From assembly GCA_902621305.1 (NCBI GenBank), contig CACNLM010000001.1, positions 73,005-137,004 on the forward strand: DNA of 64,000 nt. Direction: 5' to 3'. Both the position numbers and the translations under genes were made by a program. This stretch comes from an uncultured Alphaproteobacteria bacterium. Its GTDB lineage: Bacteria > Pseudomonadota > Alphaproteobacteria > HIMB59 > GCA-002718135. This document shows positions 1 through 64,000 of this stretch, one piece after another (the stretch's first letter is position 1; each line of letters starts with the position of its first letter). The notes beneath the pieces were generated by a model, which was not told the DNA's origin, ran no database searches, and saw only the letters and a list, made by a program, of their open reading frames with translations.

Positions 1-334
1 AGATCAATCCTTCACTCATATAATCCAATCTTCCAACACTAATCAATTGACCGATATTTTTTGGTAATAAATCAAAAATTTTCTTTCTACCTAAGTTATC
101 TTTTGTACTACAAATATATTTAATTGGTTTGTATAACTTCCACACTTCAACTTCATTTATTTTTTTAACAATTTTATTATTAACTTTAATAACATCCAAA
201 TCACTCACTTTATGACTTGGATGAACACATATTTGATTGTTAATTTTAATTTTTTTTTCAACTATTAGTTTTTCTGCATCTCTTCGTGAACAAATTCCAG
301 CACTAGATAGATATTTTGAAATTCTAATACTCAC
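1..334 (-). CDS. pseudouridine synthase, RsuA/RluB family (N-terminal part; gene runs off the window start)
   Basis: I translated the minus strand myself from GTG at 334-332. It reads VSIRISKYLSSAGICSRRDAEKLI (S4 RNA-binding domain) and later SVGRLDYMSEGLI (GRLD catalytic motif). The GTG overlaps the upstream TGA stop as GTGA (331-334). Confidence 0.8.
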   Translation of the reverse strand, partial: MSIRISKYLSSAGICSRRDAEKLIVEKKIKINNQICVHPSHKVSDLDVIKVNNKIVKKINEVEVWKLYKPIKYICSTKDNLGRKKIFDLLPKNIGQLISVGRLDYMSEGLI

Positions 335-1029
335 TTTGCTTCGTCAATAAATTTTTTGATTATTTTTATATCATATTTTGTAATTAAAAATTCAGGATGC
401 CATTGTAAGCCAATACACCATTTGTGTTTTTTATGCTCTATTCCTTCAATAACACCATCATTTGCTCTACTTGAAACATTTAAGCCCTTACCTACTTTTT
501 TTACTGACTGATGATGTGCACTATTAACATTTATTTTTTGAGTCCCACATATTTTATGTAGTTGAGTATTTTTTGAAATATTAACACTATGACTAGTTTG
601 ATTTCTTGGATTTACTTGTTCATGGTTTATTGGATCTTTTTTTAAATCTTGTATTAATGTTCCACCACATGCAACATTAATAAGTTGTGCACCGCCACAA
701 ATTCCCAATATAGGTTTGTTATATTCAAAAAATTTATTGAAAATATTTAATTCAAAATTTGTTCTCTTATTTTTAATATTTTTAGATTGAGTATTACTTG
801 TTTTATATAATTTGGGATCAATATCAAAATCTCCTCCAGTGATAATGAGACCATCAATTAAATGACAAAAATCATTAATATATTGTTTTTCATGTAACAA
901 AGGAAATGGGATAGCGTTAAATTTTGATAAAGAAGTTAGGTAATTTTCCCTTAATGCATACCATGGAAATTTTGAGTATGTTTTCTTTTTTTCACTATCA
1001 AGAGTTATTCCAATAATTGGTTTTTTCAT
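331..1029 (-). CDS. class I glutamine amidotransferase / gamma-glutamyl-GABA hydrolase family (peptidase C26)
   Basis: 232 aa. It has the nucleophile elbow GICGGAQL, then HHQSV and LQWHPE, which are typical of C26/PuuD-like amidotransferases. Confidence 0.8.
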   Translation of the reverse strand: MKKPIIGITLDSEKKKTYSKFPWYALRENYLTSLSKFNAIPFPLLHEKQYINDFCHLIDGLIITGGDFDIDPKLYKTSNTQSKNIKNKRTNFELNIFNKFFEYNKPILGICGGAQLINVACGGTLIQDLKKDPINHEQVNPRNQTSHSVNISKNTQLHKICGTQKINVNSAHHQSVKKVGKGLNVSSRANDGVIEGIEHKKHKWCIGLQWHPEFLITKYDIKIIKKFIDEAK

Positions 1030-1069
1030 TATAATTCAACTATAATGTACAACATAAGTGTGTTCCAGA

Positions 1070-1525
1070 ATGAACGTTGATTTTTTTATGAAAGAAGCAA
1101 TTATTGAAGCAGACAAAGCTTATATTTTAAATGAAGTTCCAGTTGGGGGAATACTTGTTGATAATACAACGAACAAAATTTTAGCCAGAAGTTATAATAC
1201 GGTAAATAAAGATAAAAATGCTATTAAACATTGTGAATTAAATCTTATTCAAAAAACTTGCGAAAGACTAAAGCTTAAATATTTAGAGAATATGACATTG
1301 TTTGTAACCTTAGAACCATGCACTATGTGCGCTAGTGCTATAAGTGAAGTGCATATTAAAAATGTTTATTTTGGTGCTTATGATGAAAAAAATGGAGGAA
1401 TTGAAAAACTACGAGTTGCTTTTCAAAGAGAAAATATATTTATGCCAACTATTTATGGTGGCATTATGGAAAAAGAATGTAGTAATTTATTAAAAAAATT
1501 TTTTAAAAATAAAAGTGATAGATAA
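1070..1525 (+). CDS. tadA: tRNA-specific adenosine deaminase
   Basis: It carries the CMP/dCMP deaminase zinc motifs HCELNLI and PCTMCASAI. The ORF opens at GTG 1058, but ATG 1070 (or 1088) is the more plausible start. Confidence 0.85.
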   Translation: MNVDFFMKEAIIEADKAYILNEVPVGGILVDNTTNKILARSYNTVNKDKNAIKHCELNLIQKTCERLKLKYLENMTLFVTLEPCTMCASAISEVHIKNVYFGAYDEKNGGIEKLRVAFQRENIFMPTIYGGIMEKECSNLLKKFFKNKSDR

Positions 1526-2846
1526 AATTAATATACCAGAGTTTGAAGTTTCAGAATTTAATCAAGCGTTTAAAGAAGTAATTGAGTCCAATTTTAATTA
1601 TGTAAGAATTAAAGGAGAGATTTCAGAGGTTAAAACTGCAACAAGAGGTCAAATCTATCTAACACTTAAAGACGAGGATTCTATTTTAAGTGGAGTTATT
1701 TGGGATCAGAAAAAAAAATATTTAGATATAAATCCAGAAATAGGACTAGAAATAATAGCAACTGGGAGAATCACTACTTGGTCTCGCTATAAAACTACTT
1801 ACCAAATAGATATTGATAAAATTGAAATTGCAGGAGAGGGAGCACTTTTAAAACTTATTGAAGAACGAAAAAAAAGACTACAAAAAAAAGGCTATTTTGA
1901 TGAGGATAAAAAAATCCCATTACCTTTTTTGCCTGAGAGATTAGGTATTATTACCTCTCCTACTGGCTCTGTAGTACATGACATAATAAATAGAGTGAAT
2001 GATCGTTTTCCAATGCCTTTAGATATATGGCCTGTATCTGTACAGGGCGTTGATTCAGCAGATAGTATTATAAATGCTATCGAAGGTTTCAATAAACTTA
2101 AATCTGCTAAACCAGATATTCTAATTATTGCTAGAGGTGGAGGAAGTACGGAAGATTTAATGGCATTCAATGATGAAAATCTTGCAACAAGTGTTTTTGA
2201 TTCAAAAATACCAATTATTTCAGCAATAGGTCATGAAACAGATACAACAATTATTGATTTAGTATCAGATTTAAGAGCGTCTACACCAACTGCGGCAGCT
2301 GAAAAAGCTACTCCAGTTAGATTTGAATTAATAGAAAAAATTAAAAATTTACAACTTAGATTAAACTCAAAAGTTAATTCACAAACTCAGTCCAAAAAGG
2401 AAAATTACGAATATTTAAACAAGTTTCTTAAATCTCCAAGCTTGATAGCTAATAATTATAAGGAGAAGCTTTTAGACGATATTAAAAATTTAACATTATC
2501 AATTGAAAATAAATTTAGTATATCAAAATTGAAGCTTCTTAACCTGGGAAAATCTATTGTTTCACCAGATTCATCAATAAATTTAAAACAAACAAAGATT
2601 ATCAATCTTTCAAAAAATCTTAATTTGAATATAGCCAATAATTACAAAGATAAGCTTGAAAAATATAAGTCTAATATAAGATTGCTCAATTCCAATTCTA
2701 TTTCTTCAAATCTTAAAAAAGGATACTCAATTTTGATGAATAAAAAGAAAATAGTTAAGACAAGTAAAAAAATTACTACTGACGATCAATTATCAGTAAA
2801 ACTTATTGATGGTACAATTGATATAAAAGTAACAAAAATTAACTAA
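1515..2846 (+). CDS. xseA: exodeoxyribonuclease VII large subunit
   Basis: 443 aa with an N-terminal OB fold (VRIKGEISEVKTATRGQIYLTLKDE). The catalytic core shows GIITSPTGSVVHDI, ARGGGS.EDL and SAIGHETD. The start is GTG and overlaps tadA by 11 nt. Confidence 0.9.
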   Translation: MIDKINIPEFEVSEFNQAFKEVIESNFNYVRIKGEISEVKTATRGQIYLTLKDEDSILSGVIWDQKKKYLDINPEIGLEIIATGRITTWSRYKTTYQIDIDKIEIAGEGALLKLIEERKKRLQKKGYFDEDKKIPLPFLPERLGIITSPTGSVVHDIINRVNDRFPMPLDIWPVSVQGVDSADSIINAIEGFNKLKSAKPDILIIARGGGSTEDLMAFNDENLATSVFDSKIPIISAIGHETDTTIIDLVSDLRASTPTAAAEKATPVRFELIEKIKNLQLRLNSKVNSQTQSKKENYEYLNKFLKSPSLIANNYKEKLLDDIKNLTLSIENKFSISKLKLLNLGKSIVSPDSSINLKQTKIINLSKNLNLNIANNYKDKLEKYKSNIRLLNSNSISSNLKKGYSILMNKKKIVKTSKKITTDDQLSVKLIDGTIDIKVTKIN

Positions 2847-3702
2847 ATCTTTTATGCTGCCAGAACCATTGACTAGGTTCTGCTTTAATCCACTGTTCAA
2901 TCTTATTATGAATTTCTTCCATCATCTGAGTATCATTAATTTCTAAATTATTATGATAAAGTGGCTCTAAAAATGTTAGCTCAATATTCCCATTATCAAT
3001 TCTTTTATTTTGTATTGGGATTATTGGTAAGTTATATTTTCTAGCTATTTTTAAAAAACCTGTTTGTGTTTTAACTTTTTTATTAAAAAACATTACTTCT
3101 TCTCCTGAGGAGTCTTTTTGATCTATCAATAATACAATTGATAAAGAATTGTTTATTGCATCAACAACATCTTTAGCACTTTTCTTACCTTTGGGAGTGT
3201 AAAAGCTATTTTTAGAAACAAGAGAATTTTGTCTAATATTAAGTATTAGTTTATCAATAAAATTATTGTTTATATGCCGATAAATGCCACCAATATTAAT
3301 GCCAATTCTATCTAAACCTGGAACTAATACTTCCCAATTAGATTGATGAATACTAATAAAAATTGCTTGTTTTTTGTTTTTAATAAAATCTTCTATATTT
3401 TCAAGATTGATATATTTTATTTTATTTTTAATAAAAATATCATTTATTCTTAGAAGTTCACAAACTGTAATTCCAAGATTGTTCCAACTTTTTTTAATAA
3501 TATTCTGTATTTCTTCATCTTTAAGATTTGGGAAAACATACTTACAGTTATTTATAGCTGTTTTGTTGGCTCGTGAAAATTTGCCAAAAGTTCTAAATAA
3601 AAATGATGAGATTTTCAAAGATAAATTGAGTGGTAAAACCCTATATAAAAAATAAATAAAAATAAATCCAATATACTGTAAAAAGTAAATTATTTGTTTC
3701 AT
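2839..3702 (-). CDS. lipid A biosynthesis (lauroyl/KDO-dependent) acyltransferase, LpxL/HtrB family
   Basis: 287 aa with an N-terminal TM segment and the HX4(D/E) acyltransferase motif (HQSNWE). It sits in a lipid A gene context. Confidence 0.8.
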   Translation of the reverse strand: MKQIIYFLQYIGFIFIYFLYRVLPLNLSLKISSFLFRTFGKFSRANKTAINNCKYVFPNLKDEEIQNIIKKSWNNLGITVCELLRINDIFIKNKIKYINLENIEDFIKNKKQAIFISIHQSNWEVLVPGLDRIGINIGGIYRHINNNFIDKLILNIRQNSLVSKNSFYTPKGKKSAKDVVDAINNSLSIVLLIDQKDSSGEEVMFFNKKVKTQTGFLKIARKYNLPIIPIQNKRIDNGNIELTFLEPLYHNNLEINDTQMMEEIHNKIEQWIKAEPSQWFWQHKRFS

Positions 3703-4697
3703 ATTGCTAAATCATTAATTTTATTTTCTAGTACATTACTTAAAATCTCTTTTAGCAAATTTTCATCTTCAAATCTGATTTCACCATTAAGCGTGCTGAC
3801 TAAAGAACGATATGATTTTGGTATTCTTACAAAATCTTTTTTTGTAGTAACCAATACAGATTTTGTAAGATTAGCATTTTCTGCAAGATTTAACATGTCA
3901 TTTTCATCAAATATATGATGATCTGGATAGCTAATTTTTTTTTCTAAAATAGCGCCTTGTTCACTTAGTGAATTATAAAATTTTTCAGGATAAGCAATGC
4001 CTGCAAAAGCTGTTACTTTTTGGTTTTTATAAATTTTATTATCTGTACTAATTTGAAATTTTGCATGAATAATAGGAACAGTGCTAGGAATTTTATCTTT
4101 AACATCTTGAGCAATTTCACCAATTACAATTACTAAATTTGCTCTAGAAATACCTCTTGATATGCTTTCCCTAAGAGGTCCAGAAGGAATAACTCGTTTA
4201 TTTCCAAATCCTTGTTCACCATTAATTACTACAATTGAAAAATCTTTTTGAAGAGTTGGATTTTGAAAGCCATCATCCATAATTATACAGTCAGCACCTT
4301 TTTCTTTAGCTAAAATAAAGGATTTATTTCTATCCTGACCAATCCAAGTTGGAGCAACTTCAGCTAACAACAATGATTCATCTCCAACACTTTTTGCCGA
4401 ATGCCACTCTTTAACGAGAACATTAGATGTTTCAACTCCACCATAACCCCTTGAAACAAAGTGAGGATTGTATCCATTAAGTTTTAATAAATTTCCAATT
4501 TTTAATGCAACAGGTGTTTTACCAGCACCTCCCACCACTATATTCCCAATACAAATTACAGGAATTCCAGAAGATGTTTTTCTACTAACAAAATTTCTTA
4601 TTTTAGTTCCAAATCTAAACAGTAATGAGAGTGGATATAAGGAATTTGATAAGTATGTGTCATTTTTTTTATACCAAAATTTAGGAGCTTTAAGCAT
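3699..4697 (-). CDS. lpxK: tetraacyldisaccharide 4'-kinase
   Basis: The N-terminus PKFWYKK and the P-loop GNIVVGGAGKTP are typical of LpxK. I chose the internal ATG at 4697, which lies 1 nt after the waaA stop, rather than the ORF-track start at 4775. Confidence 0.9.
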   Translation of the reverse strand: MLKAPKFWYKKNDTYLSNSLYPLSLLFRFGTKIRNFVSRKTSSGIPVICIGNIVVGGAGKTPVALKIGNLLKLNGYNPHFVSRGYGGVETSNVLVKEWHSAKSVGDESLLLAEVAPTWIGQDRNKSFILAKEKGADCIIMDDGFQNPTLQKDFSIVVINGEQGFGNKRVIPSGPLRESISRGISRANLVIVIGEIAQDVKDKIPSTVPIIHAKFQISTDNKIYKNQKVTAFAGIAYPEKFYNSLSEQGAILEKKISYPDHHIFDENDMLNLAENANLTKSVLVTTKKDFVRIPKSYRSLVSTLNGEIRFEDENLLKEILSNVLENKINDLAI

Positions 4698-4698
4698 T

Positions 4699-5919
4699 TT
4701 AATTAATGTACTTTTCGATGTCTTTGAAAAGCTTTTCTTTTTCAAAGAAAGATCTATTAGAAAACTCAATTGCATTTGCTTGAATTTTTTTTACTTCAAA
4801 ATTATTATTTAGTAATTCTTTCATCTTTACATCAATATCTTCAAACTTATTTACCATTATACATGAATTTGCTTTTACCATATCTTCATAAATATTAGTC
4901 CAATTATCAACATAATTACCGCTAATAATAGCACATCCATAGCTTGCAGGCTCTATAGGATTATGTCCACCAATATTTTTGAAAAAAGAACCACCTAAAA
5001 TAACTAAATCACTAATTTTAAAATATTGATCTAATTTTCCAAAACTATCAATTACTACGATATTATTTTCTTCAATTTCTTTTTTAGATTCTATAGAAAT
5101 ATTAAATCCCTCTTTATTTAATTCTTGCTTAATTGTACCAATTCTCTCTGGATGCCTCGGTGCAAGGTAAATTTTTAAATTAAATTCATGTATTGTTTTT
5201 TTAATACATTTAATTATTTCTTTTTCTTCATTAGAATGAGTACTTGCAATCATAATTGTATTTGATTGATCTTTATTTATTGAAGAATTATTTTTATTCT
5301 TAGCTAATTTTAAATTTCCAATATAATCAATTTGTAAGTTTGTTAATTCTTGAATTCTTTTTTTGTCATCTTTGCTTTGCGCTAAAATTTTATTAAAACT
5401 CTTTAATGAATTTCTGTAGAAATTTTTTGTACTTTTCCATTTTTTAAAAGAAGCTGGAGAAATCCTTGCATTTAAATATAAACAATTGATATTTTTAACT
5501 CTAATTTTATTAAGCATATTTGGCCAAATATCCGACTCTATCCATAGAATCAGATTTGGCTTCCAAAAGTTTAAAAATCTTGAACACCACAGAGACACAT
5601 CAAATGGGATGTATTGATGGATGATTTTATTTTTATAAAACTCCTCAATATATTCTGCTGAAGATTTTGTTGTTGTAGTAACTAAAATATCAAATACTTT
5701 ATGATATCGTTCTATGATTACATCTGAAGATTTAAATTCGCCAATACTTGCTGCATGTATCCATAAAATTTTTTTCTCATTATTTTTTTTTACCGTTGGT
5801 TTACCAAACCTTTCAAAAAATCTTAGTCTATCCTCTTTTTTTCTATAAATCCTAATAAATATATTAAAAATAATTACTGGTACCAGAAGAGTACTGAGTA
5901 TTTGATATATTCTAAGCAT
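4699..5919 (-). CDS. waaA: 3-deoxy-D-manno-octulosonic acid (KDO) transferase
   Basis: 406 aa with an N-terminal TM segment and WIHAASIGE. The GT-B C-terminal half shows APRHPER and GGSF..GGHNPIEP. Confidence 0.9.
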   Translation of the reverse strand: MLRIYQILSTLLVPVIIFNIFIRIYRKKEDRLRFFERFGKPTVKKNNEKKILWIHAASIGEFKSSDVIIERYHKVFDILVTTTTKSSAEYIEEFYKNKIIHQYIPFDVSLWCSRFLNFWKPNLILWIESDIWPNMLNKIRVKNINCLYLNARISPASFKKWKSTKNFYRNSLKSFNKILAQSKDDKKRIQELTNLQIDYIGNLKLAKNKNNSSINKDQSNTIMIASTHSNEEKEIIKCIKKTIHEFNLKIYLAPRHPERIGTIKQELNKEGFNISIESKKEIEENNIVVIDSFGKLDQYFKISDLVILGGSFFKNIGGHNPIEPASYGCAIISGNYVDNWTNIYEDMVKANSCIMVNKFEDIDVKMKELLNNNFEVKKIQANAIEFSNRSFFEKEKLFKDIEKYIN

Positions 5920-6583
5920 TTAGATTTTTTTCTGCTGATTCCATGCAATCATTAATTTTTTTTTCCAAGAAGTTCTTATATTTGTCTAAATCATCATCTT
6001 TAGTAGAAGAAGGAATAGTAATTGGTTCACCCCAGACAAATTTACATTTTGAAAATGGATATGTTATTAAAAATGAGTCCCAAGATTTAAGTTTAAGATT
6101 TTTATTTGAGGCAAAACCAAGTGGTATAATTGGGACTTGAGAATGAATTGCAATTTTTATAATTCCTTCTGAGACTTTTTTATTTGGTCCTCTTGGTCCA
6201 TCAGGAGTAATACCAATATAATTTCTATCTTTTAAAATTTTAAATACTTTCCTTAGTGAAGGTGATTTATTTTTTGACATTATAGAAACATTTTTTAAAT
6301 TAAAATGACCTGCAATATATGCACCAAATCGACCATCACTATGACTAGATGCTAACATATTTAACACAGCTTTACTTTTCCATACATGTCCTATCATCAT
6401 CAATTGACCATGCCAAAATGCTAAAATAAAAGGTTTATTCTCTCTCCACAATTTTTCTGGTAACTCAGAGTTTATAATCTGTATTTTAGAGGTGTAACAT
6501 ACGAATAAGATATATAGGTAACCTATAAATGCCAAAATTTTTTGAGATATAGAAAATTTAAAAATTTTTTTTTTAAAACTCAT
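5912..6583 (-). CDS. DUF374-type lysophospholipid acyltransferase family protein
   Basis: 223 aa with AFWHGQ and ITPDGPRGP motifs. It occupies the conserved position between msbA and waaA. Confidence 0.75.
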   Translation of the reverse strand: MSFKKKIFKFSISQKILAFIGYLYILFVCYTSKIQIINSELPEKLWRENKPFILAFWHGQLMMIGHVWKSKAVLNMLASSHSDGRFGAYIAGHFNLKNVSIMSKNKSPSLRKVFKILKDRNYIGITPDGPRGPNKKVSEGIIKIAIHSQVPIIPLGFASNKNLKLKSWDSFLITYPFSKCKFVWGEPITIPSSTKDDDLDKYKNFLEKKINDCMESAEKNLNA

Positions 6584-8321
6584 TTTCCAACTGTTCTCTT
6601 AGTTGTAATTTTTTATAAATCGTTGATTTAGAAATTAACTCTTCATGTTTTCCTTGACTTTCAATTTTGCCTTTATCTAAAACATAGATAATGTCTGCGT
6701 CTTCTATTGTGCTTAATCTATGTGCAATTATTAATTTGGTTTTATTATTCATCAGACTATTTATTGTTTCATGAATTTTATTTTCAGTTATGTTATCTAA
6801 AGAAGATGTAGCTTCATCCATAATTAAAAGTGGCGCATCTTTTATTAAAGCTCGGGCAATAGCAATTCTTTGTCGCTGTCCACCTGATAATTTTACGCCA
6901 TTTTCTCCAATAACAGTGTCTAGTTTTTGATCCAATCCTTCTGAAAAACTACTCACCCCAGCATTTTTAGCGACTAAACTAATCTCTTCATCAGTTGCTT
7001 TAAGGTTTCCATATTTAATATTGTTAAAAATACTTTCATTAAATAAAATTGTCTCTTGAGTTACTATTGAAACACTATTTCTTACATCTGTCAGATCTAA
7101 TTCTTTTATATCTATGGAATTAATTAATATAGAACCTGAATAATTATCATATAATCGCAAAATTATATTTGCTATCGTTGATTTACCAGATCCAGATAAG
7201 CCAACTAACGCAACTTTTTTTCCTTTTGGTATTCTTAAACTTATTTTATCAAGTACTGTATTATCGTTATATGCAAATGAAACATCTTTAAAAACAATAT
7301 CTCCATCTAGATCTATAGTTTTTTTTGGAGAAATATTTTCCATATTTTTTTCGCTTGTATCTAAAAGTTTAAATATTCTCTCAGCCCCAGCTAGGCCTTC
7401 CTGGACACTAATATTTAGATTTCCAAGTGCCTTTACTGGTTGATAAGCCAGAAGAAGACTTACTAAAAAACTCATAAATTGACCTGTTGTCATACTTTCA
7501 TTTAAGACAAAAACACCCCCAGCATAAATTGAGAGTGCTACAGCTAAACTTCCAATAAATTCCATTAAAGGGCTTAAGCGATTGCTAATAAAAGCAGATT
7601 TTGTAAAATATTTTTGAATGAAACTAATTGTTTCAAAAGCTCTTTGTTTTTCATAGTTTTCCCTTGAGTATGCTTTGACTTGTCTAATACCTTTAATGCT
7701 CTCAGCTAACACATTGGAAAAAACTGCAATTTCGTTTTGGATAGTGTAAGTAATTTTTCTTATACTCTTCCCAATTTTTCTTATGGGCCAGATCGCTAAA
7801 GGGAATGCAAAAAAAGCAAAAAGAGTTAGGGTCCAACTTTGGTAAAACATATTACCTAGTAAAAATATAATAACTAAAACATCTTTTATTATTCCTGTTA
7901 CAGATTTAACTATTGCAAGTCTTAAGTAGTAAGTATCATTGATGAGTCTTGAAATTAAATTACCTGACTTAGAGTCATTATAAAATTTCATATTCAAATA
8001 CATGAGTTTTTCAAACATCTGAGTTTGAAGTTTTGCAATAATAGAATGTGCAACTTTACTCATTTGATAAGAGTGAGTATATGTTGCCAGTCCTTTACAG
8101 AGGGTCACTATAATTATTGCAATTGGAATTAAAAATAACATTTCTTTATTACCTTTGATTAAGACTTCATCAAGCGCAGGTCTTACTAACCAAGCATGTA
8201 AACCTGTTGCTGCTGCTGAGATAACCATCATCAATAAAGCTAATATTATTTTGAGTTTATGACTCATTAAATAATGAAAAACTATTCTTGAAGTAACTGA
8301 CTGTTTTTTATCTGAAGACAT
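6573..8321 (-). CDS. msbA: lipid A export ABC transporter (fused permease/ATPase), MsbA family
   Basis: 582 aa with six predicted TM segments followed by an ABC domain. The ABC domain shows Walker A GLSGSGKST, signature LSGGQRQR and Walker B LLIMDEATS. Confidence 0.9.
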   Translation of the reverse strand: MSSDKKQSVTSRIVFHYLMSHKLKIILALLMMVISAAATGLHAWLVRPALDEVLIKGNKEMLFLIPIAIIIVTLCKGLATYTHSYQMSKVAHSIIAKLQTQMFEKLMYLNMKFYNDSKSGNLISRLINDTYYLRLAIVKSVTGIIKDVLVIIFLLGNMFYQSWTLTLFAFFAFPLAIWPIRKIGKSIRKITYTIQNEIAVFSNVLAESIKGIRQVKAYSRENYEKQRAFETISFIQKYFTKSAFISNRLSPLMEFIGSLAVALSIYAGGVFVLNESMTTGQFMSFLVSLLLAYQPVKALGNLNISVQEGLAGAERIFKLLDTSEKNMENISPKKTIDLDGDIVFKDVSFAYNDNTVLDKISLRIPKGKKVALVGLSGSGKSTIANIILRLYDNYSGSILINSIDIKELDLTDVRNSVSIVTQETILFNESIFNNIKYGNLKATDEEISLVAKNAGVSSFSEGLDQKLDTVIGENGVKLSGGQRQRIAIARALIKDAPLLIMDEATSSLDNITENKIHETINSLMNNKTKLIIAHRLSTIEDADIIYVLDKGKIESQGKHEELISKSTIYKKLQLREQLENEF

Positions 8322-9184
8322 TAAAAAGTATGTAAAAGTAAAAATAACATAATTGCAAAAATATTATTTTGTCTGAAATAATAATTTGAACTTAACGGCG
8401 ATGTTATATCCCATTTCTGAATTGCTATATACGTACAAATTGCGATAGTGGCTATAATAATTGAACTAAGTAAAAAATTTGAGGAATTCCATACGAAATA
8501 AGACAATATAATTAAGATAATAAGATAACATGTTTGAACAAATTTTTTACCATTTTTATCAAAATAAACTGCAGTAGATTTAATTTTATTTAAAACATCA
8601 TCTGACCTATCTTGGTAGGCATAAATCGTATCATATGCTAACGTCCAAAAAATACATACAAAATACAATAAAAGAAAATCAAATGTAATTCGTGTATTAA
8701 ATTGGATTGAAACTATTAGCACACCCCAACTAAAAATAATTCCAAGTAATAATTGTGGGAAGAAAGTTATTCTTTTCATAAAAGGATATAAAATAACAAA
8801 TGGCACACTTAATAAACCTAATACAATTGATTTAAAATTAAACTCGAGAAGAATAAAAAAACTAATTACCAATAATATTATTAATAATAATATCGCTTCA
8901 GTAATAGAAATCTTTTTTGATGCTAAAGGTCTAAATTTAGTACGTGTAACTTTTTGATCAAAATCAATATCAATAATGTCATTAATTATACAACCCGCAC
9001 TTCTCATTAAAAAAGAACCAATTAAAAAAAGTATATACCAAAATAATAGTTTAGAAGTTTCTGTTTTTAGTAACGCTAAACCAAACCAGCAAGGCCACAT
9101 TAATAGAAGGAAGCCAATAGGTTTGTTAAGTCTGATTAACTCGCAGTAATCAAATATTTTTTTTACAACTAAGTTATCCCACAT
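8321..9184 (-). CDS. ubiA: 4-hydroxybenzoate polyprenyltransferase
   Basis: A polytopic membrane protein with the UbiA motif NDIIDIDFDQKVTRTKFRPLAS and a second Asp-rich box, YAYQDRSDD. Confidence 0.85.
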   Translation of the reverse strand: MWDNLVVKKIFDYCELIRLNKPIGFLLLMWPCWFGLALLKTETSKLLFWYILFLIGSFLMRSAGCIINDIIDIDFDQKVTRTKFRPLASKKISITEAILLLIILLVISFFILLEFNFKSIVLGLLSVPFVILYPFMKRITFFPQLLLGIIFSWGVLIVSIQFNTRITFDFLLLYFVCIFWTLAYDTIYAYQDRSDDVLNKIKSTAVYFDKNGKKFVQTCYLIILIILSYFVWNSSNFLLSSIIIATIAICTYIAIQKWDITSPLSSNYYFRQNNIFAIMLFLLLHTF

Positions 9185-9219
9185 ATTTGAATATAATGTT
9201 ATAATTCTAAACTATTGTA

Positions 9220-9951
9220 ATGAAAATGTCTAAAACACGATTATTTGTATCAAAAAAATTATCAGCCAATATTTTAATTTATATAAAAAATAAGCAGCAT
9301 CACTTTCTGAAAAATGTTCTCAGAATCAAAAAAGAAGATAACATAAATTTATTCGATGGTTTGACAGGTGAGTGGCTATCTAAAGTAATTTCTATCAATA
9401 GAGATAACATTGTTTTACAAATACAAAACAAATTGAGAGATATTCCTCAAGAATCCGATTTATGGCTTATATTTGCTCCAATCAAATTTTATAGAATGAA
9501 TATCACCATTCAAAAAGCTACCGAGCTTGGCATTTCTAGATTTATTCCAATTTTGACAGAATATACAAATCAATCAAAAATAAATTTTAAAAATTTTGAA
9601 TTAAATATGATTGAAGCATCAGAACAATCTGAGAGATTGTCAATTCCGACTTTAGAAAAAACAATTAAACTAGATTATTTAGTTGACAATTTTCCATCTG
9701 ATAGAGGGTTAGTATTTTGTGACGAAGGAAATGAAAATTTACCAACTATTTACAATGCATTAATTAATGAAACAAAAAAATACAAAAAATGGTCTGTCAT
9801 TATTGGACCTGAAGGTGGTTTTTCTGAAAAGGAACGAACAACTATCTCTTCTTTGCCTTCATGTATATCCGTCTCTTTGGGAAAAAGAATTCTACGATCA
9901 GACACTGCAACTACTGCTGCAATTTTTTCTATTCAATCGGTTATTGAATAA
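9220..9951 (+). CDS. rsmE: 16S rRNA (uracil1498-N3)-methyltransferase
   Basis: 243 aa with a SPOUT fold and the C-terminal signature IIGPEGGFSEKE ... LGKRILRSDTA. Confidence 0.85.
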   Translation: MKMSKTRLFVSKKLSANILIYIKNKQHHFLKNVLRIKKEDNINLFDGLTGEWLSKVISINRDNIVLQIQNKLRDIPQESDLWLIFAPIKFYRMNITIQKATELGISRFIPILTEYTNQSKINFKNFELNMIEASEQSERLSIPTLEKTIKLDYLVDNFPSDRGLVFCDEGNENLPTIYNALINETKKYKKWSVIIGPEGGFSEKERTTISSLPSCISVSLGKRILRSDTATTAAIFSIQSVIE

Positions 9952-10049
9952 ATCATAATGAGCGACAACCTGTCCTAGAATTTTGCCTCTAAATCACTGG
10001 TTAATTTACTGAATAATTTATTTATTAGTGTATACAATAATTAAATAAG

Positions 10050-12459
<2,410 letters not shown>

Positions 12460-12464
12460 TAATT

Positions 12465-13385
12465 GTGGAGGTTAAAACCTTATTAGAGGAGGGCTACAGC
12501 AATAATATCTTTTTAAGAAAAACTAGAGGTTATTACGAGCTCATGAAGCCAAGAGTAATGTCTCTAGTTATTTTTACTGCCTTCACTGGAATGTTTTTGG
12601 CACCAGACCAGATTCCTATTTTAAATTATTTAATTATTATTGTTGCAGTTGCTTTAGGAGCAGGTTCTTCAGCTGCAATCAATATGTGGTTTGATGAAGA
12701 TATAGATAGAACTATGGAAAGAACTAAACTGAGGCCAATTCCTCTGGGAATTGTATCCAAAAATGAAGCTTTAGTTCTTGGAATTCTCACTGGAACAGTA
12801 TCATTAATTTTAATGCAATGGTTTTCTAATTCACTTGCTACAAGCTTATTACTTTTTACAATTTTGTTTTATATATTTATTTATACCTTTTGGTTAAAAA
12901 GAACCACATCGCTTAACATTGTAATAGGTGGAGCAGCTGGAGCTATTCCACCAATAATTGGATGGACATCCGTTACTCCTGAGATTAGTCTTTTGCCATT
13001 AAGTATGTTTGTAATTATTTTTTTTTGGACCCCACCACATTTCTGGGCTTTATCAGTTTATAGATTTAATGATTATGCAAAAGCTAAAGTTCCTATGTTA
13101 CCAAATGTTAGCAGTATAGATGAAACAAAAAAACAAATTATTTATTACTCAGTAATTTTGATAGCTTCAAGCTATCTTCCTTATATTGATAGGGGAGTAG
13201 GTTTAATATATTTTGTAATAGCAACAATTCTAAATTTTTTTTTACTTAACAACGCAATTAAGTTAAAAAAATCTAAAGAAAAAAAATCAATTCCAAATAC
13301 TGAGGGATTAAAATTTTTTGCATTAACTATATTTTACCTTTTTAGTTTGTTTGCTGGATTATTAATTGATCATGTGATTATGTAA
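12465..13385 (+). CDS. ctaB: protohaem IX farnesyltransferase (haem O synthase)
   Basis: A UbiA-family membrane protein with YELMKPRV, NMWFDEDIDRTMERTKLRPIP and PPHFWAL. The start is GTG. Confidence 0.9.
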   Translation: MEVKTLLEEGYSNNIFLRKTRGYYELMKPRVMSLVIFTAFTGMFLAPDQIPILNYLIIIVAVALGAGSSAAINMWFDEDIDRTMERTKLRPIPLGIVSKNEALVLGILTGTVSLILMQWFSNSLATSLLLFTILFYIFIYTFWLKRTTSLNIVIGGAAGAIPPIIGWTSVTPEISLLPLSMFVIIFFWTPPHFWALSVYRFNDYAKAKVPMLPNVSSIDETKKQIIYYSVILIASSYLPYIDRGVGLIYFVIATILNFFLLNNAIKLKKSKEKKSIPNTEGLKFFALTIFYLFSLFAGLLIDHVIM

Positions 13386-13492
13386 TGAAAAATAGAAGAA
13401 AAAAAAATATAATAACTTTAATAATCCTACTCTGTGTTGTCGCCTTCTTTTATTTATATACCATATTTAAAGCAAATATTTTAGGGGTTTAA
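13385..13492 (+). CDS. 35-aa single-TM micro-protein between ctaB and ctaG (not in the ORF track)
   Basis: My own translation gives MKNRRKKNIITLIILLCVVAFFYLYTIFKANILGV*. The ATG overlaps the ctaB stop as TAATG, and its own stop lies 1 nt before the ctaG TTG. A basic N-terminus followed by one hydrophobic helix is typical of small cox-cluster membrane proteins. Confidence 0.45.
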   Translation: MKNRRKKNIITLIILLCVVAFFYLYTIFKANILGV

Positions 13493-13493
13493 G

Positions 13494-14009
13494 TTGGCAA
13501 ATATTAGAACTGCAATTGGATTATCTTTTATAGTTTTGATTATGATAACGCTTGTTGCATTTTCAGTACCTATTTATGATCTTTTTTGTCGAGTAACGGG
13601 CTTTGGAGGCAAAACAAACACATCTGAGTTTAGTTCAAACACAATATTAGAAAGAGATATAAACTTGAAATTTAATGCGGATGTTAATGATAGTATAAAT
13701 TGGTCTTTTGAAGCTCCTGAAAAAATTAATTTTAAAGTTGGTGAAAATATGCTTGTTAATTACAAAGCAACAAATCTCTCTAATGTTGAAAATATTGGAA
13801 CTGCAACTTTTAACGTTTTACCTCAAAAAGTTGGCCCTTATTTTATAAAAACACAATGTTTTTGTTTTGAGAAACAAACCCTAAAACCGGGTGAGACTGT
13901 TGAAATGCCAGTTGTATTTTATGTAGATCCATCAATTAGTGAAGATCCTACAATGAAAGATGTTGAAGAGATAACATTGTCATATACTTTTTTTAAATAT
14001 ATAGAATAA
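13494..14009 (+). CDS. ctaG: cytochrome c oxidase assembly protein CtaG/Cox11
   Basis: An N-terminal TM segment is followed by VPIYDLFCRVTGFGG and the copper-binding region QCFCF. The start is TTG. Confidence 0.9.
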   Translation: MANIRTAIGLSFIVLIMITLVAFSVPIYDLFCRVTGFGGKTNTSEFSSNTILERDINLKFNADVNDSINWSFEAPEKINFKVGENMLVNYKATNLSNVENIGTATFNVLPQKVGPYFIKTQCFCFEKQTLKPGETVEMPVVFYVDPSISEDPTMKDVEEITLSYTFFKYIE

Positions 14010-14011
14010 TT

Positions 14012-14860
14012 ATGGCGGAAAAATCTACAAGTACAGGACAGAAACACCCTTATCATTTAGTTGATCCAAGTCCACTTCCTTTTTTATCTTCAATTGCCGG
14101 GCTAGCAATGGCTGCAGGCTTGGTCTTCTACATGCATTATGGAACTAGTTGGTTGTTAATATTGGGTACAATTGGATTGTTAACTGTCATGTTCCTTTGG
14201 TGGAAAGATGTAATTAAAGAATCTACTTATCAAAAAGCTCATACTCCTGTTGTTGAGTTAGGTTTAAGATATGGCATGGCTTTATTTATTGCATCTGAAG
14301 TTATGTTTTTTGTTGCTTTTTTTTGGGCTTTTTTTGATGCAAGTCTGACTCCCAAGCTTCCAATTGAAGAATTTTCAGAAACTTTTGACTCTGAAGGTGC
14401 AGTTGGTATTTGGCCTCCAGAGGGTATTAAAACTTTTGATCCACTTGATGTTCCTTTTTTAAATACATTAATATTGCTAATGTCAGGTACTACTTGTACA
14501 TGGGCTCACCATGCTGTTAGAGAAGGTCATAGAGATCAAGCCATTCAAGCATTATGGTGTACAGTTGGTTTAGGAATTTTCTTCTCATTTATGCAGGGTG
14601 TAGAATATTACGAGGCAGCTCATCATTATTTTAGTTTTACTGATGGAATATATCCGTCAGTATTTTATATGGCTACTGGTTTTCATGGATTTCATGTAAT
14701 GGTTGGAACAGCATTTCTAGCTGTTTGTTTGTATCGTGTTTATAAAAATCATTTTACTCCAGATAGACATTTTGGATTAGAGGCTGCAGCATGGTATTGG
14801 CACTTTGTTGACGTTGTTTGGTTGTTCTTGTTTGTCTGCGTTTATGTTTGGGGTGCATAA
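14012..14860 (+). CDS. coxC: cytochrome c oxidase subunit III
   Basis: 282 aa with HPYHLVDPSP, a seven-TM pattern and the C-terminal WYWHFVDVVWLFLF. Confidence 0.95.
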   Translation: MAEKSTSTGQKHPYHLVDPSPLPFLSSIAGLAMAAGLVFYMHYGTSWLLILGTIGLLTVMFLWWKDVIKESTYQKAHTPVVELGLRYGMALFIASEVMFFVAFFWAFFDASLTPKLPIEEFSETFDSEGAVGIWPPEGIKTFDPLDVPFLNTLILLMSGTTCTWAHHAVREGHRDQAIQALWCTVGLGIFFSFMQGVEYYEAAHHYFSFTDGIYPSVFYMATGFHGFHVMVGTAFLAVCLYRVYKNHFTPDRHFGLEAAAWYWHFVDVVWLFLFVCVYVWGA

Positions 14861-15550
14861 ATTAAAAACTTTCCCATAAAATTTTTTTTATTTAGTTTAT
14901 TTTGTATTGCGCTGACAATATTTTTAGGAATTTGGCAATTGCAAAGACTGGAATGGAAAGAAAAAATTATAGCCGAATTTAATGAAATAAAGGATCAAAA
15001 ACCACTTTCACTTTCAATGGGAAAAATGAAGTATCCAAACATTGATGAGTTTACTAAAGTTATAACTTTAGGAACTGTTGACAGAAGTAAAAAAATTTTT
15101 TTCCCTGCTAAAACATTGAATGGGATTTCTGGTGTTAGAATAGCTAGTTTATTGTCAGATAATCATGGTAATAATTATTTAATTGATGAAGGTTGGTTTG
15201 AGCAAAGCAGATATGATTATTTTAAAGACAATAATGAAATAATAAATGCTGAAATTCTAGGATACATCCGATATCCAACTCAAAAAAAGATGTTTACTCC
15301 CGAGAATTCTATCTCTTCAAATGAATGGTACTATTATGATTTGGAGCAAATTCAAACTTTCTTAAATGTTAAGATAAATCAGAAGTTTTTCATTAAAAAT
15401 ATGAGTAATTACGCAGAGAATTTCTTATTACCATCATCTCAAAATCATAATTTTTCAAATAATCATTTGCAGTATGCAATTACATGGTTTTTGATGAGTT
15501 TTTCTTTTTTGATTATTTTTATAATTTATTTATTTAGGAAGAAAAAATGA
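14861..15550 (+). CDS. SURF1 family cytochrome oxidase biogenesis protein (start codon uncertain)
   Basis: The GIWQLQRLEWK motif and the C-terminal TM YAITWFLMSFSFLIIFIIYLF are typical of SURF1. The ORF-track start is TTG 14939, but the expected N-terminal TM (FFLFSLFCIALTIFLGIW) is encoded in frame upstream without any ATG, GTG or TTG. See findings. Confidence 0.8.
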   Translation: MKNFPIKFFLFSLFCIALTIFLGIWQLQRLEWKEKIIAEFNEIKDQKPLSLSMGKMKYPNIDEFTKVITLGTVDRSKKIFFPAKTLNGISGVRIASLLSDNHGNNYLIDEGWFEQSRYDYFKDNNEIINAEILGYIRYPTQKKMFTPENSISSNEWYYYDLEQIQTFLNVKINQKFFIKNMSNYAENFLLPSSQNHNFSNNHLQYAITWFLMSFSFLIIFIIYLFRKKK

Positions 15551-17025
15551 AAACATATTTAAAACTTAAAGAGATCTTTAATGAAGCTTCACTGACATCA
15601 GATATTGCAGGTATTTTACACTGGGATATGGCAACAATGATGCCTAGCAGCTCAAGAGATCAAAGATCAGATCAATTAGCCTATTTATCAAAACTTAGTC
15701 ATAGTAAAATTTCATCATCTGAAGTCGGTGATTTAATTGAAGATTCTAAGAATCTTAATCTAAGTAACAGTGATCAGAAAAACTTAAATGAAATGGATAG
15801 AGAATATAAATTAGCTTCTGCTATTCCAACGGAGCTTGTAGAAAAAATTTCAAAATCTTCAGCTAAATGTGAAGGTGTTTGGCAAGAGGCAAGGGAAAAG
15901 TCCGAATTTAATTTAGTAAAAAAAGATTTAGAAGAACTTATAAAATTAACGAAAGAAGAAGCTAATATTCTAGGGGAAACTTTTAAAATTTCTCCTTATG
16001 AAGCGCTAATAAATAAATTTGAACCTTCTTCAGAAGAAAATAAAATATCTGGAGTATTTGATGATTTACAAAAATTTCTCACACCACTTATTGATAAAAT
16101 TATTGATAAGCAAAAAAAAGAAGAAACACTTCAATTTGAAAAAAGTATTGATGAAGAAAAGCAGAAAAATATTTCTGAATATATAATGAAACAAATAGGT
16201 TTTGATTTTACAAGAGGGAGACTTGATAAAAGTGTTCACCCTTTTTGTGGAGGATCTACAAATGATGTTAGAATTACAACTAGATATAATAATGAAAATC
16301 CATTTTCATCTTTAGATGGTGTTATGCATGAAACTGGACATGCATTATATGAGCTAAACCTTCCAAAAGATTGGATGCATCAGCCAGCAGGTAAATCTAG
16401 AGGGATGGCCATGCATGAAAGTCAATCACTATTAATTGAAATGCAAATCACTAGATCTTTTGCTTTTAAAAAATTTTTATCTAATACCTTAAATAATAAA
16501 TTTGATATAAAAGACAAAGCTACAAATCCAGACAATCTTTACAAATTAGGTACTCGAGTAAACAAATCTTTTATAAGAGTTGAGTCAGATGAAGTAACCT
16601 ATCCCTTGCATATTATCTTAAGATTTAATTTAGAAAGAAAAATTTTTAACAATGAAATAAATATTGCAGACATTCCCGATGCTTGGAATCATGAATTTAA
16701 TAGATTATTTAATTTATCGATAAATAAAGACACTGATGGATGTTTACAAGATATTCATTGGTTTGCTGGATTATTTGGATACTTTCCAACATATTCTTTA
16801 GGAGCACTCACTGCTGCTCAATTTGCGTCTCAATTGAGAACTGATCAAAAGGAATTAGATAAGGAAATAGAAAATGGTGAATTTTCAAATTTAGTAAATT
16901 GGCTTAAAAAAAATATCCATGAAAAAGCTAGTTTTTTTTCAACTAATGAGGTTTTAGAACAGGTTACAAAGTCGCCTTTAAATGCTAAATATTTCAAAGA
17001 ATATATTACTAATCGCTATCTTTAA
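15547..17025 (+). CDS. carboxypeptidase Taq-like metallopeptidase (family M32)
   Basis: 492 aa with HPFCGG, the zinc site HETGHALYE, and DIHW and GYFPTYSLGA motifs. Confidence 0.9.
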   Translation: MKTYLKLKEIFNEASLTSDIAGILHWDMATMMPSSSRDQRSDQLAYLSKLSHSKISSSEVGDLIEDSKNLNLSNSDQKNLNEMDREYKLASAIPTELVEKISKSSAKCEGVWQEAREKSEFNLVKKDLEELIKLTKEEANILGETFKISPYEALINKFEPSSEENKISGVFDDLQKFLTPLIDKIIDKQKKEETLQFEKSIDEEKQKNISEYIMKQIGFDFTRGRLDKSVHPFCGGSTNDVRITTRYNNENPFSSLDGVMHETGHALYELNLPKDWMHQPAGKSRGMAMHESQSLLIEMQITRSFAFKKFLSNTLNNKFDIKDKATNPDNLYKLGTRVNKSFIRVESDEVTYPLHIILRFNLERKIFNNEINIADIPDAWNHEFNRLFNLSINKDTDGCLQDIHWFAGLFGYFPTYSLGALTAAQFASQLRTDQKELDKEIENGEFSNLVNWLKKNIHEKASFFSTNEVLEQVTKSPLNAKYFKEYITNRYL

Positions 17026-18401
17026 TGAAATATTTAAGCACAAGGGATGCTTCTCTAAGCAGATCATTTAACGATATCCTTTATCAAGGATTATCGAGAG
17101 ATGGTGGTCTGTATTTACCCCAAAGCTGGCCCAGAATAGACTTACTAAGTTTAAAAAATAAATCATACGAAGAAGTAGCATGTGAAATTATTTTTCCTTA
17201 TGTAAATGAAAATATAGAAAAATTAGAATTACAAAAAATTTTAAATGAAACTTATGCAAATTTTAATCATGAAAAAATAGCTCCATTAGTAGAATTAAAA
17301 AATAATAAATTTTTATTAGAATTAATTTATGGACCTACTTATGCTTTTAAAGATTACGCTTTACAATTTCTTGGTAACCTATTTTCTACAAGTTTAGAGA
17401 TGTCTCCAAAAAAAATTACTGTTTTAGGCGCAACTTCTGGCGATACTGGTTCAGCTGCAATTCATTCTTTTAAATCAAAAAAAGACATAAATGTATTTAT
17501 TCTACATCCTCATAATAAAGTATCACCTATTCAACAAAAACAAATGACTACAGTAATTGATAAGAATATTTTTAATATTGCTGTAGAGGGTAATTTTGAT
17601 GATTGTCAAAAAATTGTCAAAGAACTATTTGTTGATGACGAAATACAAGAGTCTACTTCTTTAACTGCAGTAAACTCTATAAATTGGGCTCGATTAATTG
17701 CGCAAGTTGTTTATTATTTTTGGGCTTACTTGCAAGCTGATAAGCAGCAAATTAATTTTATTGTTCCTTCAGGAAACTTTGGCAATATTTTTTCAGCCTT
17801 TGTTGCTAAACAAATGGGATTACCTATTGGTCATTTACATATTGCAACTAATTCTAATGATATCTTGAAGTCCATAGTAGACAATGGAGAAATGAAAAAA
17901 AAATCTGTTTTTCAAACATATAGTCCTAGTATGGATATACAAGTTTCAAGTAACTTTGAGAGGCAAATTTTTGAAAGCCTCAATAGAGACAGCAAAAGAG
18001 TAAATGAAGTATTTGAAAGTTTTTCGTCAAAAGGTTTTTATCAATTTGATGACTCTGTTCTAGCTAAGTTTCAGCAAATATATAAGGCTTCCTCAATTGA
18101 TGATAGTCAGACTCTGGAAACAATTAAATATGTATATGAAAAATTTAATTATATTGCTGATCCACACACTGCAACAGGACTAAAAGTATTATTAGATAAA
18201 AAAGATGATGAAGCATGGGTATCTTTGGTTTGTGCACATCCTGCAAAATTTGACAAAGCTGTGAATAAAGCAATTAATAAAGAAATTGAAATACCAAAAG
18301 AATTGAGCAATCTCTTTGATAAAGAGGAAAAGATGACTATATTATCAAATAGTACTATGGATGTAAAAAACTTCATCTTAGAAAAAATAAGCAATGCATA
18401 A
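17025..18401 (+). CDS. thrC: threonine synthase
   Basis: 458 aa in the long form. It has the N-terminal YLSTR and the PLP lysine context PTYAFKDYALQ, then GATSGDTGSAA and SGNFGN. Confidence 0.9.
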   Translation: MKYLSTRDASLSRSFNDILYQGLSRDGGLYLPQSWPRIDLLSLKNKSYEEVACEIIFPYVNENIEKLELQKILNETYANFNHEKIAPLVELKNNKFLLELIYGPTYAFKDYALQFLGNLFSTSLEMSPKKITVLGATSGDTGSAAIHSFKSKKDINVFILHPHNKVSPIQQKQMTTVIDKNIFNIAVEGNFDDCQKIVKELFVDDEIQESTSLTAVNSINWARLIAQVVYYFWAYLQADKQQINFIVPSGNFGNIFSAFVAKQMGLPIGHLHIATNSNDILKSIVDNGEMKKKSVFQTYSPSMDIQVSSNFERQIFESLNRDSKRVNEVFESFSSKGFYQFDDSVLAKFQQIYKASSIDDSQTLETIKYVYEKFNYIADPHTATGLKVLLDKKDDEAWVSLVCAHPAKFDKAVNKAINKEIEIPKELSNLFDKEEKMTILSNSTMDVKNFILEKISNA

Positions 18402-19647
18402 AATTACAACACTAGAAAACGGATTAAGAATAGTAACTCAAAATATGCCAGGGCTGGAAACAGTATCAATGGGTATATGGAATTTTGTTGGTGGTAGAGA
18501 TGAAACAAAAGACATAAATGGTGTTGCTCACCTTTTAGAGCATATGGCTTTTAAGGGTACATCAACGAAAAATGCTCTTCAAATTGCCGAAACAATTGAA
18601 AATGTTGGTGGAGATATAAATGCCTATACTTCAAAGGAAATAACAGCTTATTATGTAAAACTCTTAGCTGATGATCTACATTATGGAATAGATATTCTGA
18701 CAGATATTTTGCAAAATTCTACATTTGCTGAAGATGAACTTAATCGAGAAAGAGGAGTCATAATTCAAGAAATTGGAATGTACCTTGATACACCTGATGA
18801 TATGATTTTTGATTATTGGCAAGAAAAAGCATACCCGGACCAGCCAATGGGACGTTCCATATTGGGTAAAACTGATATTATTAAAAATATTTCAAGAGAC
18901 GAAGTTAAAGACTTCATGATGAATCATTATAATCCAAAAAAAATGATTATAAGTGCAGCTGGAAAGATTGACCATGATCAATTTGTAGAATCAATTAAAA
19001 AATCATGCACTAATTTACCAGCTGGATTGTCTGCTGAAAGACAAAAAGCTGATTACAAATCTGGAGAATACAGAGAAGATAAAAAATTAGAACAGATTCA
19101 CCTACTGCTTGGTTTTGAAGGTATAGATTACCACCATGACGATTACTATTCTTTATTGGTTTACTCTTCTTTATTAGGCGGAGGTATGTCATCAAGATTG
19201 TTTCAAGAGATAAGAGAGAAACGTGGTCTTGTATATGGCATTTCCTCTTTCAGCTCATCTTACACTGATACAGGTGTTTTTGGTATATATTGTGGGACAG
19301 GAGAAAATCAAATTCAAGAACTCATACCCGTTTTATGTGATCAGTTAAACGAAAGTCCTATCTCAATTACAGAAAAGGAAATCAATAGAGGTAAAGCTCA
19401 GTTGAAAGCAAGTTTAATGATGGGTAGAGAAAGTGCATTTAGAAGATGTGAGAGTGCTGCTAGACAACTTCTAGTTTTTAATAGAATAATTGAACCATCT
19501 GAAACTATTAAAAATATTGATAAAGTTTCTAAAGAAACAGTTCAAAAGATAGCCAATAAAATTGTAAGAGGACCAATAACTATATCAAGTATTGGTCCAT
19601 TATCTAAACTTGAGAATATAGATAAAATTCAATCACGTATAAATTAA
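18394..19647 (+). CDS. M16 family zinc peptidase (pitrilysin / processing-peptidase-like)
   Basis: It has the inverted zinc motif HLLEHMAFKGT followed by a downstream glutamate (ERGVIIQE). Confidence 0.85.
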   Translation: MHKITTLENGLRIVTQNMPGLETVSMGIWNFVGGRDETKDINGVAHLLEHMAFKGTSTKNALQIAETIENVGGDINAYTSKEITAYYVKLLADDLHYGIDILTDILQNSTFAEDELNRERGVIIQEIGMYLDTPDDMIFDYWQEKAYPDQPMGRSILGKTDIIKNISRDEVKDFMMNHYNPKKMIISAAGKIDHDQFVESIKKSCTNLPAGLSAERQKADYKSGEYREDKKLEQIHLLLGFEGIDYHHDDYYSLLVYSSLLGGGMSSRLFQEIREKRGLVYGISSFSSSYTDTGVFGIYCGTGENQIQELIPVLCDQLNESPISITEKEINRGKAQLKASLMMGRESAFRRCESAARQLLVFNRIIEPSETIKNIDKVSKETVQKIANKIVRGPITISSIGPLSKLENIDKIQSRIN

Positions 19648-19672
19648 ACTTTAAACAATACTAAAAAATCAT

Positions 19673-19879
19673 TTATTTTATTTTTATAGATTGATTAATT
19701 GAATGATTAAGTTCCCCATCTTCTGATGACAAATTCATAGATACTTTTATTGGTTCACCTATTTTGATTTTTCCTTCAGTAAATTTTTTTCTTACGTAAT
19801 TTTCTATTTCACGTTGAGAACTAATACCAACTTGTTTAAGAAACTTTCTAATCTCTATATTTAAATTATCTTCATCCAT
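19673..19879 (-). CDS. small conserved hypothetical protein (68 aa)
   Basis: This isolated ORF fills the gap between convergent and divergent neighbours. The N-terminus (NIEIRKFLKQVGISSQREIENYV) resembles a small alphaproteobacterial DUF family, but I cannot name it with certainty. Confidence 0.5.
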   Translation of the reverse strand: MDEDNLNIEIRKFLKQVGISSQREIENYVRKKFTEGKIKIGEPIKVSMNLSSEDGELNHSINQSIKIK

Positions 19880-19932
19880 AATTTACTATAAATTATTTTG
19901 ATAGATTCATTCAATAATGTTATTAATTTTGT

Positions 19933-20373
19933 ATGGAAACTGCTTCTTTTAAAACTAAACTTGGTTGGATTACAGTAAAAAAAAATAGTGGCAGCGTCTC
20001 TTCACTGAGTTTTGGAAAAACAAATAAAACGATTGATTTAATTAATATTAAGAAGCAGATTAATTTATATGCTTCTGGAAAACTTAAAAATTTCAAGATT
20101 AGCTATTTTTTTGAAGGCTCACCATTGCAAAAAAAAATTTGGAAAGAATTATCTAAAATTAAATATGGTAAAGTTTCAACATATGGAAAAATAGCAAAAA
20201 AAGTTGGTACATCACCAAGATATGTCGGCAATGTTTGCGGACAAAATAAACTTTTACTTATCATACCTTGTCACCGAGTGATACGTAGTGATGGGAAACT
20301 CGGAGGATTTTCTGGAAGAGGGGGGGTCAAATTAAAAAAAAGATTACTCAACTTAGAGCAAAGTGTCTCATAA
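19933..20373 (+). CDS. ogt: methylated-DNA--protein-cysteine methyltransferase
   Basis: It has the active site IIPCHRVI preceded by the HTH region YGKIAKKVG.SPRYVGN. Confidence 0.85.
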   Translation: METASFKTKLGWITVKKNSGSVSSLSFGKTNKTIDLINIKKQINLYASGKLKNFKISYFFEGSPLQKKIWKELSKIKYGKVSTYGKIAKKVGTSPRYVGNVCGQNKLLLIIPCHRVIRSDGKLGGFSGRGGVKLKKRLLNLEQSVS

Positions 20374-21106
20374 AATAATTATTCTTCAACATACGCCCTT
20401 AGTAACACCTGGGTACTTTATAAAGTTAATGAATGAAGACTTAGTAGAAACAACTATTATTCGATTGGATGAAGGAGAAAAGATTCCTGTTAATCTTGAT
20501 ATATTTGATGGAATGATATGTTTAGGTGGACCAATGGATACTTGGATGGAAGAACAATATCCATGGATGATTGAAGAAAAAAATAAGATAAAGGAATTTG
20601 TTCTAAATAATCAAAAACCATATCTCGGAATCTGTTTAGGCTGTCAATTTTTAGGAGAGATTCTTGGCGGTAAAGTAATTAAATCTAATCCTCCAGAAAT
20701 TGGGGTTCTAAATATTAATATTTTAGATAATAAAAAAAAGGATCAAATTTTTCAAAATTTTGATAATCAGATTAAAGCATTGCAATGGCATAGTTACGAA
20801 GTAAGTGAACTAAATAATTCTGAAGTTACTATTTTGGGTTCATCAGATATTACAAAATTTCAAATTTTTAAGTATAAAAATCATGCCTATGGCATTCAAT
20901 TTCATATAGAAGTAGATGAAAACACAATTATTAAATGGTCTAAAGTCCCTGAATTAAAAAATACTTTAGAAAAATATTTAGGAAAAAATTCTATTGATGA
21001 ACTGGATAATTTGCTTAGAAATAATATTCAAGAAATGAACAATAATACTAAAAAATTATACGAAAATTTTAAAAATTTAATGACTACTTTAAAGTTTCAT
21101 GCTTAA
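20363..21106 (+). CDS. type 1 glutamine amidotransferase (GuaA-N-like, stand-alone)
   Basis: It has the nucleophile elbow LGICLGCQFL and a His/Glu region (GIQFHIE). The start is GTG and overlaps ogt. Confidence 0.75.
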   Translation: MSHKIIILQHTPLVTPGYFIKLMNEDLVETTIIRLDEGEKIPVNLDIFDGMICLGGPMDTWMEEQYPWMIEEKNKIKEFVLNNQKPYLGICLGCQFLGEILGGKVIKSNPPEIGVLNINILDNKKKDQIFQNFDNQIKALQWHSYEVSELNNSEVTILGSSDITKFQIFKYKNHAYGIQFHIEVDENTIIKWSKVPELKNTLEKYLGKNSIDELDNLLRNNIQEMNNNTKKLYENFKNLMTTLKFHA

Positions 21107-21125
21107 ATAGTTTTGGAGAAAATGT

Positions 21126-22178
21126 ATGAAAAAAATTAAAGGACCTGCTATATTTTTAGCACAGTTTATAGGAGATAAAGAACCATTTAATTCACTACCT
21201 AGTATCTGCAAGTGGGTATCTGATCTTGGATATAAAGGAATACAATTACCAGCAGAAAATTTAGCAGTTTTTGATTTAGACAAAGCAGCTTCGAGTAAAG
21301 ATTATTGTGATGAAATAAAAGGAATAGCAAAAAATTTTAATCTTGAAATAACTGATATTGCATCTCATCTAACAGGTCAATTGGTTGCAGTTCATCCTGC
21401 TTATGACACACTCTTCGATGGTTTTGCTGCTGATGAAGTAAAGAGTAATCCAAAAGCTAGACAAGAATGGGCAGTAAAAAGGATGATGAATGTGGCTCAA
21501 GCATCAAAAAACTTAAATTTAAAAACTGCCGCTACATTTTCTGGTGCTTTATGTTGGCCCTTTCTTTATCCATTTCCTCAAAGACCTTCAGGTTTAGAAG
21601 ATGAAGCTTTTGGAGAATTAGCAAAAAGATGGCATCCAATTTTAGATAAATTTGATGATTGTGGTGTAGATCTTTGTTACGAAATTCACCCTAGTGAGGA
21701 TTTACATGATGGTTCAACTTTCGAAATGTTTTTAGAGAAAGTAAAGAATCATAAACGTTGTAATATGTTGTATGATCCAAGTCATTATGTTCTACAATGT
21801 TTAAACTATCTTGATCACATTGATATTTACCATGAAAGAATAAAAATGTTTCATGTTAAAGATGCAGAATTTAATCCCTCAGGCAGGCAAGGAGTTTACG
21901 GAGGTTATCAATCATGGATAAACAGAGCAGGTAGATTCAGATCACTTGGTGATGGTCAGGTTGATTTTAAATCAATTTTTTCAAAACTATCTGGTTATAA
22001 TTTTGATGGATGGGCAGTTCTAGAATGGGAATGCTGTATTAAAAGCCCTGAACAAGGTGCAGCTGAAGGAGCTCCATTTATTCAAAATCACATTATTGAA
22101 GTTACAGATAAAGCATTTGATGATTTTGCAAGTTCTGGAACTGACGAGCAAGCTAACAAAAAGATTTTAGGTATATAA
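21126..22178 (+). CDS. xylose-isomerase-like TIM-barrel protein (sugar phosphate isomerase/epimerase family)
   Basis: 350 aa with the characteristic metal-ligand pattern (YEIHPSED, FHVKD, LEWE). It is paired with a Gfo/Idh/MocA oxidoreductase. Confidence 0.7.
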   Translation: MKKIKGPAIFLAQFIGDKEPFNSLPSICKWVSDLGYKGIQLPAENLAVFDLDKAASSKDYCDEIKGIAKNFNLEITDIASHLTGQLVAVHPAYDTLFDGFAADEVKSNPKARQEWAVKRMMNVAQASKNLNLKTAATFSGALCWPFLYPFPQRPSGLEDEAFGELAKRWHPILDKFDDCGVDLCYEIHPSEDLHDGSTFEMFLEKVKNHKRCNMLYDPSHYVLQCLNYLDHIDIYHERIKMFHVKDAEFNPSGRQGVYGGYQSWINRAGRFRSLGDGQVDFKSIFSKLSGYNFDGWAVLEWECCIKSPEQGAAEGAPFIQNHIIEVTDKAFDDFASSGTDEQANKKILGI

Positions 22179-22187
22179 GGAGTTATT

Positions 22188-23339
22188 ATGGGAAGAAGAT
22201 TAAAATTAGGAATGATAGGTGGTGGCCAAGGAGCTTTTATTGGCGCTGTTCATCGTCTATGTGCAAGAATGGATGATAAATATGAATTTGTTGCTGGTTG
22301 TTTATCTTCAACCCCAGAAAAAGCGGCAAAATCTGCTGAAGAAATTGGTCTCGATCCTTCAAGAAGTTACCCTGATTTTAAAACTATGGCTAAGGAAGAA
22401 GCTAAAAGAGATGATGGTATTGATGTAGTATCTATTGTTACGCCAAATCATATGCATGCTGCACCAGCAATAGAATTTCTAGATAAAAATATTCATGTCA
22501 TTTGTGATAAACCTATGACTTCTACAATGGAAGATGCTCATAAATTAGTTGAAGCAGTCTCTAAATCTGACGCTCATTTTTTCTTAACTCATAATTATTC
22601 TGGATATCCAGTCGTTAGAGGTATGAGATCACTTATTGAAAATGGAGCACTAGGCAAAATAAGAATTGTTAAAGGATCTTATTTGCAAGGATGGCTCGGA
22701 TCAAAAGAAGAAGATTCTGGTTCAAATAAACAAGCAGAATGGAGAACTGACCCTTCAAGAAGTGGGGCTGCAGGAGGTGTAGGTGATATTGGTAGTCATA
22801 CTATGCATTTGTTAGAATTTATAACTCAATTAAAATTACAATCAGTTAGTGCAGATCTTACAACTTTTGTTGAAGGAAGAAAATTAGACGATGATGCTTC
22901 AATTATGATCAGATTAAATAATGGTGCTAAGGGATCATTATCTATTTCTCAAGTTGCAACAGGTGAAGAAAATAATTTTACTGTAGCTATTTATGGTGAC
23001 AAGGGTGCATTAAAATGGAGTCAAGAAAATCCAAATTATGCAACATTTAGTCAAGTAGGGGAGGCAAGCCAGATAATAACTAGAGGTGGTTCAATTAAAG
23101 TTGAGGGAACTGAAGCTAATGTTCGAATCCCTGCAGGTCATCCAGAAGGGTATCTTGAAGCATTTGCACAAATTTACTCTGATGCTGCAGATGTTATCCA
23201 AAATAAGGAAAATAAAGAAGAATTACTAAAGCTTCTTCCAAATATTGACGATGGTTTACACATAATGAAGTTTATAAACGCAAGTGTAGATTCTAGTTTA
23301 AAAGACTCAAAGTGGATAAATTTATCTGAAATTATATGA
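22188..23339 (+). CDS. Gfo/Idh/MocA family NAD(P)-dependent oxidoreductase
   Basis: It has an N-terminal Rossmann fold (LGMIGGGQGAFIG) and the VICDKPM motif, with a C-terminal alpha/beta domain. Confidence 0.85.
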   Translation: MGRRLKLGMIGGGQGAFIGAVHRLCARMDDKYEFVAGCLSSTPEKAAKSAEEIGLDPSRSYPDFKTMAKEEAKRDDGIDVVSIVTPNHMHAAPAIEFLDKNIHVICDKPMTSTMEDAHKLVEAVSKSDAHFFLTHNYSGYPVVRGMRSLIENGALGKIRIVKGSYLQGWLGSKEEDSGSNKQAEWRTDPSRSGAAGGVGDIGSHTMHLLEFITQLKLQSVSADLTTFVEGRKLDDDASIMIRLNNGAKGSLSISQVATGEENNFTVAIYGDKGALKWSQENPNYATFSQVGEASQIITRGGSIKVEGTEANVRIPAGHPEGYLEAFAQIYSDAADVIQNKENKEELLKLLPNIDDGLHIMKFINASVDSSLKDSKWINLSEII

Positions 23340-23443
23340 ATTTTCCCTAGTTTTCTTGTATTTTTTTATTCATGCAAAAAATGCATAGCAAACTTTACTT
23401 AAATATTCTTAATAAATTTTAATAATAAAGTAAATCACCATTA

Positions 23444-23493
23444 CGTTCATCATTCTTTTTGAATGACGGAAGTAGACGAAAGTCGAAGGAACG
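23444..23493 (+). promoter_or_regulatory. glutamine riboswitch aptamer (glnA RNA motif), copy 1
   Basis: CGUUCA-UCAUUC-UUUUU-GAAUGA-CGGAAGUAG-ACGAAAGU-CGAAGGAACG. P1 pairs CGUUC with GAACG, and P2 is a 6-bp hairpin. The conserved cores CGGAAGUAG and CGAAGGAACGC match my recollection of the glnA RNA consensus. It lies in the amtB leader. Confidence 0.85.
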
Positions 23494-23511
23494 CATGCAA
23501 AGTTATAAAAT

Positions 23512-23560
23512 CGTTCAATTTGCAGTTTGCAAATCGGAAGTAGGTTAAACCGAAGGAACG
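23512..23560 (+). promoter_or_regulatory. glutamine riboswitch aptamer (glnA RNA motif), copy 2
   Basis: CGUUCA-AUUUGCA-GUU-UGCAAAU-CGGAAGUAG-GUUAAAC-CGAAGGAACG. The cores are the same as in copy 1, but the P2 helix sequence is completely different while still fully paired, which amounts to covariation. Confidence 0.85.
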
Positions 23561-23653
23561 CGGATCTTAGTAATTAATTTCCATAGCTAAGCATGAAAAG
23601 TAACACATGACTCAGTGTGAGCCATGTACTGTGAAATTTATAATGGAGGATTA

Positions 23654-24940
23654 ATGTTAAAAAAATCTATATATTTCATTGGCATTGTAACTGTCTTCTT
23701 ACTCTTTAGCTCTTACGCAAGAGCAGAGGTAGATGGTGAAGTGCAATACATATTAAATACTTTCCTATTTCTTGTATCTGGGTTCTTGGTCATGTGGATG
23801 GCAGCAGGATTTGCAATGCTTGAATCAGGACTTGTTACATCCAAAAGTGTAGCAACAATTGCAGCTAAAAACATTGGCTTGTATTCAATTGCAGGAATAA
23901 TGTTTTGGTTAGTCGGATACAATATGGCTTACGGTATACCCGCTGGTGGATTTATTGGATCTCCAATTCCTTGGAGTGATGGTAGCGCTGTCGATACAGG
24001 TTATTCCGATGGTTCTGACTGGTTCTTTCAGATGGTATTTTGTGCAACAACTTGCTCAATTGTATCTGGAACGCTAGCTGAAAGAATTAAAATTTGGCCA
24101 TTCTTTATTTTTTGTGCTTTATTAACTGGTTTCATTTATCCAATTGAAATGGGTTGGCAGTGGGGCGGAGGATACTTAGCGGAAGCTGGTTTCTCAGATT
24201 TTGCTGGTTCAACTCTAGTACATAGTGCAGGAGCAGCAGCAGCACTTGCTGGTGCAATTTTATTAGGCCCAAGACTAGGAAGATTCACTGATAGTGGTGA
24301 AGCAACTCCAATGGAGCCTTTTGCAAATTCTTCAATACCTCTTGCAACTCTTGGTGTATTTATCCTATGGCTTGGATGGTTCGGATTTAATGGTGGATCA
24401 CAACTTGCAATGGGTACATTTGATGATGTTACGGCAGTAGCAACAATATATATTAATACTAACTTGGCAGCTGGTGCAGGAGTAATGGCTTGTGCAGTAA
24501 TTTCAAGACTAGTAACTGGTAAAACAGATGTTGTTATGATGCTTAATGGTGCATTAGGTGGTCTAGTAGCAATTACAGCAGAACCATTAGCTCCATCACC
24601 AATTTTAGCAATAATCATTGGTGCAGTTGGTGGTTTAATTGTCTTCTACGGTACTAGACTTTTAATATCTCTAAAAATTGATGACGTTGTAGGTGCAATT
24701 CCTGTTCACGGTTTTGCTGGAATTTTTGGAACATTAGTTGTTCCGATTTCAAACAGTGCTGCAAGTTTTGGAGCTCAACTCTACGGTATAATAGCAATTA
24801 ATGTTTTCGTTTTTGTTGTATCATTTATTATTTGGTACATCATGAAAATGCTCTTTGGTATTAGAATTAGTGAAGAGGCTGAAAAACTTGGAACAGATAA
24901 ATCTGAAGTAGGTGTAATGGCTTACAGCATCAGAGACTAA
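23654..24940 (+). CDS. amtB: ammonium transporter (Amt family)
   Basis: A signal peptide (MLKKSIYFIGIVTVFLLFSSYARA) is followed by an 11-TM Amt fold with FAGSTLVHSAGAAAALAGA and VHGFAGIFGTL. I chose ATG 23654 because GGAGGA lies 4 nt upstream. The ORF-track start at 23624 lacks an RBS. Confidence 0.93.
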   Translation: MLKKSIYFIGIVTVFLLFSSYARAEVDGEVQYILNTFLFLVSGFLVMWMAAGFAMLESGLVTSKSVATIAAKNIGLYSIAGIMFWLVGYNMAYGIPAGGFIGSPIPWSDGSAVDTGYSDGSDWFFQMVFCATTCSIVSGTLAERIKIWPFFIFCALLTGFIYPIEMGWQWGGGYLAEAGFSDFAGSTLVHSAGAAAALAGAILLGPRLGRFTDSGEATPMEPFANSSIPLATLGVFILWLGWFGFNGGSQLAMGTFDDVTAVATIYINTNLAAGAGVMACAVISRLVTGKTDVVMMLNGALGGLVAITAEPLAPSPILAIIIGAVGGLIVFYGTRLLISLKIDDVVGAIPVHGFAGIFGTLVVPISNSAASFGAQLYGIIAINVFVFVVSFIIWYIMKMLFGIRISEEAEKLGTDKSEVGVMAYSIRD

Positions 24941-24990
24941 TGAATTTAGTGATTAGCAAATCAACTCCTTATAGTTGGTCACTAATAATT

Positions 24991-25010
24991 GGGAGAGCAT
25001 TTGCTCTCCC
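24991..25010 (+). terminator. GC-rich 8-bp stem / 4-nt loop hairpin downstream of amtB
   Basis: GGGAGAGC-AUUU-GCUCUCCC. This is the only GC-rich hairpin in the amtB 3' region. It is followed by AAAAUUG rather than a U-tract, so its terminator function is uncertain. Confidence 0.45.
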
Positions 25011-25040
25011 AAAATTGCTAAATATTAGACAGAGTAATCA

Positions 25041-25415
25041 ATGACAGAAACAGAAATTATTAAAGAAAAAAAGAGAAATATATATTCCAGTTTTTTTTCA
25101 GAAGATTATGTTTCAAAATTTTTATTTAAATCAATTTTACATCATGTTATTTCATTAGAAATTTATGAAAATAATAGATTAAACGGAATTTCATTTGAAA
25201 CAATTTGTGCAAATATACCAAAGTCAATTGGTTCAAGATCATCTATTCAATCTATACTAAACGAGGCTTTGGAAAAAAATATTTTTACTAAAGAACAGAG
25301 TAAAACAGATAAGCGAATTAAAAATTATTACTTAAGTAATAACTTTTTCAATATGATTAATACTTGGTTACAGAAAGAGGGGTCTTATTTCAGTAAGTTG
25401 AGACCAAGAAATTAA
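25041..25415 (+). CDS. hypothetical protein, possible winged-helix (MarR-like) DNA-binding protein
   Basis: 124 aa. The segment ISFETICANIPKSIGSRSSIQSILNEALEKNIFTKEQSKTDKRIKNYYLS looks by eye like a helix-turn-helix plus a basic wing. There is no other recognisable motif. Confidence 0.4.
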   Translation: MTETEIIKEKKRNIYSSFFSEDYVSKFLFKSILHHVISLEIYENNRLNGISFETICANIPKSIGSRSSIQSILNEALEKNIFTKEQSKTDKRIKNYYLSNNFFNMINTWLQKEGSYFSKLRPRN

Positions 25416-25446
25416 TTTTAATTTAAATCAATCAGAGAAATTATAC

Positions 25447-25638
25447 ATGAAAACATCATTTATTATTAGCGGAAAGAAACATATTTTGAAATATGAAAGA
25501 AAAATGCCTGAAAAAGAAGTAATTAAAATGAAATCATTTGTGACAAGTAAGGGTACTAAACTTACAAAAACTGCAAAATTTAAGATAAAAAAAGTTTTAG
25601 AAAAAGATAAAGAAAGGGTTTTTGATATTATTCTATAA
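25447..25638 (+). CDS. hypothetical small lysine-rich protein (63 aa)
   Basis: The ORF exactly fills the gap up to the yqgE stop. An antisense ORF (25428..25676) is Phe-rich, as expected for the shadow of an AAA-rich frame. The coding strand remains uncertain. Confidence 0.3.
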   Translation: MKTSFIISGKKHILKYERKMPEKEVIKMKSFVTSKGTKLTKTAKFKIKKVLEKDKERVFDIIL

Positions 25639-26190
25639 TTAACAATTTCCAGAGAATAATGAAAGTTTACTTGCATCTATTCCTAATAAATTAAATGCAT
25701 CCTTCCACTTGTTATTGACTTTTTCGTCAAAAATAAAATCACTATCTGCCTTTAGCGTCATCCAGCTATTTGAAGCTAATTCCTTTTCAATTTGTCCTGG
25801 ACCCCATCCTGCGTATCCAAGAGCTAGGATACTATTCTTTGGGCCATTACCTTTTGAAAGATCTTCAAAAAATTCTGAAGTACTAGTCAACGCAACACCT
25901 TTATCTATTGTTAAGGTTTCTTTTTGAATTACTTCGTCAGAATGTAAAACGAACCCCCTACCACTCTCAACAGGACCACCATAGCGAATGTAAAGTTTCT
26001 TATCTTCTAATGGCTTGTCTATACCTAATTGTTCAAGCAAATTGGGGTAAAGATCATAATCAATTTTTTTGTTGATTATTATACCCATAGCCCCATCTTT
26101 TGAGTGAGCACACATATAAATTACCGTTTTTTCGAATCTATCATCTTCTAATGAAGGCATTGAAATTAAGAACTGACCAGTTAAATTCAT
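25639..26190 (-). CDS. YqgE/AlgH family protein (UPF0301)
   Basis: 183 aa with GQFLISMPSLEDDRF.KTVIYMC.H...GAMGIIINK, GGPV and GYAGWGPGQIEKE. Confidence 0.85.
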   Translation of the reverse strand: MNLTGQFLISMPSLEDDRFEKTVIYMCAHSKDGAMGIIINKKIDYDLYPNLLEQLGIDKPLEDKKLYIRYGGPVESGRGFVLHSDEVIQKETLTIDKGVALTSTSEFFEDLSKGNGPKNSILALGYAGWGPGQIEKELASNSWMTLKADSDFIFDEKVNNKWKDAFNLLGIDASKLSLFSGNC

Positions 26191-26247
26191 ATAGTATATA
26201 TATTCTCTTTAATTTATATTTTTCAATATTGTATTGATTTATTTTAT

Positions 26248-28302
26248 ATGGACAAGGTAATAAAAGTTATAAATCTATTAAAAATTGCAATAATATTTGC
26301 TTTTGCAATATTTAGCACAGCTGGATACTCCTTATCTTCAGATTGGGCAATTAGTGAAAAATCAAAAGTTAGATTAATTTCACCAATGAGTTCATCAAAT
26401 AATAATCAACTAATTTTAGCATTAGAATACGAACTAGAAGATGAATGGAAAACGTATTGGAAATCGCCTGGAGGAGGAGGTTTCCCTCAAAAAATTATAT
26501 GGAATAATTCTTCGAACGTTAAAAATATAAAAATACTATGGCCAGAGCCAATAGAATTTGAAATACTAGGCTTAAAATCAATTGGATATAAAGATAAAGT
26601 CATCTTTCCTTTGATTGTAGATCTAGAAGATAATCAAAAACAAACAAATTTAAATTTAAATATTAATTATTTAGTTTGTAAAGATGTTTGCATTCCAGGT
26701 AGTGCAGATATTTTTCTAAATATACCATCTGGAGATGGTGAATATACAGATTATTTTTTTGAAATTGAAAAAGTTCTATCTACTACATTAAATAATAATA
26801 TTGATTTTACACCTATTTCTAATTTCTCATTCAAGGCTATTGAAAATAACAATAGTGTTATTTTTGATATTGAAATATCAACTACCTCTTTTTTCGATGA
26901 TCCAAAAATTTTTATTCACACACCATTTGGACTACCTGTTGTAGAACCAATAAATAATTATTCCCTTAATTTCCAAAAATTGAATACCTCTTTATATTAC
27001 AGTGCCGATCAGTTTAATGAAAAAAAATTTCCAATAGAAATATTCTTTTATGATAATAATCACAGCTTTAAAGTTGAAAAAAGTGTAGAAATTGAAAATG
27101 TAGATAAAAATATCTCTATAAATACTAGTCTTATATACTTACTCTTAATTTCAATATTAGGCGGTTTTATTTTGAATCTTATGCCATGTGTTTTTCCGGT
27201 ATTATCATTAAAATTATTATCTGTAATTAATACTGAGGATAAAAAGATTAAAAGTAGTTTTTTTATAACCGTATTGGGTATTATCTCTTCTTTTCTAATA
27301 CTTGGTGCATTTTTTGCTATCCTGAAACAAATTAATATTTCAATATCTTGGGGTATGCAATTTCAAGAACCCTACTTTTTAATGTTCATTTTGATAATTA
27401 TATCAATGTTCTTCTTGAACACTCTTGGTCTTATCCAAATAAATTTACCAAGTTTTCTATATTCATCAAAAATTTTAAATTCAGGAAACAATTTTTATAC
27501 AAAGAATTTTTTTAATGGTTTTTTTGCTACACTACTTGCTACACCATGTTCTGCACCTTATTTAGGAACAGCTGTAACGGCTGCTTTTACTCAATCAACA
27601 ACATATTTATTTTTAATATTCTGTTTTATGGGTATAGGAATGAGTTTACCTTATTTGATTGTAGCTTTTTTTCCAGGTCTGATTTCCTTCTTACCTCGAT
27701 CTGGAAAATGGATGATTTATTTTAAATATTTTTTAACTATTTTATTATTCATAACAATTGTTTGGCTTTTAAGTATATTAAATAATTATTTCAATTATTT
27801 TTTTATAGTTACATTCACTGTTTTATTGATCTTAATATCAGCAATTTTAAAATTTAGAATTTATCAAATTCCTTTAATTATTTCTTTAATAAGTATTTTC
27901 TTTTTAACTCCATATTTAAATTCTTTTCAAAAAATTAATGAAGAAAATTATAAAAGTAATAATTGGTTAGATTTTAATTCCAAAAGTATTCCTGAAATAA
28001 TAGCTAATAATGAAATTGTTTTTTTAGATATAACTGCTGACTGGTGCATTACCTGTAAGTTTAATAAAATTAATGTTTTAAATTCAAAAACAGTTTCAGA
28101 TTTTTTTGATTCACAAGAAGTGACATTGATAAAAGCTGATTGGACACAACCAAATGAAAAAATAAATAAATTTTTAAAAAAATATAATAAATTTGGCATA
28201 CCTTTTAATGCATTTTATTCTTCAAAGTTTCCTAAAGGAATAGTAATGAATGAAATATTGACTGAGAAACAAATATTTGAAACATATAATAAAGTTAAAT
28301 GA
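26248..28302 (+). CDS. DsbD-family thiol:disulfide reductase (N-terminal periplasmic domain + CcdA-like TM core + C-terminal thioredoxin)
   Basis: 684 aa with the N-domain YLVCKDVCIP. The TM-core cysteines sit in LMPCVFPVLSLK and ATPCSAPYLG, and the C-terminal thioredoxin motif is ADWCITCK. Confidence 0.85.
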   Translation: MDKVIKVINLLKIAIIFAFAIFSTAGYSLSSDWAISEKSKVRLISPMSSSNNNQLILALEYELEDEWKTYWKSPGGGGFPQKIIWNNSSNVKNIKILWPEPIEFEILGLKSIGYKDKVIFPLIVDLEDNQKQTNLNLNINYLVCKDVCIPGSADIFLNIPSGDGEYTDYFFEIEKVLSTTLNNNIDFTPISNFSFKAIENNNSVIFDIEISTTSFFDDPKIFIHTPFGLPVVEPINNYSLNFQKLNTSLYYSADQFNEKKFPIEIFFYDNNHSFKVEKSVEIENVDKNISINTSLIYLLLISILGGFILNLMPCVFPVLSLKLLSVINTEDKKIKSSFFITVLGIISSFLILGAFFAILKQINISISWGMQFQEPYFLMFILIIISMFFLNTLGLIQINLPSFLYSSKILNSGNNFYTKNFFNGFFATLLATPCSAPYLGTAVTAAFTQSTTYLFLIFCFMGIGMSLPYLIVAFFPGLISFLPRSGKWMIYFKYFLTILLFITIVWLLSILNNYFNYFFIVTFTVLLILISAILKFRIYQIPLIISLISIFFLTPYLNSFQKINEENYKSNNWLDFNSKSIPEIIANNEIVFLDITADWCITCKFNKINVLNSKTVSDFFDSQEVTLIKADWTQPNEKINKFLKKYNKFGIPFNAFYSSKFPKGIVMNEILTEKQIFETYNKVK

Positions 28303-28772
28303 TGAAAATGATTATTGATGATTTTAAAGTGCCTATTATTAAAAAAGGTGTTTCATCAGTATCTTCATTAAAAAATGAATTTATAAATAAAAAAATTATT
28401 CTATTTGGTGTTCCGGGGGCATTCACGCCAACTTGTTCTGAGAAACATCTTCCAGGTTACATAAAATTATATAATTCATTTATAGATAAAAAAATTGATG
28501 GTATTTATTGTCTATCTGTAAATGATGAACATGTGATGAAATCTTGGTTAGTGAGTTATACAGAAGGAGAAATAATCAATGGAATTGCAGATGGAAATGC
28601 TGAGATTACAAAATATTTTGACTTGATATCTGATAAGACAAAAAATTATATGGGTTTTAGGTGTAGAAGGTTTGCGATGATAATTGAGAATAATGTGATT
28701 TTAAACAAATTTATTGAAAATGATGGCGAATACAATGTTAGTTCAGCTGAATATATTTTAAAACAAATCTAA
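28299..28772 (+). CDS. peroxiredoxin, Prx5-like (AhpC/TSA family)
   Basis: The motif GVPGAFTPTCS contains the peroxidatic Cys. The ATG overlaps the stop of the dsbD-like gene by 4 nt. Confidence 0.85.
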   Translation: MMKMIIDDFKVPIIKKGVSSVSSLKNEFINKKIILFGVPGAFTPTCSEKHLPGYIKLYNSFIDKKIDGIYCLSVNDEHVMKSWLVSYTEGEIINGIADGNAEITKYFDLISDKTKNYMGFRCRRFAMIIENNVILNKFIENDGEYNVSSAEYILKQI

Positions 28773-29509
28773 TGAATAAAATTAATTTAGAAAATAGAGT
28801 CGCAATTGTAACAGGTGGAGCACAAGGCTTTGGCTTAGCTATTACTAAAAGATTTATAGAGTCAGGTGCAAAAGTATTAATATGGGATAAAGATACAGAA
28901 TATTTAAATAAAGTTGATCTAAAAAATACTCAAAAAATTGAAGTTGATGTTTCAAATTATAAAAGTGTAGAGAATGCATTTGCTGAAAGTATTACATATG
29001 AAAACAAAATTGATATTTTAATAAATAATGCAGGAATAGCTGGACCAAACTTTAAGACATGGGATTACCCACTTGAGGAATGGCAAAAAGTTATAGACAT
29101 AGATCTAAGCGGAGTATTTTATTGCTGTAAAACTATAGTTCCTCATTTTATCAAAAATAATTATGGACGTATCGTTAATATTTCCTCGATAGCTGGTAAG
29201 GAAGGTAATCCTAACGCAATGCCTTATAGTGCAGCAAAAGCAGGAGTTATTGCACTTACTAAATCTTTAGGAAAAGAATTAGCTGAAAATAACATTTCAG
29301 TTAATTGTGTTACCCCTGCACCTGCTAAAACACGTATTTTTGATCAAATTACACAAGAACATATTGATTATATGTTATCAAAAATTCCGAGAAATAGATT
29401 TGTGCTAGTAGAAGAATTAGCCTCTTTAGTTGCTTGGATGTCCTCTGAAGAAAATTCTTACACCACAGGATCAACTTTTGATTTGAGTGGTGGTCGAGCT
29501 ACTTATTAA
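28772..29509 (+). CDS. SDR family oxidoreductase (FabG-like)
   Basis: It has TGGAQGFG (cofactor binding), NNAG and the catalytic YSAAK. Confidence 0.85.
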   Translation: MNKINLENRVAIVTGGAQGFGLAITKRFIESGAKVLIWDKDTEYLNKVDLKNTQKIEVDVSNYKSVENAFAESITYENKIDILINNAGIAGPNFKTWDYPLEEWQKVIDIDLSGVFYCCKTIVPHFIKNNYGRIVNISSIAGKEGNPNAMPYSAAKAGVIALTKSLGKELAENNISVNCVTPAPAKTRIFDQITQEHIDYMLSKIPRNRFVLVEELASLVAWMSSEENSYTTGSTFDLSGGRATY

Positions 29510-30483
29510 TTTTTTCTTCTTTGTATTAGGGCGTAAACTGTAACAGCTACTGTAATCATGAGTCCGTTAATAAATTTTACATAAAAACCAGATAAGCCTA
29601 AAGCAACTATTCCTGACTCTAATGAACCAATAATTAATACTCCTATAAAAGTTCCAAAAATAGTACCTTTGCCACCAAACACTGAAGTGCCACCAACAAA
29701 GACAGCTGCTAGTGTTGTTAACATTAAACCCTCACCTTGTGTAGGCCAGAAATATAACATTTCATACATTGTAAAAATTCCTGCTAAAGCAGAGAAAAAT
29801 CCTAGTTGAACAAAAGCAATAATTTTTACATTATCAACGTTAATTCCCATCATTTGGGCGCTTGCTTTGTTATCACCTACAAAGTGGATATGATTTCCAA
29901 ATTTATGGTATCGATAAACCCATTGCATCAATCCAGTTAATACAATGAACCAAATAAATTGCATTGGAATTTTTCCAAATAATTTTTCAACAAATATCAT
30001 ATGATGCCATGTTCCATCTGCTACATCAACGATTGCAATACCGCTACCTTGAGAAATTACATTAACTAATCCACGCCAAAAAAATAATGTACCTATAGTG
30101 GCAACTATTGAAGGTATGCCAATTTTAGTAACAAGTAATCCATTTATTAATCCCGCAAACATTCCAAGTGAAGTTGCCAAAATAAATGCTATAAAAAAAT
30201 TACCATCAGTCGATGTCATTATAATTCCAAATATGAGAGATGTAATTCCAACTATAGATGGAAATGATAAATCAATTTCACCAAGTGTAACAACAAATGT
30301 TGCTGATATAGCAATAATTCCAAAAAAAGGCATTGATTGCATAAAAGCTCTATAAATAGGAAATCTTGTAAATACATGTGGTGCACCAAGAAAATAAATT
30401 AGGAATAGTACTACAGCAATTATAGTAATACTAATTTCAAGTTTGTGAGTTTTTACAAAATAACTATTTAATAAATTATTCAT
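29506..30483 (-). CDS. carbohydrate-type ABC transporter permease (RbsC/branched BPD_transp_2 family)
   Basis: 325 aa, about ten TM segments with Gly-rich helices. It lies in an operon with a single-domain ATPase and a type-I periplasmic binding protein. Confidence 0.8.
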   Translation of the reverse strand: MNNLLNSYFVKTHKLEISITIIAVVLFLIYFLGAPHVFTRFPIYRAFMQSMPFFGIIAISATFVVTLGEIDLSFPSIVGITSLIFGIIMTSTDGNFFIAFILATSLGMFAGLINGLLVTKIGIPSIVATIGTLFFWRGLVNVISQGSGIAIVDVADGTWHHMIFVEKLFGKIPMQFIWFIVLTGLMQWVYRYHKFGNHIHFVGDNKASAQMMGINVDNVKIIAFVQLGFFSALAGIFTMYEMLYFWPTQGEGLMLTTLAAVFVGGTSVFGGKGTIFGTFIGVLIIGSLESGIVALGLSGFYVKFINGLMITVAVTVYALIQRRKN

Positions 30484-31251
30484 TTACTCTTCCACTTTTA
30501 TTTTTCCTGATTCATGAAGTTGAATCATTTTTTGAACAAGTTCTTCTCTTGTAATATCTTCTTTATTAAATTCCCCAACAACTTCACCTCTATCTAAAAT
30601 TATAAATCTATCTGCAGCACCATATACGTGTATTATATTATGATCGATAAATATTGCAGATTTGTTTTCATTTTTTAAACCTTTTACAAAATTAAGAACT
30701 TTTTCTGTTTCTTGTATCGATAATCCCATTGTTGGTTCATCTAATACGATTAAATCAGAATTAAAATACAATGATCTACCGAAAGCTACACCTTGTTTTT
30801 CGCCACCAGAAAGACCCATTACATGAGAGTCAACTGTTATAGCTTTTGAAGTAAAACCTATATAGTCGCGTAAAATTTTTTCTGCTTCTTTTCTTTGTTT
30901 TTTTATATCCAAAAAACCAAATGAATTTGTAATTTCTCTTCCTGCAAAGATATTTCTGTATAATTCTTGCTGATCACATAATGCTCTTTCTTGATATACT
31001 GCTTCAATTCCCATTTTTCTTGATTGTGCAACTGATTTAATTTGTACCTCTTTTTCTTTAAAAAAAACTTTTCCCGAGTTTGGGCTATGAACTCCAGTTA
31101 TAACTTTAATAAGTGTAGATTTTCCAGCTCCGTTATCACCGATTAAAGCTACCACTTCACCTTTATTTATTTTGATATTCACATCTTTTAAAACTTTTAC
31201 GTTTCCAAAGTTTTTGTAAATATTTTGTAATTTTAAGAGTTCTTCAGCCAT
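30484..31251 (-). CDS. ABC transporter ATP-binding protein (single ABC domain, sugar type)
   Basis: It has Walker A GDNGAGKST, signature LSGGEKQ and Walker B LIVLDEPT. Confidence 0.9.
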   Translation of the reverse strand: MAEELLKLQNIYKNFGNVKVLKDVNIKINKGEVVALIGDNGAGKSTLIKVITGVHSPNSGKVFFKEKEVQIKSVAQSRKMGIEAVYQERALCDQQELYRNIFAGREITNSFGFLDIKKQRKEAEKILRDYIGFTSKAITVDSHVMGLSGGEKQGVAFGRSLYFNSDLIVLDEPTMGLSIQETEKVLNFVKGLKNENKSAIFIDHNIIHVYGAADRFIILDRGEVVGEFNKEDITREELVQKMIQLHESGKIKVEE

Positions 31252-31259
31252 AAAAAATA

Positions 31260-31286
31260 AACCTGCCTTATGTAATAAGGCAGGTT
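31260..31286 (-). terminator. intra-operon stem-loop plus U-tract between the binding-protein gene and the ATPase gene
   Basis: The minus-strand RNA reads AACCUGCCUUA-UUACA-UAAGGCAGGUU (11-bp stem) followed by UAUUUUUU, and then the ATPase ATG. It sits 13 nt after the SBP stop. Confidence 0.65.
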
Positions 31287-31298
31287 ATAATATTTAAT

Positions 31299-32279
31299 TT
31301 ATCTGATTTGTACTGCTGCTAATGGAGCAACAGCATCAACGTTATCAGCTGTAACAAATGCAGCACCAGTATCCATTGCTAATCCAGCCATTCCATATTT
31401 TGTACTTAGGAATAACTGAACAATTGGCATATATCCTTGGATAAATGGTTGTTGATCAATTACAACATCAATGTATCCAGAATTAATTCCATCAACAATT
31501 GGAGCTGATAAATCAAATCCAGCACCACATACTTCTTCAGTACCGTGACCTGCAGCCTTCATATATGTTGGTAAGCTTGCAGTTAATCCACCATGATCTG
31601 TAATAGCCATTTTGATATCAGGATTTGCACTATAAGTAGCAACGTACATAGGAGTTCCCTGAGATGCATCTGAGTTTACGTTATCAGGAATTTCTTGATA
31701 AACTACCTCAACACCTGCTGCTTCAACACCAGCTATTGCACCTTTAGTTCTTTCTCCTCTATTTGGCATACTTGCAAGACCCCAGATAAATGCTTTATCT
31801 CCAGCTTGTAGACCACAAACTTCAACAGCTTTTTTACCTAGATTAAATCCAGCATCGAATAGATCTGCTCCTGCATAACCAAATCCTTCAGTTTTATATT
31901 CTGATTCAAGATCAGGAAGAGGAGTGTTCATAGTAGTAATTACTATTCCCATTTCTCTAGCTTCTTGAATGATAGGTCTCATTGCAGCGTCACCAGGAAA
32001 ACCATAGATTGCAATTCCATCAGGTTGTAAAGCAACAGCTTCTTTAAATTGTTTAATCATGATTTCTGAGTTCCACTGTGACCAGTAGTAATCTACTTCA
32101 CAACCAGTGTGTTCAGCAGCAGCTACTGCACCATTGTAAACGATAGTTCCAAATGGGCCACCTTCAGGACCACCTGGAAAAAATATAAATTTTTTATCAC
32201 AGCTGTAATCATTTTTTGCTATTGCTGAAGTAGATGCAAAAGCAAAAAATAAAGCAATGACAGCAAAGATTTTTTTCAT
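31299..32279 (-). CDS. sugar/cyclitol-type ABC transporter periplasmic substrate-binding protein (RbsB-like, PBP type I)
   Basis: A signal peptide (MKKIFAVIALFFAFASTSAIA) is followed by a two-lobe PBP pattern. I chose ATG 32279 because GGAGG lies 5 nt upstream. Confidence 0.8.
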   Translation of the reverse strand: MKKIFAVIALFFAFASTSAIAKNDYSCDKKFIFFPGGPEGGPFGTIVYNGAVAAAEHTGCEVDYYWSQWNSEIMIKQFKEAVALQPDGIAIYGFPGDAAMRPIIQEAREMGIVITTMNTPLPDLESEYKTEGFGYAGADLFDAGFNLGKKAVEVCGLQAGDKAFIWGLASMPNRGERTKGAIAGVEAAGVEVVYQEIPDNVNSDASQGTPMYVATYSANPDIKMAITDHGGLTASLPTYMKAAGHGTEEVCGAGFDLSAPIVDGINSGYIDVVIDQQPFIQGYMPIVQLFLSTKYGMAGLAMDTGAAFVTADNVDAVAPLAAVQIR

Positions 32280-32469
32280 AATTCCTCCAAATAATTTATG
32301 CATTAATTTATAAGTAAATAAATCAATAATACAATTAAATTAAAGTATTAAAGATCTTATTACAAATTAAATTCTCCTTTCCTTTGATAGATAAAATAGT
32401 CGCACTTATTTACCAATTTAAAGCAATTTTTATATTTATAAGATTATCAAAAAGTGCTATTTTTTCTTT

Positions 32470-33456
32470 ATGGATGTTGATTTAGGTAAATGGTATCGAG
32501 CAAATATTGATAAAAAAGAATTCAAGCAGTTATGCAAGAAATCTGATTGGCAGGGTTTTAAGCATATGATTATTTATTTTTCATCTCTATTTCTCTTTGG
32601 ATATCTAGCGTATTTCACTTGGGGTACCTGGTGGTCATTATTATTTTTTATAATTTACGGAAATATTTGGGGATGCAGCGATGCTATATGGCATGAAACT
32701 GGTCACAGAACTGCTTTTAAATCTAAATTTTGGAATGATTTCTTTTATTATATTGCTAGTTTTATGGATAATTTTGAACCTATCAGATGGAGATATTCTC
32801 ACTATCATCATCATACTTATACTCAATTTAATGATCCTGTAGATTTTGAAATACATGTAAAAAAACCAACTGACTTAATTGTGTTTTTCTCACATTACAT
32901 TCCATTCTCTGGTTTTATTTTCTTTAAAAATTCTCTTCAATGGGAAACTATAAAACATGCATTTGGTGTAACTACTGATGTAATGAAAGTTTGTATTCCA
33001 AAAAATGAAAGATGGAAATGTAGATTATCTGCGTGGAGTCATCTTTCTATTTGGATAATTAGTATAGCTTCTTCAGTTTACTTTCAAAGTTGGCTTCCAG
33101 TTCTATACGTTTTATTGCCTAATTTTTATGGAAAGACGCTTGTTATGCTTATGGGTCTTACTCAACACGCAGGACTTAGAGAAGATAAAAGAGATCATAG
33201 GTATACAACTAGAACAGTATATTTAAATCCAGTTTTAAGTTTTTTATATTGGCATATGGAATATCATGTTGAGCACCATATGTTCCCCCAAGTTCCCTCA
33301 CATAATTTACCTAAGCTGCATGCTATGATTAAAGATCAATTACCACCTGCCAGAAAAGGTCTTCTTGGGGCTTATAAAGAAATTATTCCAGCACTCATAA
33401 AACAAGCAAAAAATCCTGACTATCAAATTCCATTATCTGTTCCAAGCAACGCTTAG
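32470..33456 (+). CDS. membrane di-iron oxygenase of the fatty-acid-desaturase fold (MocD/AlkB-like), paralog 1
   Basis: 328 aa with His boxes HETGH, HYHHH and HVEHH, plus QHAG, and hydrophobic hairpins. It is followed by its own ferredoxin reductase and Rieske ferredoxin. Confidence 0.8.
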   Translation: MDVDLGKWYRANIDKKEFKQLCKKSDWQGFKHMIIYFSSLFLFGYLAYFTWGTWWSLLFFIIYGNIWGCSDAIWHETGHRTAFKSKFWNDFFYYIASFMDNFEPIRWRYSHYHHHTYTQFNDPVDFEIHVKKPTDLIVFFSHYIPFSGFIFFKNSLQWETIKHAFGVTTDVMKVCIPKNERWKCRLSAWSHLSIWIISIASSVYFQSWLPVLYVLLPNFYGKTLVMLMGLTQHAGLREDKRDHRYTTRTVYLNPVLSFLYWHMEYHVEHHMFPQVPSHNLPKLHAMIKDQLPPARKGLLGAYKEIIPALIKQAKNPDYQIPLSVPSNA

Positions 33457-33461
33457 ACTGA

Positions 33462-34691
33462 GTGAAAAATAACATTATAATTTTAGGTGGTGGTCAAGCC
33501 GGAATCTATGCTGCTAGAGAGATCAGACAAAATGATTCAAAATTAAATATTAAAATTTTAAGTGAAGAAAATTTATTACCATACGAAAGACCTCCTTTAT
33601 CTAAAGATTTTTTGCTAGATAAAAAAAAAGAAGAAGATCTTTATTTTCATTCTAGCGACGTACTAAAAAATGAAAATATAGAATTTGAAAATATATCAAT
33701 TAATAAAGTTGATTTTGAAAATAAAAAACTTTTTGCAAAAAATGATAATGTTTACTCTTATGATAGTTTGCTTATTTCAACAGGTTCTGAAAATAAAAAA
33801 CTTACTTTAGATAATAATTTGAAGAATGACATTTATTATCTAAGAAATTTAGAAGAAGCCAAAAAAATTAAAGAAATAGTTTCAAATAAAAATAAAATAA
33901 CAATTATTGGAGGTGGTTTCATTGGCTTAGAAATTGCCTCATCTTTATCTCAGCTTCAAAAGAAAGTAATTGTTATTGAAATTGGTAATCAACTTATGGG
34001 AAGAATTATACCCAAACAAATTGCTGATTTAGTTCAAAACACTCATATAGAACATGGAAATGAAATAATATTAAATAAACAGATAGAAAAAATAACTAAA
34101 AAAAATGGCGATTATGAAATTTTATTAAATGATAATTCTTTAATAGAAACAGATTTTATAATTGCAGGTATAGGCTCAACCCCGACTGTAAAGTTATTTG
34201 AAAATACAAATTTAAAGCTTGATAATGGTATTGTAACTAATCAATTTTGTGAAACTTCTATTAAAGATGTTTATGCAGCAGGTGATGTATCTAATTTTTA
34301 TCATCCATTCTATGAAAGAAATATGCGACTCGAGTCTTATCAACATGCGCAAAATCATGGAATATGTGCTGGAAAAAATATTGCTGGAGTAAAAACAGAA
34401 TACACTTCAATTCCTTGGATGTGGTCTGATCAATTTAATTTGAATCTTCAACTGACTGGTATTTGTAATGATTATGATGAAATCATTGAAAGAGGTAATG
34501 ATATTAATAATGGTGTAATTTATTTTTTTCTAAAAAATAAAATAATAAGAGGTGCATGTGGTCTAGGAATTGCAGGAAAAATTGGTCGCGACATTAGAAT
34601 TACTTCTAAATTAAGTGAAAAAAATACCATTGTAGATAAACAAATTCTCTCAGATCAAAATCTAAAATTAAATAAACTTATACAAAAATAA
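33462..34691 (+). CDS. FAD-dependent NAD(P)H:ferredoxin reductase (pyridine nucleotide-disulfide oxidoreductase family)
   Basis: 409 aa with the FAD site ILGGGQAG, the NAD site IIGGGFIGLE and AAGDV. The C-terminal dimerisation domain is typical of Rieske or putidaredoxin reductases. Confidence 0.85.
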   Translation: MKNNIIILGGGQAGIYAAREIRQNDSKLNIKILSEENLLPYERPPLSKDFLLDKKKEEDLYFHSSDVLKNENIEFENISINKVDFENKKLFAKNDNVYSYDSLLISTGSENKKLTLDNNLKNDIYYLRNLEEAKKIKEIVSNKNKITIIGGGFIGLEIASSLSQLQKKVIVIEIGNQLMGRIIPKQIADLVQNTHIEHGNEIILNKQIEKITKKNGDYEILLNDNSLIETDFIIAGIGSTPTVKLFENTNLKLDNGIVTNQFCETSIKDVYAAGDVSNFYHPFYERNMRLESYQHAQNHGICAGKNIAGVKTEYTSIPWMWSDQFNLNLQLTGICNDYDEIIERGNDINNGVIYFFLKNKIIRGACGLGIAGKIGRDIRITSKLSEKNTIVDKQILSDQNLKLNKLIQK

Positions 34692-34743
34692 CAATTTAAT
34701 TATTTTGTATTTATTTTCATAAAATAGCTATTATATACAATTT

Positions 34744-35061
34744 ATGTCTGAAGAAAATTGGATTGAAGTAGGGTCTACAGATAGTATTGAAGAAGAGGAT
34801 CTCATAAGATTTGACCATCAAGATAAAACTTTTTGTGTGTATAAGCTAACAGATGGTTTTTATGCTACTGATGGAATTTGTACACACGAGGCGGTACACC
34901 TTGAAGATGGTTTGGTTATGGATGATGAAATTGAATGTCCAATGCACCAAGGAATTTTTAATATTAAATCTGGTGAAGCCTTAAGCCCCCCAGCGTGTGA
35001 GGATTTAAAAACATACCCAGTTAAAGTTGATAATGACAAAATTTTCATTAAGATAAATTAA
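34744..35061 (+). CDS. Rieske [2Fe-2S] ferredoxin
   Basis: 105 aa with a CTH-x16-CPMH cluster-binding motif. Its size is that of a stand-alone oxygenase ferredoxin component. Confidence 0.9.
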   Translation: MSEENWIEVGSTDSIEEEDLIRFDHQDKTFCVYKLTDGFYATDGICTHEAVHLEDGLVMDDEIECPMHQGIFNIKSGEALSPPACEDLKTYPVKVDNDKIFIKIN

Positions 35062-35080
35062 ATATTCTTTTGGAGGTTTT

Positions 35081-35908
35081 ATGAGTAGAAAAAAACTTAC
35101 AGTTTACGATTATTTGCAATGTAAAGGTAAAAGACAACTAAGTGTTATGTTTGTACATAATGCTGACGAAGCTGCAGCAGCTGAAGAGGCTGGCATTGAC
35201 ATGATTTGTACTTCTCATGATGCTCCACAATTTGGTATTTACAATTCTTTTGATGAGCTTAAGCGAATTCGCGAGGCTGCACCAACTTGCTTTATGCAAT
35301 CCGGAGGGGCAGTAAGAGTAGCTTCTGAATACGAAGCAATGAAACTATCACACAAGTATTTAGATATTGGCGCAGATGTTATCTATGGTGGTAATTGGAG
35401 TTACAAATGGATTAGAGCATTAAGAGATGAGTATGTTCCAATTAATAGTCATGTTGGATTAGTTCCAGGAAATGCTACTTGGATTGGAGGATTCGTTGCA
35501 CAAGGTAAAACTGCTGATAAAGCCGTTAGAATTTTAGAACATACTCTTGAGTTACAAGAAGCGGGGGCTATCGGAGTTGAACTCGAAGTAGTTCCTCCAA
35601 AAGTTGCAGAAGTTATTACAAAAAAAGTTGATATCATGACTCTCTCAATGGGAAGTGGTTCTGGATGTGATGGGCAATATTTATTTGCTAATGATGTACT
35701 CGGATATACCCAAGGAAAAATTCCAAGACATGCGCGAATTTATAGAGATTTTAAAAAAGAATTTGCAAAATTACAAGCTGAAAGAGTAAGTGCATTCAAA
35801 GAGTTTCACGATGATACGGTAAACAAAAAATTTAATGATCCTAAAATCACAGTTAACATTGATGAAAGTGAATTTGAAAAATTTTTAAAGCTTTCAGAAA
35901 AATTTTGA
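35081..35908 (+). CDS. PanB-like protein (ketopantoate hydroxymethyltransferase fold, divergent)
   Basis: 275 aa. The C-terminal half matches PanB blocks (SHVGLVPG, ELEVVP, GSGSGCDGQ, IPRHAR). The N-terminal motifs look substituted by eye. A GGAGG RBS is present. Confidence 0.6.
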   Translation: MSRKKLTVYDYLQCKGKRQLSVMFVHNADEAAAAEEAGIDMICTSHDAPQFGIYNSFDELKRIREAAPTCFMQSGGAVRVASEYEAMKLSHKYLDIGADVIYGGNWSYKWIRALRDEYVPINSHVGLVPGNATWIGGFVAQGKTADKAVRILEHTLELQEAGAIGVELEVVPPKVAEVITKKVDIMTLSMGSGSGCDGQYLFANDVLGYTQGKIPRHARIYRDFKKEFAKLQAERVSAFKEFHDDTVNKKFNDPKITVNIDESEFEKFLKLSEKF

Positions 35909-35911
35909 TTA

Positions 35912-36928
35912 ATGTTTGCGGGCGAAGTTGATTTAAAAACTTGGTATAAACCAAAAATTGATAAGAAAACTTTAAAGGAACTTTCTAAGAGATCTGATAC
36001 AAAAGGTTTATTAGATATATCCATATTTATTGTTGCTCTAATATTAAGTGGATATCTGTGTATTCTAAGTTGGGGTACTTTATGGTCAATACCTGCTCTT
36101 TTGCTTTATGGAAATATTTTCTATTGTAAAATCATAAGCATTCAACATGAAACAAATCACGAAACATATTTTAAAACAAGAGCGTTAAATAAACTTTTTT
36201 ATCATATAACTTCTTTACTCGGTGGTTTTGAAGCAGTTAGATGGAAGTGGAGTCATTTTCATCACCATACTTATACTATATTTACACATCAGGAGGTGTA
36301 CGACTACGAAAATAATAGTCCTAAACCAACAGAACCTGTTAGGTTTCTTTTAAATTTTTTACCTCTTGGTCCAATAATTAATATTCAAAAAATAAGACAT
36401 TTTACACATTTTGAAATTATTAAACATTCATTTGGAATAATTACTCCTGTTGTAAAAGTTACTGTACCTGAAAAGGAGATCAAAAAAATTATTAATAGTT
36501 CCAGGTTATATTTAGGTTTTTGGTTACTTGTAATTTTTTCCTCAGTTTTCTTACAATCATGGTTACCAATCATAATGATAATTCTACCCCCATTTTATGG
36601 GAATACTATATTGATGATTTGTGGCATGACTCAACATGCTGGACTAGCTGATAATATTAAAGATCATAGAAAAAGTACAAGAACCGTTATTATGAATCCC
36701 TTTTTTAGTTTTTTGTATTCAAACATGGAGTATCATATTGAGCATCATATTTTCCCAAAAATCCCATGCCATAATTTAAAAAAATTTCACAAAATAGTTA
36801 AAAATCAAATGCCAGAACCTCATAACGGAATAATTTCTGCTTATAGATCAATAATCCCAGCAATATTTAAGCAATCTAAAGATAAAAATTATTTTATTGA
36901 TGTGAAGGTTCCAGATACGACAATTTAG
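35912..36928 (+). CDS. membrane di-iron oxygenase of the fatty-acid-desaturase fold, paralog 2
   Basis: 338 aa and alignable end to end with the 32470 gene. Its His boxes are HETNH, HFHHH and HIEHH, and it shares FLQSWLP, GMTQHAGL, DHR.STRTV and IIPAIFKQSK. Confidence 0.8.
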   Translation: MFAGEVDLKTWYKPKIDKKTLKELSKRSDTKGLLDISIFIVALILSGYLCILSWGTLWSIPALLLYGNIFYCKIISIQHETNHETYFKTRALNKLFYHITSLLGGFEAVRWKWSHFHHHTYTIFTHQEVYDYENNSPKPTEPVRFLLNFLPLGPIINIQKIRHFTHFEIIKHSFGIITPVVKVTVPEKEIKKIINSSRLYLGFWLLVIFSSVFLQSWLPIIMIILPPFYGNTILMICGMTQHAGLADNIKDHRKSTRTVIMNPFFSFLYSNMEYHIEHHIFPKIPCHNLKKFHKIVKNQMPEPHNGIISAYRSIIPAIFKQSKDKNYFIDVKVPDTTI

Positions 36929-36966
36929 TCTCTTTTTTTTTATTCAAAATATACTATAAATACATC

Positions 36967-37971
36967 ATGGGAAATCAACTAAATGATAGTGATTTTGGTA
37001 CAAGAGATAAAAGAGGTCATTGGAAACCATTTGGTACAATAAGTATTAATCCACCTAAAGATATATTTTTTAACCCAATTAAATTTTTGAAGTATTTTTT
37101 TAAATTTCCGGGAATTTTTTTCCCATGGACCTTTGTCTTTGCAGCAATAACAGTTGCTACATATCTTTTTTTGACTCCTTCTTTAGAGACAATGAAGACT
37201 TTTGAAATAGGATGGATATCCTATATTTTTTTTAGAAACTCAGTTATTATTTTGCTTTGGACAGGCTTCTTTCATTTAAGACTAAAGACACAAGGAACTT
37301 CATTTAAATATAACCCACGACCTCTAGAAAAAAATAACTCAACTTTTTTATTTAATGATCAGACTAAAGACAACCTATTCTATACTTTTTGTAGTGCTAT
37401 TCCATTATGGACAGCTTATGAAGTAATTACATTTTGGGCATTTGCAAATCAAATAATCCCATATGTAAGCTGGGAAGCTTATCCGATATATTGTTGTTTT
37501 ATGTTCTTTCTTGTTCCATTTATAAGAGACGCACATTTTTACTTAACTCATAGATTATTACACTGGGCACCACTTTATAAAATTGCGCATAAAGTTCATC
37601 ACCGTAATACAAATACAGGTGCTTGGTCAGGTATGTCTATGCATCCAATAGAGCATATACTCTATTTTTCAGGAATCTTAGTTCATTGGATAATTCCTTC
37701 ACATCCTCTTGTTGCGATGTATCATGTATTTCATGCTGGTTTAGCACCTACACCTGGACATACTGGATATGAAAAAATGACTTTTAAAAATGGTGTATCA
37801 ATCCCAACAGGTGATTATATGCATTATATTCATCACAAATATTTTGAATGCAATTACTCAGGCGGAAATACTAGTTTCTTAGATAAATTAATGGGTACGT
37901 TCCATGATGGATCTGAAGAAGCAACCAAAGAAGTAATGGCTCGTATCAAAGATAAAGCCCATTACCTCTAA
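36967..37971 (+). CDS. fatty acid hydroxylase / sterol desaturase superfamily membrane oxygenase
   Basis: 334 aa with His boxes HFYLTH(RLLH), HKVHH(RN) and HYIHHKYF, and four or more TM segments. Confidence 0.75.
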   Translation: MGNQLNDSDFGTRDKRGHWKPFGTISINPPKDIFFNPIKFLKYFFKFPGIFFPWTFVFAAITVATYLFLTPSLETMKTFEIGWISYIFFRNSVIILLWTGFFHLRLKTQGTSFKYNPRPLEKNNSTFLFNDQTKDNLFYTFCSAIPLWTAYEVITFWAFANQIIPYVSWEAYPIYCCFMFFLVPFIRDAHFYLTHRLLHWAPLYKIAHKVHHRNTNTGAWSGMSMHPIEHILYFSGILVHWIIPSHPLVAMYHVFHAGLAPTPGHTGYEKMTFKNGVSIPTGDYMHYIHHKYFECNYSGGNTSFLDKLMGTFHDGSEEATKEVMARIKDKAHYL

Positions 37972-38015
37972 ACTTATCTTCATAAATTTTTAATTTTATT
38001 ATAATGATCTAAAAT

Positions 38016-38891
38016 ATGAGTAAGGTTGAATTATATAAAGATGTAAAAAATAGTTTGGGAGAGGGTATTACTTGGTCTTCAATTGACCAAAGTTTATTTT
38101 GGGTAGATATTAAACCAAAATCAGTTTTATTCAGAATTAATTTAGATAACGAAAAATTAGAAACTTTTGACTTACCCGATTTTGTAACAGCGACGTCAAT
38201 AATCTCAAAGAATGAAATTGCTTTAGTCTCAAATAATGGGGTAAATAAATTTAACTTTCAATCTAAAAAATACGAAAGAATAATTAATGTTGAAGATGAT
38301 ATTTTAACAAATAGATCTAATGATGGTGCATCTGACGTTAGGGGCAGGCTTTGGTTTGGCACTATGCAAAATAATTTTAATCAAGATGGAAGTGCAAAAT
38401 CTTTAAATGCTAAATCTGGAAGTTTATATTGTTTATCTGATAATAAGGTAAATATTGTTGAAACAAATCTTGGTATACCTAATACATTTGTTTGGAGTCC
38501 AGATAACACGAAATTTTATTTTGCCGATACAACTGAGGGATCATTACTAGAATACAATTTTAACCTAGACGAAGGTAGTTTGTCAGATAAAAAAAACTTC
38601 TTCGATTTTGATAGAGGTGCTCCAGATGGATCAACTATTGATAGTGATGGTTTTATTTGGAATTGTCGTTGGGGTGGATCATGTATAGTGAGAATTGATC
38701 CTAAAGGAAGAATGGATAAAATCTATGAGCTACCTGTTGAAAATGTAACTAATTGTGTATTTGGAGGAAGTGATCTTAAAACTTTATTTATTACAAGTGC
38801 AGCAAATTCAGGTAAAAATCAACATGATGGTAGTCTATTTGCATTAAATGTTAATGTGCCTGGGCTTGAAGATAATAAATTTAAAATTTGA
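38016..38891 (+). CDS. SMP-30/gluconolactonase/LRE family lactonase
   Basis: 291 aa with LGEGITW, NDG..D..GR.WFGTM, PDG...D..G and a six-blade propeller repeat pattern. Confidence 0.85.
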   Translation: MSKVELYKDVKNSLGEGITWSSIDQSLFWVDIKPKSVLFRINLDNEKLETFDLPDFVTATSIISKNEIALVSNNGVNKFNFQSKKYERIINVEDDILTNRSNDGASDVRGRLWFGTMQNNFNQDGSAKSLNAKSGSLYCLSDNKVNIVETNLGIPNTFVWSPDNTKFYFADTTEGSLLEYNFNLDEGSLSDKKNFFDFDRGAPDGSTIDSDGFIWNCRWGGSCIVRIDPKGRMDKIYELPVENVTNCVFGGSDLKTLFITSAANSGKNQHDGSLFALNVNVPGLEDNKFKI

Positions 38892-38923
38892 TTTTTTACT
38901 TTAATTAGCTAAAACTTTCACAC

Positions 38924-40657
38924 ATGAATAAAAAAAATAAATTTAGATCTTCTAATTGGTATAATTCTAAATCACATCGAAGAGATACATTTATTCATAG
39001 AGGCTGGATGAGAAATCAAGGTCATCCAAATCATTTATTTGATGGCCGTCCTGTAATTGGTATTTGTAATACATGGTCAGAATTAACTCCTTGTAATGGT
39101 CATTTCAGAGAGATAGCAGAGTCTGTTAAAAAAGGTGTTTATGAAGCTGGCGGTTTTCCTCTTGAATTTCCTGTTTTTTCAGCAAGTGAATCCAACTTAA
39201 GACCTACTGCTATGTTGTTTAGAAATTTAGCAAGTATGGATGTTGAAGAGGCAATAAGGGGTAATCCTATAGACGGAGTCGTACTATTAATGGGGTGTGA
39301 TAAAACAACACCTTCATTAATGATGGGAGCTGCAAGTGTCGATCTTCCTACAATAGGTGTTTCAGGTGGCCCAATGCTTAATGGACATCATCAAGGAGAA
39401 CAAATTGGTTCTGGAACTGGTGTTTGGAAACTTGATGCTGATTTAAATGCAGGTGAAATTACAGAAGAAGATTTTATTAATGCAGAAATTTCAATGAGTA
39501 GATCAAAAGGAAATTGTATGACAATGGGGACTGCTTCAACAATGGGTTCAATGGTAGAAGCATTAGGAATGTCACTTCCTGGAAATGCCGCAATACCCGC
39601 AGTGGACTCCAGAAGATATGCTTTAGCACATATGTCTGGAAAAAGAATTGTTGAAATGGTCAAGGAAGATATAACAATGTCAAAAATTGTTACAAAAAAA
39701 TCATTTGAAAATGCGATTAAAGTAAATGGAGCAATAGGTGGATCTACGAATGCAGTTATCCACTTAGCTGCAATTGCAGGTCGAATGGAAATTGATTTAG
39801 ATTTAGATGATTGGAATAAATGCGGAGATGGCATTCCAACATTAGTAAATCTCCAACCTTCAGGAAAATACTTAATGGAAGATTTTTATTATGCAGGTGG
39901 TGTACCTGTAGTCATAAAAAGATTAATGGAAAAAAAATTACTAGATGAAAATTCAATGACTGTTAATGGAAAAACAATAGCTGAAAATAATTTAAACGCT
40001 AAATGTTGGAATAATGATGTTATAAAAGAATTTGAAAATCCATTAACCAAAAATGGAGGAATTAAAATTCTTAGAGGCAATATAGCTCCAAATGGTGCAA
40101 TTATTAAGCCATCAGCTGCTTCACCAAAATTAATGAAACATACTGGAAAAGCGGTAGTTTTTGAAAGTGTGGAAGAGTTTCATGAAAAGATTGATGATCC
40201 CAATTTAGACGTTGATGAAAATTCCATATTAGTTTTAAAGAATTGTGGTCCAAAAGGTTATCCTGGTATGGCTGAAGTAGGAAATATGCGTCTTCCACAA
40301 AAAGTTCTTAAAAAAGGTGTGAGAGATATGATTAGAATATCTGACGCTAGAATGAGTGGAACAGCATACGGTACCGTAATACTTCATACATCTCCAGAAG
40401 CTGCAGTTAAAGGTCCTTTAGCAGCAGTTCAAAATGGTGATGAAATAGAAGTAGATGTTGATCAGGGTATAATGAATTTAAAAGTTAATGATGAAACAAT
40501 AAAAAATCGTCTAGAAAATTATTCACCTGTTGTCCCAGAAATAACAGGTGGTTATCAAAAAATGTATGTAGAGCATGTTATGCAAGCTGACAAAGGAGCA
40601 GATTTAGATTTTCTAATTGGAAAAAGAGGAGCTGAAGTCAAAAGACATAGTCATTAA
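38924..40657 (+). CDS. IlvD/Edd family dehydratase (context suggests an aldonate/sugar-acid dehydratase)
   Basis: 577 aa with the Fe-S ligand region GCDKTTPS, then CMTMGTAST, GGSTNAV.HL and SDARMSG. Confidence 0.85.
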   Translation: MNKKNKFRSSNWYNSKSHRRDTFIHRGWMRNQGHPNHLFDGRPVIGICNTWSELTPCNGHFREIAESVKKGVYEAGGFPLEFPVFSASESNLRPTAMLFRNLASMDVEEAIRGNPIDGVVLLMGCDKTTPSLMMGAASVDLPTIGVSGGPMLNGHHQGEQIGSGTGVWKLDADLNAGEITEEDFINAEISMSRSKGNCMTMGTASTMGSMVEALGMSLPGNAAIPAVDSRRYALAHMSGKRIVEMVKEDITMSKIVTKKSFENAIKVNGAIGGSTNAVIHLAAIAGRMEIDLDLDDWNKCGDGIPTLVNLQPSGKYLMEDFYYAGGVPVVIKRLMEKKLLDENSMTVNGKTIAENNLNAKCWNNDVIKEFENPLTKNGGIKILRGNIAPNGAIIKPSAASPKLMKHTGKAVVFESVEEFHEKIDDPNLDVDENSILVLKNCGPKGYPGMAEVGNMRLPQKVLKKGVRDMIRISDARMSGTAYGTVILHTSPEAAVKGPLAAVQNGDEIEVDVDQGIMNLKVNDETIKNRLENYSPVVPEITGGYQKMYVEHVMQADKGADLDFLIGKRGAEVKRHSH

Positions 40658-40676
40658 TTAAAAATTATTAAAATAG

Positions 40677-41726
40677 ATGAATAACAATTTTAATCCTTTG
40701 TCTGCTGAAGAATTAACTTCAAGAATAAATAAAATTCCTAGAGTTAATCTAGCTCAATTACCTACTGTACTTGAATTTGCACCTAATATTTCTAAAGAGT
40801 TGGGTATAAATCTTTATATCAAACGAGATGATTGCACTGCATTAGCTTTTGGGGGAAACAAAACAAGACATTTAGAGTTTATAATGGCTAAAACATTATC
40901 AGGAGATTATGACTGTATTTTAACTGGGGCTGCATCTCAATCTAATTTTTGCCGCCAAGCTGTAGCTGCTGCAAATAAACTAAATTTAGATAGTTATTTA
41001 GTATTAATGCATGGAATAAAAGGTAACTTAATGCAAGGTAATTTTTTATTATATAATATTCTGGGAGCTAATGTTGATGTTATTGATGGTGAGAATTTAG
41101 AAGAAATACCAAAGCATTTAGATATAAAATATAATGAGTTAATAAAAGAAGGTCGAAAACCTCTATTAATTTATGGAGGTTTTGGTAAAGAGGATACCAC
41201 TCTTGCTGGTATAAGTTATGCAAATGCTATGGCTGAAATTGATTTACAAATGAAAGAGCAAAATTTTATGGCAGATCATCTATTTGTTACTGCTGCTAAT
41301 ATGACACAAGCAGGTTGTGAATTAGGAGCTAAGATATTAAATTGGCCAACTCGTATTCAAGGTATTTCTCCTGTTTATTGGGAAATGAATATTAAAAAAG
41401 ATATTGCGAGAATATGTAATGATGCAGCAAAGATGCTTGATATTAATTTAGAGTTTTCACATAAAATGATTAATCATGACAATAATTATGTAGGTAAAAA
41501 ATATGGTGCGACTACAGAAGACGGAATAAAAGCAACAAAACTTTTAGCTAATAAAGAGGGAATTATTTTAGATCCAGTTTATACATCAAAAGGTTTTGCA
41601 GCTTTAATTGATTATGTTGAAAAAGGAATCATTAAGAGAGGTGAAAACGTCATTTTTATATTCACTGGTGGTAGTCCGGCAGTTTTTGCATATAACGATG
41701 AAATTGCAAATAATTCTACTCAATAA
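40677..41726 (+). CDS. PLP-dependent enzyme of the ACC deaminase / D-cysteine desulfhydrase family
   Basis: 349 aa with the PLP lysine motif FGGNKTRHLEF. It has the fold-type II pattern and a C-terminal FTGG. Confidence 0.8.
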   Translation: MNNNFNPLSAEELTSRINKIPRVNLAQLPTVLEFAPNISKELGINLYIKRDDCTALAFGGNKTRHLEFIMAKTLSGDYDCILTGAASQSNFCRQAVAAANKLNLDSYLVLMHGIKGNLMQGNFLLYNILGANVDVIDGENLEEIPKHLDIKYNELIKEGRKPLLIYGGFGKEDTTLAGISYANAMAEIDLQMKEQNFMADHLFVTAANMTQAGCELGAKILNWPTRIQGISPVYWEMNIKKDIARICNDAAKMLDINLEFSHKMINHDNNYVGKKYGATTEDGIKATKLLANKEGIILDPVYTSKGFAALIDYVEKGIIKRGENVIFIFTGGSPAVFAYNDEIANNSTQ

Positions 41727-42900
41727 TTTCAAATTTATCTAAATATTTATTTGATAACTTAATACCTAATCCATGTTTATTTTCATCTAATTCGATAAAA
41801 CCATTTTTTGCTTGAGGTTCGCCATCAAAAATATACCAAAATAATTCATTGCCAATTTCTACAGGCCAAAAAGGAAAATACTCAACTATTGGAGCGTTTA
41901 CTGAACTCATAGAAATATGAAAATTATGAACTTGTCCTGCGTGAGGAATAACTGGTATTTGAAATGCTTCAGCTAAAGCAGAAATTTTATGCGCCTGTGT
42001 TATACCACCAACTCTATTCGTATCAAATTGCACAACATCAATTGCTTTTTTTTCTAGTAATTGTCTAAAACCAAAAAGTGTATATTCATGTTCACCACCA
42101 GATATAGGAGTTCTACATGAGGCTTTTAGATTTGCATAACCATCAATATCATCAGCAATAACTGGTTCTTCTAACCAACGAAGATTTTCATTATCAATTA
42201 ATCGCATCATTCTTTTTGCATACTCAAATGTCCATCCCATATATACATCTGCCATAAGATCAACATTATCACCAACAACTGATCGCACTGTTTTGATTAA
42301 CTCAATATTTTTATGCATACCCTCAGCACCATCAGTGGGACCCCAACCAAGTCTTAATTTCATTGCTTTAAAACCTTGATCAACATAATCCTTAGCTTCT
42401 TTTGCAAGACTATCAAGAGGTTGACTATAAAGCTTACTTGCATAACAGGGGAGTTTTGATTTAGTTTTTCCACCTAATAATTTGAATACGGGTTGTTTAG
42501 CAGATTTTCCAAGTGCATCCCATATTGCAATATCAACAGCACTAATAGCTGTCATACCTACACCTTTTCTCCCCCAAGCAAGTGTTTGGCGATACATCTT
42601 TTGCCATATATGCTCATAATCCCATATACTTTCACCAATAATGGCTGGAGCTAGGTAAGTATCTACAACTGATTTACATGGTTCTGGGGATAATGCAGCA
42701 TTACCTAAACCTATCAAACCATCACTTGTTTCTACCTCAACAACTAACCAGCTATGAAATTTATATGTTGTCCATCTATCATTTGAAATATTTTCTTGAT
42801 TCACAATATCTGCAGCATTTGTGCAAAAATTTTCATGAATTTTTTGAACGGGCCCTGTCCATTTATAGACCTTTGCTTTAACACTTACAATTTTACTCAC
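41716..42900 (-). CDS. enolase-superfamily acid-sugar dehydratase (mandelate racemase/muconate lactonizing family, rhamnonate/fuconate-dehydratase-like)
   Basis: 394 aa with a capping domain and a TIM barrel carrying the metal ligands DVYMGW, LEEP and SGGEH. The overall layout resembles L-rhamnonate dehydratase. Confidence 0.8.
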   Translation of the reverse strand: MSKIVSVKAKVYKWTGPVQKIHENFCTNAADIVNQENISNDRWTTYKFHSWLVVEVETSDGLIGLGNAALSPEPCKSVVDTYLAPAIIGESIWDYEHIWQKMYRQTLAWGRKGVGMTAISAVDIAIWDALGKSAKQPVFKLLGGKTKSKLPCYASKLYSQPLDSLAKEAKDYVDQGFKAMKLRLGWGPTDGAEGMHKNIELIKTVRSVVGDNVDLMADVYMGWTFEYAKRMMRLIDNENLRWLEEPVIADDIDGYANLKASCRTPISGGEHEYTLFGFRQLLEKKAIDVVQFDTNRVGGITQAHKISALAEAFQIPVIPHAGQVHNFHISMSSVNAPIVEYFPFWPVEIGNELFWYIFDGEPQAKNGFIELDENKHGLGIKLSNKYLDKFEIIE

Positions 42901-42949
42901 AAAATAATTATTATACTAATTTAAATCAATTTAAGAGAAATTTTTAATA

Positions 42950-43927
42950 TTAAGATAAGAGTTTAAGTAATAACTTTAAAGATTCTAACGTCGGACTTAC
43001 ATTAGCTTTATTTTTACCCACAATATCAAAAGCTGTTCCATGAGCAGGCGTAGTTATAGGTATTGGCAGACCACCTTGAACAGTAACACCTTTTTCAAAT
43101 CCAAACGATTTAAGACCTGATTGTATGGCGTCATGATACATTCCGACAAGACAATTATACTCCTTATTTTTATAAGCTTTAATAAATGATGTATCACATG
43201 GTAATGGGCCAAAAACTTTGATTTTCATTTTTCTTGCTTTGTTTATTGCAGGAATTATTATTTTTTTCTCTTCATTTCCAAACTCAGCGTGAGGATTTAA
43301 AGCTTGAACACCTACTTTTGGATTTTTTAGTCCATTTTTTTTTAAATACTTATTAACTAACTTAATTGGTTCAAGAATATTTTTAATAGTGATATTTTTT
43401 GCAACATCTTTAAGGGGAATATGTGAAGTTACTCTAGCAGTCCAAAAATTATTTAATACATTAAGTTCACAAACGTAGCTTTTTATTTTAAATTTATTTT
43501 TAAAATAATGGAGCTCATCCTTAAATTTCATACCAGCAAGATCTAAACTTGTTTTATTAAACGGAGCAAAATTAATTCCATCTATTTTTTTCTTATTATA
43601 TAAATCAACCGCTATATCGATAGAATTTAAAACAGATATTCCTGATTTTATATTTGCTTTTCCAATTGGATATCTTACTTTTCTTTTAGTAATATCAAAG
43701 AAAATTTTACTAGTACTTTTAAATTCTATCTGATCAAAATTATTAATAAACTTAATATTTTTTTTATTTTTTTGTTTTGTTAAATGTCCATCAAATACAG
43801 ATTTTTCTCCAATAATTACAATATTTATTTTTTTTAAAATATTATGAGATAGAATTTTAGAAATTAATTCAGGACCAATTCCAGATGGATCACCTAAAAG
43901 AACAGCTATACTTTTTTTATTTCTCAT
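42950..43927 (-). CDS. PdxA family NAD-dependent dehydrogenase (4-hydroxythreonine-4-phosphate dehydrogenase-like)
   Basis: 325 aa with the N-terminal GDPSGIGPE, a central NPHAGE-like NPHAEFG, and YHD and PAHGTAFDI. Confidence 0.8.
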   Translation of the reverse strand: MRNKKSIAVLLGDPSGIGPELISKILSHNILKKINIVIIGEKSVFDGHLTKQKNKKNIKFINNFDQIEFKSTSKIFFDITKRKVRYPIGKANIKSGISVLNSIDIAVDLYNKKKIDGINFAPFNKTSLDLAGMKFKDELHYFKNKFKIKSYVCELNVLNNFWTARVTSHIPLKDVAKNITIKNILEPIKLVNKYLKKNGLKNPKVGVQALNPHAEFGNEEKKIIIPAINKARKMKIKVFGPLPCDTSFIKAYKNKEYNCLVGMYHDAIQSGLKSFGFEKGVTVQGGLPIPITTPAHGTAFDIVGKNKANVSPTLESLKLLLKLLS

Positions 43928-44835
43928 TAAATTCTATAAAACTTTTCTGCATTTTTTAAAAAAATTTTATCATGTTCATTTTGTGAAAAATTTTTTACAA
44001 TATTAAAGTATGAACTCCAATAATTATCAAAAGTATTAAAAATTTTATCTACAGGAAAATTTGATCCAAACATACACCTATCAATACCAAAAATTTCAAT
44101 TGTATTAAGAATAAAATATTCAGTAGAAATAATTGTCCAACTAGGATTAAACATCCCCAACCCTGATATTTTACAAGCAAAATTTTCATGTTCGGCTAAA
44201 GATTGCATCTTTCTCATCCAATATTTTTTATATTCTTCTGTTTGAAAACAAGGCTCACCAGTATGGTTTAAGATAAATTGTACATTTGGGTAACGTTTTG
44301 CTAATTTACAAGCATCATCAAACTGATGAGGATATATTTGTATATCAAAAGATAATTTTCTATTGGCCAAATGTCTAAAGTTTTCTTGCCATAACTCATC
44401 TTTTAAATAATCTTTTTTAGCATGAGAATATTGCGGTTTATCTTTATCAAATGACAAAATTTGTCTAATTCCTCGTACATTTTTATATTCAAGGTGTTGA
44501 TCAAGAACTTCGCTGACTTTTTTTTCAGAAAAATCAGCAAATGCAACAATCCCATGTGGGATTTTTAAATTATTATTATCTGAAATTTTTTGTAACCATT
44601 TTGTTTCTTCTATCGGGTTCATTGCATCATGTTCAGCCTGAACATGTATTGATTTCACAAGATTTTGATTCTTTGCATCATTTAAATAATCATCTAATAA
44701 ATAACTCTTTTTAATACTTTTAAAACTTCCATAAAAAGCTTCGTCTTCATTACCACTTAACCAAGGATAATGTGTTTCTTTAGAATCAAGATCCCATAGA
44801 TGATGATGTGAATCAACAATAGCTATTTTTTTCAT
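43927..44835 (-). CDS. amidohydrolase-2 family protein (L-fucono/rhamnono-lactonase-like)
   Basis: 302 aa. The N-terminal IVDSHHHLWD is typical of the amidohydrolase-superfamily sugar lactonases, and a later H.GEP motif is present. Confidence 0.7.
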   Translation of the reverse strand: MKKIAIVDSHHHLWDLDSKETHYPWLSGNEDEAFYGSFKSIKKSYLLDDYLNDAKNQNLVKSIHVQAEHDAMNPIEETKWLQKISDNNNLKIPHGIVAFADFSEKKVSEVLDQHLEYKNVRGIRQILSFDKDKPQYSHAKKDYLKDELWQENFRHLANRKLSFDIQIYPHQFDDACKLAKRYPNVQFILNHTGEPCFQTEEYKKYWMRKMQSLAEHENFACKISGLGMFNPSWTIISTEYFILNTIEIFGIDRCMFGSNFPVDKIFNTFDNYWSSYFNIVKNFSQNEHDKIFLKNAEKFYRI

Positions 44836-44912
44836 TTATATTTTTTATAGAATTGAATTTTATCTATAAGTTTATAAAATTAATACATATAATTTATTTG
44901 AAAAGAGGTATT

Positions 44913-45209
44913 ATGAATTATGCATGGATTCTTGAAATCCGATCAGGATATGAGGAAGAATATAAAAAGAGACACGATGAAATTTGGCCAGAAATGGTTC
45001 AAATGCTTAAAGAAGCTGGATTGCGAAATTATAATATTTTTAGATATGGATTAAAATTATTTGGATATTTTGAAACTGATGATTTTAAAAAATCCATTAA
45101 CTTTATATCTAAAAGCGAAATTAATAAAAAATGGTCTAAATATATGGAGCCCATAATGAAAGTAGATATTGATCCGAAAACAAATTTTCCATACTTGTTG
45201 CCATTATAA
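44913..45209 (+). CDS. L-rhamnose mutarotase family protein
   Basis: 98 aa with EEYKKRHDEIWPEM...AGLRNYNIF and KWSKYMEP. I chose ATG 44913 because an AGAGG RBS precedes it. The upstream part of the ORF is AT-rich and looks non-coding. Confidence 0.8.
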   Translation: MNYAWILEIRSGYEEEYKKRHDEIWPEMVQMLKEAGLRNYNIFRYGLKLFGYFETDDFKKSINFISKSEINKKWSKYMEPIMKVDIDPKTNFPYLLPL

Positions 45210-45233
45210 ATGCATTTAGATTAAAAACAAAAA

Positions 45234-46289
45234 ATGAATAAAGTAAAAATTGGAGTTATTGGAGCAGGTTGGTGGGCAACAGAAAATCATATTCCACATT
45301 TAGCAGAAAGAGATGAAGTTGAGTTAACAAGTGTATGTAAGCTTGAAGAAGACCAATTAAATTTTGTTAAGAATAAATTTAATTTTAAATATGCATCTAC
45401 TGATTTTAAAGAAATGTTAGATTTATCATATTTAGATGGAGTAGTAATTTCTTCCCCTCATCACGCACATTACGAAAATGCAAAAGCAGCGCTTGAAAAA
45501 AATTGTCATGTAATGATTGAGAAACCTATGACTACAGTTTCTAGAGAAGCTAAAACACTTCTCCAATTAGCAAAAAAAAAGAATAAACATATTTTAATCC
45601 CAAATGGTTTTAATTTTAAAAATTTTATGTCTAAGGCTGAGGAAATTATAATAAATAAAAAAATAGGTGAAATAAAACATGTTGATGCAGCTTTTTCATC
45701 ATCTTTGACAGATTTATTTCAAGGGATACCATTAAGTGAGTCTAATAATCATACATTCCAACCCCATGCTTCTACATGGTCAGATCCAAATAAAGGAGGA
45801 GGATATGGTTGGGGGCAATTGTCACACATGTTTGCAGGTGTTTTAAAAATTACTCATCTTGAACCAGATCAAGTATTCTGTCTATCTGTGCCTTCACCAA
45901 CAAATGTTGATTATACTAATGCAGTTTCCATGAAATTTTCAAATGGTGCAACTGGTTCTTTTTCTGGAAGTGCATTTGTACCAAAAGATTTTGGAGGTAC
46001 TTTTTATATTACAGTTCATGGTACACTTGGTGTTTTGTATTTAGATATGGAATTAAAAAGAGAACGATTATTTGTACGTCTCAATAACGGAAAAAAAATT
46101 AATTATGATATAGAAGAGGGTAGTGGCACATTTAGCTATGGTACTAAAGAAGCATTGAATACATTTGTTGATTTATGTCTTGATAAAGATGTAAAAAACC
46201 ATTCTGATGGAGAGCTTGCTGTAAAAACGGTAAGAATATTAGAAGCGATGTATAAGTCTATTGTAAACAAAAATTTACAAAAAATTTAA
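45234..46289 (+). CDS. Gfo/Idh/MocA family oxidoreductase
   Basis: It has a Rossmann fold (IGVIGAGWWA) and the VMIEKPM motif. Confidence 0.85.
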   Translation: MNKVKIGVIGAGWWATENHIPHLAERDEVELTSVCKLEEDQLNFVKNKFNFKYASTDFKEMLDLSYLDGVVISSPHHAHYENAKAALEKNCHVMIEKPMTTVSREAKTLLQLAKKKNKHILIPNGFNFKNFMSKAEEIIINKKIGEIKHVDAAFSSSLTDLFQGIPLSESNNHTFQPHASTWSDPNKGGGYGWGQLSHMFAGVLKITHLEPDQVFCLSVPSPTNVDYTNAVSMKFSNGATGSFSGSAFVPKDFGGTFYITVHGTLGVLYLDMELKRERLFVRLNNGKKINYDIEEGSGTFSYGTKEALNTFVDLCLDKDVKNHSDGELAVKTVRILEAMYKSIVNKNLQKI

Positions 46290-46298
46290 TTTTATAAA

Positions 46299-47669
46299 TT
46301 AAAGATCAAATACCTTACCTGGATTTAGTATATTATTTGGATCAAAACTTTTTTTAATCAATCTCATTAGTGGAATATTATCTGGATGTTGTTTTAATAA
46401 ATACTCTTTCTTTTGTAAACCTATGCCGTGTTCACCTGTTATAGTTCCATCCATTTCTAGTGCTTTATCAATTAATTTATTGCTAAATTCTCTAATATAT
46501 TTGTATTCATTTTCTTTATTAGGATCGTAAACAATAGTTACATGAAAATTACCATCACCTACATGTCCAACCATAGGTGCTTTTAATCCAGTTTGTTGTA
46601 GTTCATTTTCTGCAAATTTTATACATTCAACAATATTAGAAATAGGAACACAGACATCTGTAGCGTAAACTCGAACATTATCACCTTGCGCTTTGACAGA
46701 ATAATAAACATTATGTCTTGCCTTCCAAATTTTATTTCTTTCCTCTGTATTTGCTGCCCATTTAAACTCACTACCATTATTATTTTTGGAAATATCTTCT
46801 ACTACATCAATTGATTCTTTATTTGATATTTCACTACCATGGAATTCATAGAAAAGTGTAGGCAAGCTCTCTAAATTTTCTAACTTTGAATATTTAATAC
46901 TTATATCCATTTGATCTTTATTTAATAATTCTACTCTTGCAATTGGGACACCATACTGAATTATTTCTTGTGCTGTTAAAACTGCAGAGTCTAGATCTGG
47001 GAATTGACAAACAGCACTCATAATACTTTCAGGTATAGGTGATAATCTTAGATGAACCTCAGTAATAATCCCAAGTGTTCCTTCTGAACCAACAAAAAGG
47101 TTTGTTAAATTGTATCCTGCGGAAGTTTTTTTTGCCCTACTTCCTGTTTTAATTATATCGCCATTTGCCATTACTACTGTTAAACCAAGCACAGTAGTTC
47201 GCATCGTTCCATATCTTACTGCCATTGTTCCTGAAGCAGAACAAGCCGCCATACCTCCAAGAGAAGCATTTGCACCTGGATCTATTGGGAAAAACACTCC
47301 TCTATCTTTTAAAGTTTCATTTAGTTGTTCACGTGATACATTTGCTTGTACACGACAATCAAAGTCTGCCTCATTAATAGAAATAACTTTGTTGAAATTT
47401 TCCATTGAAATTGTAAAACCTTCATCATTTCCAACAACATGACCTTCTAAAGATGTACCTGTGCCATAAGCAGTTACTGGTACTTTAAATTCATTGCAAA
47501 TTCTTAATATTTTTGAGAGTTCTTCATTGTTTTTTGGAAACAAAACTGCCCTAGGCAGAACAGGATCATAGGCATCTTCACCTTTTGCATGATTATTTCT
47601 TACACTTTCTGAAAATGATATTCTTTCTTGTAAAATATCTTTTAAATTGTCCAATAATCCTCTATCCAT
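46299..47669 (-). CDS. FAD-linked oxidase (D-lactate dehydrogenase (cytochrome) / GlcD family)
   Basis: 456 aa with an FAD_binding_4 N-domain (GTGTSLEGH) and the C-terminal GHVGDGNFH and GEHGIG motifs. Confidence 0.85.
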   Translation of the reverse strand: MDRGLLDNLKDILQERISFSESVRNNHAKGEDAYDPVLPRAVLFPKNNEELSKILRICNEFKVPVTAYGTGTSLEGHVVGNDEGFTISMENFNKVISINEADFDCRVQANVSREQLNETLKDRGVFFPIDPGANASLGGMAACSASGTMAVRYGTMRTTVLGLTVVMANGDIIKTGSRAKKTSAGYNLTNLFVGSEGTLGIITEVHLRLSPIPESIMSAVCQFPDLDSAVLTAQEIIQYGVPIARVELLNKDQMDISIKYSKLENLESLPTLFYEFHGSEISNKESIDVVEDISKNNNGSEFKWAANTEERNKIWKARHNVYYSVKAQGDNVRVYATDVCVPISNIVECIKFAENELQQTGLKAPMVGHVGDGNFHVTIVYDPNKENEYKYIREFSNKLIDKALEMDGTITGEHGIGLQKKEYLLKQHPDNIPLMRLIKKSFDPNNILNPGKVFDL

Positions 47670-47702
47670 GCTTCAATAATATTAATTATTTAACAAAAGT
47701 AA

Positions 47703-48701
47703 ATGAATACCACAGCATTAGAATTAGAAAGTATATATGATTTAGCATATAAAGCACTATCAGCCCATGGATGTGATCATTACAATGCTGATTCCATAGC
47801 AACAACAGTTTTACATGCTGAAAGAGATGGAAGTGTTTCTCATGGATTGTTTCGTATTCCTGGTTATGTTGCTTCTCTAAAAAGTAAAAAAGTAAATGGA
47901 GTTTCGCGACCTTCTAATACTTATCTTACACAAAATGCAATTCGCGTTGAAGGTGATTATGGGTTTGCTCCTGTAGGAATAAAAGTTGGTTTGCCTGAAT
48001 TGATTAAAACAACAAATAAATATGGTGTTGGTGTTTTAACTATAACTAATACACACCACTTTGCAGCCTTATGGCATGAAACTGAAGCATTGGCTGAAAA
48101 CAACTTAGTTGGAATTGCTTGTACAGCTTATAAACCAAGTGTAGCGCCAGCTGGTGCAAAAAAACCATTATTTGGAACAAATCCAATATCATTTGCTTGG
48201 CCAAGAAAAAATAATACCCCTGTTGTCTACGATATGGCAACTTCAACAATGGCAATGGGAGAAGTTCAGGTTGCAGCACGTGATGGTCACAAAGTTCCAT
48301 TTGGAACAGGCCTAAATAAAGATGGAGAAAAAACTGATAATCCATCTGAAATTGCAAATGGAGGAGTCCTTTTAACATTTGGCGACTACAAAGGTTCTGC
48401 AATAGCAATGATGATTGAGTTATTAGCTGCAGGTCTAGTAGGAGATTTATTTAGTTTTGAAGCTAAAGAAGAAGACAATAATGATGGAGGTCCTGCAAGG
48501 GGTGGTGAATTTATTATGGCATTATCTCCAGAGCTTATTGCAGGAAAAAATTGGAATGAACATGCTGAGAAATTTTTTGAACAAATGACATCTTTAGACG
48601 GTGTGCGTTTACCTGGACAACGAAGACACACTAATAGGCAAGATAAAGGTCCAAGACAAATTAATTCAGAGCTAATAGAAAAGATAAAGAGTCTAATCTA
48701 A
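47703..48701 (+). CDS. Ldh family 2 (malate/L-lactate/sulfolactate dehydrogenase-like) oxidoreductase
   Basis: 332 aa with SHGLFRIPGY, FGTNPISFA and GYKGSAIAMMIELL. Confidence 0.8.
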   Translation: MNTTALELESIYDLAYKALSAHGCDHYNADSIATTVLHAERDGSVSHGLFRIPGYVASLKSKKVNGVSRPSNTYLTQNAIRVEGDYGFAPVGIKVGLPELIKTTNKYGVGVLTITNTHHFAALWHETEALAENNLVGIACTAYKPSVAPAGAKKPLFGTNPISFAWPRKNNTPVVYDMATSTMAMGEVQVAARDGHKVPFGTGLNKDGEKTDNPSEIANGGVLLTFGDYKGSAIAMMIELLAAGLVGDLFSFEAKEEDNNDGGPARGGEFIMALSPELIAGKNWNEHAEKFFEQMTSLDGVRLPGQRRHTNRQDKGPRQINSELIEKIKSLI

Positions 48702-48708
48702 TCCATTT

Positions 48709-49899
48709 ATGGATAATATTAAATTTGATTTTCAAAAACATATTGATGCTGGCAGATGTAATGGAGCTGAATGGATTATAAATCATAAAAATAATATTTA
48801 TCATGAAGTAATTGGTTACAAAGATTTGGAATTAAAAAATAAGCTCAATAAAAATTCATATTATAGAATTTGGTCAATGACAAAGCCAATTATTGGTTTT
48901 GCAGCAATGCAATTAATTGAAAAAAATTTCTTATCTCTTGATGATACTATAGATAAACATTTATCTGATTTTAAATATTTAAAAAAACTTAGTAGTATTG
49001 AGAGTAAATTAAAAAATACAACTTTTCTAGAAAACAAACCTACTGTTAGACAACTTTTACAACATACAGCAGGCTTTACATATAACAATTGTGATAATTT
49101 TTTAGCTCAAGAATATGAGGATAGAAGTTTATTTCATTCTGCATCCTCAAGTTTGGAGGAAGAGATTAGTAAAATTTCTGAATTACCTCTATTATATGAA
49201 CCTGGTTCAAAATGGCATTATTCTATATCTATTGATGTTTTAGCCAGAATTATAGAAGTTGTAACAAAAGATAAAATTTTTGACGTTTTAAACGAAAATA
49301 TTTTTATACCTTTAGAAATGAATAATACAAATTTTTATATTGATGAAAATAGTAATAGTCAGTTAGTTCAAACATTTGAATATAACAGCGAAAAATTAAA
49401 ACTAACAAATTTAAATTACGATAAAAGAAAGTTAATATTATACGGGTACCCAACGAATAATAAAAATTATTCCAGAGGAGGCCATGGTTTGTTTTCTACA
49501 GCTGAAGATTATGAAAAATTTGCTACAATGCTTATCGATGGTAAAAATAAAAATGGAAAAGAGCTCATTAATTCTCAAAGTTTAGAATTGATGCGAAATA
49601 ATTCTTTAAATAAAGAGTTATTTCCAATTGAAATCACATCAATTAATACAAATAAAGATGAAGATTATGAAAATGATCTAGATGGATATGGTTGGGGTTT
49701 AGGATTTAGAGTTTTAATGAATAATACCTCTCGAAATAAGTTTGGTCAAGTTGGAGAATTTGGATGGTCAGGCTATGCCGCTACTTATTTTTTAGCAGAT
49801 CCAAAAAATAATTTGTCAGCTGTTTTAATGACGCAAATTTTAGATGCAGATAAGAATATTAAAAAAGATTTTTACAATAATATCTATAAAAATCTTTAA
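48709..49899 (+). CDS. serine hydrolase (class C beta-lactamase / esterase family)
   Basis: 396 aa with the S-x-x-K motif SMTK, a Tyr motif (YSI) and a GWSG region near the C-terminus. Confidence 0.75.
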   Translation: MDNIKFDFQKHIDAGRCNGAEWIINHKNNIYHEVIGYKDLELKNKLNKNSYYRIWSMTKPIIGFAAMQLIEKNFLSLDDTIDKHLSDFKYLKKLSSIESKLKNTTFLENKPTVRQLLQHTAGFTYNNCDNFLAQEYEDRSLFHSASSSLEEEISKISELPLLYEPGSKWHYSISIDVLARIIEVVTKDKIFDVLNENIFIPLEMNNTNFYIDENSNSQLVQTFEYNSEKLKLTNLNYDKRKLILYGYPTNNKNYSRGGHGLFSTAEDYEKFATMLIDGKNKNGKELINSQSLELMRNNSLNKELFPIEITSINTNKDEDYENDLDGYGWGLGFRVLMNNTSRNKFGQVGEFGWSGYAATYFLADPKNNLSAVLMTQILDADKNIKKDFYNNIYKNL

Positions 49900-50759
49900 T
49901 GAACATGAAATCAAATCCCTATACCTATGGAATAATTTTAACTCTTTTAACTTATTTATCTTTTGGCATTTTAGATACAATTCAAAAAACAGCAGTTCAA
50001 TATCACTCTGTTTTTGTATTATTATTTGTAAAATTTACTTTCTGTTTTATTTTTTCTTTTTTTATTGCAAAAAAAAATAAAGTTAAAAAATTTTATCTTT
50101 CAAATAATTACAAGATACAAATAACCAGATGTATTTTATCTGTATTTGAATCTTGTTTTTTTGTATTGTCTTTTAGGCACTTAGCTCTGGCAGATGCTCA
50201 CACAATAGGATCTTTAGCCCCTGTTTTAGTTTTAGTTTTTTCTTATTTTATTTTAAAAGAAAAAATAAATGTAGCTACTTGGTTAGCAATTTGTGTAAGT
50301 TTTTGTGGAGTTATTCTAATTATGCGACCTGGACTAACTATATTTAATCCATATCTAATTATCCCATTATGTGCTGCTTTTTTCTATTCACTATTTCAAA
50401 TAGCAACAAGATTAAATGCTAAGTATGATGATAATGAAACTATGTTATTCTACAATGGCCTTATAGGTGCTATCATTACATTTGTACTATCACTTTTTTT
50501 CTGGCAACCTCTACATTCATTTTCTTTTATCTTTTTTATTTTTTTGGGTATCTTTTTTTGTACTGGGTTATTTTTACAAATTAAAGCATTGAGTATAACA
50601 CCAGCAAGTATTTTAGCACCTTATAATTATACTATAATTGTTTGGGGAATAATTTTTGGCTTATTGGTGTATGGAGAAATCCCAGATATATTTACAATAA
50701 TAGGAGCAATCATTATTGTTTCATCAGGAATATTTATTTTTAGATATTCTTACAAGTAG
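49899..50759 (+). CDS. DMT superfamily (EamA) transporter
   Basis: 286 aa with about ten TM segments arranged as two EamA repeats. The start overlaps the upstream stop as TAATG. Confidence 0.8.
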   Translation: MNMKSNPYTYGIILTLLTYLSFGILDTIQKTAVQYHSVFVLLFVKFTFCFIFSFFIAKKNKVKKFYLSNNYKIQITRCILSVFESCFFVLSFRHLALADAHTIGSLAPVLVLVFSYFILKEKINVATWLAICVSFCGVILIMRPGLTIFNPYLIIPLCAAFFYSLFQIATRLNAKYDDNETMLFYNGLIGAIITFVLSLFFWQPLHSFSFIFFIFLGIFFCTGLFLQIKALSITPASILAPYNYTIIVWGIIFGLLVYGEIPDIFTIIGAIIIVSSGIFIFRYSYK

Positions 50760-50808
50760 TTTTAATTTCTTTGTATCAATTAAAAAATTAATGTTATAAA
50801 TTTACTCT

Positions 50809-52293
50809 ATGTTTATTGGAATTGATCTTGGAACTTCATCAATCAAAATGATTTTAATAGATCAAAATCAAAGCATCCTTGCATCTGCTAATTCAAGTCT
50901 TACTGTACAATCCCCTAAAGATGGTTTTAGTGAACAAAATCCACAAGAATGGATTGACTCAACAATGGAATGCTTGGAGGCTTTAAAGTCAAAAAAACCA
51001 AAAGAATTTTCACAAACTATTTCAATAGGAATATCAGGTCATATGCATGGAGCTACGTTAATAGATAAGGATGGAAATGTTATTAGACCATGTATTCTTT
51101 GGAACGATACAAGATCATATCAAGAGTGTGAAGAATTTGAAAAACAAAATTTTGATGTACGATCAATCTCAGGAAATATAACTATGCCTGGTTTTACTGC
51201 ACCAAAAATAAATTGGATAAAGAATAATGAAATAGATAATTTCAAAAAAATTTTTAAAGTTTTACTCCCTAAAGATTATCTACGATTTGTTCTTACTGGT
51301 GAATTTTTTTCTGAAATGTCAGATGCATCTGGAACGTTATGGCTAGATATCCAAAAAAGAAAATGGTCCAATCAGCTTTTATCTTGCTCATTTTTAGAAG
51401 AAAAACACATGCCAGATCTAGTGGAAGGCAATGAGCAGACAGGATTTTTAAAAAAAGATTTAAAAGAGAAATTTAATTTTAATAATAATGTAAAAGTTGT
51501 GGGTGGAGCAGGGGATAATGCTGCCGCAGCAACTGGAATGGGTGTAACAAATAAAAATCAATCATTTATATCTCTTGGTACTTCAGGCGTTTTTTTTACC
51601 CCCACTGAAAATTTTTTAAGTAATACTGGTGATGCAGTACATTCTTTTTGTCATTGTTTACCAAATAAATGGCACCTTATGTCTGTTATGTTAAGTGCAA
51701 GTAATTGTTTAGATTGGATTTGCGCTATTACCAATACTTCAATTGCTGATACACTTAATAATGTAGAGCAATTTTATAATGATAAAAATTCTATAAAAAA
51801 TTCATCATATTTTTTACCTTATTTGTCTGGAGAAAGGACTCCACATAATGATCCGCATATTAGAGGTTCACTCCATTCTATAAAAACAACTACAAATGCA
51901 ACAGATTTACAGTATGCAGTAATTGAAGGTGTCAGTTTTGGAATATTAGATGGAGTAAATTCTATTTTGAAAGTTAATAATAACTTTGATAAAATATTTA
52001 TGGTTGGAGGTGGTTCAAAAAGTTCATTTTGGATTGAATTGCTTGCAGCACTTTTAAATAGAAAGTTAAGTGTTTGTGATCAAAGCGAATTTGGTGCCGC
52101 ACTTGGCGTTGCAAGATTAGCTATGTATCAGGATGCTACTATTGATAATAAAGAAAATATTATTAGTGAAATAAAAATAAGTAAAACTTATGAACCTAAT
52201 GAAGATAACATTGATCTTTTATTACAAAGGTATTCAATTTGGAAAGATTTATATAAAAGTAATAATAAAATTGCTAAAAATTTTAATTTTTAG
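50809..52293 (+). CDS. xylB: xylulokinase (FGGY carbohydrate kinase)
   Basis: 494 aa with IGIDLGTSSIK, GGAGDNAAAA.G and GGGSKS motifs. Confidence 0.85.
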   Translation: MFIGIDLGTSSIKMILIDQNQSILASANSSLTVQSPKDGFSEQNPQEWIDSTMECLEALKSKKPKEFSQTISIGISGHMHGATLIDKDGNVIRPCILWNDTRSYQECEEFEKQNFDVRSISGNITMPGFTAPKINWIKNNEIDNFKKIFKVLLPKDYLRFVLTGEFFSEMSDASGTLWLDIQKRKWSNQLLSCSFLEEKHMPDLVEGNEQTGFLKKDLKEKFNFNNNVKVVGGAGDNAAAATGMGVTNKNQSFISLGTSGVFFTPTENFLSNTGDAVHSFCHCLPNKWHLMSVMLSASNCLDWICAITNTSIADTLNNVEQFYNDKNSIKNSSYFLPYLSGERTPHNDPHIRGSLHSIKTTTNATDLQYAVIEGVSFGILDGVNSILKVNNNFDKIFMVGGGSKSSFWIELLAALLNRKLSVCDQSEFGAALGVARLAMYQDATIDNKENIISEIKISKTYEPNEDNIDLLLQRYSIWKDLYKSNNKIAKNFNF

Positions 52294-52312
52294 TAAATCT
52301 ACCTTAAAAAAA

Positions 52313-52876
52313 TTATTCTTTAAAAAGAAAAATATTTGCCTTTATCTTTATTTTATCTTTGAGGATTGTTGTGTTTTTCCAATTACCAGTGCCTATTTTA
52401 AAGTCATTTCTAGAAAAAGATATTTCACTTTTTACCTGAACCAACTCACTACCCAATTTTATTACTTCAATATTAATAGGAATATTTTGACTTTTTCCTT
52501 TTATTATTAATTCACCTATTAAATCAATTTTATTGTCTTCATAATTAAATTTAAAATTATTTGTATCAATAAGACCTAATGGATATTTTTTAGCATCAAA
52601 AAAAACTTCACTAAGAACTAAATCTTTATATCGTTTGTAATTTATGTCTAAACTATCAATTCTAACATTTATAAGAGCTTTATTATTATTTTGATTTGAC
52701 AAATCTAAGGAAACAAAACCATCAAATTCATTAAATTTACCAATAACATTTTTCGTTAATAAAACTGGAACTTCAAATTCTATACTAGAAATATTTTTAT
52801 CAATAGTCCATAAATCATTAGCTGCACTCTGCTTACAATATAGAAATATAAAAAATAAACTAAATATAACTTTCAA
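52313..52876 (-). CDS. YceI family periplasmic (polyisoprenoid-binding) protein
   Basis: A signal peptide is followed by SSIEFEV......V.GKFNEF.G and the YceI beta-barrel pattern. Confidence 0.8.
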   Translation of the reverse strand: MKVIFSLFFIFLYCKQSAANDLWTIDKNISSIEFEVPVLLTKNVIGKFNEFDGFVSLDLSNQNNNKALINVRIDSLDINYKRYKDLVLSEVFFDAKKYPLGLIDTNNFKFNYEDNKIDLIGELIIKGKSQNIPINIEVIKLGSELVQVKSEISFSRNDFKIGTGNWKNTTILKDKIKIKANIFLFKE

Positions 52877-53288
52877 TATATTTCCTTGCTAGTTCATCAG
52901 CTTTCTCATTAAATTCGAAACCAGCGTGTCCTTTAACCCATTTCCATGTTACATTATGTTTATTAATTAGATTATCTAATTGCATCCATAATTCTTTATT
53001 TTTCACTATTTTTTTTGTTGAAGTTTTCCATCCATTTTTTTTCCAATTTGTAATCCATGATTCAATACCATCCTTTACATATTTGCTATCGGTATAAATG
53101 ATTAATTCTTTTTTTATCTCAAAATATTCCAGTGCTTTTATTGCTGCTGTAAGTTCCATTTTATTATTAGTTGTGTGTTGATCACCACCATTTAATAAAA
53201 TTTCTTTATTATTGTCTAATATCACGACACCCCATCCGCCTATACCAGGATTTCCAGAACATGCCCCATCTGTATAAACATTAATCAT
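52860..53288 (-). CDS. rnhA: ribonuclease HI
   Basis: 142 aa with DGACSGNPG.GGWG, NNKMEL.A, TDS.Y and W.WVKGHAG...NE.AD.LA. Confidence 0.93.
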   Translation of the reverse strand: MINVYTDGACSGNPGIGGWGVVILDNNKEILLNGGDQHTTNNKMELTAAIKALEYFEIKKELIIYTDSKYVKDGIESWITNWKKNGWKTSTKKIVKNKELWMQLDNLINKHNVTWKWVKGHAGFEFNEKADELARKYIESYI

Positions 53289-54237
53289 TATTCAAAATAT
53301 CATTTTGTTGATGCCATCTTAAAATATTCAAATATTCAAATGGATCTTTTTTAACAACTACTGCATCAGGTGGATGAAAAATATAATCGTGCACTCTCGT
53401 ACATAATATTCTAACAGCAGCAGCTCTTAATAAAATATTTAATGATTTCTTTTCAATATCACTTAATTCTCTCAACTTTTGATATTCCCCAAGAATTATT
53501 AAGCAGTTCTCTTTGTTAAAGTATTGCCCATTTTCACTAAAACACCAATCATTAATAACTATAGCTAAATCGTAAATATAAAAATAATAACATGCAAAAT
53601 AGAAATCTATTACTCCAGAAATTTTTTCATCTTTAAAAAAAATATTATCTCTAAACAAATCAGCATGTATGACACCACAAGGAATATTTGTTGGCCAATA
53701 ATTTTCTAAATAGTCTAATTCATTTTTTAACAAATACATTGTTTCATTAAACTTTTCGGATTTATTATTAAGGCACTTTTTGTAAATTTCTTTCCAATCC
53801 TGTAGATCTAAACTGTTAGGTCTTTTTTCATCAAAATTTATGGTAAGATTGTGTAAATCAGCAACCATTTTTCCAACTTCTCTACACATTTCAGGGTTAG
53901 GTTCTTCAATACTTTTACCTTCTAAAAAAGATATTATTACAGCTGTTTTATTTTTTATTCTTTTTAAAATTTTTCCATTTTTATCTGAGATAGCTTTTGG
54001 ACATTTAAAATTGTTTTTATTTAAAAAGTTTTTTAAATTTATAAAAAAAGGTAATTCTTGCTCAGTTACTCTTTTTTCAAAAATTGTTAAAATATATGGT
54101 TGATTATTACAAAAAATTTTAAAATTTGAGTTCTCTATCCCATCTACAATTTCTTCAAAGCTGTCTAAATTTCCAATTAAGTATTCAGAAATAAAGTTTT
54201 CAATATCTTCTTTAAGTAATTTAGTAAAGACTGCCAT
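53281..54237 (-). CDS. thrB: homoserine kinase, type II (APH/ThrB2 family)
   Basis: The N-terminal MAVFTKL...GIENSNF and the kinase motif VIHADLFRDNIFF are present. Confidence 0.88.
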   Translation of the reverse strand: MAVFTKLLKEDIENFISEYLIGNLDSFEEIVDGIENSNFKIFCNNQPYILTIFEKRVTEQELPFFINLKNFLNKNNFKCPKAISDKNGKILKRIKNKTAVIISFLEGKSIEEPNPEMCREVGKMVADLHNLTINFDEKRPNSLDLQDWKEIYKKCLNNKSEKFNETMYLLKNELDYLENYWPTNIPCGVIHADLFRDNIFFKDEKISGVIDFYFACYYFYIYDLAIVINDWCFSENGQYFNKENCLIILGEYQKLRELSDIEKKSLNILLRAAAVRILCTRVHDYIFHPPDAVVVKKDPFEYLNILRWHQQNDILNND

Positions 54238-54240
54238 CTT

Positions 54241-55182
54241 CTATACGTTTAGTTTTTGCGGCACTTTAAAAAATACATCTTCTTTTTGGTAAGATCCTTC
54301 ATTTATATGTATTTCAAAACTTCTTTTCAAATTATCAAGAAGTTTTTTAACAAGTACTTCTGGCGATGATGCACTTGCTGTTATTCCTATATTTTCAGAT
54401 TCTTGAAATATATTTAAATTTAAGGAATCTACATCTTCTACTAAAATAGCTTTTTTTGATCCATAATTTTTTGCCACTTCAACTAATCTTAGGGAATTTG
54501 ATGAGTTACTTGCACCAATTACTAAAAAATAATCACATTGATTAGCTATCTTTTTAACCGCTTCTTGTCTATTTGTCGTAGCATAACAAATATCATTTTT
54601 TTTTGGTTCTATGACATTACTAAAATGTAATTTTATCTCTTTTATAATATCTTTTGTATCATCTACTGATAGCGTTGTCTGAGTAACATATGCAATCTCA
54701 TCATTTTGGTTGAAAGGCAATTTTTTTACATCTTCAACTTTTTCTACTAAATGAATTTTTTTATCTGTTTGACCCATAGTTCCTATTACTTCAGGATGAT
54801 TTCTATGACCAATTAAAATGACTGGCAGATTTTTTTTATCAAAATTTTCAACTTCTTTATGGATTTTGCTAACAAGCGGACATGTTGCATCGTAATATAC
54901 TAAATTTAAACTTAATGCTTCCTCTGGGACTGCTTTTGGAACACCATGTGCAGAAAAGATAACCGGCCTACTTCTATCTTCAATCTCATTTAATTCTTCT
55001 ACAAAAATAGCTCCCTGTGATTTGAGATTTTCAACAACAAATTTATTATGTACTATTTCATGACGAACGTATACGGGCGCTCCATATTTTTTTAGAGCAC
55101 CCTTTACCATTTCTATAGCCCTATCTACACCTGCACAAAATCCCCGAGGTCCTGCAAGAAATATATTAAGTTTTTTTGTCAT
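54241..55182 (-). CDS. ispH: 4-hydroxy-3-methylbut-2-enyl diphosphate reductase
   Basis: It has GFCAGVDRAI, HEIVHN, DATCPLV and SSNS.RL. Confidence 0.93.
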   Translation of the reverse strand: MTKKLNIFLAGPRGFCAGVDRAIEMVKGALKKYGAPVYVRHEIVHNKFVVENLKSQGAIFVEELNEIEDRSRPVIFSAHGVPKAVPEEALSLNLVYYDATCPLVSKIHKEVENFDKKNLPVILIGHRNHPEVIGTMGQTDKKIHLVEKVEDVKKLPFNQNDEIAYVTQTTLSVDDTKDIIKEIKLHFSNVIEPKKNDICYATTNRQEAVKKIANQCDYFLVIGASNSSNSLRLVEVAKNYGSKKAILVEDVDSLNLNIFQESENIGITASASSPEVLVKKLLDNLKRSFEIHINEGSYQKEDVFFKVPQKLNV

Positions 55183-55266
55183 CCAAATTTGTTACCATTA
55201 ATTTTGGTTACTTAATAATACTACAGATTTTGAAAATCTTTTAATATTAAATTATTAATATTGTAA

Positions 55267-55292
55267 GTAGATTTTGGAATAACTAAATCTAC
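55267..55292 (-). terminator. stem-loop 3 nt downstream of atpF stop
   Basis: The minus-strand RNA reads GUAGAUUU-(10 nt loop)-AAAUCUAC followed by UUACAAUAUU. It has an 8-bp AT-rich stem and a weak U-tract. Confidence 0.35.
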
Positions 55293-55294
55293 TA

Positions 55295-55780
55295 CTAGTT
55301 CTTTAGAACAGAGTTAAATTCGGTAATTGACTCTTCAATTAAAGCAGATTTTTTATCCTTACTTAGATTTTGAAGTAGAATATTTCTAGTAGCCTCTATT
55401 GCAACACTTGAAATATAACTTTTGAGAGAATTATTAGTATCTCGAACTAATTGTTCAATTTTATTTTCTGCCAATATTTTTCTTTTTTCAATTTGATCAG
55501 TTAATTTAGTGGCAGATATATCTTTTAATTCAGCAATTCTTTTCTCAGATTCTAACTTTAGATTTTGTATTTCTTTCTCTACTTTAGATTCTCTGTCCCT
55601 AAGTTCATCCAAAGCTTTTTGAGCCTCGTTTTTTAAATTCTCAACTTCATCTATTTTATTTTTTATATCTTTTATTTGTGCATCTAAACTAGTTGTAAGA
55701 ATTTTTCGTACTGGATTAAAAATAGCTACAATAAATAATATAAAAGATACCGCTACCCAAAATTGAGGATCAGAAAACAT
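55295..55780 (-). CDS. atpF: F0F1 ATP synthase subunit b
   Basis: 161 aa with one N-terminal TM segment and a long charged coiled coil. It is the last gene of the F0 operon. Confidence 0.85.
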   Translation of the reverse strand: MFSDPQFWVAVSFILFIVAIFNPVRKILTTSLDAQIKDIKNKIDEVENLKNEAQKALDELRDRESKVEKEIQNLKLESEKRIAELKDISATKLTDQIEKRKILAENKIEQLVRDTNNSLKSYISSVAIEATRNILLQNLSKDKKSALIEESITEFNSVLKN

Positions 55781-56271
55781 TAGTTAAAATTACCTTTATG
55801 TGTTTCAATAACTTTATCAAGTTCATTGTCTGACAATTCTATATCTGTAATTTTCCCAACAGTCAGTTTTGTAATATTAACTATTTCATTGTTAATATTT
55901 TTCATTTGATCATCTTTACTTTTTAAAATTTCTTTTTCTGCATCAGAAACTTTTTTTTCTAAATCTTTATCAAGTGAAGAAAGTTGAGAAGAAACATTTT
56001 CTTGTAAAGAATTGATTGTTTCTTTAATTTTCTCATCTGTTTCTAATTTAGCCTTATTGATCTGATCATTAATTTTTTTTTCAATTTCCATTGCCTGTTC
56101 CTGAAGCTCTTTTGCTGAAGATAAATTTTCATCTATTTTATTTTGTCTTTTCTCTAAAACTGTAGCTATTCTTGGAAGTGATACCCTCCATAAAAATACA
56201 AATAGAAAAGTAAAAAATACAGCTAACCAAAAGAGCTGTGAAACAAAAAACTCTGGATTTAATTGAGGCAT
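55780..56271 (-). CDS. F0F1 ATP synthase subunit b'
   Basis: 163 aa with an architecture like subunit b (MPQL...FW N-terminus). The b'/b pair is typical of alphaproteobacteria. Confidence 0.85.
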   Translation of the reverse strand: MPQLNPEFFVSQLFWLAVFFTFLFVFLWRVSLPRIATVLEKRQNKIDENLSSAKELQEQAMEIEKKINDQINKAKLETDEKIKETINSLQENVSSQLSSLDKDLEKKVSDAEKEILKSKDDQMKNINNEIVNITKLTVGKITDIELSDNELDKVIETHKGNFN

Positions 56272-56288
56272 TAATTAATTATTGAGTT

Positions 56289-56513
56289 CTATCCAAACAA
56301 AATAACTAACGCAATAACTAGTGCGAAAAGTGCAATCGCTTCAACTAATGCGAAACCCAACATAGTCATTGTAAAAACTTCACCTCTTGCTGCCGGATTT
56401 CTTCCAACTGCTTGAATAAAAGATGAGAAAATATTCCCAATTCCAATCCCTGATCCAATAACACCGATAACGGCTAAACCCGCTCCGATTACTTTTGCTG
56501 CTTCAATTTCCAT
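56289..56513 (-). CDS. atpE: F0F1 ATP synthase subunit c
   Basis: 74 aa forming a hairpin, with the GxGxGxG helix, the loop RNP and the proton-binding Glu in FALVEAIALF. Confidence 0.95.
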   Translation of the reverse strand: MEIEAAKVIGAGLAVIGVIGSGIGIGNIFSSFIQAVGRNPAARGEVFTMTMLGFALVEAIALFALVIALVILFG

Positions 56514-56531
56514 AAGTCCTCCTATTTTAAA

Positions 56532-57266
56532 TTAATGTAAATGATAAGCATCGTTAATATATAAACACGTCAGTATTGCAAACACATATGCTTGCAAAAA
56601 AGCAATTAAAATTTCTAATCCTGTTAAAGCTACAATGAAAGCTAAAGGAAAAACTCCTGTAAAAAATGGCATGGAAACAACAAAGCCTGCAAACACTTTT
56701 AGTAGTGTGTGACCAGCCAGCATGTTTGCAAATAATCTAACTGATAAACTTATAGGTCTTGATAAATAAGAAATTACCTCAATAGGAATCAGCAGTGGAT
56801 GCATGTAAAAAGGTACACCTGGTATATAGAAAAAAGTAAAAAATTTAATACCATGGTTAATAAATCCAAGAATAGTTACGCCAATAAATACAACTGCTGC
56901 TAATGCAAATGTAACAATGATGTGACTCGTGAAAGTAAATTGATATGGTATCATTCCAACCATATTTCCAATTAGTACAAACATGAATAAAGAGAAAACA
57001 AATGGGAAATATCTTTTTCCATTATCTCCAACTGTATCAGAGAGTAACTGAGCAATAAAATTATACATAAGCTCTGATATAAGCTGCATCCTAGAAGGGA
57101 TAATTGATCTTGTGCTCACTGTTAAAGTTAAAAATAGAGTAATCACTAAAACAGTAATTAGCATTGCAAAAGATGAGTTTGTGAAAGAAATGTTATAACC
57201 TCCAAGTTCAATATTAGATATTGGATCTATTTCGAACTGTTTAAGAGGACTATCTTTTGCGGCCAT
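56532..57266 (-). CDS. atpB: F0F1 ATP synthase subunit a
   Basis: 244 aa with the conserved SLSVRLFANMLAGH (essential Arg). Confidence 0.95.
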   Translation of the reverse strand: MAAKDSPLKQFEIDPISNIELGGYNISFTNSSFAMLITVLVITLFLTLTVSTRSIIPSRMQLISELMYNFIAQLLSDTVGDNGKRYFPFVFSLFMFVLIGNMVGMIPYQFTFTSHIIVTFALAAVVFIGVTILGFINHGIKFFTFFYIPGVPFYMHPLLIPIEVISYLSRPISLSVRLFANMLAGHTLLKVFAGFVVSMPFFTGVFPLAFIVALTGLEILIAFLQAYVFAILTCLYINDAYHLH

Positions 57267-57287
57267 AATTGATATTGAATATTAAAA

Positions 57288-57575
57288 TTACCTTTGCTTT
57301 TCAATGCGACGCATTACACGATAAACGTTCAAAAATCCAGCTAATGCGCCAAATATGAAGAAAATAATTAAGCCTATTGGTTTTGTATTAAAGTAATTAT
57401 CCACAATAAGCCCAATTCCAACTCCAACAACTAGTGCAGCTATAATTTCTGTACTAATTTTAAAACCAAATCCTGCACCACTTTCTTTTTTTTTAATATT
57501 AGGTTCTTTATTTTGATTATCTAAATCATCAATTTTTTTACCTAATTCTTCTAAATTTTTATTTTTATAATTCAT
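57288..57575 (-). CDS. atpI: AtpZ/AtpI family protein
   Basis: 95 aa with two TM segments at the head of the F0 operon. It overlaps the smc stop by 11 nt. Confidence 0.7.
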   Translation of the reverse strand: MNYKNKNLEELGKKIDDLDNQNKEPNIKKKESGAGFGFKISTEIIAALVVGVGIGLIVDNYFNTKPIGLIIFFIFGALAGFLNVYRVMRRIEKQR

Positions 57576-60213
57576 TTGAAGCGTCTTGCTCTTTTATCTC
57601 AATTGCTTTTTCAAGATCAACGGAAACTAATTGTGATACACCTTTCTCAGGCATAGTAACACCAAATAATCTATTTACTCTCGCCATTGTCATTCTATGG
57701 TGAGTTATTACTAAGAATTTTGTTGAAGAAGTTTTAGCTATTTCCTCCACTAATGAACAAAATCTATCAACATTAGTATCATCTAATGGAGCGTCAACCT
57801 CATCAAGTACACAAATTGGAGCTGGGTTTGATAAAAATACAGCGAATAATAATGATAATGCTGTAAGAGCTTGCTCACCCCCGGAGAGTAAATTTAGGTT
57901 TTGTAATTTTTTTCCTGGAGGACTAGCAAAAATTTCTAAACCAGCTTGGAGAGGATCTGATTCATCAGTAAACTTTAAGTAAGCTTTTCCACCGCCAAAT
58001 AACCTAGTAAATAATTTTTGAAAATTTTCATTCACTATTCCATAAGCCGCAAGTAAACGTTGTCTACCTTCTGTATTAAGTGAGTCAATAGCTTCTCTTA
58101 GCTTTGCAATTGCACTTAAAAGATCGCTTTGATCTTTCTTTATTGTATTTACTTTTTCTTCTAAATCTTTGGACTCTTGTTCTGCGAGAAGATTAACACC
58201 ACCTAAACGCTCTTGCTCAGCAATTAATCTTTCTAATTTTTTTTCTAAATCATCAGTTTCACCTAAAACTTTATTTGGATTGATTTCTCCAATGTTGCAA
58301 AGATCGTCTAGGTCTACACTCAATCTTTCTTTTACTTGAGTAGATAATAATTTAATTGCTTCATTAATTGTATTAATTTGACCTTCAGTTCTAATTCTCT
58401 CTTCCCGTAGTTCATTTAATTTAACTTCTTCTAGCTTTAATTTCTTATTGATTTCATTAGAATTTAGTTCAGTTTGACGAAGCTGCTCAGCTATTTGCTC
58501 ATAAGAATTCTTATTTTCATCAATCAATTTTTGTATTTTTAATTTTTCACTCGATACATCTTCAGGAACAGATTGAAGATTTGATAATTCACCAATTAAT
58601 GTATTTTGTCTTGAATTCAATTCTTCTATTCTTTGATTTGCTTTTGTAGAAATATCATTCCATTGTTTTTCCTCTGCACTCAATTGTTTTATTCTTCTAT
58701 TTTTTAATTGCTCCAATATTGCTTTAGTTGAATTATTTTGTTTTCCTTTAGATACATAGCCATCCCATCTCCAAATTTCTCCTACTTTGCTGACTAGTAT
58801 TTGTCCTGGTTTTAAGGTTTTTTGGATTTCTAAAACATTTTCTTTATTTTCTATTAATCCAACAAATTCTAATTTTTTTTTCAAATTATCTGGTGCTTTT
58901 ATCAGAGATGAAAATTTTGTAATTTCTGAATTAAAGGATGAATCTTCCACATCTAATTTTCTCCAAAAAATACTTTGTTCTTCATCGATAGATGCAATTA
59001 ACTCATCTGAAAAAACTGCAGCAATTGCTTGTTCAAGACCATCTTCAAAGTCTAGATAATCAATTATTGGATTATTATTTTTTTTATTAGAAACATTTTC
59101 ATTATTTAGATCATCATCAGTTTGAATAAAAAGATCACCTTGTTGTTTTAAAAGTATAGATTTTTCTTCCTGTACCCTTTCAAGATTTTGTTTTGCGTCT
59201 TCAAATAAAAAACTCTCTCTTTCTATATCATTTTTAATTTGCTCTATACGTACTTTCGTTTCGTCTACTGCAATATTTGCTCTTTCAATTTCTTTTTCTT
59301 GATTTTCTAAACTAATTGAATATTTTTGCAGTTCAGCAGCAACCTTGCTTTCTTGGAGCCTGAGGTTTGGAAGACTTTCTTGAACTTTTTCAAATTCTAC
59401 ATTTATTTGTGCAACAATTTGTGTTTGGTCATTTACAACATTTGTCTCAGATTGAATTTTTTCATTAGCATTTATTAATTTATCTTTTTCATCAATCCAT
59501 TTCTTATAAAATAATCTCGCTCTCGCTTTTGTAATATCTTTTTGAATATACTTATATCTTTCAGCTTGTTTTGATTGTTTCTTTAATATTATGAGTTGTT
59601 CGTCTTGTGCTTTTAATACGTCCTTAACACGCTCTAAGTTATTTTCAGTTGCATTTAATCTTAATTCAGCTTCGTGTCTTCTTGAATGCAGACCTGTAAT
59701 TCCTGCAGCTTCTTCAAGCAACGTTCTTCTTTGTTCAGGCTTAGCAGCTATTATAGCACTAACTCTACCTTGACTAACCATCGATGTTGAACGAGCACCT
59801 GTTGCTGCATCAGCAAATAGCAATTGTACATCCTTTAATCGCACCTCCTTGCCATTAACTCTATATTCTGAGCCTTCACCTCGCCAAATTCTTCTAGTTA
59901 CTTCAATAGTATCATTTTCATTGAAAATACTTGGTGCTTTTCTTGCTTTATTATCTAAATCTATAGTAACTTCGGCAATATCCCATGCTGGTCTATCATC
60001 TGTTCCATTAAAGATAACATCGTCTAATTCACTTCCTCTCATTTGTTTTGGAGAAAGTTCACCCATAACAAACCTAAAAGCCTCTACAAGATTCGATTTA
60101 CCACATCCGTTTGGACCAACAATACCTGTTAAGCCATTTTCAATCAAAATTTCTGTGGGTTCAACAAAAGACTTAAAGCCTTTGACCTTAAGGGTCCTAA
60201 AATTAATCATCAA
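57565..60213 (-). CDS. smc: chromosome segregation protein SMC (compact, 882 aa)
   Basis: The N-terminal head carries Walker A (GPNGCGKSN). Heptad-rich arms flank a central hinge-like segment (LEQAIAAVF...ILVSKVGEIWRWDGYVSKG). The C-terminal head has LSGGEQALTALSLLFA and Walker B (VLDEVDAPLDD). Confidence 0.9.
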   Translation of the reverse strand: MMINFRTLKVKGFKSFVEPTEILIENGLTGIVGPNGCGKSNLVEAFRFVMGELSPKQMRGSELDDVIFNGTDDRPAWDIAEVTIDLDNKARKAPSIFNENDTIEVTRRIWRGEGSEYRVNGKEVRLKDVQLLFADAATGARSTSMVSQGRVSAIIAAKPEQRRTLLEEAAGITGLHSRRHEAELRLNATENNLERVKDVLKAQDEQLIILKKQSKQAERYKYIQKDITKARARLFYKKWIDEKDKLINANEKIQSETNVVNDQTQIVAQINVEFEKVQESLPNLRLQESKVAAELQKYSISLENQEKEIERANIAVDETKVRIEQIKNDIERESFLFEDAKQNLERVQEEKSILLKQQGDLFIQTDDDLNNENVSNKKNNNPIIDYLDFEDGLEQAIAAVFSDELIASIDEEQSIFWRKLDVEDSSFNSEITKFSSLIKAPDNLKKKLEFVGLIENKENVLEIQKTLKPGQILVSKVGEIWRWDGYVSKGKQNNSTKAILEQLKNRRIKQLSAEEKQWNDISTKANQRIEELNSRQNTLIGELSNLQSVPEDVSSEKLKIQKLIDENKNSYEQIAEQLRQTELNSNEINKKLKLEEVKLNELREERIRTEGQINTINEAIKLLSTQVKERLSVDLDDLCNIGEINPNKVLGETDDLEKKLERLIAEQERLGGVNLLAEQESKDLEEKVNTIKKDQSDLLSAIAKLREAIDSLNTEGRQRLLAAYGIVNENFQKLFTRLFGGGKAYLKFTDESDPLQAGLEIFASPPGKKLQNLNLLSGGEQALTALSLLFAVFLSNPAPICVLDEVDAPLDDTNVDRFCSLVEEIAKTSSTKFLVITHHRMTMARVNRLFGVTMPEKGVSQLVSVDLEKAIEIKEQDASNEL

Positions 60214-60828
60214 CTATTGTGATAATATTTTATCGATGATTTGTCTAAACTCTTTTATGTTTTTATTCCCGGAATATAAAACTCCATTAACAATGAATGA
60301 CGGAGTGGAGCCTATTTTATATTCTCTTTGCGCTTCCATTACACCCTCAAGTAATTGATTCTCTAAATCAACATTACTTAAACATGCATCAAAATCTTCT
60401 TGTTGCATACCGCCACTTTGCATAATTTTATATAATTCAGATCTTGTTTTGGAATGATCTCTATTAACCCAACTATTTTGAAGCTTATAAAGGCCATTCA
60501 TATAATCGTATCTTACCTCATCTGGCACACATCTTAAAATCATGCTTCCAGCAAGAGCTGGATAATTGAAGGGAAAATCACGAAAAATAAACTTAACTTT
60601 ACCAGTATCAATAAACTCTTTTTTTAATTCTGCTAGAGTATCATTATGAAAATCTGCACAGTGACTACAAGACATTGAAGCATATTCTATAATTGTGATT
60701 GGGGCATTTTCTTCTCCAATATAAAAATCATTATCTTTAACATCAAGTATTGAATTTTCAGCTGCTTTTGCATTAATAAAAAGTAGTGATAGTATAATAG
60801 AAGTAAATAAAATTCTAATTTTCATCAT
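60214..60828 (-). CDS. DsbA family thiol:disulfide oxidoreductase
   Basis: A signal peptide is followed by the thioredoxin-fold active site CSHC. The C-terminal segment is GSTPSFIVNG. Confidence 0.85.
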   Translation of the reverse strand: MMKIRILFTSIILSLLFINAKAAENSILDVKDNDFYIGEENAPITIIEYASMSCSHCADFHNDTLAELKKEFIDTGKVKFIFRDFPFNYPALAGSMILRCVPDEVRYDYMNGLYKLQNSWVNRDHSKTRSELYKIMQSGGMQQEDFDACLSNVDLENQLLEGVMEAQREYKIGSTPSFIVNGVLYSGNKNIKEFRQIIDKILSQ

Positions 60829-61340
60829 TTGTCCTCAGTTGTAATTTTATTACCTAGATTTAATAGTGATTTTTTCAAATTGGAATTTTGAAATTCTTTA
60901 ACGTTTTCTTCAACAAATCTTATGTCATCTTTGTTTATTTGTTTTTTCTTACTTTGTTTCATATACGTATGTTTAGGTATGTAATTTTGATGAATTCTCA
61001 AGTCCATTATAGCTTTATAGCCAAAATAAGTATTAATTTTTTCAATTATAGTGTCCTTAAAGTGTTGAAACTCAATGGCTGCGGCCGGTGCAACACTCAC
61101 ATTTAGATAATTTTTATATACCGTCTCACCTAAATCATTTTCAAAATCACGCACCCTTGAAACATTTAACGGCTCTGAATATTCTTTAAAATAACTACCA
61201 GCAATTTCAGGCCATTTGGAGTTAATTACAAATTCTGTACGATTATATTTAGAGGAAAATTTTCTATTTACCTTCCTCAGAGTATCGCCAATAGATTGTG
61301 GAACAAATGTTCTTTTTTGTTTTAAATTTTTTTTGTCCAT
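60825..61340 (-). CDS. DUF721 (DciA-like) protein
   Basis: The segment W.EIAG...EYSEPL...NYLNVSVAPAAAIEFQHFKDTIIEKIN.YFGYKAI matches the DUF721 pattern. It shows the usual alphaproteobacterial synteny mutY<>DUF721-dsbA-smc. I chose ATG 61340, because the longer ORF-track start at 61400 would run into mutY. Confidence 0.7.
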   Translation of the reverse strand: MDKKNLKQKRTFVPQSIGDTLRKVNRKFSSKYNRTEFVINSKWPEIAGSYFKEYSEPLNVSRVRDFENDLGETVYKNYLNVSVAPAAAIEFQHFKDTIIEKINTYFGYKAIMDLRIHQNYIPKHTYMKQSKKKQINKDDIRFVEENVKEFQNSNLKKSLLNLGNKITTEDK

Positions 61341-61379
61341 ATGCATAAATAATTTATAGTACCTAAATATGAAAGCAAT

Positions 61380-62429
61380 ATGTTTAAACACGAAACACAA
61401 GTAATAAAGTTTTTACTTCAGTGGTATTCTATGAATGCTAGAAAATTACCATGGCGGAAGAAAAATAATCTAAATTTACCTCATCCATACTTTGTGTTTG
61501 TAAGTGAGTATATGCTTCAACAAACAACAGTAAATACCGTAAAAACTAAATTTAATGAATTTATTTTAAAATGGCCTTCACTAAATAAATTAGCGCAAAC
61601 TTCAGAGCCAAATATTTTAAAGTTCTGGTCAGGCCTTGGTTATTATTCAAGAGCTAGAAATTTATTAAAGTCTGCAAAAATAATTAAAAATAATTTTAAA
61701 AATAAAATACCAGAAACTTATGATGAACTCATCCAGCTTCCTGGAATTGGAGATTACACTGCAAAAGCAATTCTTGGAATAGGATATAATAAATCAGTCA
61801 TGCCACTTGATGTTAATATTGAGAGAATTTTGGTTAGGTTACATGCTATCGAAAAACCAATTCGTAAAGTAAAAAATAAACTTAAAGATTTGGGAAAAAA
61901 ATTCATCTCAGATAAATATTCCTCAAACTTAATTCAGTCTTTTATGGATTACGGATCAGAGATCTGTCTTCCACGAAACCCTAAATGTAATATTTGTGGA
62001 ATTAATAAATTTTGCCAATCATATAAAAAGAATTTACAGCAAAAAATTCCTTTAAAACTAAAAAAGAAAACTATTAAACCCATAAAGTATACAAGAGCAT
62101 ATGTAATTGTGAATGAAAAGAATGAAATCCTAGTACGAAGTAGACCAAATAAAGGAATGTTGGCCTCTATGCTTGAAGTACCAAATGATGTCTGGGTTAA
62201 AAATAAAAAATTACTAACTACTGATCAAGACATACAAAAAATAAAAACAAAATTACAATCTAAAGGTTCATTTGAATATTCATTTAGTCATTTTGATTTA
62301 GAAACAGAAATTTTTTATGGAAATGTTAAAAAAGCAAAATTATCAAAAAGTAATTGGATAAAGAAATCATCTTATTCTAGTTCTAGAATGCCAACTGTTA
62401 TGAAAAAAATAGTAGATATAGCAGTATAA
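61380..62429 (+). CDS. mutY: A/G-specific adenine DNA glycosylase
   Basis: It has WY....R.LPWR, HhH-GPD (LPGIGDYTAKAI) and the 4Fe-4S loop C.PRNPKC..C....FC. A C-terminal NUDIX-like domain is present. Confidence 0.9.
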   Translation: MFKHETQVIKFLLQWYSMNARKLPWRKKNNLNLPHPYFVFVSEYMLQQTTVNTVKTKFNEFILKWPSLNKLAQTSEPNILKFWSGLGYYSRARNLLKSAKIIKNNFKNKIPETYDELIQLPGIGDYTAKAILGIGYNKSVMPLDVNIERILVRLHAIEKPIRKVKNKLKDLGKKFISDKYSSNLIQSFMDYGSEICLPRNPKCNICGINKFCQSYKKNLQQKIPLKLKKKTIKPIKYTRAYVIVNEKNEILVRSRPNKGMLASMLEVPNDVWVKNKKLLTTDQDIQKIKTKLQSKGSFEYSFSHFDLETEIFYGNVKKAKLSKSNWIKKSSYSSSRMPTVMKKIVDIAV

Positions 62430-62430
62430 T

Positions 62431-63195
62431 TTATGCAAAGAATTTTTTTGCGTTCATAAAAATTTTATACCCATCACCGAATTTTTTAGAAGTATTGTTT
62501 TGCCAATTAGGAACATGATAATGATAAAATGCTCTTTCTGGGTGAGGCATCATTGCAAGAATATTCCCATTTTGATTTGTTAATGCAGCTATATCATCTT
62601 TAGATCCATTAGGATTAAAAGGAAACTGACCTTTTGCTAATTTTTTATGGTTATTAATGTATTGTAAGCCAATAAGGTTATTAGCTTTGATACTTTTAAG
62701 TAGATTAATAGGTATCATGAGTTGTCCTTCTTGATGGGCAACAGGCAAGTTCAAGATACTAATATTTTTTAGCCATGGTGATTTATTATTATTTACTTTT
62801 ACATCAACCCATCGACACTCATAGCTCCCAGATTTATTTTCAATCATTGCAACTTCTGGATCTTTTTTATTTAGGCTTGGAACTAACCCAAGATTAATTA
62901 ATATCTGGCATCCATTACAAATGCCTATAATTAATTTATCTTTTAATGAAAAATCTATTAGCTGATCATACAAATTGGTCAGAATTTTTTTCGCCATTGC
63001 ATTTCCTGAACCTGTATCATCGCCATACGAAAAACCACCAGGTATAGCGAATACTTGATAGTTATTAAGTTGTTTAGGATTTTGTATTAGATCATTAATA
63101 TGAACAATTTTTCCTTTAAAACCTACTACTTCAAATGCATGTAGTGTTTCATTTTCACAATTAATACCATAACCTGATAAGACTAATACGTTCAT
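62431..63195 (-). CDS. purQ: phosphoribosylformylglycinamidine synthase, glutaminase subunit
   Basis: 254 aa with GGFSYGDD, the nucleophile GICNGCQIL and PHPER. Confidence 0.88.
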   Translation of the reverse strand: MNVLVLSGYGINCENETLHAFEVVGFKGKIVHINDLIQNPKQLNNYQVFAIPGGFSYGDDTGSGNAMAKKILTNLYDQLIDFSLKDKLIIGICNGCQILINLGLVPSLNKKDPEVAMIENKSGSYECRWVDVKVNNNKSPWLKNISILNLPVAHQEGQLMIPINLLKSIKANNLIGLQYINNHKKLAKGQFPFNPNGSKDDIAALTNQNGNILAMMPHPERAFYHYHVPNWQNNTSKKFGDGYKIFMNAKKFFA

Positions 63196-64000
63196 AACCC
63201 TTTAATATTTTGTTTGTATGACTTAGCAAAATCTGAAATTTTACCTCTAATAATTTTTTTGTTATCTTTAAACTCAACTACATCTGAGCCCGTACATTTG
63301 CCAATAATTGTATAATCAGAACCTTTAAATATTTTTTTAAAATTGGCTAACTTATTTTTTTTCATGGAAACAAGAATTCTACTTTGTGTTTCAGAAAATA
63401 AAAATTGATCAACTGAGATTTTATTTTTTAGTTTTAAATCAATGGTTAAACCTTTCTTTGAAGCAATTGCCATCTTGATAAGTGCAATTCCAATTCCACC
63501 TAAATCTATTCCAATTGCAGAATTTATAATTCCTAGTTTATTAGCTTTTTCAAAATTTCTATATGTGCGAAGTGCATCTTTGCTATTTACAACTGGATTT
63601 TTTGATTTTTCATAACCTATAATTTTGAAATAAACACTATCCTGTAATTCATTATGGGTATTTCCTAAAATTAAAAGTATATCATCATCATCGGGTGTCA
63701 TTTTTGTTAAGTGAGAAATTTTATCTACCACTCCAATAGAAGAAATCAGCAATGTTGGAGGTATTGAAATTTTTACTGATTTTCCAGTTTTATCAAAACC
63801 TTTAAAATCATTAAACATACTATCTTTTCCTGAAATAAAAGGTGTTTGGTAAGCAACTGCATAATCATAACAAGCTTTTGCTGCTTCTTTCAATTGATAT
63901 AAGCGATCAGGTTCATCCGAGCTGCACCAACAAAAGTTATCAAGAATTGCAATTTTTTTTGAGTTGGCACCACTTACAATTAAATTTTTAAATGCTGTAT
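63192..64000 (-). CDS. purL: phosphoribosylformylglycinamidine synthase subunit PurL (C-terminal part; continues beyond the window end)
   Basis: It has the AIR-synthase-related C-domain (PFISGKDSMFNDF). My own translation upstream of the ORF-track TTG stays open to position 64000 (..ILDNFCWCSSDEPDRLYQLKEAAKAC..), so the real start lies outside the window. Confidence 0.88.
   Translation of the reverse strand, partial: TAFKNLIVSGANSKKIAILDNFCWCSSDEPDRLYQLKEAAKACYDYAVAYQTPFISGKDSMFNDFKGFDKTGKSVKISIPPTLLISSIGVVDKISHLTKMTPDDDDILLILGNTHNELQDSVYFKIIGYEKSKNPVVNSKDALRTYRNFEKANKLGIINSAIGIDLGGIGIALIKMAIASKKGLTIDLKLKNKISVDQFLFSETQSRILVSMKKNKLANFKKIFKGSDYTIIGKCTGSDVVEFKDNKKIIRGKISDFAKSYKQNIKGL

Follow-up and report, generated by a model that had tools for sequence, protein, structure and literature searches.

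Introduction

The glutamine-I riboswitch (RF01739) is reportedly the subject of work by Ames and Breaker in 2011 and by Ren in 2015. The glutamine contacts of the class comprise C1:G59, G2:C58, G22, G23 and the linchpin C60 (PMC6698751, PMC11477058). Weinberg described glnA RNAs in 2010 before ammonium transporters, GS and PII in marine metagenomes, some of them in tandem (PMC2864571), and the literature of 2018 states both the glutamine effect and the taxonomic affiliation of the marine examples as unknown (PMC6212724; PMC6316151). Both the association with amt and the tandem arrangement have been known since 2010, and the kind of instance examined here is not new. The present locus ties the marine glnA/amt glutamine aptamers to a defined, abundant bacterioplankton lineage. 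Its host is a streamlined marine alphaproteobacterium attributed to the order HIMB59/AEGEAN-169, family GCA-002718135.

Two glutamine-I aptamers in the amt leader

An earlier note on this DNA had proposed two tandem glnA RNA aptamers at 23444-23560 and had given their lengths, gap, P1, cores and P2 hairpins, all of which are readily found in the sequence:

23444-23493, plus strand: glutamine aptamer 1 (glutamine-I / glnA RNA), 50 nt; RF01739 64.0 bits, P2/P3 compensatory changes over 85 leaders
23444-48/23489-93 (P1), 23450-55/23461-66 (P2) and 23475-77/23482-84 (P3), plus strand: helices of aptamer 1
23467-75, plus strand: J2/3 of aptamer 1, CGGAAGUAG
23494-23511: gap between the aptamers, 18 nt
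23512-23560, plus strand: glutamine aptamer 2, 49 nt; RF01739 59.7 bits, P2 compensatory changes in 6/6 pairs
23512-16/23556-60 (P1), 23518-24/23528-34 (P2) and 23543-45/23549-51 (P3), plus strand: helices of aptamer 2
23535-43, plus strand: J2/3 of aptamer 2

The P1 pairing CGUUC/GAACG and the cores CGGAAGUAG and GAAGGAACGC are present in each copy, and the P2 hairpin reads UCAUUC/GAAUGA in copy 1 versus AUUUGCA/UGCAAAU in copy 2. Infernal matches RF01739 at 23442-23497 (64.0 bits, E = 7e-12) and at 23510-23564 (59.7 bits, E = 1e-10) within the window, i.e., the whole 64-kb stretch of DNA that was analysed. Each match spans the complete model (positions 1-53 of 53) without truncation, and a whole-genome search returns the same two scores. 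These values, from the covariance-model check that the note had recommended, exceed the Rfam gathering score of 35 bits by about 25-29 bits. The two aptamers are the sole Rfam hits within the window, and the Rfam scan gives no match there to RF01704 (glutamine-II).

The covariation of P2, which had been taken as the mark of a real structured RNA, is borne out in 85 distinct related tandem leaders. Pairs changed on both sides amount to 6/6 in P2 and 3/3 in P3 for copy 1, and to 6/6 in P2 and 1/2 in P3 for copy 2, and P1 does not vary and is paired throughout (100%). Of all cells, 97.7% are paired versus 83.5% in shuffles, with 0/500 shuffles reaching the observed value, and the paired cells drop to 26-41% when the partners are slid by 1-3 columns. 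The elements are retained, with compensatory changes, in both orthologous and paralogous leaders.

Furthermore, every reported glutamine-contacting nucleotide is found in both copies. The pocket consists of C23444:G23493, G23445:C23492, G23468, G23469 and C23494 in aptamer 1, and of C23512:G23560, G23513:C23559, G23536, G23537 and C23561 in aptamer 2. The match in sequence and structure is far beyond chance expectation, and it is near certain, judging from the sequence, that the 5' leader of the Amt mRNA contains, at 23444-23560, two apparently functional aptamers of the glutamine-I class (glnA RNA, RF01739).

The downstream gene and its genomic context

The open reading frame that follows the aptamers is indeed the ammonium transporter that the note had named amtB (PF00909, 328 bits).

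23654..24940, plus strand: Amt-family ammonium transporter gene, 428 aa; PF00909 327.9 bits, E = 1e-97
23643..23656, plus strand: ribosome-binding region (RBS) of amt; SD GGAGG at 23645-49, start ATG at 23654-56

The start of amt lies on the same strand, 94 nt 3' of the aptamers, and orthologue tblastn alignments begin at the Met of 23654. The SD is located 5 nt 5' of the ATG and is conserved across orthologous leaders. No PII gene adjoins amt, as had been remarked from the sequence; the PII gene glnB is found directly upstream of glnA, and a second tandem pair lies between glnB and glnA. The genome contains six aptamers in total, arranged as three pairs, one each upstream of amt, of glnA and of CP_ATPgrasp_2 (a circularly permuted ATP-grasp operon). 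Within the genus, 61/63 sites are pairs with fixed spacing (11-12 nt between model ends), all 59/59 non-redundant units precede a gene of the amt, glnA or CP-ATP-grasp class, and each pair is followed by one conserved 3' block and one RBS. Based on these sequence data, we infer that the three pairs, before amt, glnA and the CP-ATP-grasp/Alpha-E/transglutaminase operon, form a small glutamine regulon. The latter operon is found behind glutamine aptamers in at least three lineages, which hints at a role in nitrogen metabolism. It is widespread and uncharacterised.

A further element is located upstream of the aptamers.

23372..23386, plus strand: palindromic box ATGCAAAAAATGCAT, located 72 nt 5' of aptamer 1

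This box keeps a fixed position (-71 to -74) in almost every amt1 and CP-ATP-grasp leader of the family, and it is missing from the amt2 and glnA leaders. Four genomic sites are found, versus 0 for a reversed-pattern control. The box may be a binding site of a transcription factor, and its membership of the riboswitch system is uncertain. Its use as a marker of a nitrogen regulon was discarded: riboswitch leaders account for 2/4 of the genomic sites, and the other two adjoin unrelated genes.

Distribution of the element and of GlnD and GlnE

The glutamine element is present in 76/78 genomes of the family GCA-002718135 and in 0/71 genomes of its sister family. GlnD and GlnE show the reverse pattern: each is found in 0/39 genomes of GCA-002718135, and in the sister family GlnD occurs in 38/40 and GlnE in 35/40 genomes. 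The earlier suggestion that riboswitches stand in for protein regulators in streamlined marine bacteria therefore holds, more sharply put, for this family and for GlnD and GlnE; the swap is a single phylogenetic contrast that does not amount to a general rule. Complementarity of GlnD and riboswitch as a general rule was rejected on the grounds that the two occur together in two genomes (G172 and G044) and are both missing from Pelagibacter. Within these bounds, the two families provide a clear-cut natural case in which an RNA sensor takes the usual place of a protein signalling cascade, which bears on the effect of genome streamlining on regulation.

The idea that the element travels with amt was likewise abandoned. 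The nearest AmtB relatives, from SAR11 SAGs (70-77% identity), are aptamer-free at 79/80 loci; consequently, the element does not travel with the gene. A class-level sample searched for divergent tandems yields one further family, with a single aptamer, and a scan of metagenomes for the aptamers returns mostly chance matches, with 12 real sites.

Linker, 3' block and the proposed helix L

Outside the aptamer cores, two segments are conserved and could pair with each other in a helix, here called helix L, that would enclose aptamer 2.

23494..23511, plus strand: inter-aptamer linker CAUGCAAAGUUAUAAAAU, nearly invariant in f1-type tandem leaders of any gene class
CAUGC 23494-98 and AGUUAU 23501-06, plus strand: 5' strand of helix L (proposed anti-anti-RBS)
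23583..23596, plus strand: conserved 3' block AUAGCUAAGCAUGA, nearly invariant
AUAGCU 23583-88 and GCAUG 23591-95, plus strand: proposed 3' strand of helix L

Both segments also occur in other genera, in L083 (a distant SAG) and in 9 contigs from metagenomes. The first linker base, C23494, which follows GAACG and opens segment L1 of the helix, corresponds to the linchpin C60 in aptamer 1. Helix L appears in the MFE and centroid folds of the window leader, and in the 85 leaders the paired fraction is 99.8% for L1 and 92.3% for L2. The natural variants (U.G to U-A, A-U to G.U and CAUGC to CGUGC) preserve the pairing in all cases; for instance, the glnA leaders have AUAACU and L083 has UAACU in place of AUAGCU, with a U.G pair replaced by U-A.

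No true double compensatory change is found in helix L among the 85 leaders, because the helix is almost invariant. A covariance model of the whole architecture has 158 positions, with 91 leaders aligned. The "both sides changed" counts in L2 are due to a register shift of the glnA rows and were rejected as covariation proof of the helix. The RNAalifold consensus of 32 leaders gives another fold, with the identical P1 strands swapped between the two aptamers. If formed without ligand, this swapped fold might take the linker out of play and thereby invert the logic of the device.

Proposed anti-RBS, hairpin and modelled switch

The region between aptamer 2 and the start codon contains the elements through which the RBS might be controlled.

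23561..23584, plus strand: spacer; C23561 corresponds to C60 in aptamer 2
GGA 23562-64 with UCC 23580-82, plus strand: hairpin S, a possible pairing
23572-84, plus strand: proposed anti-RBS AAUUAAUUUCCAU, just before and partly within the 3' block, complementary to AUGGAGGAUUAAU at 23643-55
23605..23627, plus strand: class-specific hairpin ACAUGACUCA-GUG-UGAGCCAUGU, in MFE and centroid folds, between the 3' block and the RBS

Every gene class has a hairpin of different sequence at this same place between 3' block and RBS; in the folding models, the one at 23605-27 probably brings the anti-RBS and the RBS together. When the aptamers are modelled as folded, with linker and C60 withdrawn, the unpaired probability of the RBS falls from 0.61 to 0.30 in 12/12 amt1 leaders and from 0.57 to 0.27 in 10/10 other amt leaders, where withdrawal of the whole linker is an assumption of the model, as ligand binding is known to claim C60 only. 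The models indicate that the downstream block pairs with the RBS only once the linker is withdrawn, and the effect is specific to the real RBS in these 22 amt leaders. When random windows of the same mRNA stand in for the RBS, the probability drops by 0.02 +/- 0.10 versus 0.28 for the real RBS, and 2.7% of the control windows reach the real-RBS drop. In duplex energy, the anti-RBS:RBS pairing does not stand out from pairing with random CDS windows, the mRNAs being A/U-rich (z 0 to -1). This energy, being at background level, was dropped as support for the anti-RBS, and linker-dependent accessibility with the window-swap control was used instead.

The modelled switch is absent in the glnA leaders (0.51 to 0.49) and in the CP-ATP-grasp leaders (0.46 to 0.43); therefore, the shared architecture may act otherwise than proposed, or the readout may be gene-specific. 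The glnA leader of genus g9 (L155) combines the amt-type UUUCCAUA with the amt-type SD UAUGGAGG, and the other glnA leaders pair AUUUCAUAA with UUAUGAAAU; L155 represents one independent contrast in favour of the switch.

An intrinsic terminator was considered as the amt platform and rejected, with no plus-strand terminator-like site in 23561-23653 and with hairpin 23605-27 followed by ACUGUGAA instead of a U-tract. The paralogous glnA leader has a terminator-like hairpin GGGUA..UACCC, followed by UUUUGUUG. A minus-strand terminator hit at 23630-23602 corresponds to hairpin 23605-27 read backwards, and no gene there needs one.

Proposed mechanism

The best reading of the amt leader, to which we assign a probability of about 0.55, is that of a glutamine-OFF translational switch within a conserved device, with a mechanism suggested by the architecture and the folding models. 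At low glutamine, the aptamers would be loose and the linker would keep the downstream block in helix L, a state that the GGA/UCC hairpin formed from the tail of aptamer 2 would aid; the RBS would be open and amt would be translated. At high glutamine, P1 would close and the linchpin pair G23:C60 would form in each aptamer. Helix L would then be lost, because the linker strand begins with C60 of aptamer 1 and the ligand pocket lies where helix L would stack. The freed anti-RBS would pair with the SD and the start codon across the intervening hairpin, turning translation off, and the convergence of two aptamers on one platform would make the response sharper. The same device would serve glnA and the CP-ATP-grasp/Alpha-E/transglutaminase operon, which it also precedes, in a lineage without GlnD and GlnE.

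Repression under plentiful nitrogen is what is expected for amt and glnA. The glutamine-OFF logic anticipated in the earlier note is consistent with the modelled architecture. Single-aptamer leaders of relatives contain a pyrimidine stretch that is complementary to J2/3 and also to an SD of J2/3-like sequence, an arrangement that reads as OFF logic in which the ligand-free J2/3 would sequester the anti-SD. In an ON-type metagenome tandem (L212/L279), the C60 tail is the anti-SD itself, and in the present amt leader this tail is one layer removed. The exact coordinates of C23494, helix L and the anti-RBS make the OFF mechanism testable.

A broader proposal is more tentative, and we consider it somewhat less probable than an even chance. 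Linker and 3' block would constitute a hitherto undescribed shared platform, in which C60 opens an anti-anti-RBS helix (an OFF inversion) and both tails, that of aptamer 1 via helix L and that of aptamer 2 via GGA/UCC, gate one anti-RBS. The device would have replaced the GlnD/GlnE/PII cascade for amt, glnA and the CP-ATP-grasp operon in the AEGEAN-169 family.

Alternative explanations

Genuine aptamers could also act with the opposite sign, as a glutamine-ON switch of the kind characterised in cyanobacterial gifB. A ligand-free inter-aptamer hairpin (GAACG-C-AU with AU-CGUUC) would occlude the linker and leave the RBS closed by the anti-RBS, and glutamine would restore the two P1s, helix L and an open RBS. 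The strand-swapped RNAalifold consensus is of this kind, plus two A-U pairs that use the AU of CAUGC, and forcing both aptamers to fold with the linker free does yield helix L and an open RBS; moreover, every glutamine riboswitch that has been tested in vivo acts as an ON switch (PMC6212724, PMC6698751). However, the swapped fold follows automatically from two identical, sequence-constrained P1 helices, and the bound state uses C23494 as C60, with the pocket at the P1 base, the very position at which helix L would stack. The OFF-type design of the relatives' single-aptamer leaders also speaks against an ON switch, which we regard as distinctly unlikely, as does the fact that induction of amt and glnA by glutamine would be positive feedback at plentiful nitrogen, contrary to known physiology. 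An OFF switch with another readout is unlikely as well: glutamine would cause termination at hairpin 23605-27, Rho-dependent termination or RNA decay, and linker and 3' block would be a scaffold or an antiterminator. A hairpin does stand 3' of the conserved block in every gene class, that of the main glnA leaders resembles an intrinsic terminator, U7-U8 tracts follow it in some divergent glnA leaders, and the glnA and CP-ATP-grasp leaders are without a modelled RBS switch. Nevertheless, the U-tracts are inconsistent between gene classes, the amt leader has no U-tract after its hairpin, the scan detects no plus-strand terminator from the end of aptamer 2 to the start codon, and no alternative pairing that disrupts hairpin 23605-27 was found. 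This readout would also leave the RBS-specific modelled switch of the amt leaders unexplained.

It is very unlikely that linker and 3' block owe their conservation to something other than pairing with each other, such as a protein or sRNA site, an inter-aptamer tertiary dock or a mini-ORF start at GCAUGA, with helix L as a coincidence of the short palindrome-like GCAUGC/GCAUG. The near-invariant sequence does exceed the needs of a helix, double compensatory changes are absent, GCAUGC is self-complementary, and the invariant AUG of the 3' block opens ORFs of 2 to about 30 codons. A leader peptide starting at this AUG was, however, rejected, as the mini-ORFs have no common length, peptide sequence or SD. 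Against coincidence stand two separate complementary segments (5 bp and 6 bp) in collinear order, the small number of natural changes, all pairing-preserving, the internal loop of the glnA leaders, enlarged on both strands together, and the recovery of helix L by both MFE and centroid folds.

Comparison with known systems

The aptamers share with the glutamine-I riboswitch (Weinberg 2010, Klahn 2018) the three-way junction, the P1 pairing CGUUC/GAACG, the variable P2 and P3, the E-loop/J2/3 CGGAAGUAG, the 3' GAAGGAACGC, the ligand nucleotides and the location in the leader of a nitrogen gene. Synechocystis gifB, the only characterised glutamine-I example, differs in having just one aptamer and in serving as an ON switch that controls a GS-inactivating factor, whereas the amt leader described here has two aptamers, an invariant linker and 3' block and an apparently OFF-like platform, in a heterotrophic alphaproteobacterium. 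What is added to the known class is the three-pair regulon, the family distribution of the element, the shared linker/3' block architecture and the proposed coupling of the linker to ligand binding through its first base, C60.

The tandem glycine riboswitch likewise has two homologous amino-acid aptamers, a conserved linker in a helix outside the cores and a single downstream platform. Its fold is unrelated, and its linker helix (leader-linker P0) stabilises binding, whereas helix L is proposed to compete with it. The proposed logic is the same as that of the E. coli thiM TPP riboswitch, a translational OFF switch built from anti-anti-SD, anti-SD and SD, in which the ligand removes the anti-anti-SD and the anti-SD closes the SD. 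In the amt leader, according to the in silico analysis, the anti-anti-RBS would instead lie between two aptamers, with only its first nucleotide, C60, aptameric, and the RBS pairing would span a hairpin. Finally, the glutamine-II riboswitch (Downstream-peptide motif, RF01704) shares the glutamine pocket and a ligand-stabilised CGUUC/GAACG pairing capped by a long-range pair (PMC6698751), and differs in being a pseudoknot rather than a three-way junction and an ON switch in picocyanobacteria.

A tandem glutamine riboswitch upstream of amt

The leader of the amt gene contains two glutamine-I (glnA RNA) aptamers 18 nt apart, and the sequence agrees exactly with the earlier description of such elements at 23444-23560. 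Both match the Rfam glutamine riboswitch model RF01739 over its full length and far above its gathering score of 35 bits, the check put forward in the earlier note. They are the only matches found when the whole 64-kb window is scanned against all 4227 Rfam families. The aptamers have in common the cores CGGAAGUAG and GAAGGAACGC as well as the P1 pairing (CGUUC/GAACG). Each P2 hairpin pairs perfectly, with a sequence unrelated to that of the other.

Features of the amt leader (window positions, plus strand)
23444-23493: aptamer 1 (sequence reading; RF01739 match, 64.0 bits, E = 7e-12)
23512-23560: aptamer 2 (sequence reading; RF01739 match, 59.7 bits, E = 1e-10)
23494-98 with 23591-95: outer strand pair of proposed helix L (segment L1), CAUGC with GCAUG, by complementarity
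23501-06 with 23583-88: inner strand pair of proposed helix L (segment L2), AGUUAU with AUAGCU, by complementarity
23645-49: Shine-Dalgarno sequence (SD) GGAGG, 5 nt before the ATG
23654: amt start ATG, best placement

The first same-strand gene 3' of the aptamers encodes an Amt-family ammonium transporter (PF00909, 328 bits), which together with the RF01739 scores bears out the reading of the earlier note, a glutamine riboswitch pair preceding amt. The start codon is best placed at 23654; the SD and start are kept in orthologous leaders, and the orthologue alignments begin there. Upstream of the leader lie unrelated genes, which code for an oxidoreductase, a sugar-phosphate isomerase-like protein and a GATase, and none of the genes flanking amt encodes PII.

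Downstream of amt, a 124-aa ORF (25041-25415) has no Pfam match; in many relatives its place is taken by a second amt paralogue (~67% identity), so that amt1 and amt2 stand in series, each with its own tandem pair, the second ~2 kb after the first. A palindromic box, ATGCA-N5(A/T)-TGCAT, lies at 23372-23386, at a fixed position ~72 nt upstream of aptamer 1. Nearly all amt1 and CP-ATP-grasp (circularly permuted ATP-grasp) leaders of the family have the box, and amt2 and glnA leaders lack it. The genome holds four such sites, against none for a control pattern; two are at riboswitch leaders, and the other two adjoin a glycosyltransferase gene and a CcrM-like methylase/RNase HII pair. The box may be a transcription-factor site providing a second layer of control.

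Genomic occurrence and distribution among relatives

The assembly of the window's genome, G000 (1.45 Mb in 41 contigs, 87% complete, with the full genome estimated at ~1.66 Mb; window G+C 29.6%), holds six aptamers, arranged as three tandem pairs.

Tandem pairs in the genome (L-numbers denote leaders or contigs)
Window 23444-23560: before amt
G000:C9:31636-31755 (L005 1438-1551): in the intergenic region (240 nt) that separates glnB (PII) from glnA (GS type I)
G000:C3:32548-32670 (L001 1436-1552): before the CP-ATP-grasp gene

The CP-ATP-grasp gene heads a CP_ATPgrasp_2 / Alpha-E / transglutaminase-like operon (L304 388-3575). The same operon also lies behind a single aptamer in two unrelated lineages (L150 of genome G044 and L178 of genome G172). 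This setting suggests that the operon, which is widespread, has a role linked to nitrogen. CP-ATP-grasp leaders (e.g. L007, L001 1600-1675) further contain a short upstream ORF of 17-32 codons that starts just after the leader hairpin. The peptide it encodes is not conserved in sequence; several genomes have a UGAUG at the end of this ORF, where it overlaps with the main gene's start, a sign of translational coupling. After the glnB-glnA pair comes a G+C-rich hairpin with UUUUGUUG, resembling an intrinsic terminator, and the block of that leader, AUUUCAUAAC, shows complementarity to the region around the glnA start codon, UAUGAAAU.

Aptamers are present in 22 of the 23 genomes of the window's genus, where 61 of 63 sites are pairs whose model matches end a fixed 11-12 nt apart; the gene after the tandem unit is Amt, GlnA or CP-ATP-grasp in all 59 non-redundant units. 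The other genera of the window's family have RF01739 in 9 of 10 genomes. Among 150 families sampled across the class at one genome each, one further family has a match, as a single aptamer only. The nearest AmtB homologues outside the genus, at 70-77% identity, come from SAR11 single-cell genomes, and their amt leaders are without aptamer; the exception among these leaders is L083, from a SAG labelled SAR116, which has the same tandem architecture.

RNA and protein sensors of glutamine

The window's order comprises two families. The window's own is multi-genus with larger genomes, and its sister is a single genus of ~1.3-1.4 Mb, including one closed genome. This agrees with the published order HIMB59/AEGEAN-169, where values are 1.70 Mb and 29.1% GC for the family GCA-002718135, and 1.47 Mb for the family HIMB59, to which both cultured isolates belong (PMC10734472). 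On this agreement, together with the genome size and G+C given above, the window's family is most probably GCA-002718135.

Occurrence of regulators in genomes of the window's family and of the sister family
Glutamine riboswitch (RF01739): 76/78; 0/71
GlnD (PF08335): 0/39; 38/40
GlnE (PF03710): 0/39; 35/40
PII (PF00543): 31/39, single copy; 40/40, mostly two copies

The distribution of GlnD and GlnE across the two families is the inverse of that of the riboswitch, although this comparison is one phylogenetic contrast, related genomes not being independent. The window's genome, at 87% completeness, has one PII gene (glnB), and neither GlnD, GlnE nor the RpoN DNA-binding domain is detected in it. 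The proposal that RNA stands in for protein regulators is thus supported in a sharper form: the window's family has the riboswitch and lacks GlnD and GlnE, and its sister shows the reverse. At the level of the family, a protein cascade for glutamine sensing would thereby have given way to an RNA sensor. Mutual exclusion as a general rule was rejected, since G172 and G044 have GlnD together with a single aptamer and two Pelagibacter genomes have neither.

A conserved linker and a candidate helix

Leaders of the window's family follow one layout whichever gene comes next. The linker reads GC-AUGC-AAA-GUUAU-AAAAU; 3' of aptamer 2, a spacer rich in A/U closes with UUUCC and leads into the block AUAGCUAAGCAUGA, replaced by the variant AUAACUAGAGCAUGA in glnA leaders, and a hairpin of gene-class-specific sequence and the ribosome-binding site (RBS) follow. 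The linker (23494-23511) and the block (23583-23596) could pair as helix L, with aptamer 2 inside it; for the window leader, the MFE and centroid folds both contain this helix. The natural variants preserve pairing: U.G becomes U-A in glnA leaders and L083, A-U becomes G.U in L083, and one ATP-grasp leader has CGUGC in place of CAUGC.

A covariance model was built for the entire architecture, and in the 91 leaders aligned to it the paired fraction is 99.8% for L1 and 92.3% for L2. True covariation in helix L is almost nil among these leaders, and the L2 positions with both sides changed were ruled out as compensation because they arise from glnA rows being out of register by one column. Helix L is consistent with all data, and covariation does not prove it. 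The tandems L224 and L212/L279 from metagenomes have other linkers and no such block, which marks the design of this family as a distinct subtype. L224 has its own hairpin after each aptamer and precedes a GSII-like gene; in L212/L279 the aptamers are joined by an 11-nt linker, before a gene for a 37-aa peptide.

P1 of the glutamine-I structure ends in the pair C1:G59, which is hydrogen-bonded to glutamine, and the helix is capped by the ligand-dependent long-range "linchpin" pair G23:C60 (PMC6698751; PMC11477058). Since the linchpin caps this helix, C60 corresponds to the conserved C just after GAACG. In aptamer 1 this is C23494, the first base of the L1 strand, an overlap between C60 and the predicted helix that is evident in the sequence. 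In aptamer 2 it is C23561, directly followed by GGA, which can pair with UCC (23580-82) inside a proposed anti-RBS. Given this overlap, ligand-bound aptamers and helix L would be mutually exclusive.

Readout at the ribosome-binding site

The proposed anti-RBS, AAUUAAUUUCCAU (23572-84, spacer plus block), is complementary to AUGGAGGAUUAAU (23643-55), a stretch that takes in the SD and runs on to include AU of the start codon. RNAduplex energies of cognate anti-RBS:RBS duplexes are no better than those of random CDS windows in the same A/U-rich mRNAs (z 0 to -1). In a folding model with both aptamers held folded, the unpaired probability of the RBS (-14 to +3) was compared with the linker free and with linker and C60 withdrawn. 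Upon withdrawal, the predicted value falls from 0.61 to 0.30 in amt1 leaders (drop in 12/12) and from 0.57 to 0.27 in the other amt leaders (10/10). The glnA leaders (0.51 to 0.49; 0.42 to 0.41) and ATP-grasp leaders (0.46 to 0.43) give no response. In a window-swap control, random windows taken from the same mRNA drop by 0.02 +/- 0.10 versus 0.28 for the real RBS, a drop equalled by only 2.7% of control windows; the control covered 11 leaders, among them amt1, amt2 and the distant L083.

The glnA leader L155 (genus g9) combines an amt-type UUUCCAUA with an amt-type SD, UAUGGAGG, whereas the remaining glnA leaders combine AUUUCAUAA with UUAUGAAAU, which covers the start codon and first codons. 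This one independent contrast supports co-evolution of anti-RBS and RBS. No plus-strand terminator is found between aptamer 2 and the amt start codon, and the main glnA leaders have a terminator-like hairpin; readout may therefore differ between genes.

Direction of the switch

Three lines favour a putative glutamine-OFF logic. Glutamine binding would take C60, and its pocket at the foot of P1 would lie in the stacking position of helix L. The ON-type tandem L212/L279 has an aptamer 2 tail from C60 (C-ACCUAACC) that is complementary to the SD GGGAGGGUGG; the window's tail is instead complementary to the anti-RBS, one inversion more. Finally, single-aptamer leaders before a distant Amt (L173, genome G160) and before CP-ATP-grasp genes (L150, L178) contain a pyrimidine stretch (e.g. 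UUUCUACAACUUCC) complementary both to the ligand-free J2/3, the junction between P2 and P3 (CGGAAGUAG), and to a purine-rich SD resembling J2/3 (CGGAAGGAG), an apparent OFF design by mimicry. OFF logic also fits the physiology of amt and glnA, genes that ample nitrogen normally represses.

The chief alternative is an ON switch acting through a strand-swapped inter-aptamer hairpin, which joins the 3' P1 strand of aptamer 1 to its 5' counterpart in aptamer 2 and is extended by two A-U pairs. This fold is the consensus preferred by RNAalifold and is energetically competitive, since the P1 strands are identical in both aptamers. Set against the C60 and pocket placement, the contrast with L212/L279, the single-aptamer mimicry and the physiology of amt and glnA, an ON switch of this kind seems improbable, and glutamine-OFF is the preferred reading.

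Comparison with known glutamine riboswitches

A literature search returned no paper tying a glutamine riboswitch to AEGEAN-169/HIMB59. Weinberg et al. 2010 described glnA RNAs, some in tandem, before genes for PII, GS, glutamate synthase and ammonium transporters (PMC2864571), associations that for GS, PII and amt are restricted to uncultured strains according to Bolay et al. 2018 (PMC6316151). In Synechocystis, gifB is under a glutamine ON switch (Klahn et al. 2018). The element in the window is a canonical member of this known class, and its context had been described before from metagenomes. The long-unassigned marine glnA/amt riboswitches gain a host lineage and a regulon of three gene classes, and the locus offers a concrete candidate OFF mechanism open to test.

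Follow-up and report, generated by a model that had tools for sequence, protein, structure and literature searches.

The question raised by this locus is what three membrane di-iron oxygenases do when encoded together with one ferredoxin, one ferredoxin reductase and a PanB-like protein next to a sugar-type transporter. In the window (the whole stretch of 64,000 nucleotides that was analyzed), ORF translations confirmed a nine-gene co-directional array with intergenic gaps of 5, 52, 19, 3, 38, 44, 32 and 19 nt, and the first six ORFs lie where the initial annotation had placed them. A CUT2-type ABC transporter (29506-32279/32303) is divergent from this oxygenase array. The features of the region are:

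28772..29509, + strand: SDR-family dehydrogenase, candidate sugar 1-dehydrogenase for the demethylated product (adh_short, NF005559)
29506..30483, - strand: ABC transporter permease, CUT2 type (ORF; kept in orthologous loci)
30484..31251, - strand: ABC transporter ATPase (ORF; kept in orthologous loci)
31260..31286, no strand assigned: hairpin with a 12-bp stem between the binding-protein and ATPase genes (terminator-like site)
31299..32279 (alternative start 32303), - strand: periplasmic solute-binding protein, CUT2/RbsB type (Peripla_BP_4)
32470..33456, + strand: Des1, MocD-like membrane di-iron oxygenase of the FA_desaturase fold (FA_desaturase, His boxes)
33462..34691, + strand: FAD/NAD(P)H ferredoxin reductase, MocF-like (Pyr_redox_2 and Reductase_C)
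34744..35061, + strand: Rieske-type [2Fe-2S] ferredoxin, MocE-like (Rieske, TIGR02377)
35081..35908, + strand: PanB-like TIM-barrel protein, proposed tetrahydrofolate-dependent C1 acceptor (Pantoate_transf)
35912..36928, + strand: Des2, second MocD-like membrane di-iron oxygenase (FA_desaturase, His boxes)
36967..37971, + strand: FAH, membrane di-iron oxygenase of the FA_hydroxylase / sterol-desaturase fold (FA_hydroxylase)
38016..38891, + strand: SMP-30/gluconolactonase-family sugar lactonase (SGL)
38924..40657, + strand: IlvD/EDD-family sugar-acid dehydratase (ILVD_EDD_N)
40677..41726, + strand: PLP enzyme of the D-cysteine desulfhydrase / ACC deaminase / CuyA family (PALP)

Gene content and conservation of the cluster

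The six ORFs heading the array are genuine genes and not chance reading frames, as they are long and have strong family matches. Pfam searches matched every expected family: FA_desaturase in Des1 (112.8 bits) and Des2 (115.2 bits), Pyr_redox_2 (207.5 bits) and Reductase_C (45.4 bits) in the reductase, which is also HcaD-like (299 bits, NCBIfam), Rieske in the ferredoxin (60.5 bits), Pantoate_transf in the PanB-like protein (130.9 bits) and FA_hydroxylase in FAH (71.3 bits). The translations contain the His boxes HETGH, HYHHH and HVEHH in Des1 and HETNH, HFHHH and HIEHH in Des2, the motifs HFYLTH, HKVHH and HYIHH in FAH, and CTH-x16-CPMH in the Rieske protein, in agreement with the domains and motifs originally claimed for these genes. 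By hydropathy, paired hydrophobic stretches are present in Des1, Des2 and FAH, and none were found in the PanB-like protein, the Rieske protein or the reductase.

Downstream, the lactonase matches SGL (239.8 bits). The dehydratase matches ILVD_EDD_N (376.8 bits), passes the cutoff of subfamily model NF004784 (919 bits against 539) and stays below that of the L-arabinonate dehydratase equivalog (841.7 bits against 882). The lactonase and the dehydratase each occur in 49 of 58 SAR11 loci. The PLP enzyme (PALP, 115.8 bits; CuyA equivalog, 267 bits against a cutoff of 450) occurs in only 26 of the 58 and is a variable, accessory member of the array.

On the other flank, the binding protein matches Peripla_BP_4 (106.9 bits), its top NCBIfam match is the rhizopine binding protein (83 bits, cutoff 420) and every PDB relative is a sugar binding protein (E no better than 5e-14), such that on sequence comparison it is only distant kin of any characterized binding protein. 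The transporter had been described as MocB-like; membership of the CUT2 family stands, and any closer kinship does not. Because GGAGG lies just 5' of the ATG at 32279, this start, also the earlier choice, is favored over 32303. The hairpin at 31260..31286 is possibly an intra-operon attenuator, and the total of terminator-like sites in the region is not above shuffle expectation. The permease is 88-100% identical across orthologous loci. In most SAR11 loci the SDR gene adjoins the transporter. The encoded SDR matches adh_short (177 bits) and, with 194.6 bits, falls short of the cutoff (215) of NF005559, a glucose 1-dehydrogenase subfamily model.

Conservation of the cluster extends over 72 species-level genomes of SAR11. 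Among 66 SAR11 loci, the binding protein lies 5' of Des1 in 62, the PanB-like gene is present in 60, the reductase and Rieske genes in 58 and all three oxygenases in 53. Des2 is found in 53 of the 66, as is FAH, in every case alongside Des2.

Kinship with the Moc oxygenase system

Des1 and Des2 are a paralogous pair with 45% identity, as initially proposed. The suggested phylogeny was obtained in part: the Des1 and Des2 clade is sister to the MocD clade and distant from XylM, with Des2 forming a SAR11 subclade of its own, in a tree built without any bona fide acyl-lipid desaturase, lipid enzymes being excluded via equivalog scores and gene context. With rhizobial MocD the two proteins share their His boxes and 34-43% identity (39-43% for Des1 with rhizobial MocD-clade proteins). 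Assignment as DesA/DesB-type lipid desaturases was rejected on NCBIfam equivalog scores of only 21-38 bits, against cutoffs of 500, and on the sugar-gene context. Besides lipid desaturases, the closest NCBIfam model (31-43 bits) is GntB, an L-arginine gamma-hydroxylase and thus a soluble-substrate precedent for the FA_desaturase-type fold.

TIGR02377, the MocE-family model, gives the Rieske protein 136.0 bits (cutoff 136.15), and the protein is 53-59% identical to the MocE-family ferredoxins of moc-type loci, where the reductase counterparts show 30-32% identity. The gene order Des-Rieske-reductase-PanB-like recurs in S. meliloti pSymB, Rhizobium spp. and metagenome contigs, and this four-gene module also occurs in a locus with a MocR equivalog (751 bits, cutoff 650); Marivivens and R. 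sophoriradicis have Des-Rieske-PanB-like without a local reductase. With the Rieske protein at the MocE cutoff, the Des proteins sister to MocD and the module in a moc locus, the Moc-like composition first proposed is borne out.

Homologs of FAH with 45-53% identity were found in Rhizobium, Bradyrhizobium, Mesorhizobium and Jiella, adjoining PanB-like, Rieske and reductase genes. In Jiella pelagia, the Des and FAH folds lie beside one Rieske and one reductase, and in R. leguminosarum Vaf-108 both oxygenase folds are adjacent in one transporter operon, at which local redox genes were not found. These layouts, and the pairing of FAH-fold homologs elsewhere with their own Rieske and reductase, support the earlier claim of one redox chain common to the three oxygenases. 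In some SAR11 variants, neither a Rieske nor a reductase gene lies near Des1.

The module is tied to CUT2 sugar ABC transporters in SAR11, rhizobia, Marivivens and metagenome contigs. Its neighbors elsewhere include LacI/AraC regulators, ribokinase, TIM-barrel isomerases, Gfo/Idh/MocA enzymes, iolG, iolC, iolE and iolD, and no lipid genes were found near it in the loci examined. This context favors a soluble imported substrate rather than acyl chains, as had been inferred at the outset.

The PanB-like protein

The Pantoate_transf match covers only profile positions 91-256 of 259 (the C-terminal two thirds), and the NCBIfam PanB models give 118.6 bits (cutoff 272) and 103 bits (cutoff 207.55). 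In an AF2 model (pLDDT 83.6), the 28 best PDB matches are all PanB, followed by class II aldolases and methylisocitrate lyases as the next structural neighbors. The PanB residues His136 and Glu181 are retained, while Asp45, Ser46, Asp84, Lys112 and Glu114 are gone. A genuine ketopantoate hydroxymethyltransferase was therefore rejected: the fold is kept, with those five residues missing and the scores below cutoffs. The "PanB" label is a mis-annotation of a protein that may pass C1 to folate. To our knowledge, the sole chemistry of the PanB family is hydroxymethyl transfer from methylene-THF, and we know of no PanB-folate complex.

Gene context is informative here. One bona fide moc locus has the PanB-like gene after mocDEF and purU after that (an adjacency seen in 1 of ~12 non-SAR11 loci), the PanB-like gene also accompanies FA_hydroxylase-fold oxygenases in Bradyrhizobium and Mesorhizobium, and Des or FAH is present in 12 of 14 well-flanked metagenome loci that carry it. 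In some SAR11 genomes each Des gene has a PanB-like gene of its own; in the window a single PanB-like gene stands with three oxygenases. As its partners are two unrelated oxygenase folds with differing downstream pathways (iol genes or sugar acids), the protein is tied to chemistry that they share and, to judge from these associations, is a core partner of the oxygenase module, not an oddity.

Proposed route and alternative readings

On balance, and with little better than even confidence, we read the cluster as a catabolic island for O-methylated carbohydrates, in which demethylation would send the C1 unit to tetrahydrofolate and the sugar to a lactonase/dehydratase route. Methylated aldoses are the most likely substrates and methylated cyclitols less likely. 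The CUT2 transporter would import the substrate; family and synteny suggest that electrons would pass from NAD(P)H through the FAD reductase to the soluble Rieske ferredoxin, which alone would feed Des1, Des2 and FAH, with active sites on the cytoplasmic side. By homology to MocDEF, each oxygenase would hydroxylate an O-methyl group, the three differing in the ring position or the sugar that they attack, and collapse of the hemiacetal would yield a free hydroxyl and a C1 unit with the oxidation level of formaldehyde. The PanB-like protein, having kept the PanB scaffold and lost the Mg2+/keto-acid site, may load this hydroxymethyl or formaldehyde unit onto tetrahydrofolate to give 5,10-methylene-THF, a capture that would leave no free formaldehyde and would supply SAR11 folate-linked C1 oxidation.

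Going by family matches, the SDR would oxidize the demethylated aldose and the SGL lactonase would open the lactone, after which the IlvD-type enzyme would remove water from the acid, leaving a 2-keto-3-deoxy acid. This aldose route is proposed because the lactonase and dehydratase are in the window and because a variant locus (L054) encodes a DHDPS-family enzyme and a protein that passes the galactonate dehydratase equivalog cutoff (324.7 against 311); for the 2-keto-3-deoxy acid the array supplies neither an aldolase nor a kinase, leaving the route incomplete in the window. A less probable explanation is that demethylation is real and formaldehyde is simply released, with the PanB-like protein in some unrelated task, for instance isomerase, lyase or aldolase chemistry on a 2-keto acid or the carbohydrate skeleton. 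Consistent with this, the PanB-like gene is absent from modules L091, L095, L096 and L089 (in L089, within the stretch covered) and stands alone in unrelated contexts on high-GC contigs; no folate/C1 genes, purU included, were found in the window or in the SAR11 loci examined; the next structural neighbors are aldolases and lyases; and the family has its own invariant residues absent from PanB (D10, R18, E30, R64, D99, Y102, W134, K143, E167, R216, H217 and Y221). However, a skeleton-specific enzyme is unlikely beside two oxygenase folds and different downstream pathways, the Mg2+ ligands needed by lyases of the PEP-mutase/isocitrate-lyase superfamily are gone, and purU follows in the moc operon. 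The PanB-like linkage and this purU make transfer of the C1 unit to folate more probable than the release of free formaldehyde that the initial annotation had supposed.

Less probable again, and in our view improbable, is C-H hydroxylation of a soluble substrate without C1 release, at the C6 methyl of a 6-deoxyhexose (fucose, rhamnose) or on a cyclitol or amino compound. GntB is among the best NCBIfam matches, though at low scores, neighboring genes give weak matches to L-rhamnonate dehydratase (240 bits, cutoff 393) and L-fucono-1,5-lactonase (89.7 bits, cutoff 400), and sterol C4-methyl oxidases of the FA_hydroxylase family act on C-methyl groups; yet the PanB-fold partner and, once, purU point to C1 release, 6-deoxyhexose catabolism proceeds without prior hydroxylation in the pathways known to us, and MocDEF, the sole genetically studied relative, is assigned O-demethylation. 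That role reportedly comes from genetics plus a 1998 model, and we know of no enzyme of the MocDEF-type family that has been reconstituted. Very improbable is a literal reading of the public annotations ("fatty acid desaturase", "sterol desaturase family protein"), with the oxygenases acting on membrane lipids and the sugar genes nearby by coincidence, since the Pfam matches and membrane embedding that favor it are set against the DesA/DesB scores, the absence of lipid-synthesis genes nearby, the dedicated Rieske ferredoxin and reductase, conserved operon linkage to sugar ABC transporters and sugar regulators in SAR11, Rhizobiaceae, Bradyrhizobium, Mesorhizobium, Marivivens, Jiella and metagenome contigs, and a streamlined genome with at least four or five such paralogs per cell.

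If the O-demethylation reading is true, the ocean's most abundant bacteria would strip methyl groups off imported methylated sugars, which reportedly form a large share of marine high-molecular-weight DOM polysaccharide (PMC4817625). Marine Bacteroidetes demethylate 6-O-methyl-galactose via a P450 (PMC6292453, PMC9400963), and TMAO demethylase offers an earlier case in which formaldehyde from demethylation is captured by folate (PMC13619132). MocDEF is cited as the oxygenase system demethylating 3-O-methyl-scyllo-inosamine (PMC13434037). The layout had been thought to match no characterized pathway; instead, the SAR11 cluster has the widespread mocDEF-plus-PanB-like architecture, differing only in the number of oxygenases.

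The oxygenase array and its conservation in SAR11

All six open reading frames predicted by the initial annotation were recovered at the positions it had proposed, at the head of an array of nine genes in the same direction, 3-52 nt apart. In the following, Des denotes a MocD-like oxygenase of the FA_desaturase fold and FAH an oxygenase of the FA_hydroxylase/sterol-desaturase fold.

28772-29509 (+), SDR, beyond the transporter
29506-30483 (-), CUT2 ABC transporter, permease
30484-31251 (-), CUT2 ABC transporter, ATPase
31299-32279 (-), CUT2 ABC transporter, binding protein
32470-33456 (+), Des1
33462-34691 (+), ferredoxin reductase
34744-35061 (+), Rieske ferredoxin
35081-35908 (+), PanB-like (PanB-fold) protein
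35912-36928 (+), Des2
36967-37971 (+), FAH
38016-38891 (+), SGL (SMP-30-type) lactonase
38924-40657 (+), IlvD/EDD dehydratase
40677-41726 (+), PALP enzyme

Every domain call made from the sequence alone was borne out by Pfam search, with matches to FA_desaturase for Des1 (112.8 bits) and Des2 (115.2 bits), to Pyr_redox_2 (207.5 bits) and Reductase_C (45.4 bits) for the reductase, to FA_hydroxylase (PF04116, 71.3 bits against a cutoff of 31) for FAH, to SGL for the lactonase (239.8 bits) and to ILVD_EDD for the dehydratase (376.8 bits); Rieske, Pantoate_transf and PALP complete the domains of the array. The predicted histidine boxes are present in Des1 (HETGH, HYHHH, HVEHH) and Des2 (HETNH, HFHHH, HIEHH), the motifs HFYLTH, HKVHH and HYIHH in the FAH translation, and the Cys/His motif CTH-x16-CPMH in that of the Rieske ferredoxin. 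Hydropathy analysis placed paired hydrophobic stretches in all three oxygenases and none in the PanB-like protein, the Rieske ferredoxin or the reductase. The binding protein of the divergent transporter had been described as MocB-like, which holds at the level of the CUT2 family but not for any closer identity, as its best NCBIfam match, the rhizopine binding protein model, scores 83 bits with a cutoff of 420. The G+C content is about 0.29 throughout the window, and the nearest contigs are SAR11 single-cell genomes.

The array lacks a local regulator, a riboswitch search found none near the cluster, and a scan for promoters and terminators gave counts equal to shuffle expectation, with terminator-like sites not above chance and no evidence of operon boundaries. 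Elsewhere in the window, two tandem glutamine riboswitch aptamers (RF01739) occupy 23442-23497 and 23510-23564 (+), scoring 64 and 59.7 bits with a gathering score of 35. A perfect 12-bp hairpin (31260-31286) between the binding-protein and ATPase genes of the ABC operon may control how much binding protein is made relative to transporter. At the far end of the array, the PALP gene and an enolase-type gene are convergent with an 11-nt overlap (41716-41726), and a further sugar-acid gene set follows (41716-52293), comprising an enolase-type dehydratase, a PdxA-like dehydrogenase, an Amidohydro_2 lactonase, a Gfo/Idh/MocA protein, an FAD-linked oxidase, Ldh_2, a beta-lactamase-fold protein, EamA and an FGGY kinase. 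Within this set, the enolase-type dehydratase best matches L-rhamnonate dehydratase (240 bits vs 393) and the Amidohydro_2 lactonase best matches L-fucono-1,5-lactonase (89.7 vs 400).

A scan of one genome per species identified Des1 relatives in 138 genomes, nearly all of them single-cell or metagenome-assembled genomes of Pelagibacterales; Candidatus Pelagibacter sp. Uisw_094 is a complete genome among them. Retention of loci with a Des1 ortholog at 70% identity or more left 72, and counts were restricted to loci with enough flank (66 or 58). The initial annotation had proposed neighbourhood conservation as a check, and across these orthologous loci the cluster is indeed kept as a unit in SAR11.

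Table. Occurrence of cluster genes in SAR11 loci with a Des1 ortholog and enough flank.
Gene: loci
ABC binding protein, upstream: 62/66
Reductase and Rieske ferredoxin: 58/66
PanB-like protein: 60/66
Des2 and FAH, always together: 53/66
Lactonase: 49/58
IlvD-type dehydratase: 49/58
PALP enzyme: 26/58

Because it occurs in so few of the loci, the PALP enzyme was rejected as a core pathway step and is considered accessory. The conserved island is flanked by DsbD and peroxiredoxin genes on one side and by the set of enolase-type, PdxA-like and amidohydrolase genes on the other. A second PanB-like gene directly follows Des2 in 14 of the 66 loci, some islands are reduced to a PanB-like gene followed by Des1 without local redox genes, and in others Des2 and FAH are replaced by another lactonase, an SDR and two enolase-type genes. 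The Uisw_094 locus (NZ_CP159823.1, 412626-433603) runs Des1, reductase, Rieske, PanB-like, Des2, second PanB-like and FAH, with a TctABC transporter downstream in place of the lactonase and dehydratase genes. The same SAR11 cells contain a second locus (L076-L082 of the comparison loci, e.g. L081:2725-10966) with two more Des paralogs, 51-55% identical to Des1; at least 4 or 5 MocD-like paralogs are present per cell. This Des pair flanks an aldehyde dehydrogenase, a CUT2 transporter, a ThuA-like protein and a Gfo/Idh/MocA dehydrogenase, with a CUT1 transporter following, and its CUT2 binding protein again matches the rhizopine model best. The second locus has no redox partners of its own and presumably relies on the Rieske ferredoxin and reductase encoded in the main cluster.

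Relation to mocDEF modules and to lipid desaturases

The reading of the first genes as a Moc-like electron chain is supported by the MocD homology of the Des proteins, the similarity of the Rieske ferredoxin to the MocE family and the Reductase_C domain of the ferredoxin reductase, the same gene set being present in a moc-type locus. The window Rieske protein scores 136.0 bits on the MocE-family model TIGR02377 (cutoff 136.15) and is 59% identical to MocE of the moc-type locus L085, which scores 178 bits on the same model; the two reductases are 32% identical. A tblastn search of plasmids with Des1 returned 294 records, mostly Rhizobium and Sinorhizobium megaplasmids, at approximately 35-45% identity. 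On pSymB of S. meliloti and several Rhizobium plasmids, a LacI gene is divergent from a Des-Rieske-reductase-PanB-like operon, and on pRLa11 of R. leguminosarum A1 the same four genes stand after a regulator that passes the MocR equivalog (751 bits vs 650), are directly followed by purU (PurU equivalog, 330.6 vs 285.95), and have IolE (394.7 vs 290), Gfo/Idh/MocA genes and sugar binding proteins in their vicinity. The S. meliloti 1021 module (pSymB, NC_003078.1, ~607.06-610.8 kb) adjoins capsule genes (ABC-2, Capsule_synth), and its Des is 80% identical to MocD of a moc-type locus; this strain, described in the literature as a non-producer of rhizopines, offers a genetically tractable test bed.

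In a neighbour-joining tree, four SAR11 Des subfamilies (43-54% mutual identity) formed a clade sister to, and outside, the tight rhizobial MocD clade (60-84% identical internally). The only outgroups of this tree were XylM, at 16-20% identity, and three distant plasmid homologs. The SAR11 Des proteins are 34-43% identical to the MocD clade and share with it the motifs HE(C/T)xH, HxxHH and H(V/I)EHH. Against NCBIfam, the lipid-desaturase equivalogs gave Des1 and Des2 only 36.6-38.2 bits (DesB) and 21-28 bits (DesA) with cutoffs of 500, and the CrtR equivalog 19-26 bits with a cutoff of 475. No genes for lipid synthesis or membrane adaptation were found between 28 and 52 kb of the window or in related loci, and the earlier observation that no lipid genes lie nearby therefore extends to every related context seen. 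Sequence searches for solved structures related to Des1 yielded none, even at an E-value of 1. Distant homologs annotated as fatty acid desaturase family (25-30% identical) likewise reside in small-molecule contexts: on the Staphylococcus epidermidis plasmid SAP045A (L093, 2-3106) one is divergent from a MocR-type PLP regulator, with a LysE exporter following, and in Paracoccus seriniphilus (L091, 1933-4343) another is under LysR control, with a MocE-family ferredoxin gene after it.

FAH, the third oxygenase, represents a parallel module. FAH homologs, 45-53% identical and annotated "sterol desaturase family protein", occur in Bradyrhizobium and Mesorhizobium, where an AraC gene is divergent from ribokinase, PanB-like, FAH homolog, Rieske and reductase genes; Bradyrhizobium has an additional TIM-barrel gene ahead of the reductase. 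In the marine Jiella pelagia, the gene after an FAH homolog is an unlisted Des-like one (37.7% identical to Des1), and genes for a MocE-family ferredoxin and a reductase come next. As these layouts place both oxygenase folds with the same kind of Rieske/reductase chain, the two folds can share one, which supports the initial proposal that one chain serves three oxygenases and shows that the combination is not unique to SAR11. The layout as a whole, which could not at first be matched to any pathway, corresponds to a widespread mocDEF-plus-PanB-like module that in SAR11 is expanded to three oxygenases on one chain.

The PanB-fold partner

The protein initially called a PanB-like enzyme shares the fold of PanB but falls below the curated cutoffs and lacks the residues reported to bind Mg2+ and keto acid. 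It is 22-29% identical to PanB proteins (E. coli PanB; PDB 1M3U, 3VAV, 3EZ4, 1OY0 and 1O66) and scores 118.6 on NF001452 (cutoff 272) and 103 on TIGR00222 (cutoff 207.55); the PanB-like protein of the moc locus is likewise below both. Asp45, Ser46, Asp84, Lys112 and Glu114 (E. coli numbering), which the 1M3U structure paper is reported to assign to holding the Mg2+ and keto acid of PanB, are substituted or deleted in all family members examined, with Asp84 replaced by Gly or Ala and Lys112 by Tyr, or by Ile in the FAH-linked branch, and with deletions in the PanB-like protein at both sites of lost residues. In comparison with PanB, the family retains His136, GLxP, GG(F/Y), Glu181-x-V-P, GxG and Asp209 and has, in addition, a Glu179 specific to it and an extra conserved C-terminal helix region. 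An AF2 model (pLDDT 83.6, pTM 0.84) has low-confidence loops at 128-138 and 209-221 that coincide with the most conserved motifs of the family. The best 28 PDB matches by Foldseek were all PanB (TM 0.63-0.78), with the (beta-alpha)8 fold common to both, and the next, aldolases and methylisocitrate lyases, were more than 4 orders of magnitude weaker in E-value. We know of no folate-bound PanB structure.

Genomic context also separates the two families, as the PanB-like gene lies in catabolic islands and not in a pan operon. No panC, panD or panE genes accompany the oxygenase-linked loci from SAR11, rhizobia and metagenomes, where the neighbours are oxygenase, redox and sugar genes, and R. leguminosarum WSM2304 carries a PanB-like gene on pRLG202 and, on pRLG201, a second and more distant match of PanB type. 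The PanB-like gene is present in approximately 8 of 12 non-SAR11 modules examined and missing from others (e.g. R. leguminosarum Vaf-108 and Rhizobium sp. Q54). Of the 14 metagenome loci flanked by 2.5 kb or more on each side, 12 contain a Des or FAH gene, which lies within 3 kb in 11 of them. Contigs from a further lineage carry different flanking genes on the PanB-like side, which indicates that the conserved island ends at this gene. The PanB-like protein is a core partner of the module, mis-annotated as PanB. A PanB-like profile search of public data recovered at least 5,757 proteins at E ≤1e-20 among 8,000 scored, and every source name seen for these relatives was "3-methyl-2-oxobutanoate hydroxymethyltransferase".

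An exclusive partnership with the oxygenases was rejected, since stand-alone copies with the same signature occur on high-GC contigs beside DUF2332, M17 peptidase and acyl-CoA dehydrogenase genes. In several of these metagenome contigs (L164:2869-4842, L155, L165 and L170) the gene is repeatedly near or before a DUF2332 gene (344 bits), with no oxygenase nearby, and the family may have a second role outside oxygenase modules.

Substrate, proposed route and comparison with known systems

The initial annotation favored a soluble, imported substrate, and this agrees with the recurrence of sugar transporters, regulators and iol genes beside the module across lineages, lipid genes being present in none of these contexts. 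The neighbours are a sugar ABC transporter, iolG and iolC in Marivivens; iolC, iolG and a "rhizopine-binding protein" ABC system in Rhizobium sp. Q54; iolE and iolD in R. leguminosarum Vaf-108, beside an ABC operon ending in sterol-desaturase-family and FA-desaturase-family genes; and LacI, a TIM-barrel isomerase, a CUT2 transporter and Gfo/Idh/MocA in metagenome contigs of other lineages. In rhizobia and Marivivens, the presence of iol genes indicates methyl-inositols as substrates. An inositol route in SAR11 is unsupported, as the link was seen only in those groups and the window contains no iol genes. The SAR11 array instead stands with an SDR, an SMP-30 lactonase and an IlvD-type dehydratase, and the sugar-acid enzymes noted earlier downstream are confirmed as a lactonase and an IlvD/EDD dehydratase in one operon. 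As the window dehydratase scores 841.7 bits on the L-arabinonate dehydratase equivalog (cutoff 882), and as the variant SAR11 locus L054 has a match above cutoff to the galactonate dehydratase equivalog (324.7 vs 311), found with a DHDPS-family enzyme, their sequences weakly suggest an aldose of galacto or arabino configuration. The three oxygenases may divide the work by methyl position or by sugar. A study of SAR11 transport proteins characterises another sugar binding protein (CUT1, SAR11_0769), and ribose, fucose and inositol are absent from its text.

Gene content, conservation, family relationships and the loss of residues assigned to the PanB catalytic site are direct observations. By homology, electrons would pass from NAD(P)H through the reductase and the Rieske ferredoxin to the membrane di-iron oxygenases, which would hydroxylate O-methyl groups of an imported carbohydrate, and the resulting hemiacetal would collapse to an alcohol and a C1 unit. 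Hypothetically, the PanB-like barrel would then pass the C1 unit to tetrahydrofolate (THF). Four considerations lead to this proposal: hydroxymethyl transfer from methylene-THF is the one chemistry known for the fold; the site has lost its keto-acid half but is conserved elsewhere; the protein accompanies two unrelated oxygenase folds and different downstream pathways, and so tracks a shared chemistry rather than a sugar skeleton; and purU is the next gene in the moc operon. The purU link was found at that one locus only, and neither PurU homologs nor other folate genes were detected in the window or any SAR11 locus examined. An accessory C1 trap would explain why the protein is frequent yet dispensable. 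Demethylation coupled to 5,10-methylene-THF is prominent in SAR11 C1 metabolism. The formaldehyde release initially proposed is better revised to a C1 unit that is probably captured. There is a precedent in TMAO demethylase, where the formaldehyde from demethylation is channelled to folate (PMC13619132). Together, these results support the initial interpretation, with corrections, at the level of sequence.

No bacterial group is more abundant in the surface ocean than SAR11, whose range of carbohydrates is regarded as narrow. With its links to sugar transporters, the conserved cluster would open to it methylated sugars, which reportedly make up a large part of the semi-labile marine DOM polysaccharide, and would link its sugar use to folate-based C1 oxidation. 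Such use is ecologically plausible given that methylated sugars are reported to form a large fraction of marine high-molecular-weight DOM polysaccharide (PMC4817625) and that demethylation of 6-O-methyl-galactose by a P450 is established in marine Bacteroidetes (PMC6292453, PMC9400963). The module defined here, a membrane di-iron oxygenase of either fold with a Rieske ferredoxin, a reductase and a PanB-fold protein, spans settings as different as rhizopine and methyl-inositol catabolism in rhizobia and the open ocean. To our knowledge it has never been reconstituted, and because it is so widespread a single reconstitution would annotate thousands of genes; naming the PanB-like proteins as 3-methyl-2-oxobutanoate hydroxymethyltransferases can meanwhile corrupt predictions of vitamin B5 auxotrophy. 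It is a tentative and rather doubtful proposition that they form an unrecognised class of THF-dependent hydroxymethyl/formaldehyde transferases docking onto membrane di-iron O-demethylases of two folds, that the SAR11 cluster harvests the methyl groups of marine DOM methyl-sugars as methylene-THF for energy, that SAR11 is a major overlooked methyl-sugar sink, and that automated pantothenate-biosynthesis predictions relying on the PanB-like gene are wrong. The PanB-like partner is the main new finding.

Full-text searches of the literature on MocD/MocE, pinitol and methyl-inositol demethylation, SAR11 desaturase with Rieske, and PanB with desaturase returned no description of this module or its PanB-like partner. 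PMC13434037 cites MocDEF as the oxygenase system demethylating 3-O-methyl-scyllo-inosamine, an assignment that is genetic, and LacI/TIM-barrel-linked mocDEF clusters are treated as acting on an inositol derivative (PMC3538637); the literature calls the biochemistry of related clusters unresolved, and the PanB-like gene is mentioned in none of these papers. Both the SAR11 and MocDEF systems combine a membrane oxygenase of the FA_desaturase fold with a MocE or MocE-like Rieske ferredoxin and a ferredoxin reductase of the FAD type, both adjoin a CUT2 ABC transporter, and the operon of the moc-type locus L085 runs on into a PanB-like gene as in SAR11. SAR11 differs in having three oxygenases of two folds on one chain where MocDEF has one, in the order Des-reductase-Rieske rather than Des-Rieske-reductase, and in a lactonase and sugar-acid dehydratase downstream in place of MocR, MocA, MocC or an iol context (the nearest Gfo/Idh/MocA gene, 45234-46289, is outside the array). 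The SAR11 cluster is expected to work like MocDEF but differs from the rhizopine system itself in orthology and gene context.

GntB, the L-arginine gamma-hydroxylase of guanitoxin biosynthesis, is also an FA_desaturase-fold membrane enzyme whose substrate is small and soluble. Its NCBIfam model ranks among the top matches for Des1 and Des2, at only 31-43 bits with a cutoff of 380; GntB is a biosynthetic C-H hydroxylase without Rieske, reductase or PanB-like partners. In the folate-coupled demethylases (TMAO demethylase Tdm, DmdA and the dimethylglycine/sarcosine oxidases), demethylation is tied to 5,10-methylene-THF and free formaldehyde is avoided (PMC13619132), as proposed here, with a GcvT-fold THF domain fused to the enzyme there and a separate candidate PanB-fold protein here. 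Finally, the P450 system of Zobellia and Formosa, marine feeders on algal carbohydrates, is likewise a three-component NAD(P)H-dependent monooxygenase and removes the O-methyl group of 6-O-methyl-D-galactose as a formaldehyde-level C1 unit (PMC6292453, PMC9400963). It employs a soluble haem P450 and a different type of ferredoxin, whereas the SAR11 enzymes are membrane di-iron proteins, and its formaldehyde is released and detoxified separately, in place of the PanB-fold capture proposed for SAR11.

Follow-up and report, generated by a model that had tools for sequence, protein, structure and literature searches.

A sister family of ketopantoate hydroxymethyltransferase encoded beside bacterial oxygenases, with a possible role in passing methyl-derived carbon to folate

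One open reading frame in the DNA from an uncultured marine alphaproteobacterium of the SAR11 group (Pelagibacteraceae) studied here (64,000 nucleotides, hereafter called the window) encodes a protein of a so far uncharacterised sister family of ketopantoate hydroxymethyltransferase (PanB), hereafter called PanBL. Members of this family keep the TIM barrel and the half of the PanB active site that lies on strands β5 to β8, including the catalytic Glu and a His; judged from the alignment, neither the Mg2+ ligands nor the Lys which holds the 2-oxoacid in PanB is left in them. Their genes usually lie beside those of O2-dependent oxygenases, in clusters for the breakdown of sugars and inositol. 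There is about an even chance that PanBL carries out a folate-dependent removal or capture of an oxidised methyl carbon. The more specific proposal, which we put forward tentatively and with somewhat less than even confidence, is that the PanB barrel has become a dedicated folate-dependent "C1 catcher" in PanBL, which would hand formaldehyde-level carbon from methyl-oxidising oxygenases (di-iron or Fe/2OG) straight to tetrahydrofolate (THF), each paralog being adapted to a particular substrate or oxygenase.

The PanBL reading frame is open and codes for 275 amino acids. It starts 19 nt past the gene of a Rieske ferredoxin and ends 3 nt before a second desaturase-family gene (Table 1), and these spacings agree with those given in a preliminary description of the DNA. 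The dN/dS ratio was approximately 0.03 with the ortholog from genome G411 and 0.08 with that from genome G405, with dS saturated, which shows strong purifying selection on the gene. The Pfam PanB family (PF02548) matched with 130.9 bits, above its cut-off, over residues 82 to 251 only, and no Pfam match to the HpcH/HpaI family was obtained for the window protein. With the NCBIfam models for PanB the protein scored below the cut-offs, both for PRK00311 (118.6 versus 272) and for TIGR00222 (103 versus 207.55). It is labelled in the databases as 3-methyl-2-oxobutanoate hydroxymethyltransferase, and RefSeq records of PanBL carry the term GO:0015940 (pantothenate biosynthesis). The SDR-family dehydrogenase gene listed in Table 1 occupies the same position at the orthologous locus of G411 and adjoins the IlvD gene in genome G421.

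Table 1 Features of the PanBL operon and its surroundings in the window
Feature	Position	Strand	Evidence
SDR-family dehydrogenase, convergent with the permease gene	28772..29509	+	
Sugar-type ABC transporter, divergent: Peripla_BP_4 binding protein, ATPase, BPD_transp_2 permease	29506..32303	-	
MocD-like membrane-type di-iron oxygenase 1	32470..33456	+	FA_desaturase; His boxes HETGH, HYHHH, HMEYH..HH
FAD/NAD(P)H ferredoxin reductase, MocF-like	33462..34691	+	Pyr_redox_2 + Reductase_C
Rieske [2Fe-2S] ferredoxin	34744..35061	+	MocE-family TIGR02377, 136.0 bits versus cut-off 136.15
PanBL, PanB fold, predicted to lack Mg2+/2-oxoacid ligands	35081..35908	+	Pfam, NCBIfam, AF2, Foldseek, alignment
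MocD-like di-iron oxygenase 2	35912..36928	+	FA_desaturase; HETNH, HFHHH, HIEHH
Third di-iron oxygenase, sterol-desaturase/FA_hydroxylase family	36967..37971	+	
SMP-30/gluconolactonase-family lactonase	38016..38891	+	
IlvD/Edd-family sugar-acid dehydratase	38924..40657	+	PRK06131 919 bits; L-arabinonate dehydratase model 842 versus cut-off 882
PLP enzyme, ACC-deaminase / D-cysteine desulfhydrase / CuyA family	40677..41726	+	

The PanB fold proposed in the preliminary description was borne out by an AF2 model of PanBL with a mean pLDDT of 93.2, for which the 28 best Foldseek matches in the PDB were all PanB structures (3VAV, 1M3U, 1O66/1O68, 1OY0 and 3EZ4), with E values between 4e-19 and 6e-14 and a TM score of approximately 0.7. 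In the phylogenetic tree PanBL formed a clade separate from PanB, with support of 100/100 and a branch length of 1.37. The family was found in 131 of the 150 Pelagibacterales genomes sampled, labelled "PanB" throughout, with up to 6 to 7 copies in a genome of approximately 1.5 Mb. Literature searches, which included the locus tags SMb20818, SMb20819 and SMb20821, returned no paper on this divergent PanB-like family. The fusions among the representative sequences, namely a tandem PanBL-PanBL protein, proteins extended at the N terminus and probable chimeras with ALAD or DUF4349, gave no functional clue.

Active-site residues were compared in an alignment of 61 PanBL members with 14 PanB proteins of the canonical type, numbered as in the E. 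coli enzyme. In E. coli PanB we take Asp45, Asp84 and Glu114 to be the Mg2+ ligands, Lys112 and Ser46 to bind the carboxylate of the 2-oxoacid, and E181 to sit near the transferred hydroxymethyl group (1M3U structure). Asp, Asp and Glu at positions 45, 84 and 114 were present in 13, 11 and 11 of the canonical-type proteins, respectively. None of the 61 PanBL has Asp at position 45 or 84, the latter being Gly, Ala or Ser in 58 of them; position 112 is Tyr in 52 and Lys in none, position 114 is mostly Ala, Ser or Gly, with Glu absent among the residues listed, and position 46 is variable. Gly, Ala, Ser, Pro or Tyr fill the metal-ligand positions. Loss of the N-terminal metal-ligand motifs (VGDS, ADLP) had been noted by eye in the preliminary description, and the alignment upholds it. 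The change from IEGG to IYGG that was read there is approximately right; two residues are deleted there, and Tyr102 of the window protein comes to stand at the K112 or the E114 position according to the alignment used.

The C-terminal blocks recognised earlier (SHVGLVPG, ELEVVP, GSGSGCDGQ and IPRHAR) are all present in PanBL. H136 and the catalytic E181 (His124 and Glu169 of the window protein) were retained in all 61 members, as were D209, D217, G203 and G205, and Q211 was retained in 43; the alignment thus shows the catalytic Glu to be present throughout and the Asp/Asp/Glu Mg2+ site to be absent. In the numbering of the window protein, Glu169, His124, Asp197 and Asp205 are invariant. Glu167 and His217 are likewise invariant in the 61 and specific to the family, and Tyr102 and Arg216 are further family-specific residues. 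The replacement of D45, D84, K112 and E114, together with the retention of H136, E181, D209, D217, G203 and G205, suggests that the PanB site has been stripped of its ketoacid half but has kept the half surrounding the transferred C1 carbon. As there was no PanB-folate complex among the PDB matches, the assignment of the retained half to folate can only be inferred. At the former 2-oxoacid site, loop sequences are conserved among orthologs but differ from one PanBL paralog to the next.

The neighbourhoods of PanBL genes were typed by tblastn and from annotated plasmid records. A component of an O2-dependent oxygenase was located within 2.5 kb of 35 of the 38 genes (from SAR11, Rhizobiaceae, Rhodobacterales and others), often at a spacing of 10 to 80 nt and on the same strand, and the association with oxygenases, first noticed in the operon of the window, is thus real and conserved well beyond it. 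The partners were MocD-type or sterol-desaturase-type di-iron enzymes, the MocE Rieske ferredoxin, its reductase and PhyH-type Fe/2OG dioxygenases. The oxygenases represent three unrelated folds (FA_desaturase, FA_hydroxylase and PhyH Fe/2OG), and the PanBL tree requires no fewer than 13 changes of partner label, all labels counted together, which argues for a shared chemistry rather than one fixed protein complex. In some SAR11 loci there is almost one PanBL per oxygenase. The gene clusters around PanBL differ and contain inositol genes, α-galactosidase or sugar-acid genes. In rhizobia and Rhodobacterales the order of the module is LacI - MocD - MocE - (MocF) - PanBL, with examples next to MocDE on pRL11 of R. 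johnstonii, on an Aestuarium plasmid and on pSymB of S. meliloti; one such module adjoins genes for an annotated rhizopine-binding protein and for iolG, a kinase and a decyclising hydrolase of inositol catabolism. The PanBL of S. meliloti 1021 (SMb20821) directly follows mocDEF (SMb20818-20; PMC11387232), and that of R. johnstonii 3841 (RL_RS32880) directly follows mocDEF-type genes.

The association also has exceptions. The MocD-MocE(-reductase) modules of Burkholderiaceae had no PanBL within 7 kb, so the oxygenase can do without PanBL. No oxygenase was found nearby in 5 of 7 contexts of the P0148-like subclade of PanBL, and none was called within 6 kb in one metagenome context with the order LacI - dehydrogenase - AP_endonuc_2 TIM barrel - PanBL.

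It is hardly credible that PanBL supplies ketopantoate for pantothenate synthesis, as a regular or an alternative hydroxymethyltransferase, although the database names and the PF02548 score above cut-off would have it so and stand-alone PanBL of other phyla might in principle be the sole PanB-like gene in a genome. Besides the scores below both NCBIfam cut-offs and the replacement of all metal and substrate ligands, the ligands being absent from all 61 members, the host genome contains a separate canonical panB (contig C10 of G000, 27127-27858, 257 bits) with the motifs VGDS, D84, K-I-E and LECV. There are no pantothenate genes in the window operon, and the gene context is catabolic. On these grounds the identity with canonical PanB was rejected, the view that pantothenate biosynthesis is an unlikely role, already taken in the preliminary description, was strengthened, and the annotation "pantothenate biosynthesis" is very probably wrong for the whole PanBL family. 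A second divergent PanB paralog is also present in the host genome, and a non-rigorous regular-expression scan for the HxGH signature of PanC gave no match in this 87 % complete genome. The lactonase and the IlvD-family dehydratase downstream in the same operon suggest another role, that of a 2-oxoacid aldolase closing a sugar-acid route by cleavage of the 2-keto-3-deoxy acid from the dehydratase, and PanB shares its barrel superfamily with the class II 2-oxoacid aldolases (HpcH/HpaI, YfaU). E. coli PanB itself is a metal-dependent aldolase which accepts free formaldehyde as C1 donor (PMC7611260). Such a role for PanBL is nevertheless very improbable, and it was rejected: none of the 61 members has the Asp/Asp/Glu metal ligands or the Lys that binds the carboxylate, and the dehydratase and lactonase are not conserved neighbours, no homolog of either having been found next to PanBL in the rhizobial and Rhodobacterales loci, where the constant neighbours are oxygenase components. 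Nor is there support for a classical metal-dependent retro-aldol reaction on a 2-oxoacid, given the loss of the ligands for Mg and carboxylate.

More weight must be given to the possibility, doubtful as it is, that PanBL acts independently of folate on an oxygenase product which is not a C1 unit, as an isomerase, tautomerase, epimerase or lyase whose substrate would be a cyclitol or sugar that has been oxidised or hydroxylated, with Glu167, Glu169, His124, His217 and Tyr102 as acid/base residues. The new invariant polar residues E167 and H217, the presence of several paralogs per genome, loops that vary as substrate-specificity determinants would, and the metagenome context in which PanBL follows a dehydrogenase and an AP_endonuc_2 gene all fit such an enzyme. 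A single product-specific chemistry is, however, made less likely by the three unrelated oxygenase families and the differing substrate clusters, and the residues kept from PanB lie near the transferred hydroxymethyl group, presumably so in the case of E181. PanBL might also be a non-catalytic accessory which stabilises or tunes the oxygenase or the Rieske ferredoxin, be it as a scaffold, as a subunit for coupling or regulation, or as a pseudoenzyme. The lost metal site, the tight adjacency to Rieske, reductase or oxygenase genes and the nearly equal numbers of PanBL and oxygenases in some SAR11 loci are in line with this, but we regard it as unlikely, as four residues have stayed invariant and Glu167 and His217 have become newly fixed in all 61 members, which looks like an active or ligand-binding site. 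Moreover, the partners have three unrelated folds, among them soluble PhyH enzymes that need no ferredoxin, the Burkholderiaceae modules work without PanBL, and stand-alone PanBL members exist.

The variety of oxygenase folds among the partners favours a role tied to their common product, a C1 unit at the formaldehyde level, as in the preferred reading of PanBL as a folate-dependent catcher of this carbon. In the window operon the MocF-like reductase and the MocE-like Rieske ferredoxin would deliver electrons to the two MocD-type and the one sterol-desaturase-type di-iron oxygenases, which would hydroxylate a methyl group (O-methyl or C-methyl) of an imported sugar or cyclitol. PanBL would take up the formaldehyde-level carbon, whether as a hemiacetal, as released formaldehyde or as a C-hydroxymethyl group beside a carbonyl, and pass it to THF. 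The resulting 5,10-methylene-THF could be oxidised via FolD and Fhs, both of which are encoded in the host genome, or spent on biosynthesis, and the demethylated sugar would proceed to the lactonase and then to the IlvD-type dehydratase. In this scheme the substrate is putative, as are demethylation by the oxygenases, binding of folate by PanBL and transfer of the C1 unit. Counting against it, besides the exceptions to the oxygenase association given above, are the GFA-family genes of the host genome, which may provide a glutathione route for formaldehyde as well. The ortholog-conserved and paralog-variable loops suggest that each PanBL paralog recognises its own substrate or partner and not only free formaldehyde, and, together with the several paralogs in a streamlined genome, they argue against a purely generic ligase of formaldehyde and THF. 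Both roles considered in the preliminary description, retro-aldol or C1-transfer chemistry on an oxygenase product and capture of formaldehyde on folate, are possible. Condensation of formaldehyde with THF does occur spontaneously, but too slowly in vivo (PMC7073904), which would make an enzyme for it useful.

If this proposal is true, PanBL would be the first known family of stand-alone enzymes for the transfer of a formaldehyde or hydroxymethyl unit to THF for oxygenase-type demethylases, and it would represent a major overlooked entry of methyl-sugar and methyl-cyclitol carbon into the one-carbon metabolism of SAR11. SAR11 bacteria outnumber all other bacterial groups in the surface ocean and are known for methyl oxidation by way of folate, and models of marine carbon and C1 flux would have a blind spot in a family so widespread in Pelagibacterales under the label "PanB". 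The occurrence of PanBL after mocDEF in the model rhizobia S. meliloti 1021 and R. johnstonii 3841 brings it into organisms in which genetics is easy, and PanBL may explain the use of methylated inositols (pinitol, rhizopine) without release of free formaldehyde. An enzyme catalysing the condensation of formaldehyde and THF would also be of interest for synthetic methylotrophy.

With PanB (EC 2.1.2.11) PanBL shares the TIM barrel, an alignment over most of its length, and E181, H136, D209, D217 and the Gly-rich motif of strand β7. It differs in a deletion of approximately 20 residues after strand β2 in most members, an insertion of 7 residues after the PRHAK motif, the newly invariant E167, H217 and R216, the replaced D45, D84, K112 and E114, and its location in oxygenase-linked contexts instead of with pantothenate genes.

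The window operon has the same set of di-iron oxygenase, Rieske ferredoxin (at the MocE cut-off) and reductase as the rhizopine MocDEF system of Sinorhizobium and Rhizobium, in which PanBL follows the mocDEF-type genes of S. meliloti 1021 and R. johnstonii 3841 under a LacI-family regulator. The Moc papers found by our searches name no PanB-like component, however, and the window has three oxygenases, sugar-acid enzymes downstream in place of iol genes, and a binding protein only distantly related to the rhizopine-binding protein, the model of which was its sole NCBIfam match (83 bits versus a cut-off of 420). The step assigned to MocDEF in the model of Bahar is reportedly the O-demethylation of rhizopine; to our knowledge, the O-demethylase activity of MocD-type enzymes is a published model, and we know of no demonstrated activity. 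As cited in PMC5789663, the model (Bahar 1998) has MocDEF as a ferredoxin-oxygenase complex feeding the inositol pathway. Homologs of mocDEF were induced by pinitol-rich root exudate (PMC5789663).

The logic proposed for PanBL, trapping of formaldehyde-level carbon on THF, is the same as that of the GcvT-type folate modules, although PanBL has another fold, lacks sequence similarity to them (its Pfam match being to PF02548 only) and is a separate polypeptide with putative folate binding. GcvT-type modules (dimethylglycine and sarcosine dehydrogenases, the TMAO demethylase Tdm, DmdA, LigM) trap the carbon from oxidative demethylation on THF as 5,10-methylene-THF, each demethylase having its own module. 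In the Aib hydroxylase pathway, the α-methylserine hydroxymethyltransferase step is reported to depend on THF and to take off the hydroxymethyl group just formed. This pathway of Rhodococcus uses an amidohydrolase-like di-iron enzyme and an SHMT-like PLP enzyme on an amino acid substrate, unlike the system described here. It nevertheless provides a precedent for methyl hydroxylation paired with a hydroxymethyltransferase, a di-iron oxygenase, a Rieske ferredoxin and a reductase hydroxylating an inert methyl group and a hydroxymethyltransferase step forming part of the same pathway (PMC7782822).

The PanB-like gene, hereafter called PanBL, is an open reading frame of 275 codons which starts 19 nt 3' of a Rieske ferredoxin gene and stops 3 nt 5' of a desaturase-family gene, in a same-strand array of nine genes within a SAR11-type genome (assembly size 1.45 Mb). 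The dN/dS values against two SAR11 orthologs were approximately 0.03 and 0.08, and the gene shows no decay. The only named relative of the binding protein of the divergent ABC transporter is a rhizopine binding protein, a distant match of 83 bits. The PLP enzyme encoded by the last gene of the array is nearest to D-cysteate sulfo-lyase CuyA (267 bits, cut-off 450) and also resembles the D-cysteine desulfhydrase family; in a sugar operon, an amino- or sulfo-sugar acid is a possible substrate. The adjoining divergent units look like an oxidative 6-deoxyhexose route.

Features of the PanBL array, its surroundings and related loci (window positions unless a contig is named)
Feature	Location	Strand	Remarks
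Sugar-type ABC transporter	29506-32303		divergent from array
FA_desaturase-type di-iron oxygenase	start 32470	+	array gene 1
Ferredoxin reductase	start 33462	+	array gene 2
MocE-type Rieske ferredoxin	34744-35061	+	TIGR02377 136.0 bits, cut-off 136.15
PanBL	35081-35908	+	array gene 4; PF02548 125 bits
FA_desaturase-type oxygenase, second	35912-36928	+	array gene 5
FA_hydroxylase/sterol-desaturase-type oxygenase	start 36967	+	array gene 6
SMP-30 lactonase	start 38016	+	array gene 7
IlvD/Edd-family dehydratase	start 38924	+	array gene 8
PLP enzyme, ACC-deaminase/D-cysteine-desulfhydrase family	40677-41726	+	array gene 9
L-rhamnonate-dehydratase-like enolase-superfamily enzyme	within 41716-46289		below equivalog cut-off
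PdxA-family dehydrogenase	within 41716-46289		below equivalog cut-off
L-fucono-lactonase-like amidohydrolase	within 41716-46289		below equivalog cut-off
L-rhamnose-mutarotase-like protein	within 41716-46289		below equivalog cut-off
Gfo/Idh/MocA dehydrogenase	within 41716-46289		below equivalog cut-off
Canonical panB	contig C10:27127-27858 (L001 1480-2265)	-	257 bits
Second PanBL paralog	contig C8:71948-72706 (L004 7846-10770)		PF02548 132 bits; 45% identical to window protein
PanBL genes of G411	contig C1, 47-180 kb
PanBL genes of G421	contig C1, 237-327 kb

Three PF02548 matches are present in the window's genome. One is a canonical panB with the motifs VGDS, D84 (DMP), K-I-E, SHIG and LECV; the second, canonical copy considered in the preliminary description thus exists, but panC does not adjoin it. 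Its neighbours are dxs on one side and a beta-carbonic-anhydrase-like gene on the other, and a regular-expression scan of the 87%-complete genome for the PanC HxGH signature, a simple pattern and not a profile search, gave no match. The window gene is not the PanB of this cell. In a maximum-likelihood tree the divergent proteins formed a single clade on a branch of 1.37 from canonical PanB (support 100/100). Scores of the family profile over a sample of 401 Pseudomonadota genomes were bimodal, with 274-362 bits in 18 genomes, all of the window's class Alphaproteobacteria, and at most 198 bits in all others. One representative protein, P0123 (542 aa), consists of two PanBL domains fused in tandem, with two PF02548 stretches (311 bits).

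The Pfam PanB model matched only residues 82-251 of the window protein, which scored less than half of the cut-off of both NCBIfam PanB models. Its AlphaFold2 model (input of 28 diverse homologs) had a mean pLDDT of 93.2, and since the 28 best PDB matches were all PanB structures, the predicted fold is that of PanB, in agreement with the preliminary description. The altered metal motifs and the preserved catalytic Glu described there were likewise borne out when 61 members of the divergent family were aligned with 14 PanB sequences of canonical type, among them the canonical copy of the window's genome and E. coli PanB, whose numbering is used. D45, D84 and E114, which we take to be the Mg2+ ligands, are conserved in 13, 11 and 11 of the 14, respectively; no divergent member has Asp at position 45 or at 84 (Gly 44, Ala 10, Ser 4), and Ala, Ser or Gly, not Glu, are the residues listed at 114. 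K112, presumably binding the carboxylate together with S46, is Lys in 13/14 and Tyr in 52/61. H136 and E181, the latter assumed to be the acid/base beside the transferred hydroxymethyl, are each found in 13/14 and 61/61, and D209, D217, G203, G205, G138 and P141 are retained in all 61. Conservation in the canonical-type set is consistent with these roles, which are reported from the structure of E. coli PanB with ketopantoate. Glu167 (E. coli V179), on strand beta6 two residues ahead of the catalytic Glu, and His217 (E. coli F229) are invariant in the divergent family only, and Arg216 occurs in 57/61. Judged from the alignment, PanBL has lost everything that holds Mg and the 2-oxoacid and has kept the Glu, the His and conserved beta5-beta8 residues.

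PanBL-level matches (E <= 1e-65) were found in 131 of 150 Pelagibacterales genomes and in 67 of the 68 of the window's genus. Up to six copies occur in the related SAR11 genomes G411 and G421 (approximately 1.5 Mb each), clustered in islands rich in di-iron oxygenase genes. In G411, G421 and a third genome of the same genus or family, G405, the islands span some 90-130 kb and contain, in the retrieved stretches (L058-L067), up to six PanBL paralogs, about ten di-iron oxygenase genes and several sugar ABC systems. The G411 ortholog of the window operon carries an additional PanBL between the second desaturase-type and the FA_hydroxylase-type genes, and in that genome a tandem PanBL pair is flanked by three PhyH-family genes. 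The paralog on C8 is the last gene of an operon, preceded by a PhyH-family Fe(II)/2-oxoglutarate dioxygenase gene and then one for a GH4 alpha-galactosidase (PRK15076, 584 bits). An Opp-type ABC transporter and a further GH4 gene are divergent from this operon, for which a methylated alpha-galactoside is a possible substrate. In other genomes, SAR11 included, neighbours in 20-kb stretches around PanBL genes were typed by tblastn with the window's proteins, and an oxygenase component lay within 2.5 kb of 35 of 38 PanBL genes, mostly on the same strand and often just 10-80 nt away.

In the PanB reaction a formaldehyde-level carbon passes from 5,10-methylene-THF to the enolate of a Mg-bound 2-oxoacid, or back. 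When a methyl ether is hydroxylated, the hemiacetal formed releases formaldehyde; a C-methyl branch becomes a hydroxymethyl group on hydroxylation, and retro-aldol cleavage can remove that group once an adjacent carbonyl is made. Because of this chemistry of its constant neighbours, the lost Mg/2-oxoacid site and the retained Glu and His, PanBL most likely transfers an oxidised methyl carbon to tetrahydrofolate, a mechanism which we infer as a whole, folate binding included. The O2-dependent hydroxylases would oxidise a methyl ether or C-methyl branch, PanBL would pass the resulting formaldehyde-level carbon to tetrahydrofolate, and FolD and Fhs, both encoded in the window's genome, would use the product. 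E. coli PanB accepts free formaldehyde (PMC7611260), and without catalysis formaldehyde reacts too slowly with THF in vivo for this to be an effective assimilation route (PMC7073904).

Among 116 orthologs of the window protein (83-99% identical), the loops replacing VGDS (residues 43-56) and ADLP were more conserved (entropy 0.153 and 0.215) than the protein average (0.299); between PanBL paralogs the same segments were more variable than average (2.36 and 2.80 against 1.90). These loops map exactly onto the place where PanB binds its 2-oxoacid. The pattern, which would not be expected from one generic formaldehyde ligase, and the many paralogs in streamlined genomes suggest that the individual PanBL proteins each recognise a particular co-substrate (hemiacetal, hydroxymethyl-ketose or inosose) or a particular oxygenase.

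GFA-family genes in the window's genome limit the claim of folate capture, and an enzyme that acts on the oxidised sugar independently of folate is conceivable, if rather unlikely. A non-catalytic accessory is improbable: the partners belong to three unrelated oxygenase folds and their labels, taken together, change at least 13 times on the PanBL tree, which would hardly be expected of a fixed structural subunit of a single enzyme and fits a link through shared chemistry. The window array does hold a dehydratase and a lactonase, but a sugar-acid aldolase was rejected as very improbable, chiefly for lack of the metal site and because these two genes are not conserved as neighbours. A true PanB, as the database label of the family and the PanB annotation and pantothenate GO term of the Rhizobium johnstonii record discussed below would have it, can practically be discounted.

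Burkholderiaceae plasmids carry LacI - MocD - MocE (- reductase) modules, named after the di-iron oxygenase and Rieske ferredoxin of rhizopine catabolism, beside inositol genes, and no PanBL was found within 7 kb of them; PanBL is therefore an accessory and not a requirement. The records examined (L070 AP028202.1, L071 NZ_CP091015.1, L072 NZ_CP054613.1) were Paraburkholderia and Burkholderia plasmids and one record labelled Paenibacillus, likewise without PanBL within 7 kb, and the Burkholderia module adjoins iolG and TIM-barrel genes. The subclade of P0148, mainly from metagenome contigs (one labelled Chloroflexota), is often free-standing: five of seven contexts (L073-L079) had no link to an oxygenase, one was LacI - FA_desaturase - PanBL and one LacI - dehydrogenase - AP_endonuc_2 barrel - PanBL. 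Free-standing members neighbour, for example, TonB/ExbBD genes and PSCyt/PSD1/DUF1501 families. The L077 operon (LacI - HIBADH-like dehydrogenase - AP_endonuc_2) has PanBL as its last gene, and a 797-aa DUF1989+GCV_T fusion protein is encoded a few kb away.

The step assigned to MocDEF (MocF being the ferredoxin reductase) is reportedly O-demethylation of 3-O-methyl-scyllo-inosamine. In the published model, as cited in a later paper, a complex of ferredoxin and oxygenase feeds into the inositol pathway (Bahar 1998, cited in PMC5789663). Homologs of mocDEF are responsive to exudate rich in pinitol (PMC5789663). In family f13, from large alphaproteobacterial genomes, probably Rhizobiaceae, the order is either desaturase-type oxygenase - Rieske - (reductase) - PanBL or FA_hydroxylase-type oxygenase - PanBL, and annotated records confirmed the oxygenase-PanBL order. 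On pRL11 of R. johnstonii 3841, a LacI regulator, a 'fatty acid desaturase family protein', a 'MocE family 2Fe-2S ferredoxin' and an FAD oxidoreductase precede PanBL. On an Aestuarium plasmid the module adjoins genes of inositol catabolism (inositol 2-dehydrogenase, 5-dehydro-2-deoxygluconokinase, decyclising acylhydrolase) and an ABC system with a 'rhizopine-binding protein'. Searches of published papers found no mention of the PanBL family or of SMb20821. Plasmid records gave 279 PanBL-level and 277 MocD-level tblastn matches, with nearly identical counts in Rhizobium, Sinorhizobium and Ensifer. In S. meliloti 1021, mocD, mocE and mocF are SMb20818-20820 and the LacI regulator is SMb20817 (PMC11387232); the order on pSymB of strain 2011 is MocD-like, MocE-like, reductase, PanBL, and PanBL is therefore the next gene after mocDEF.
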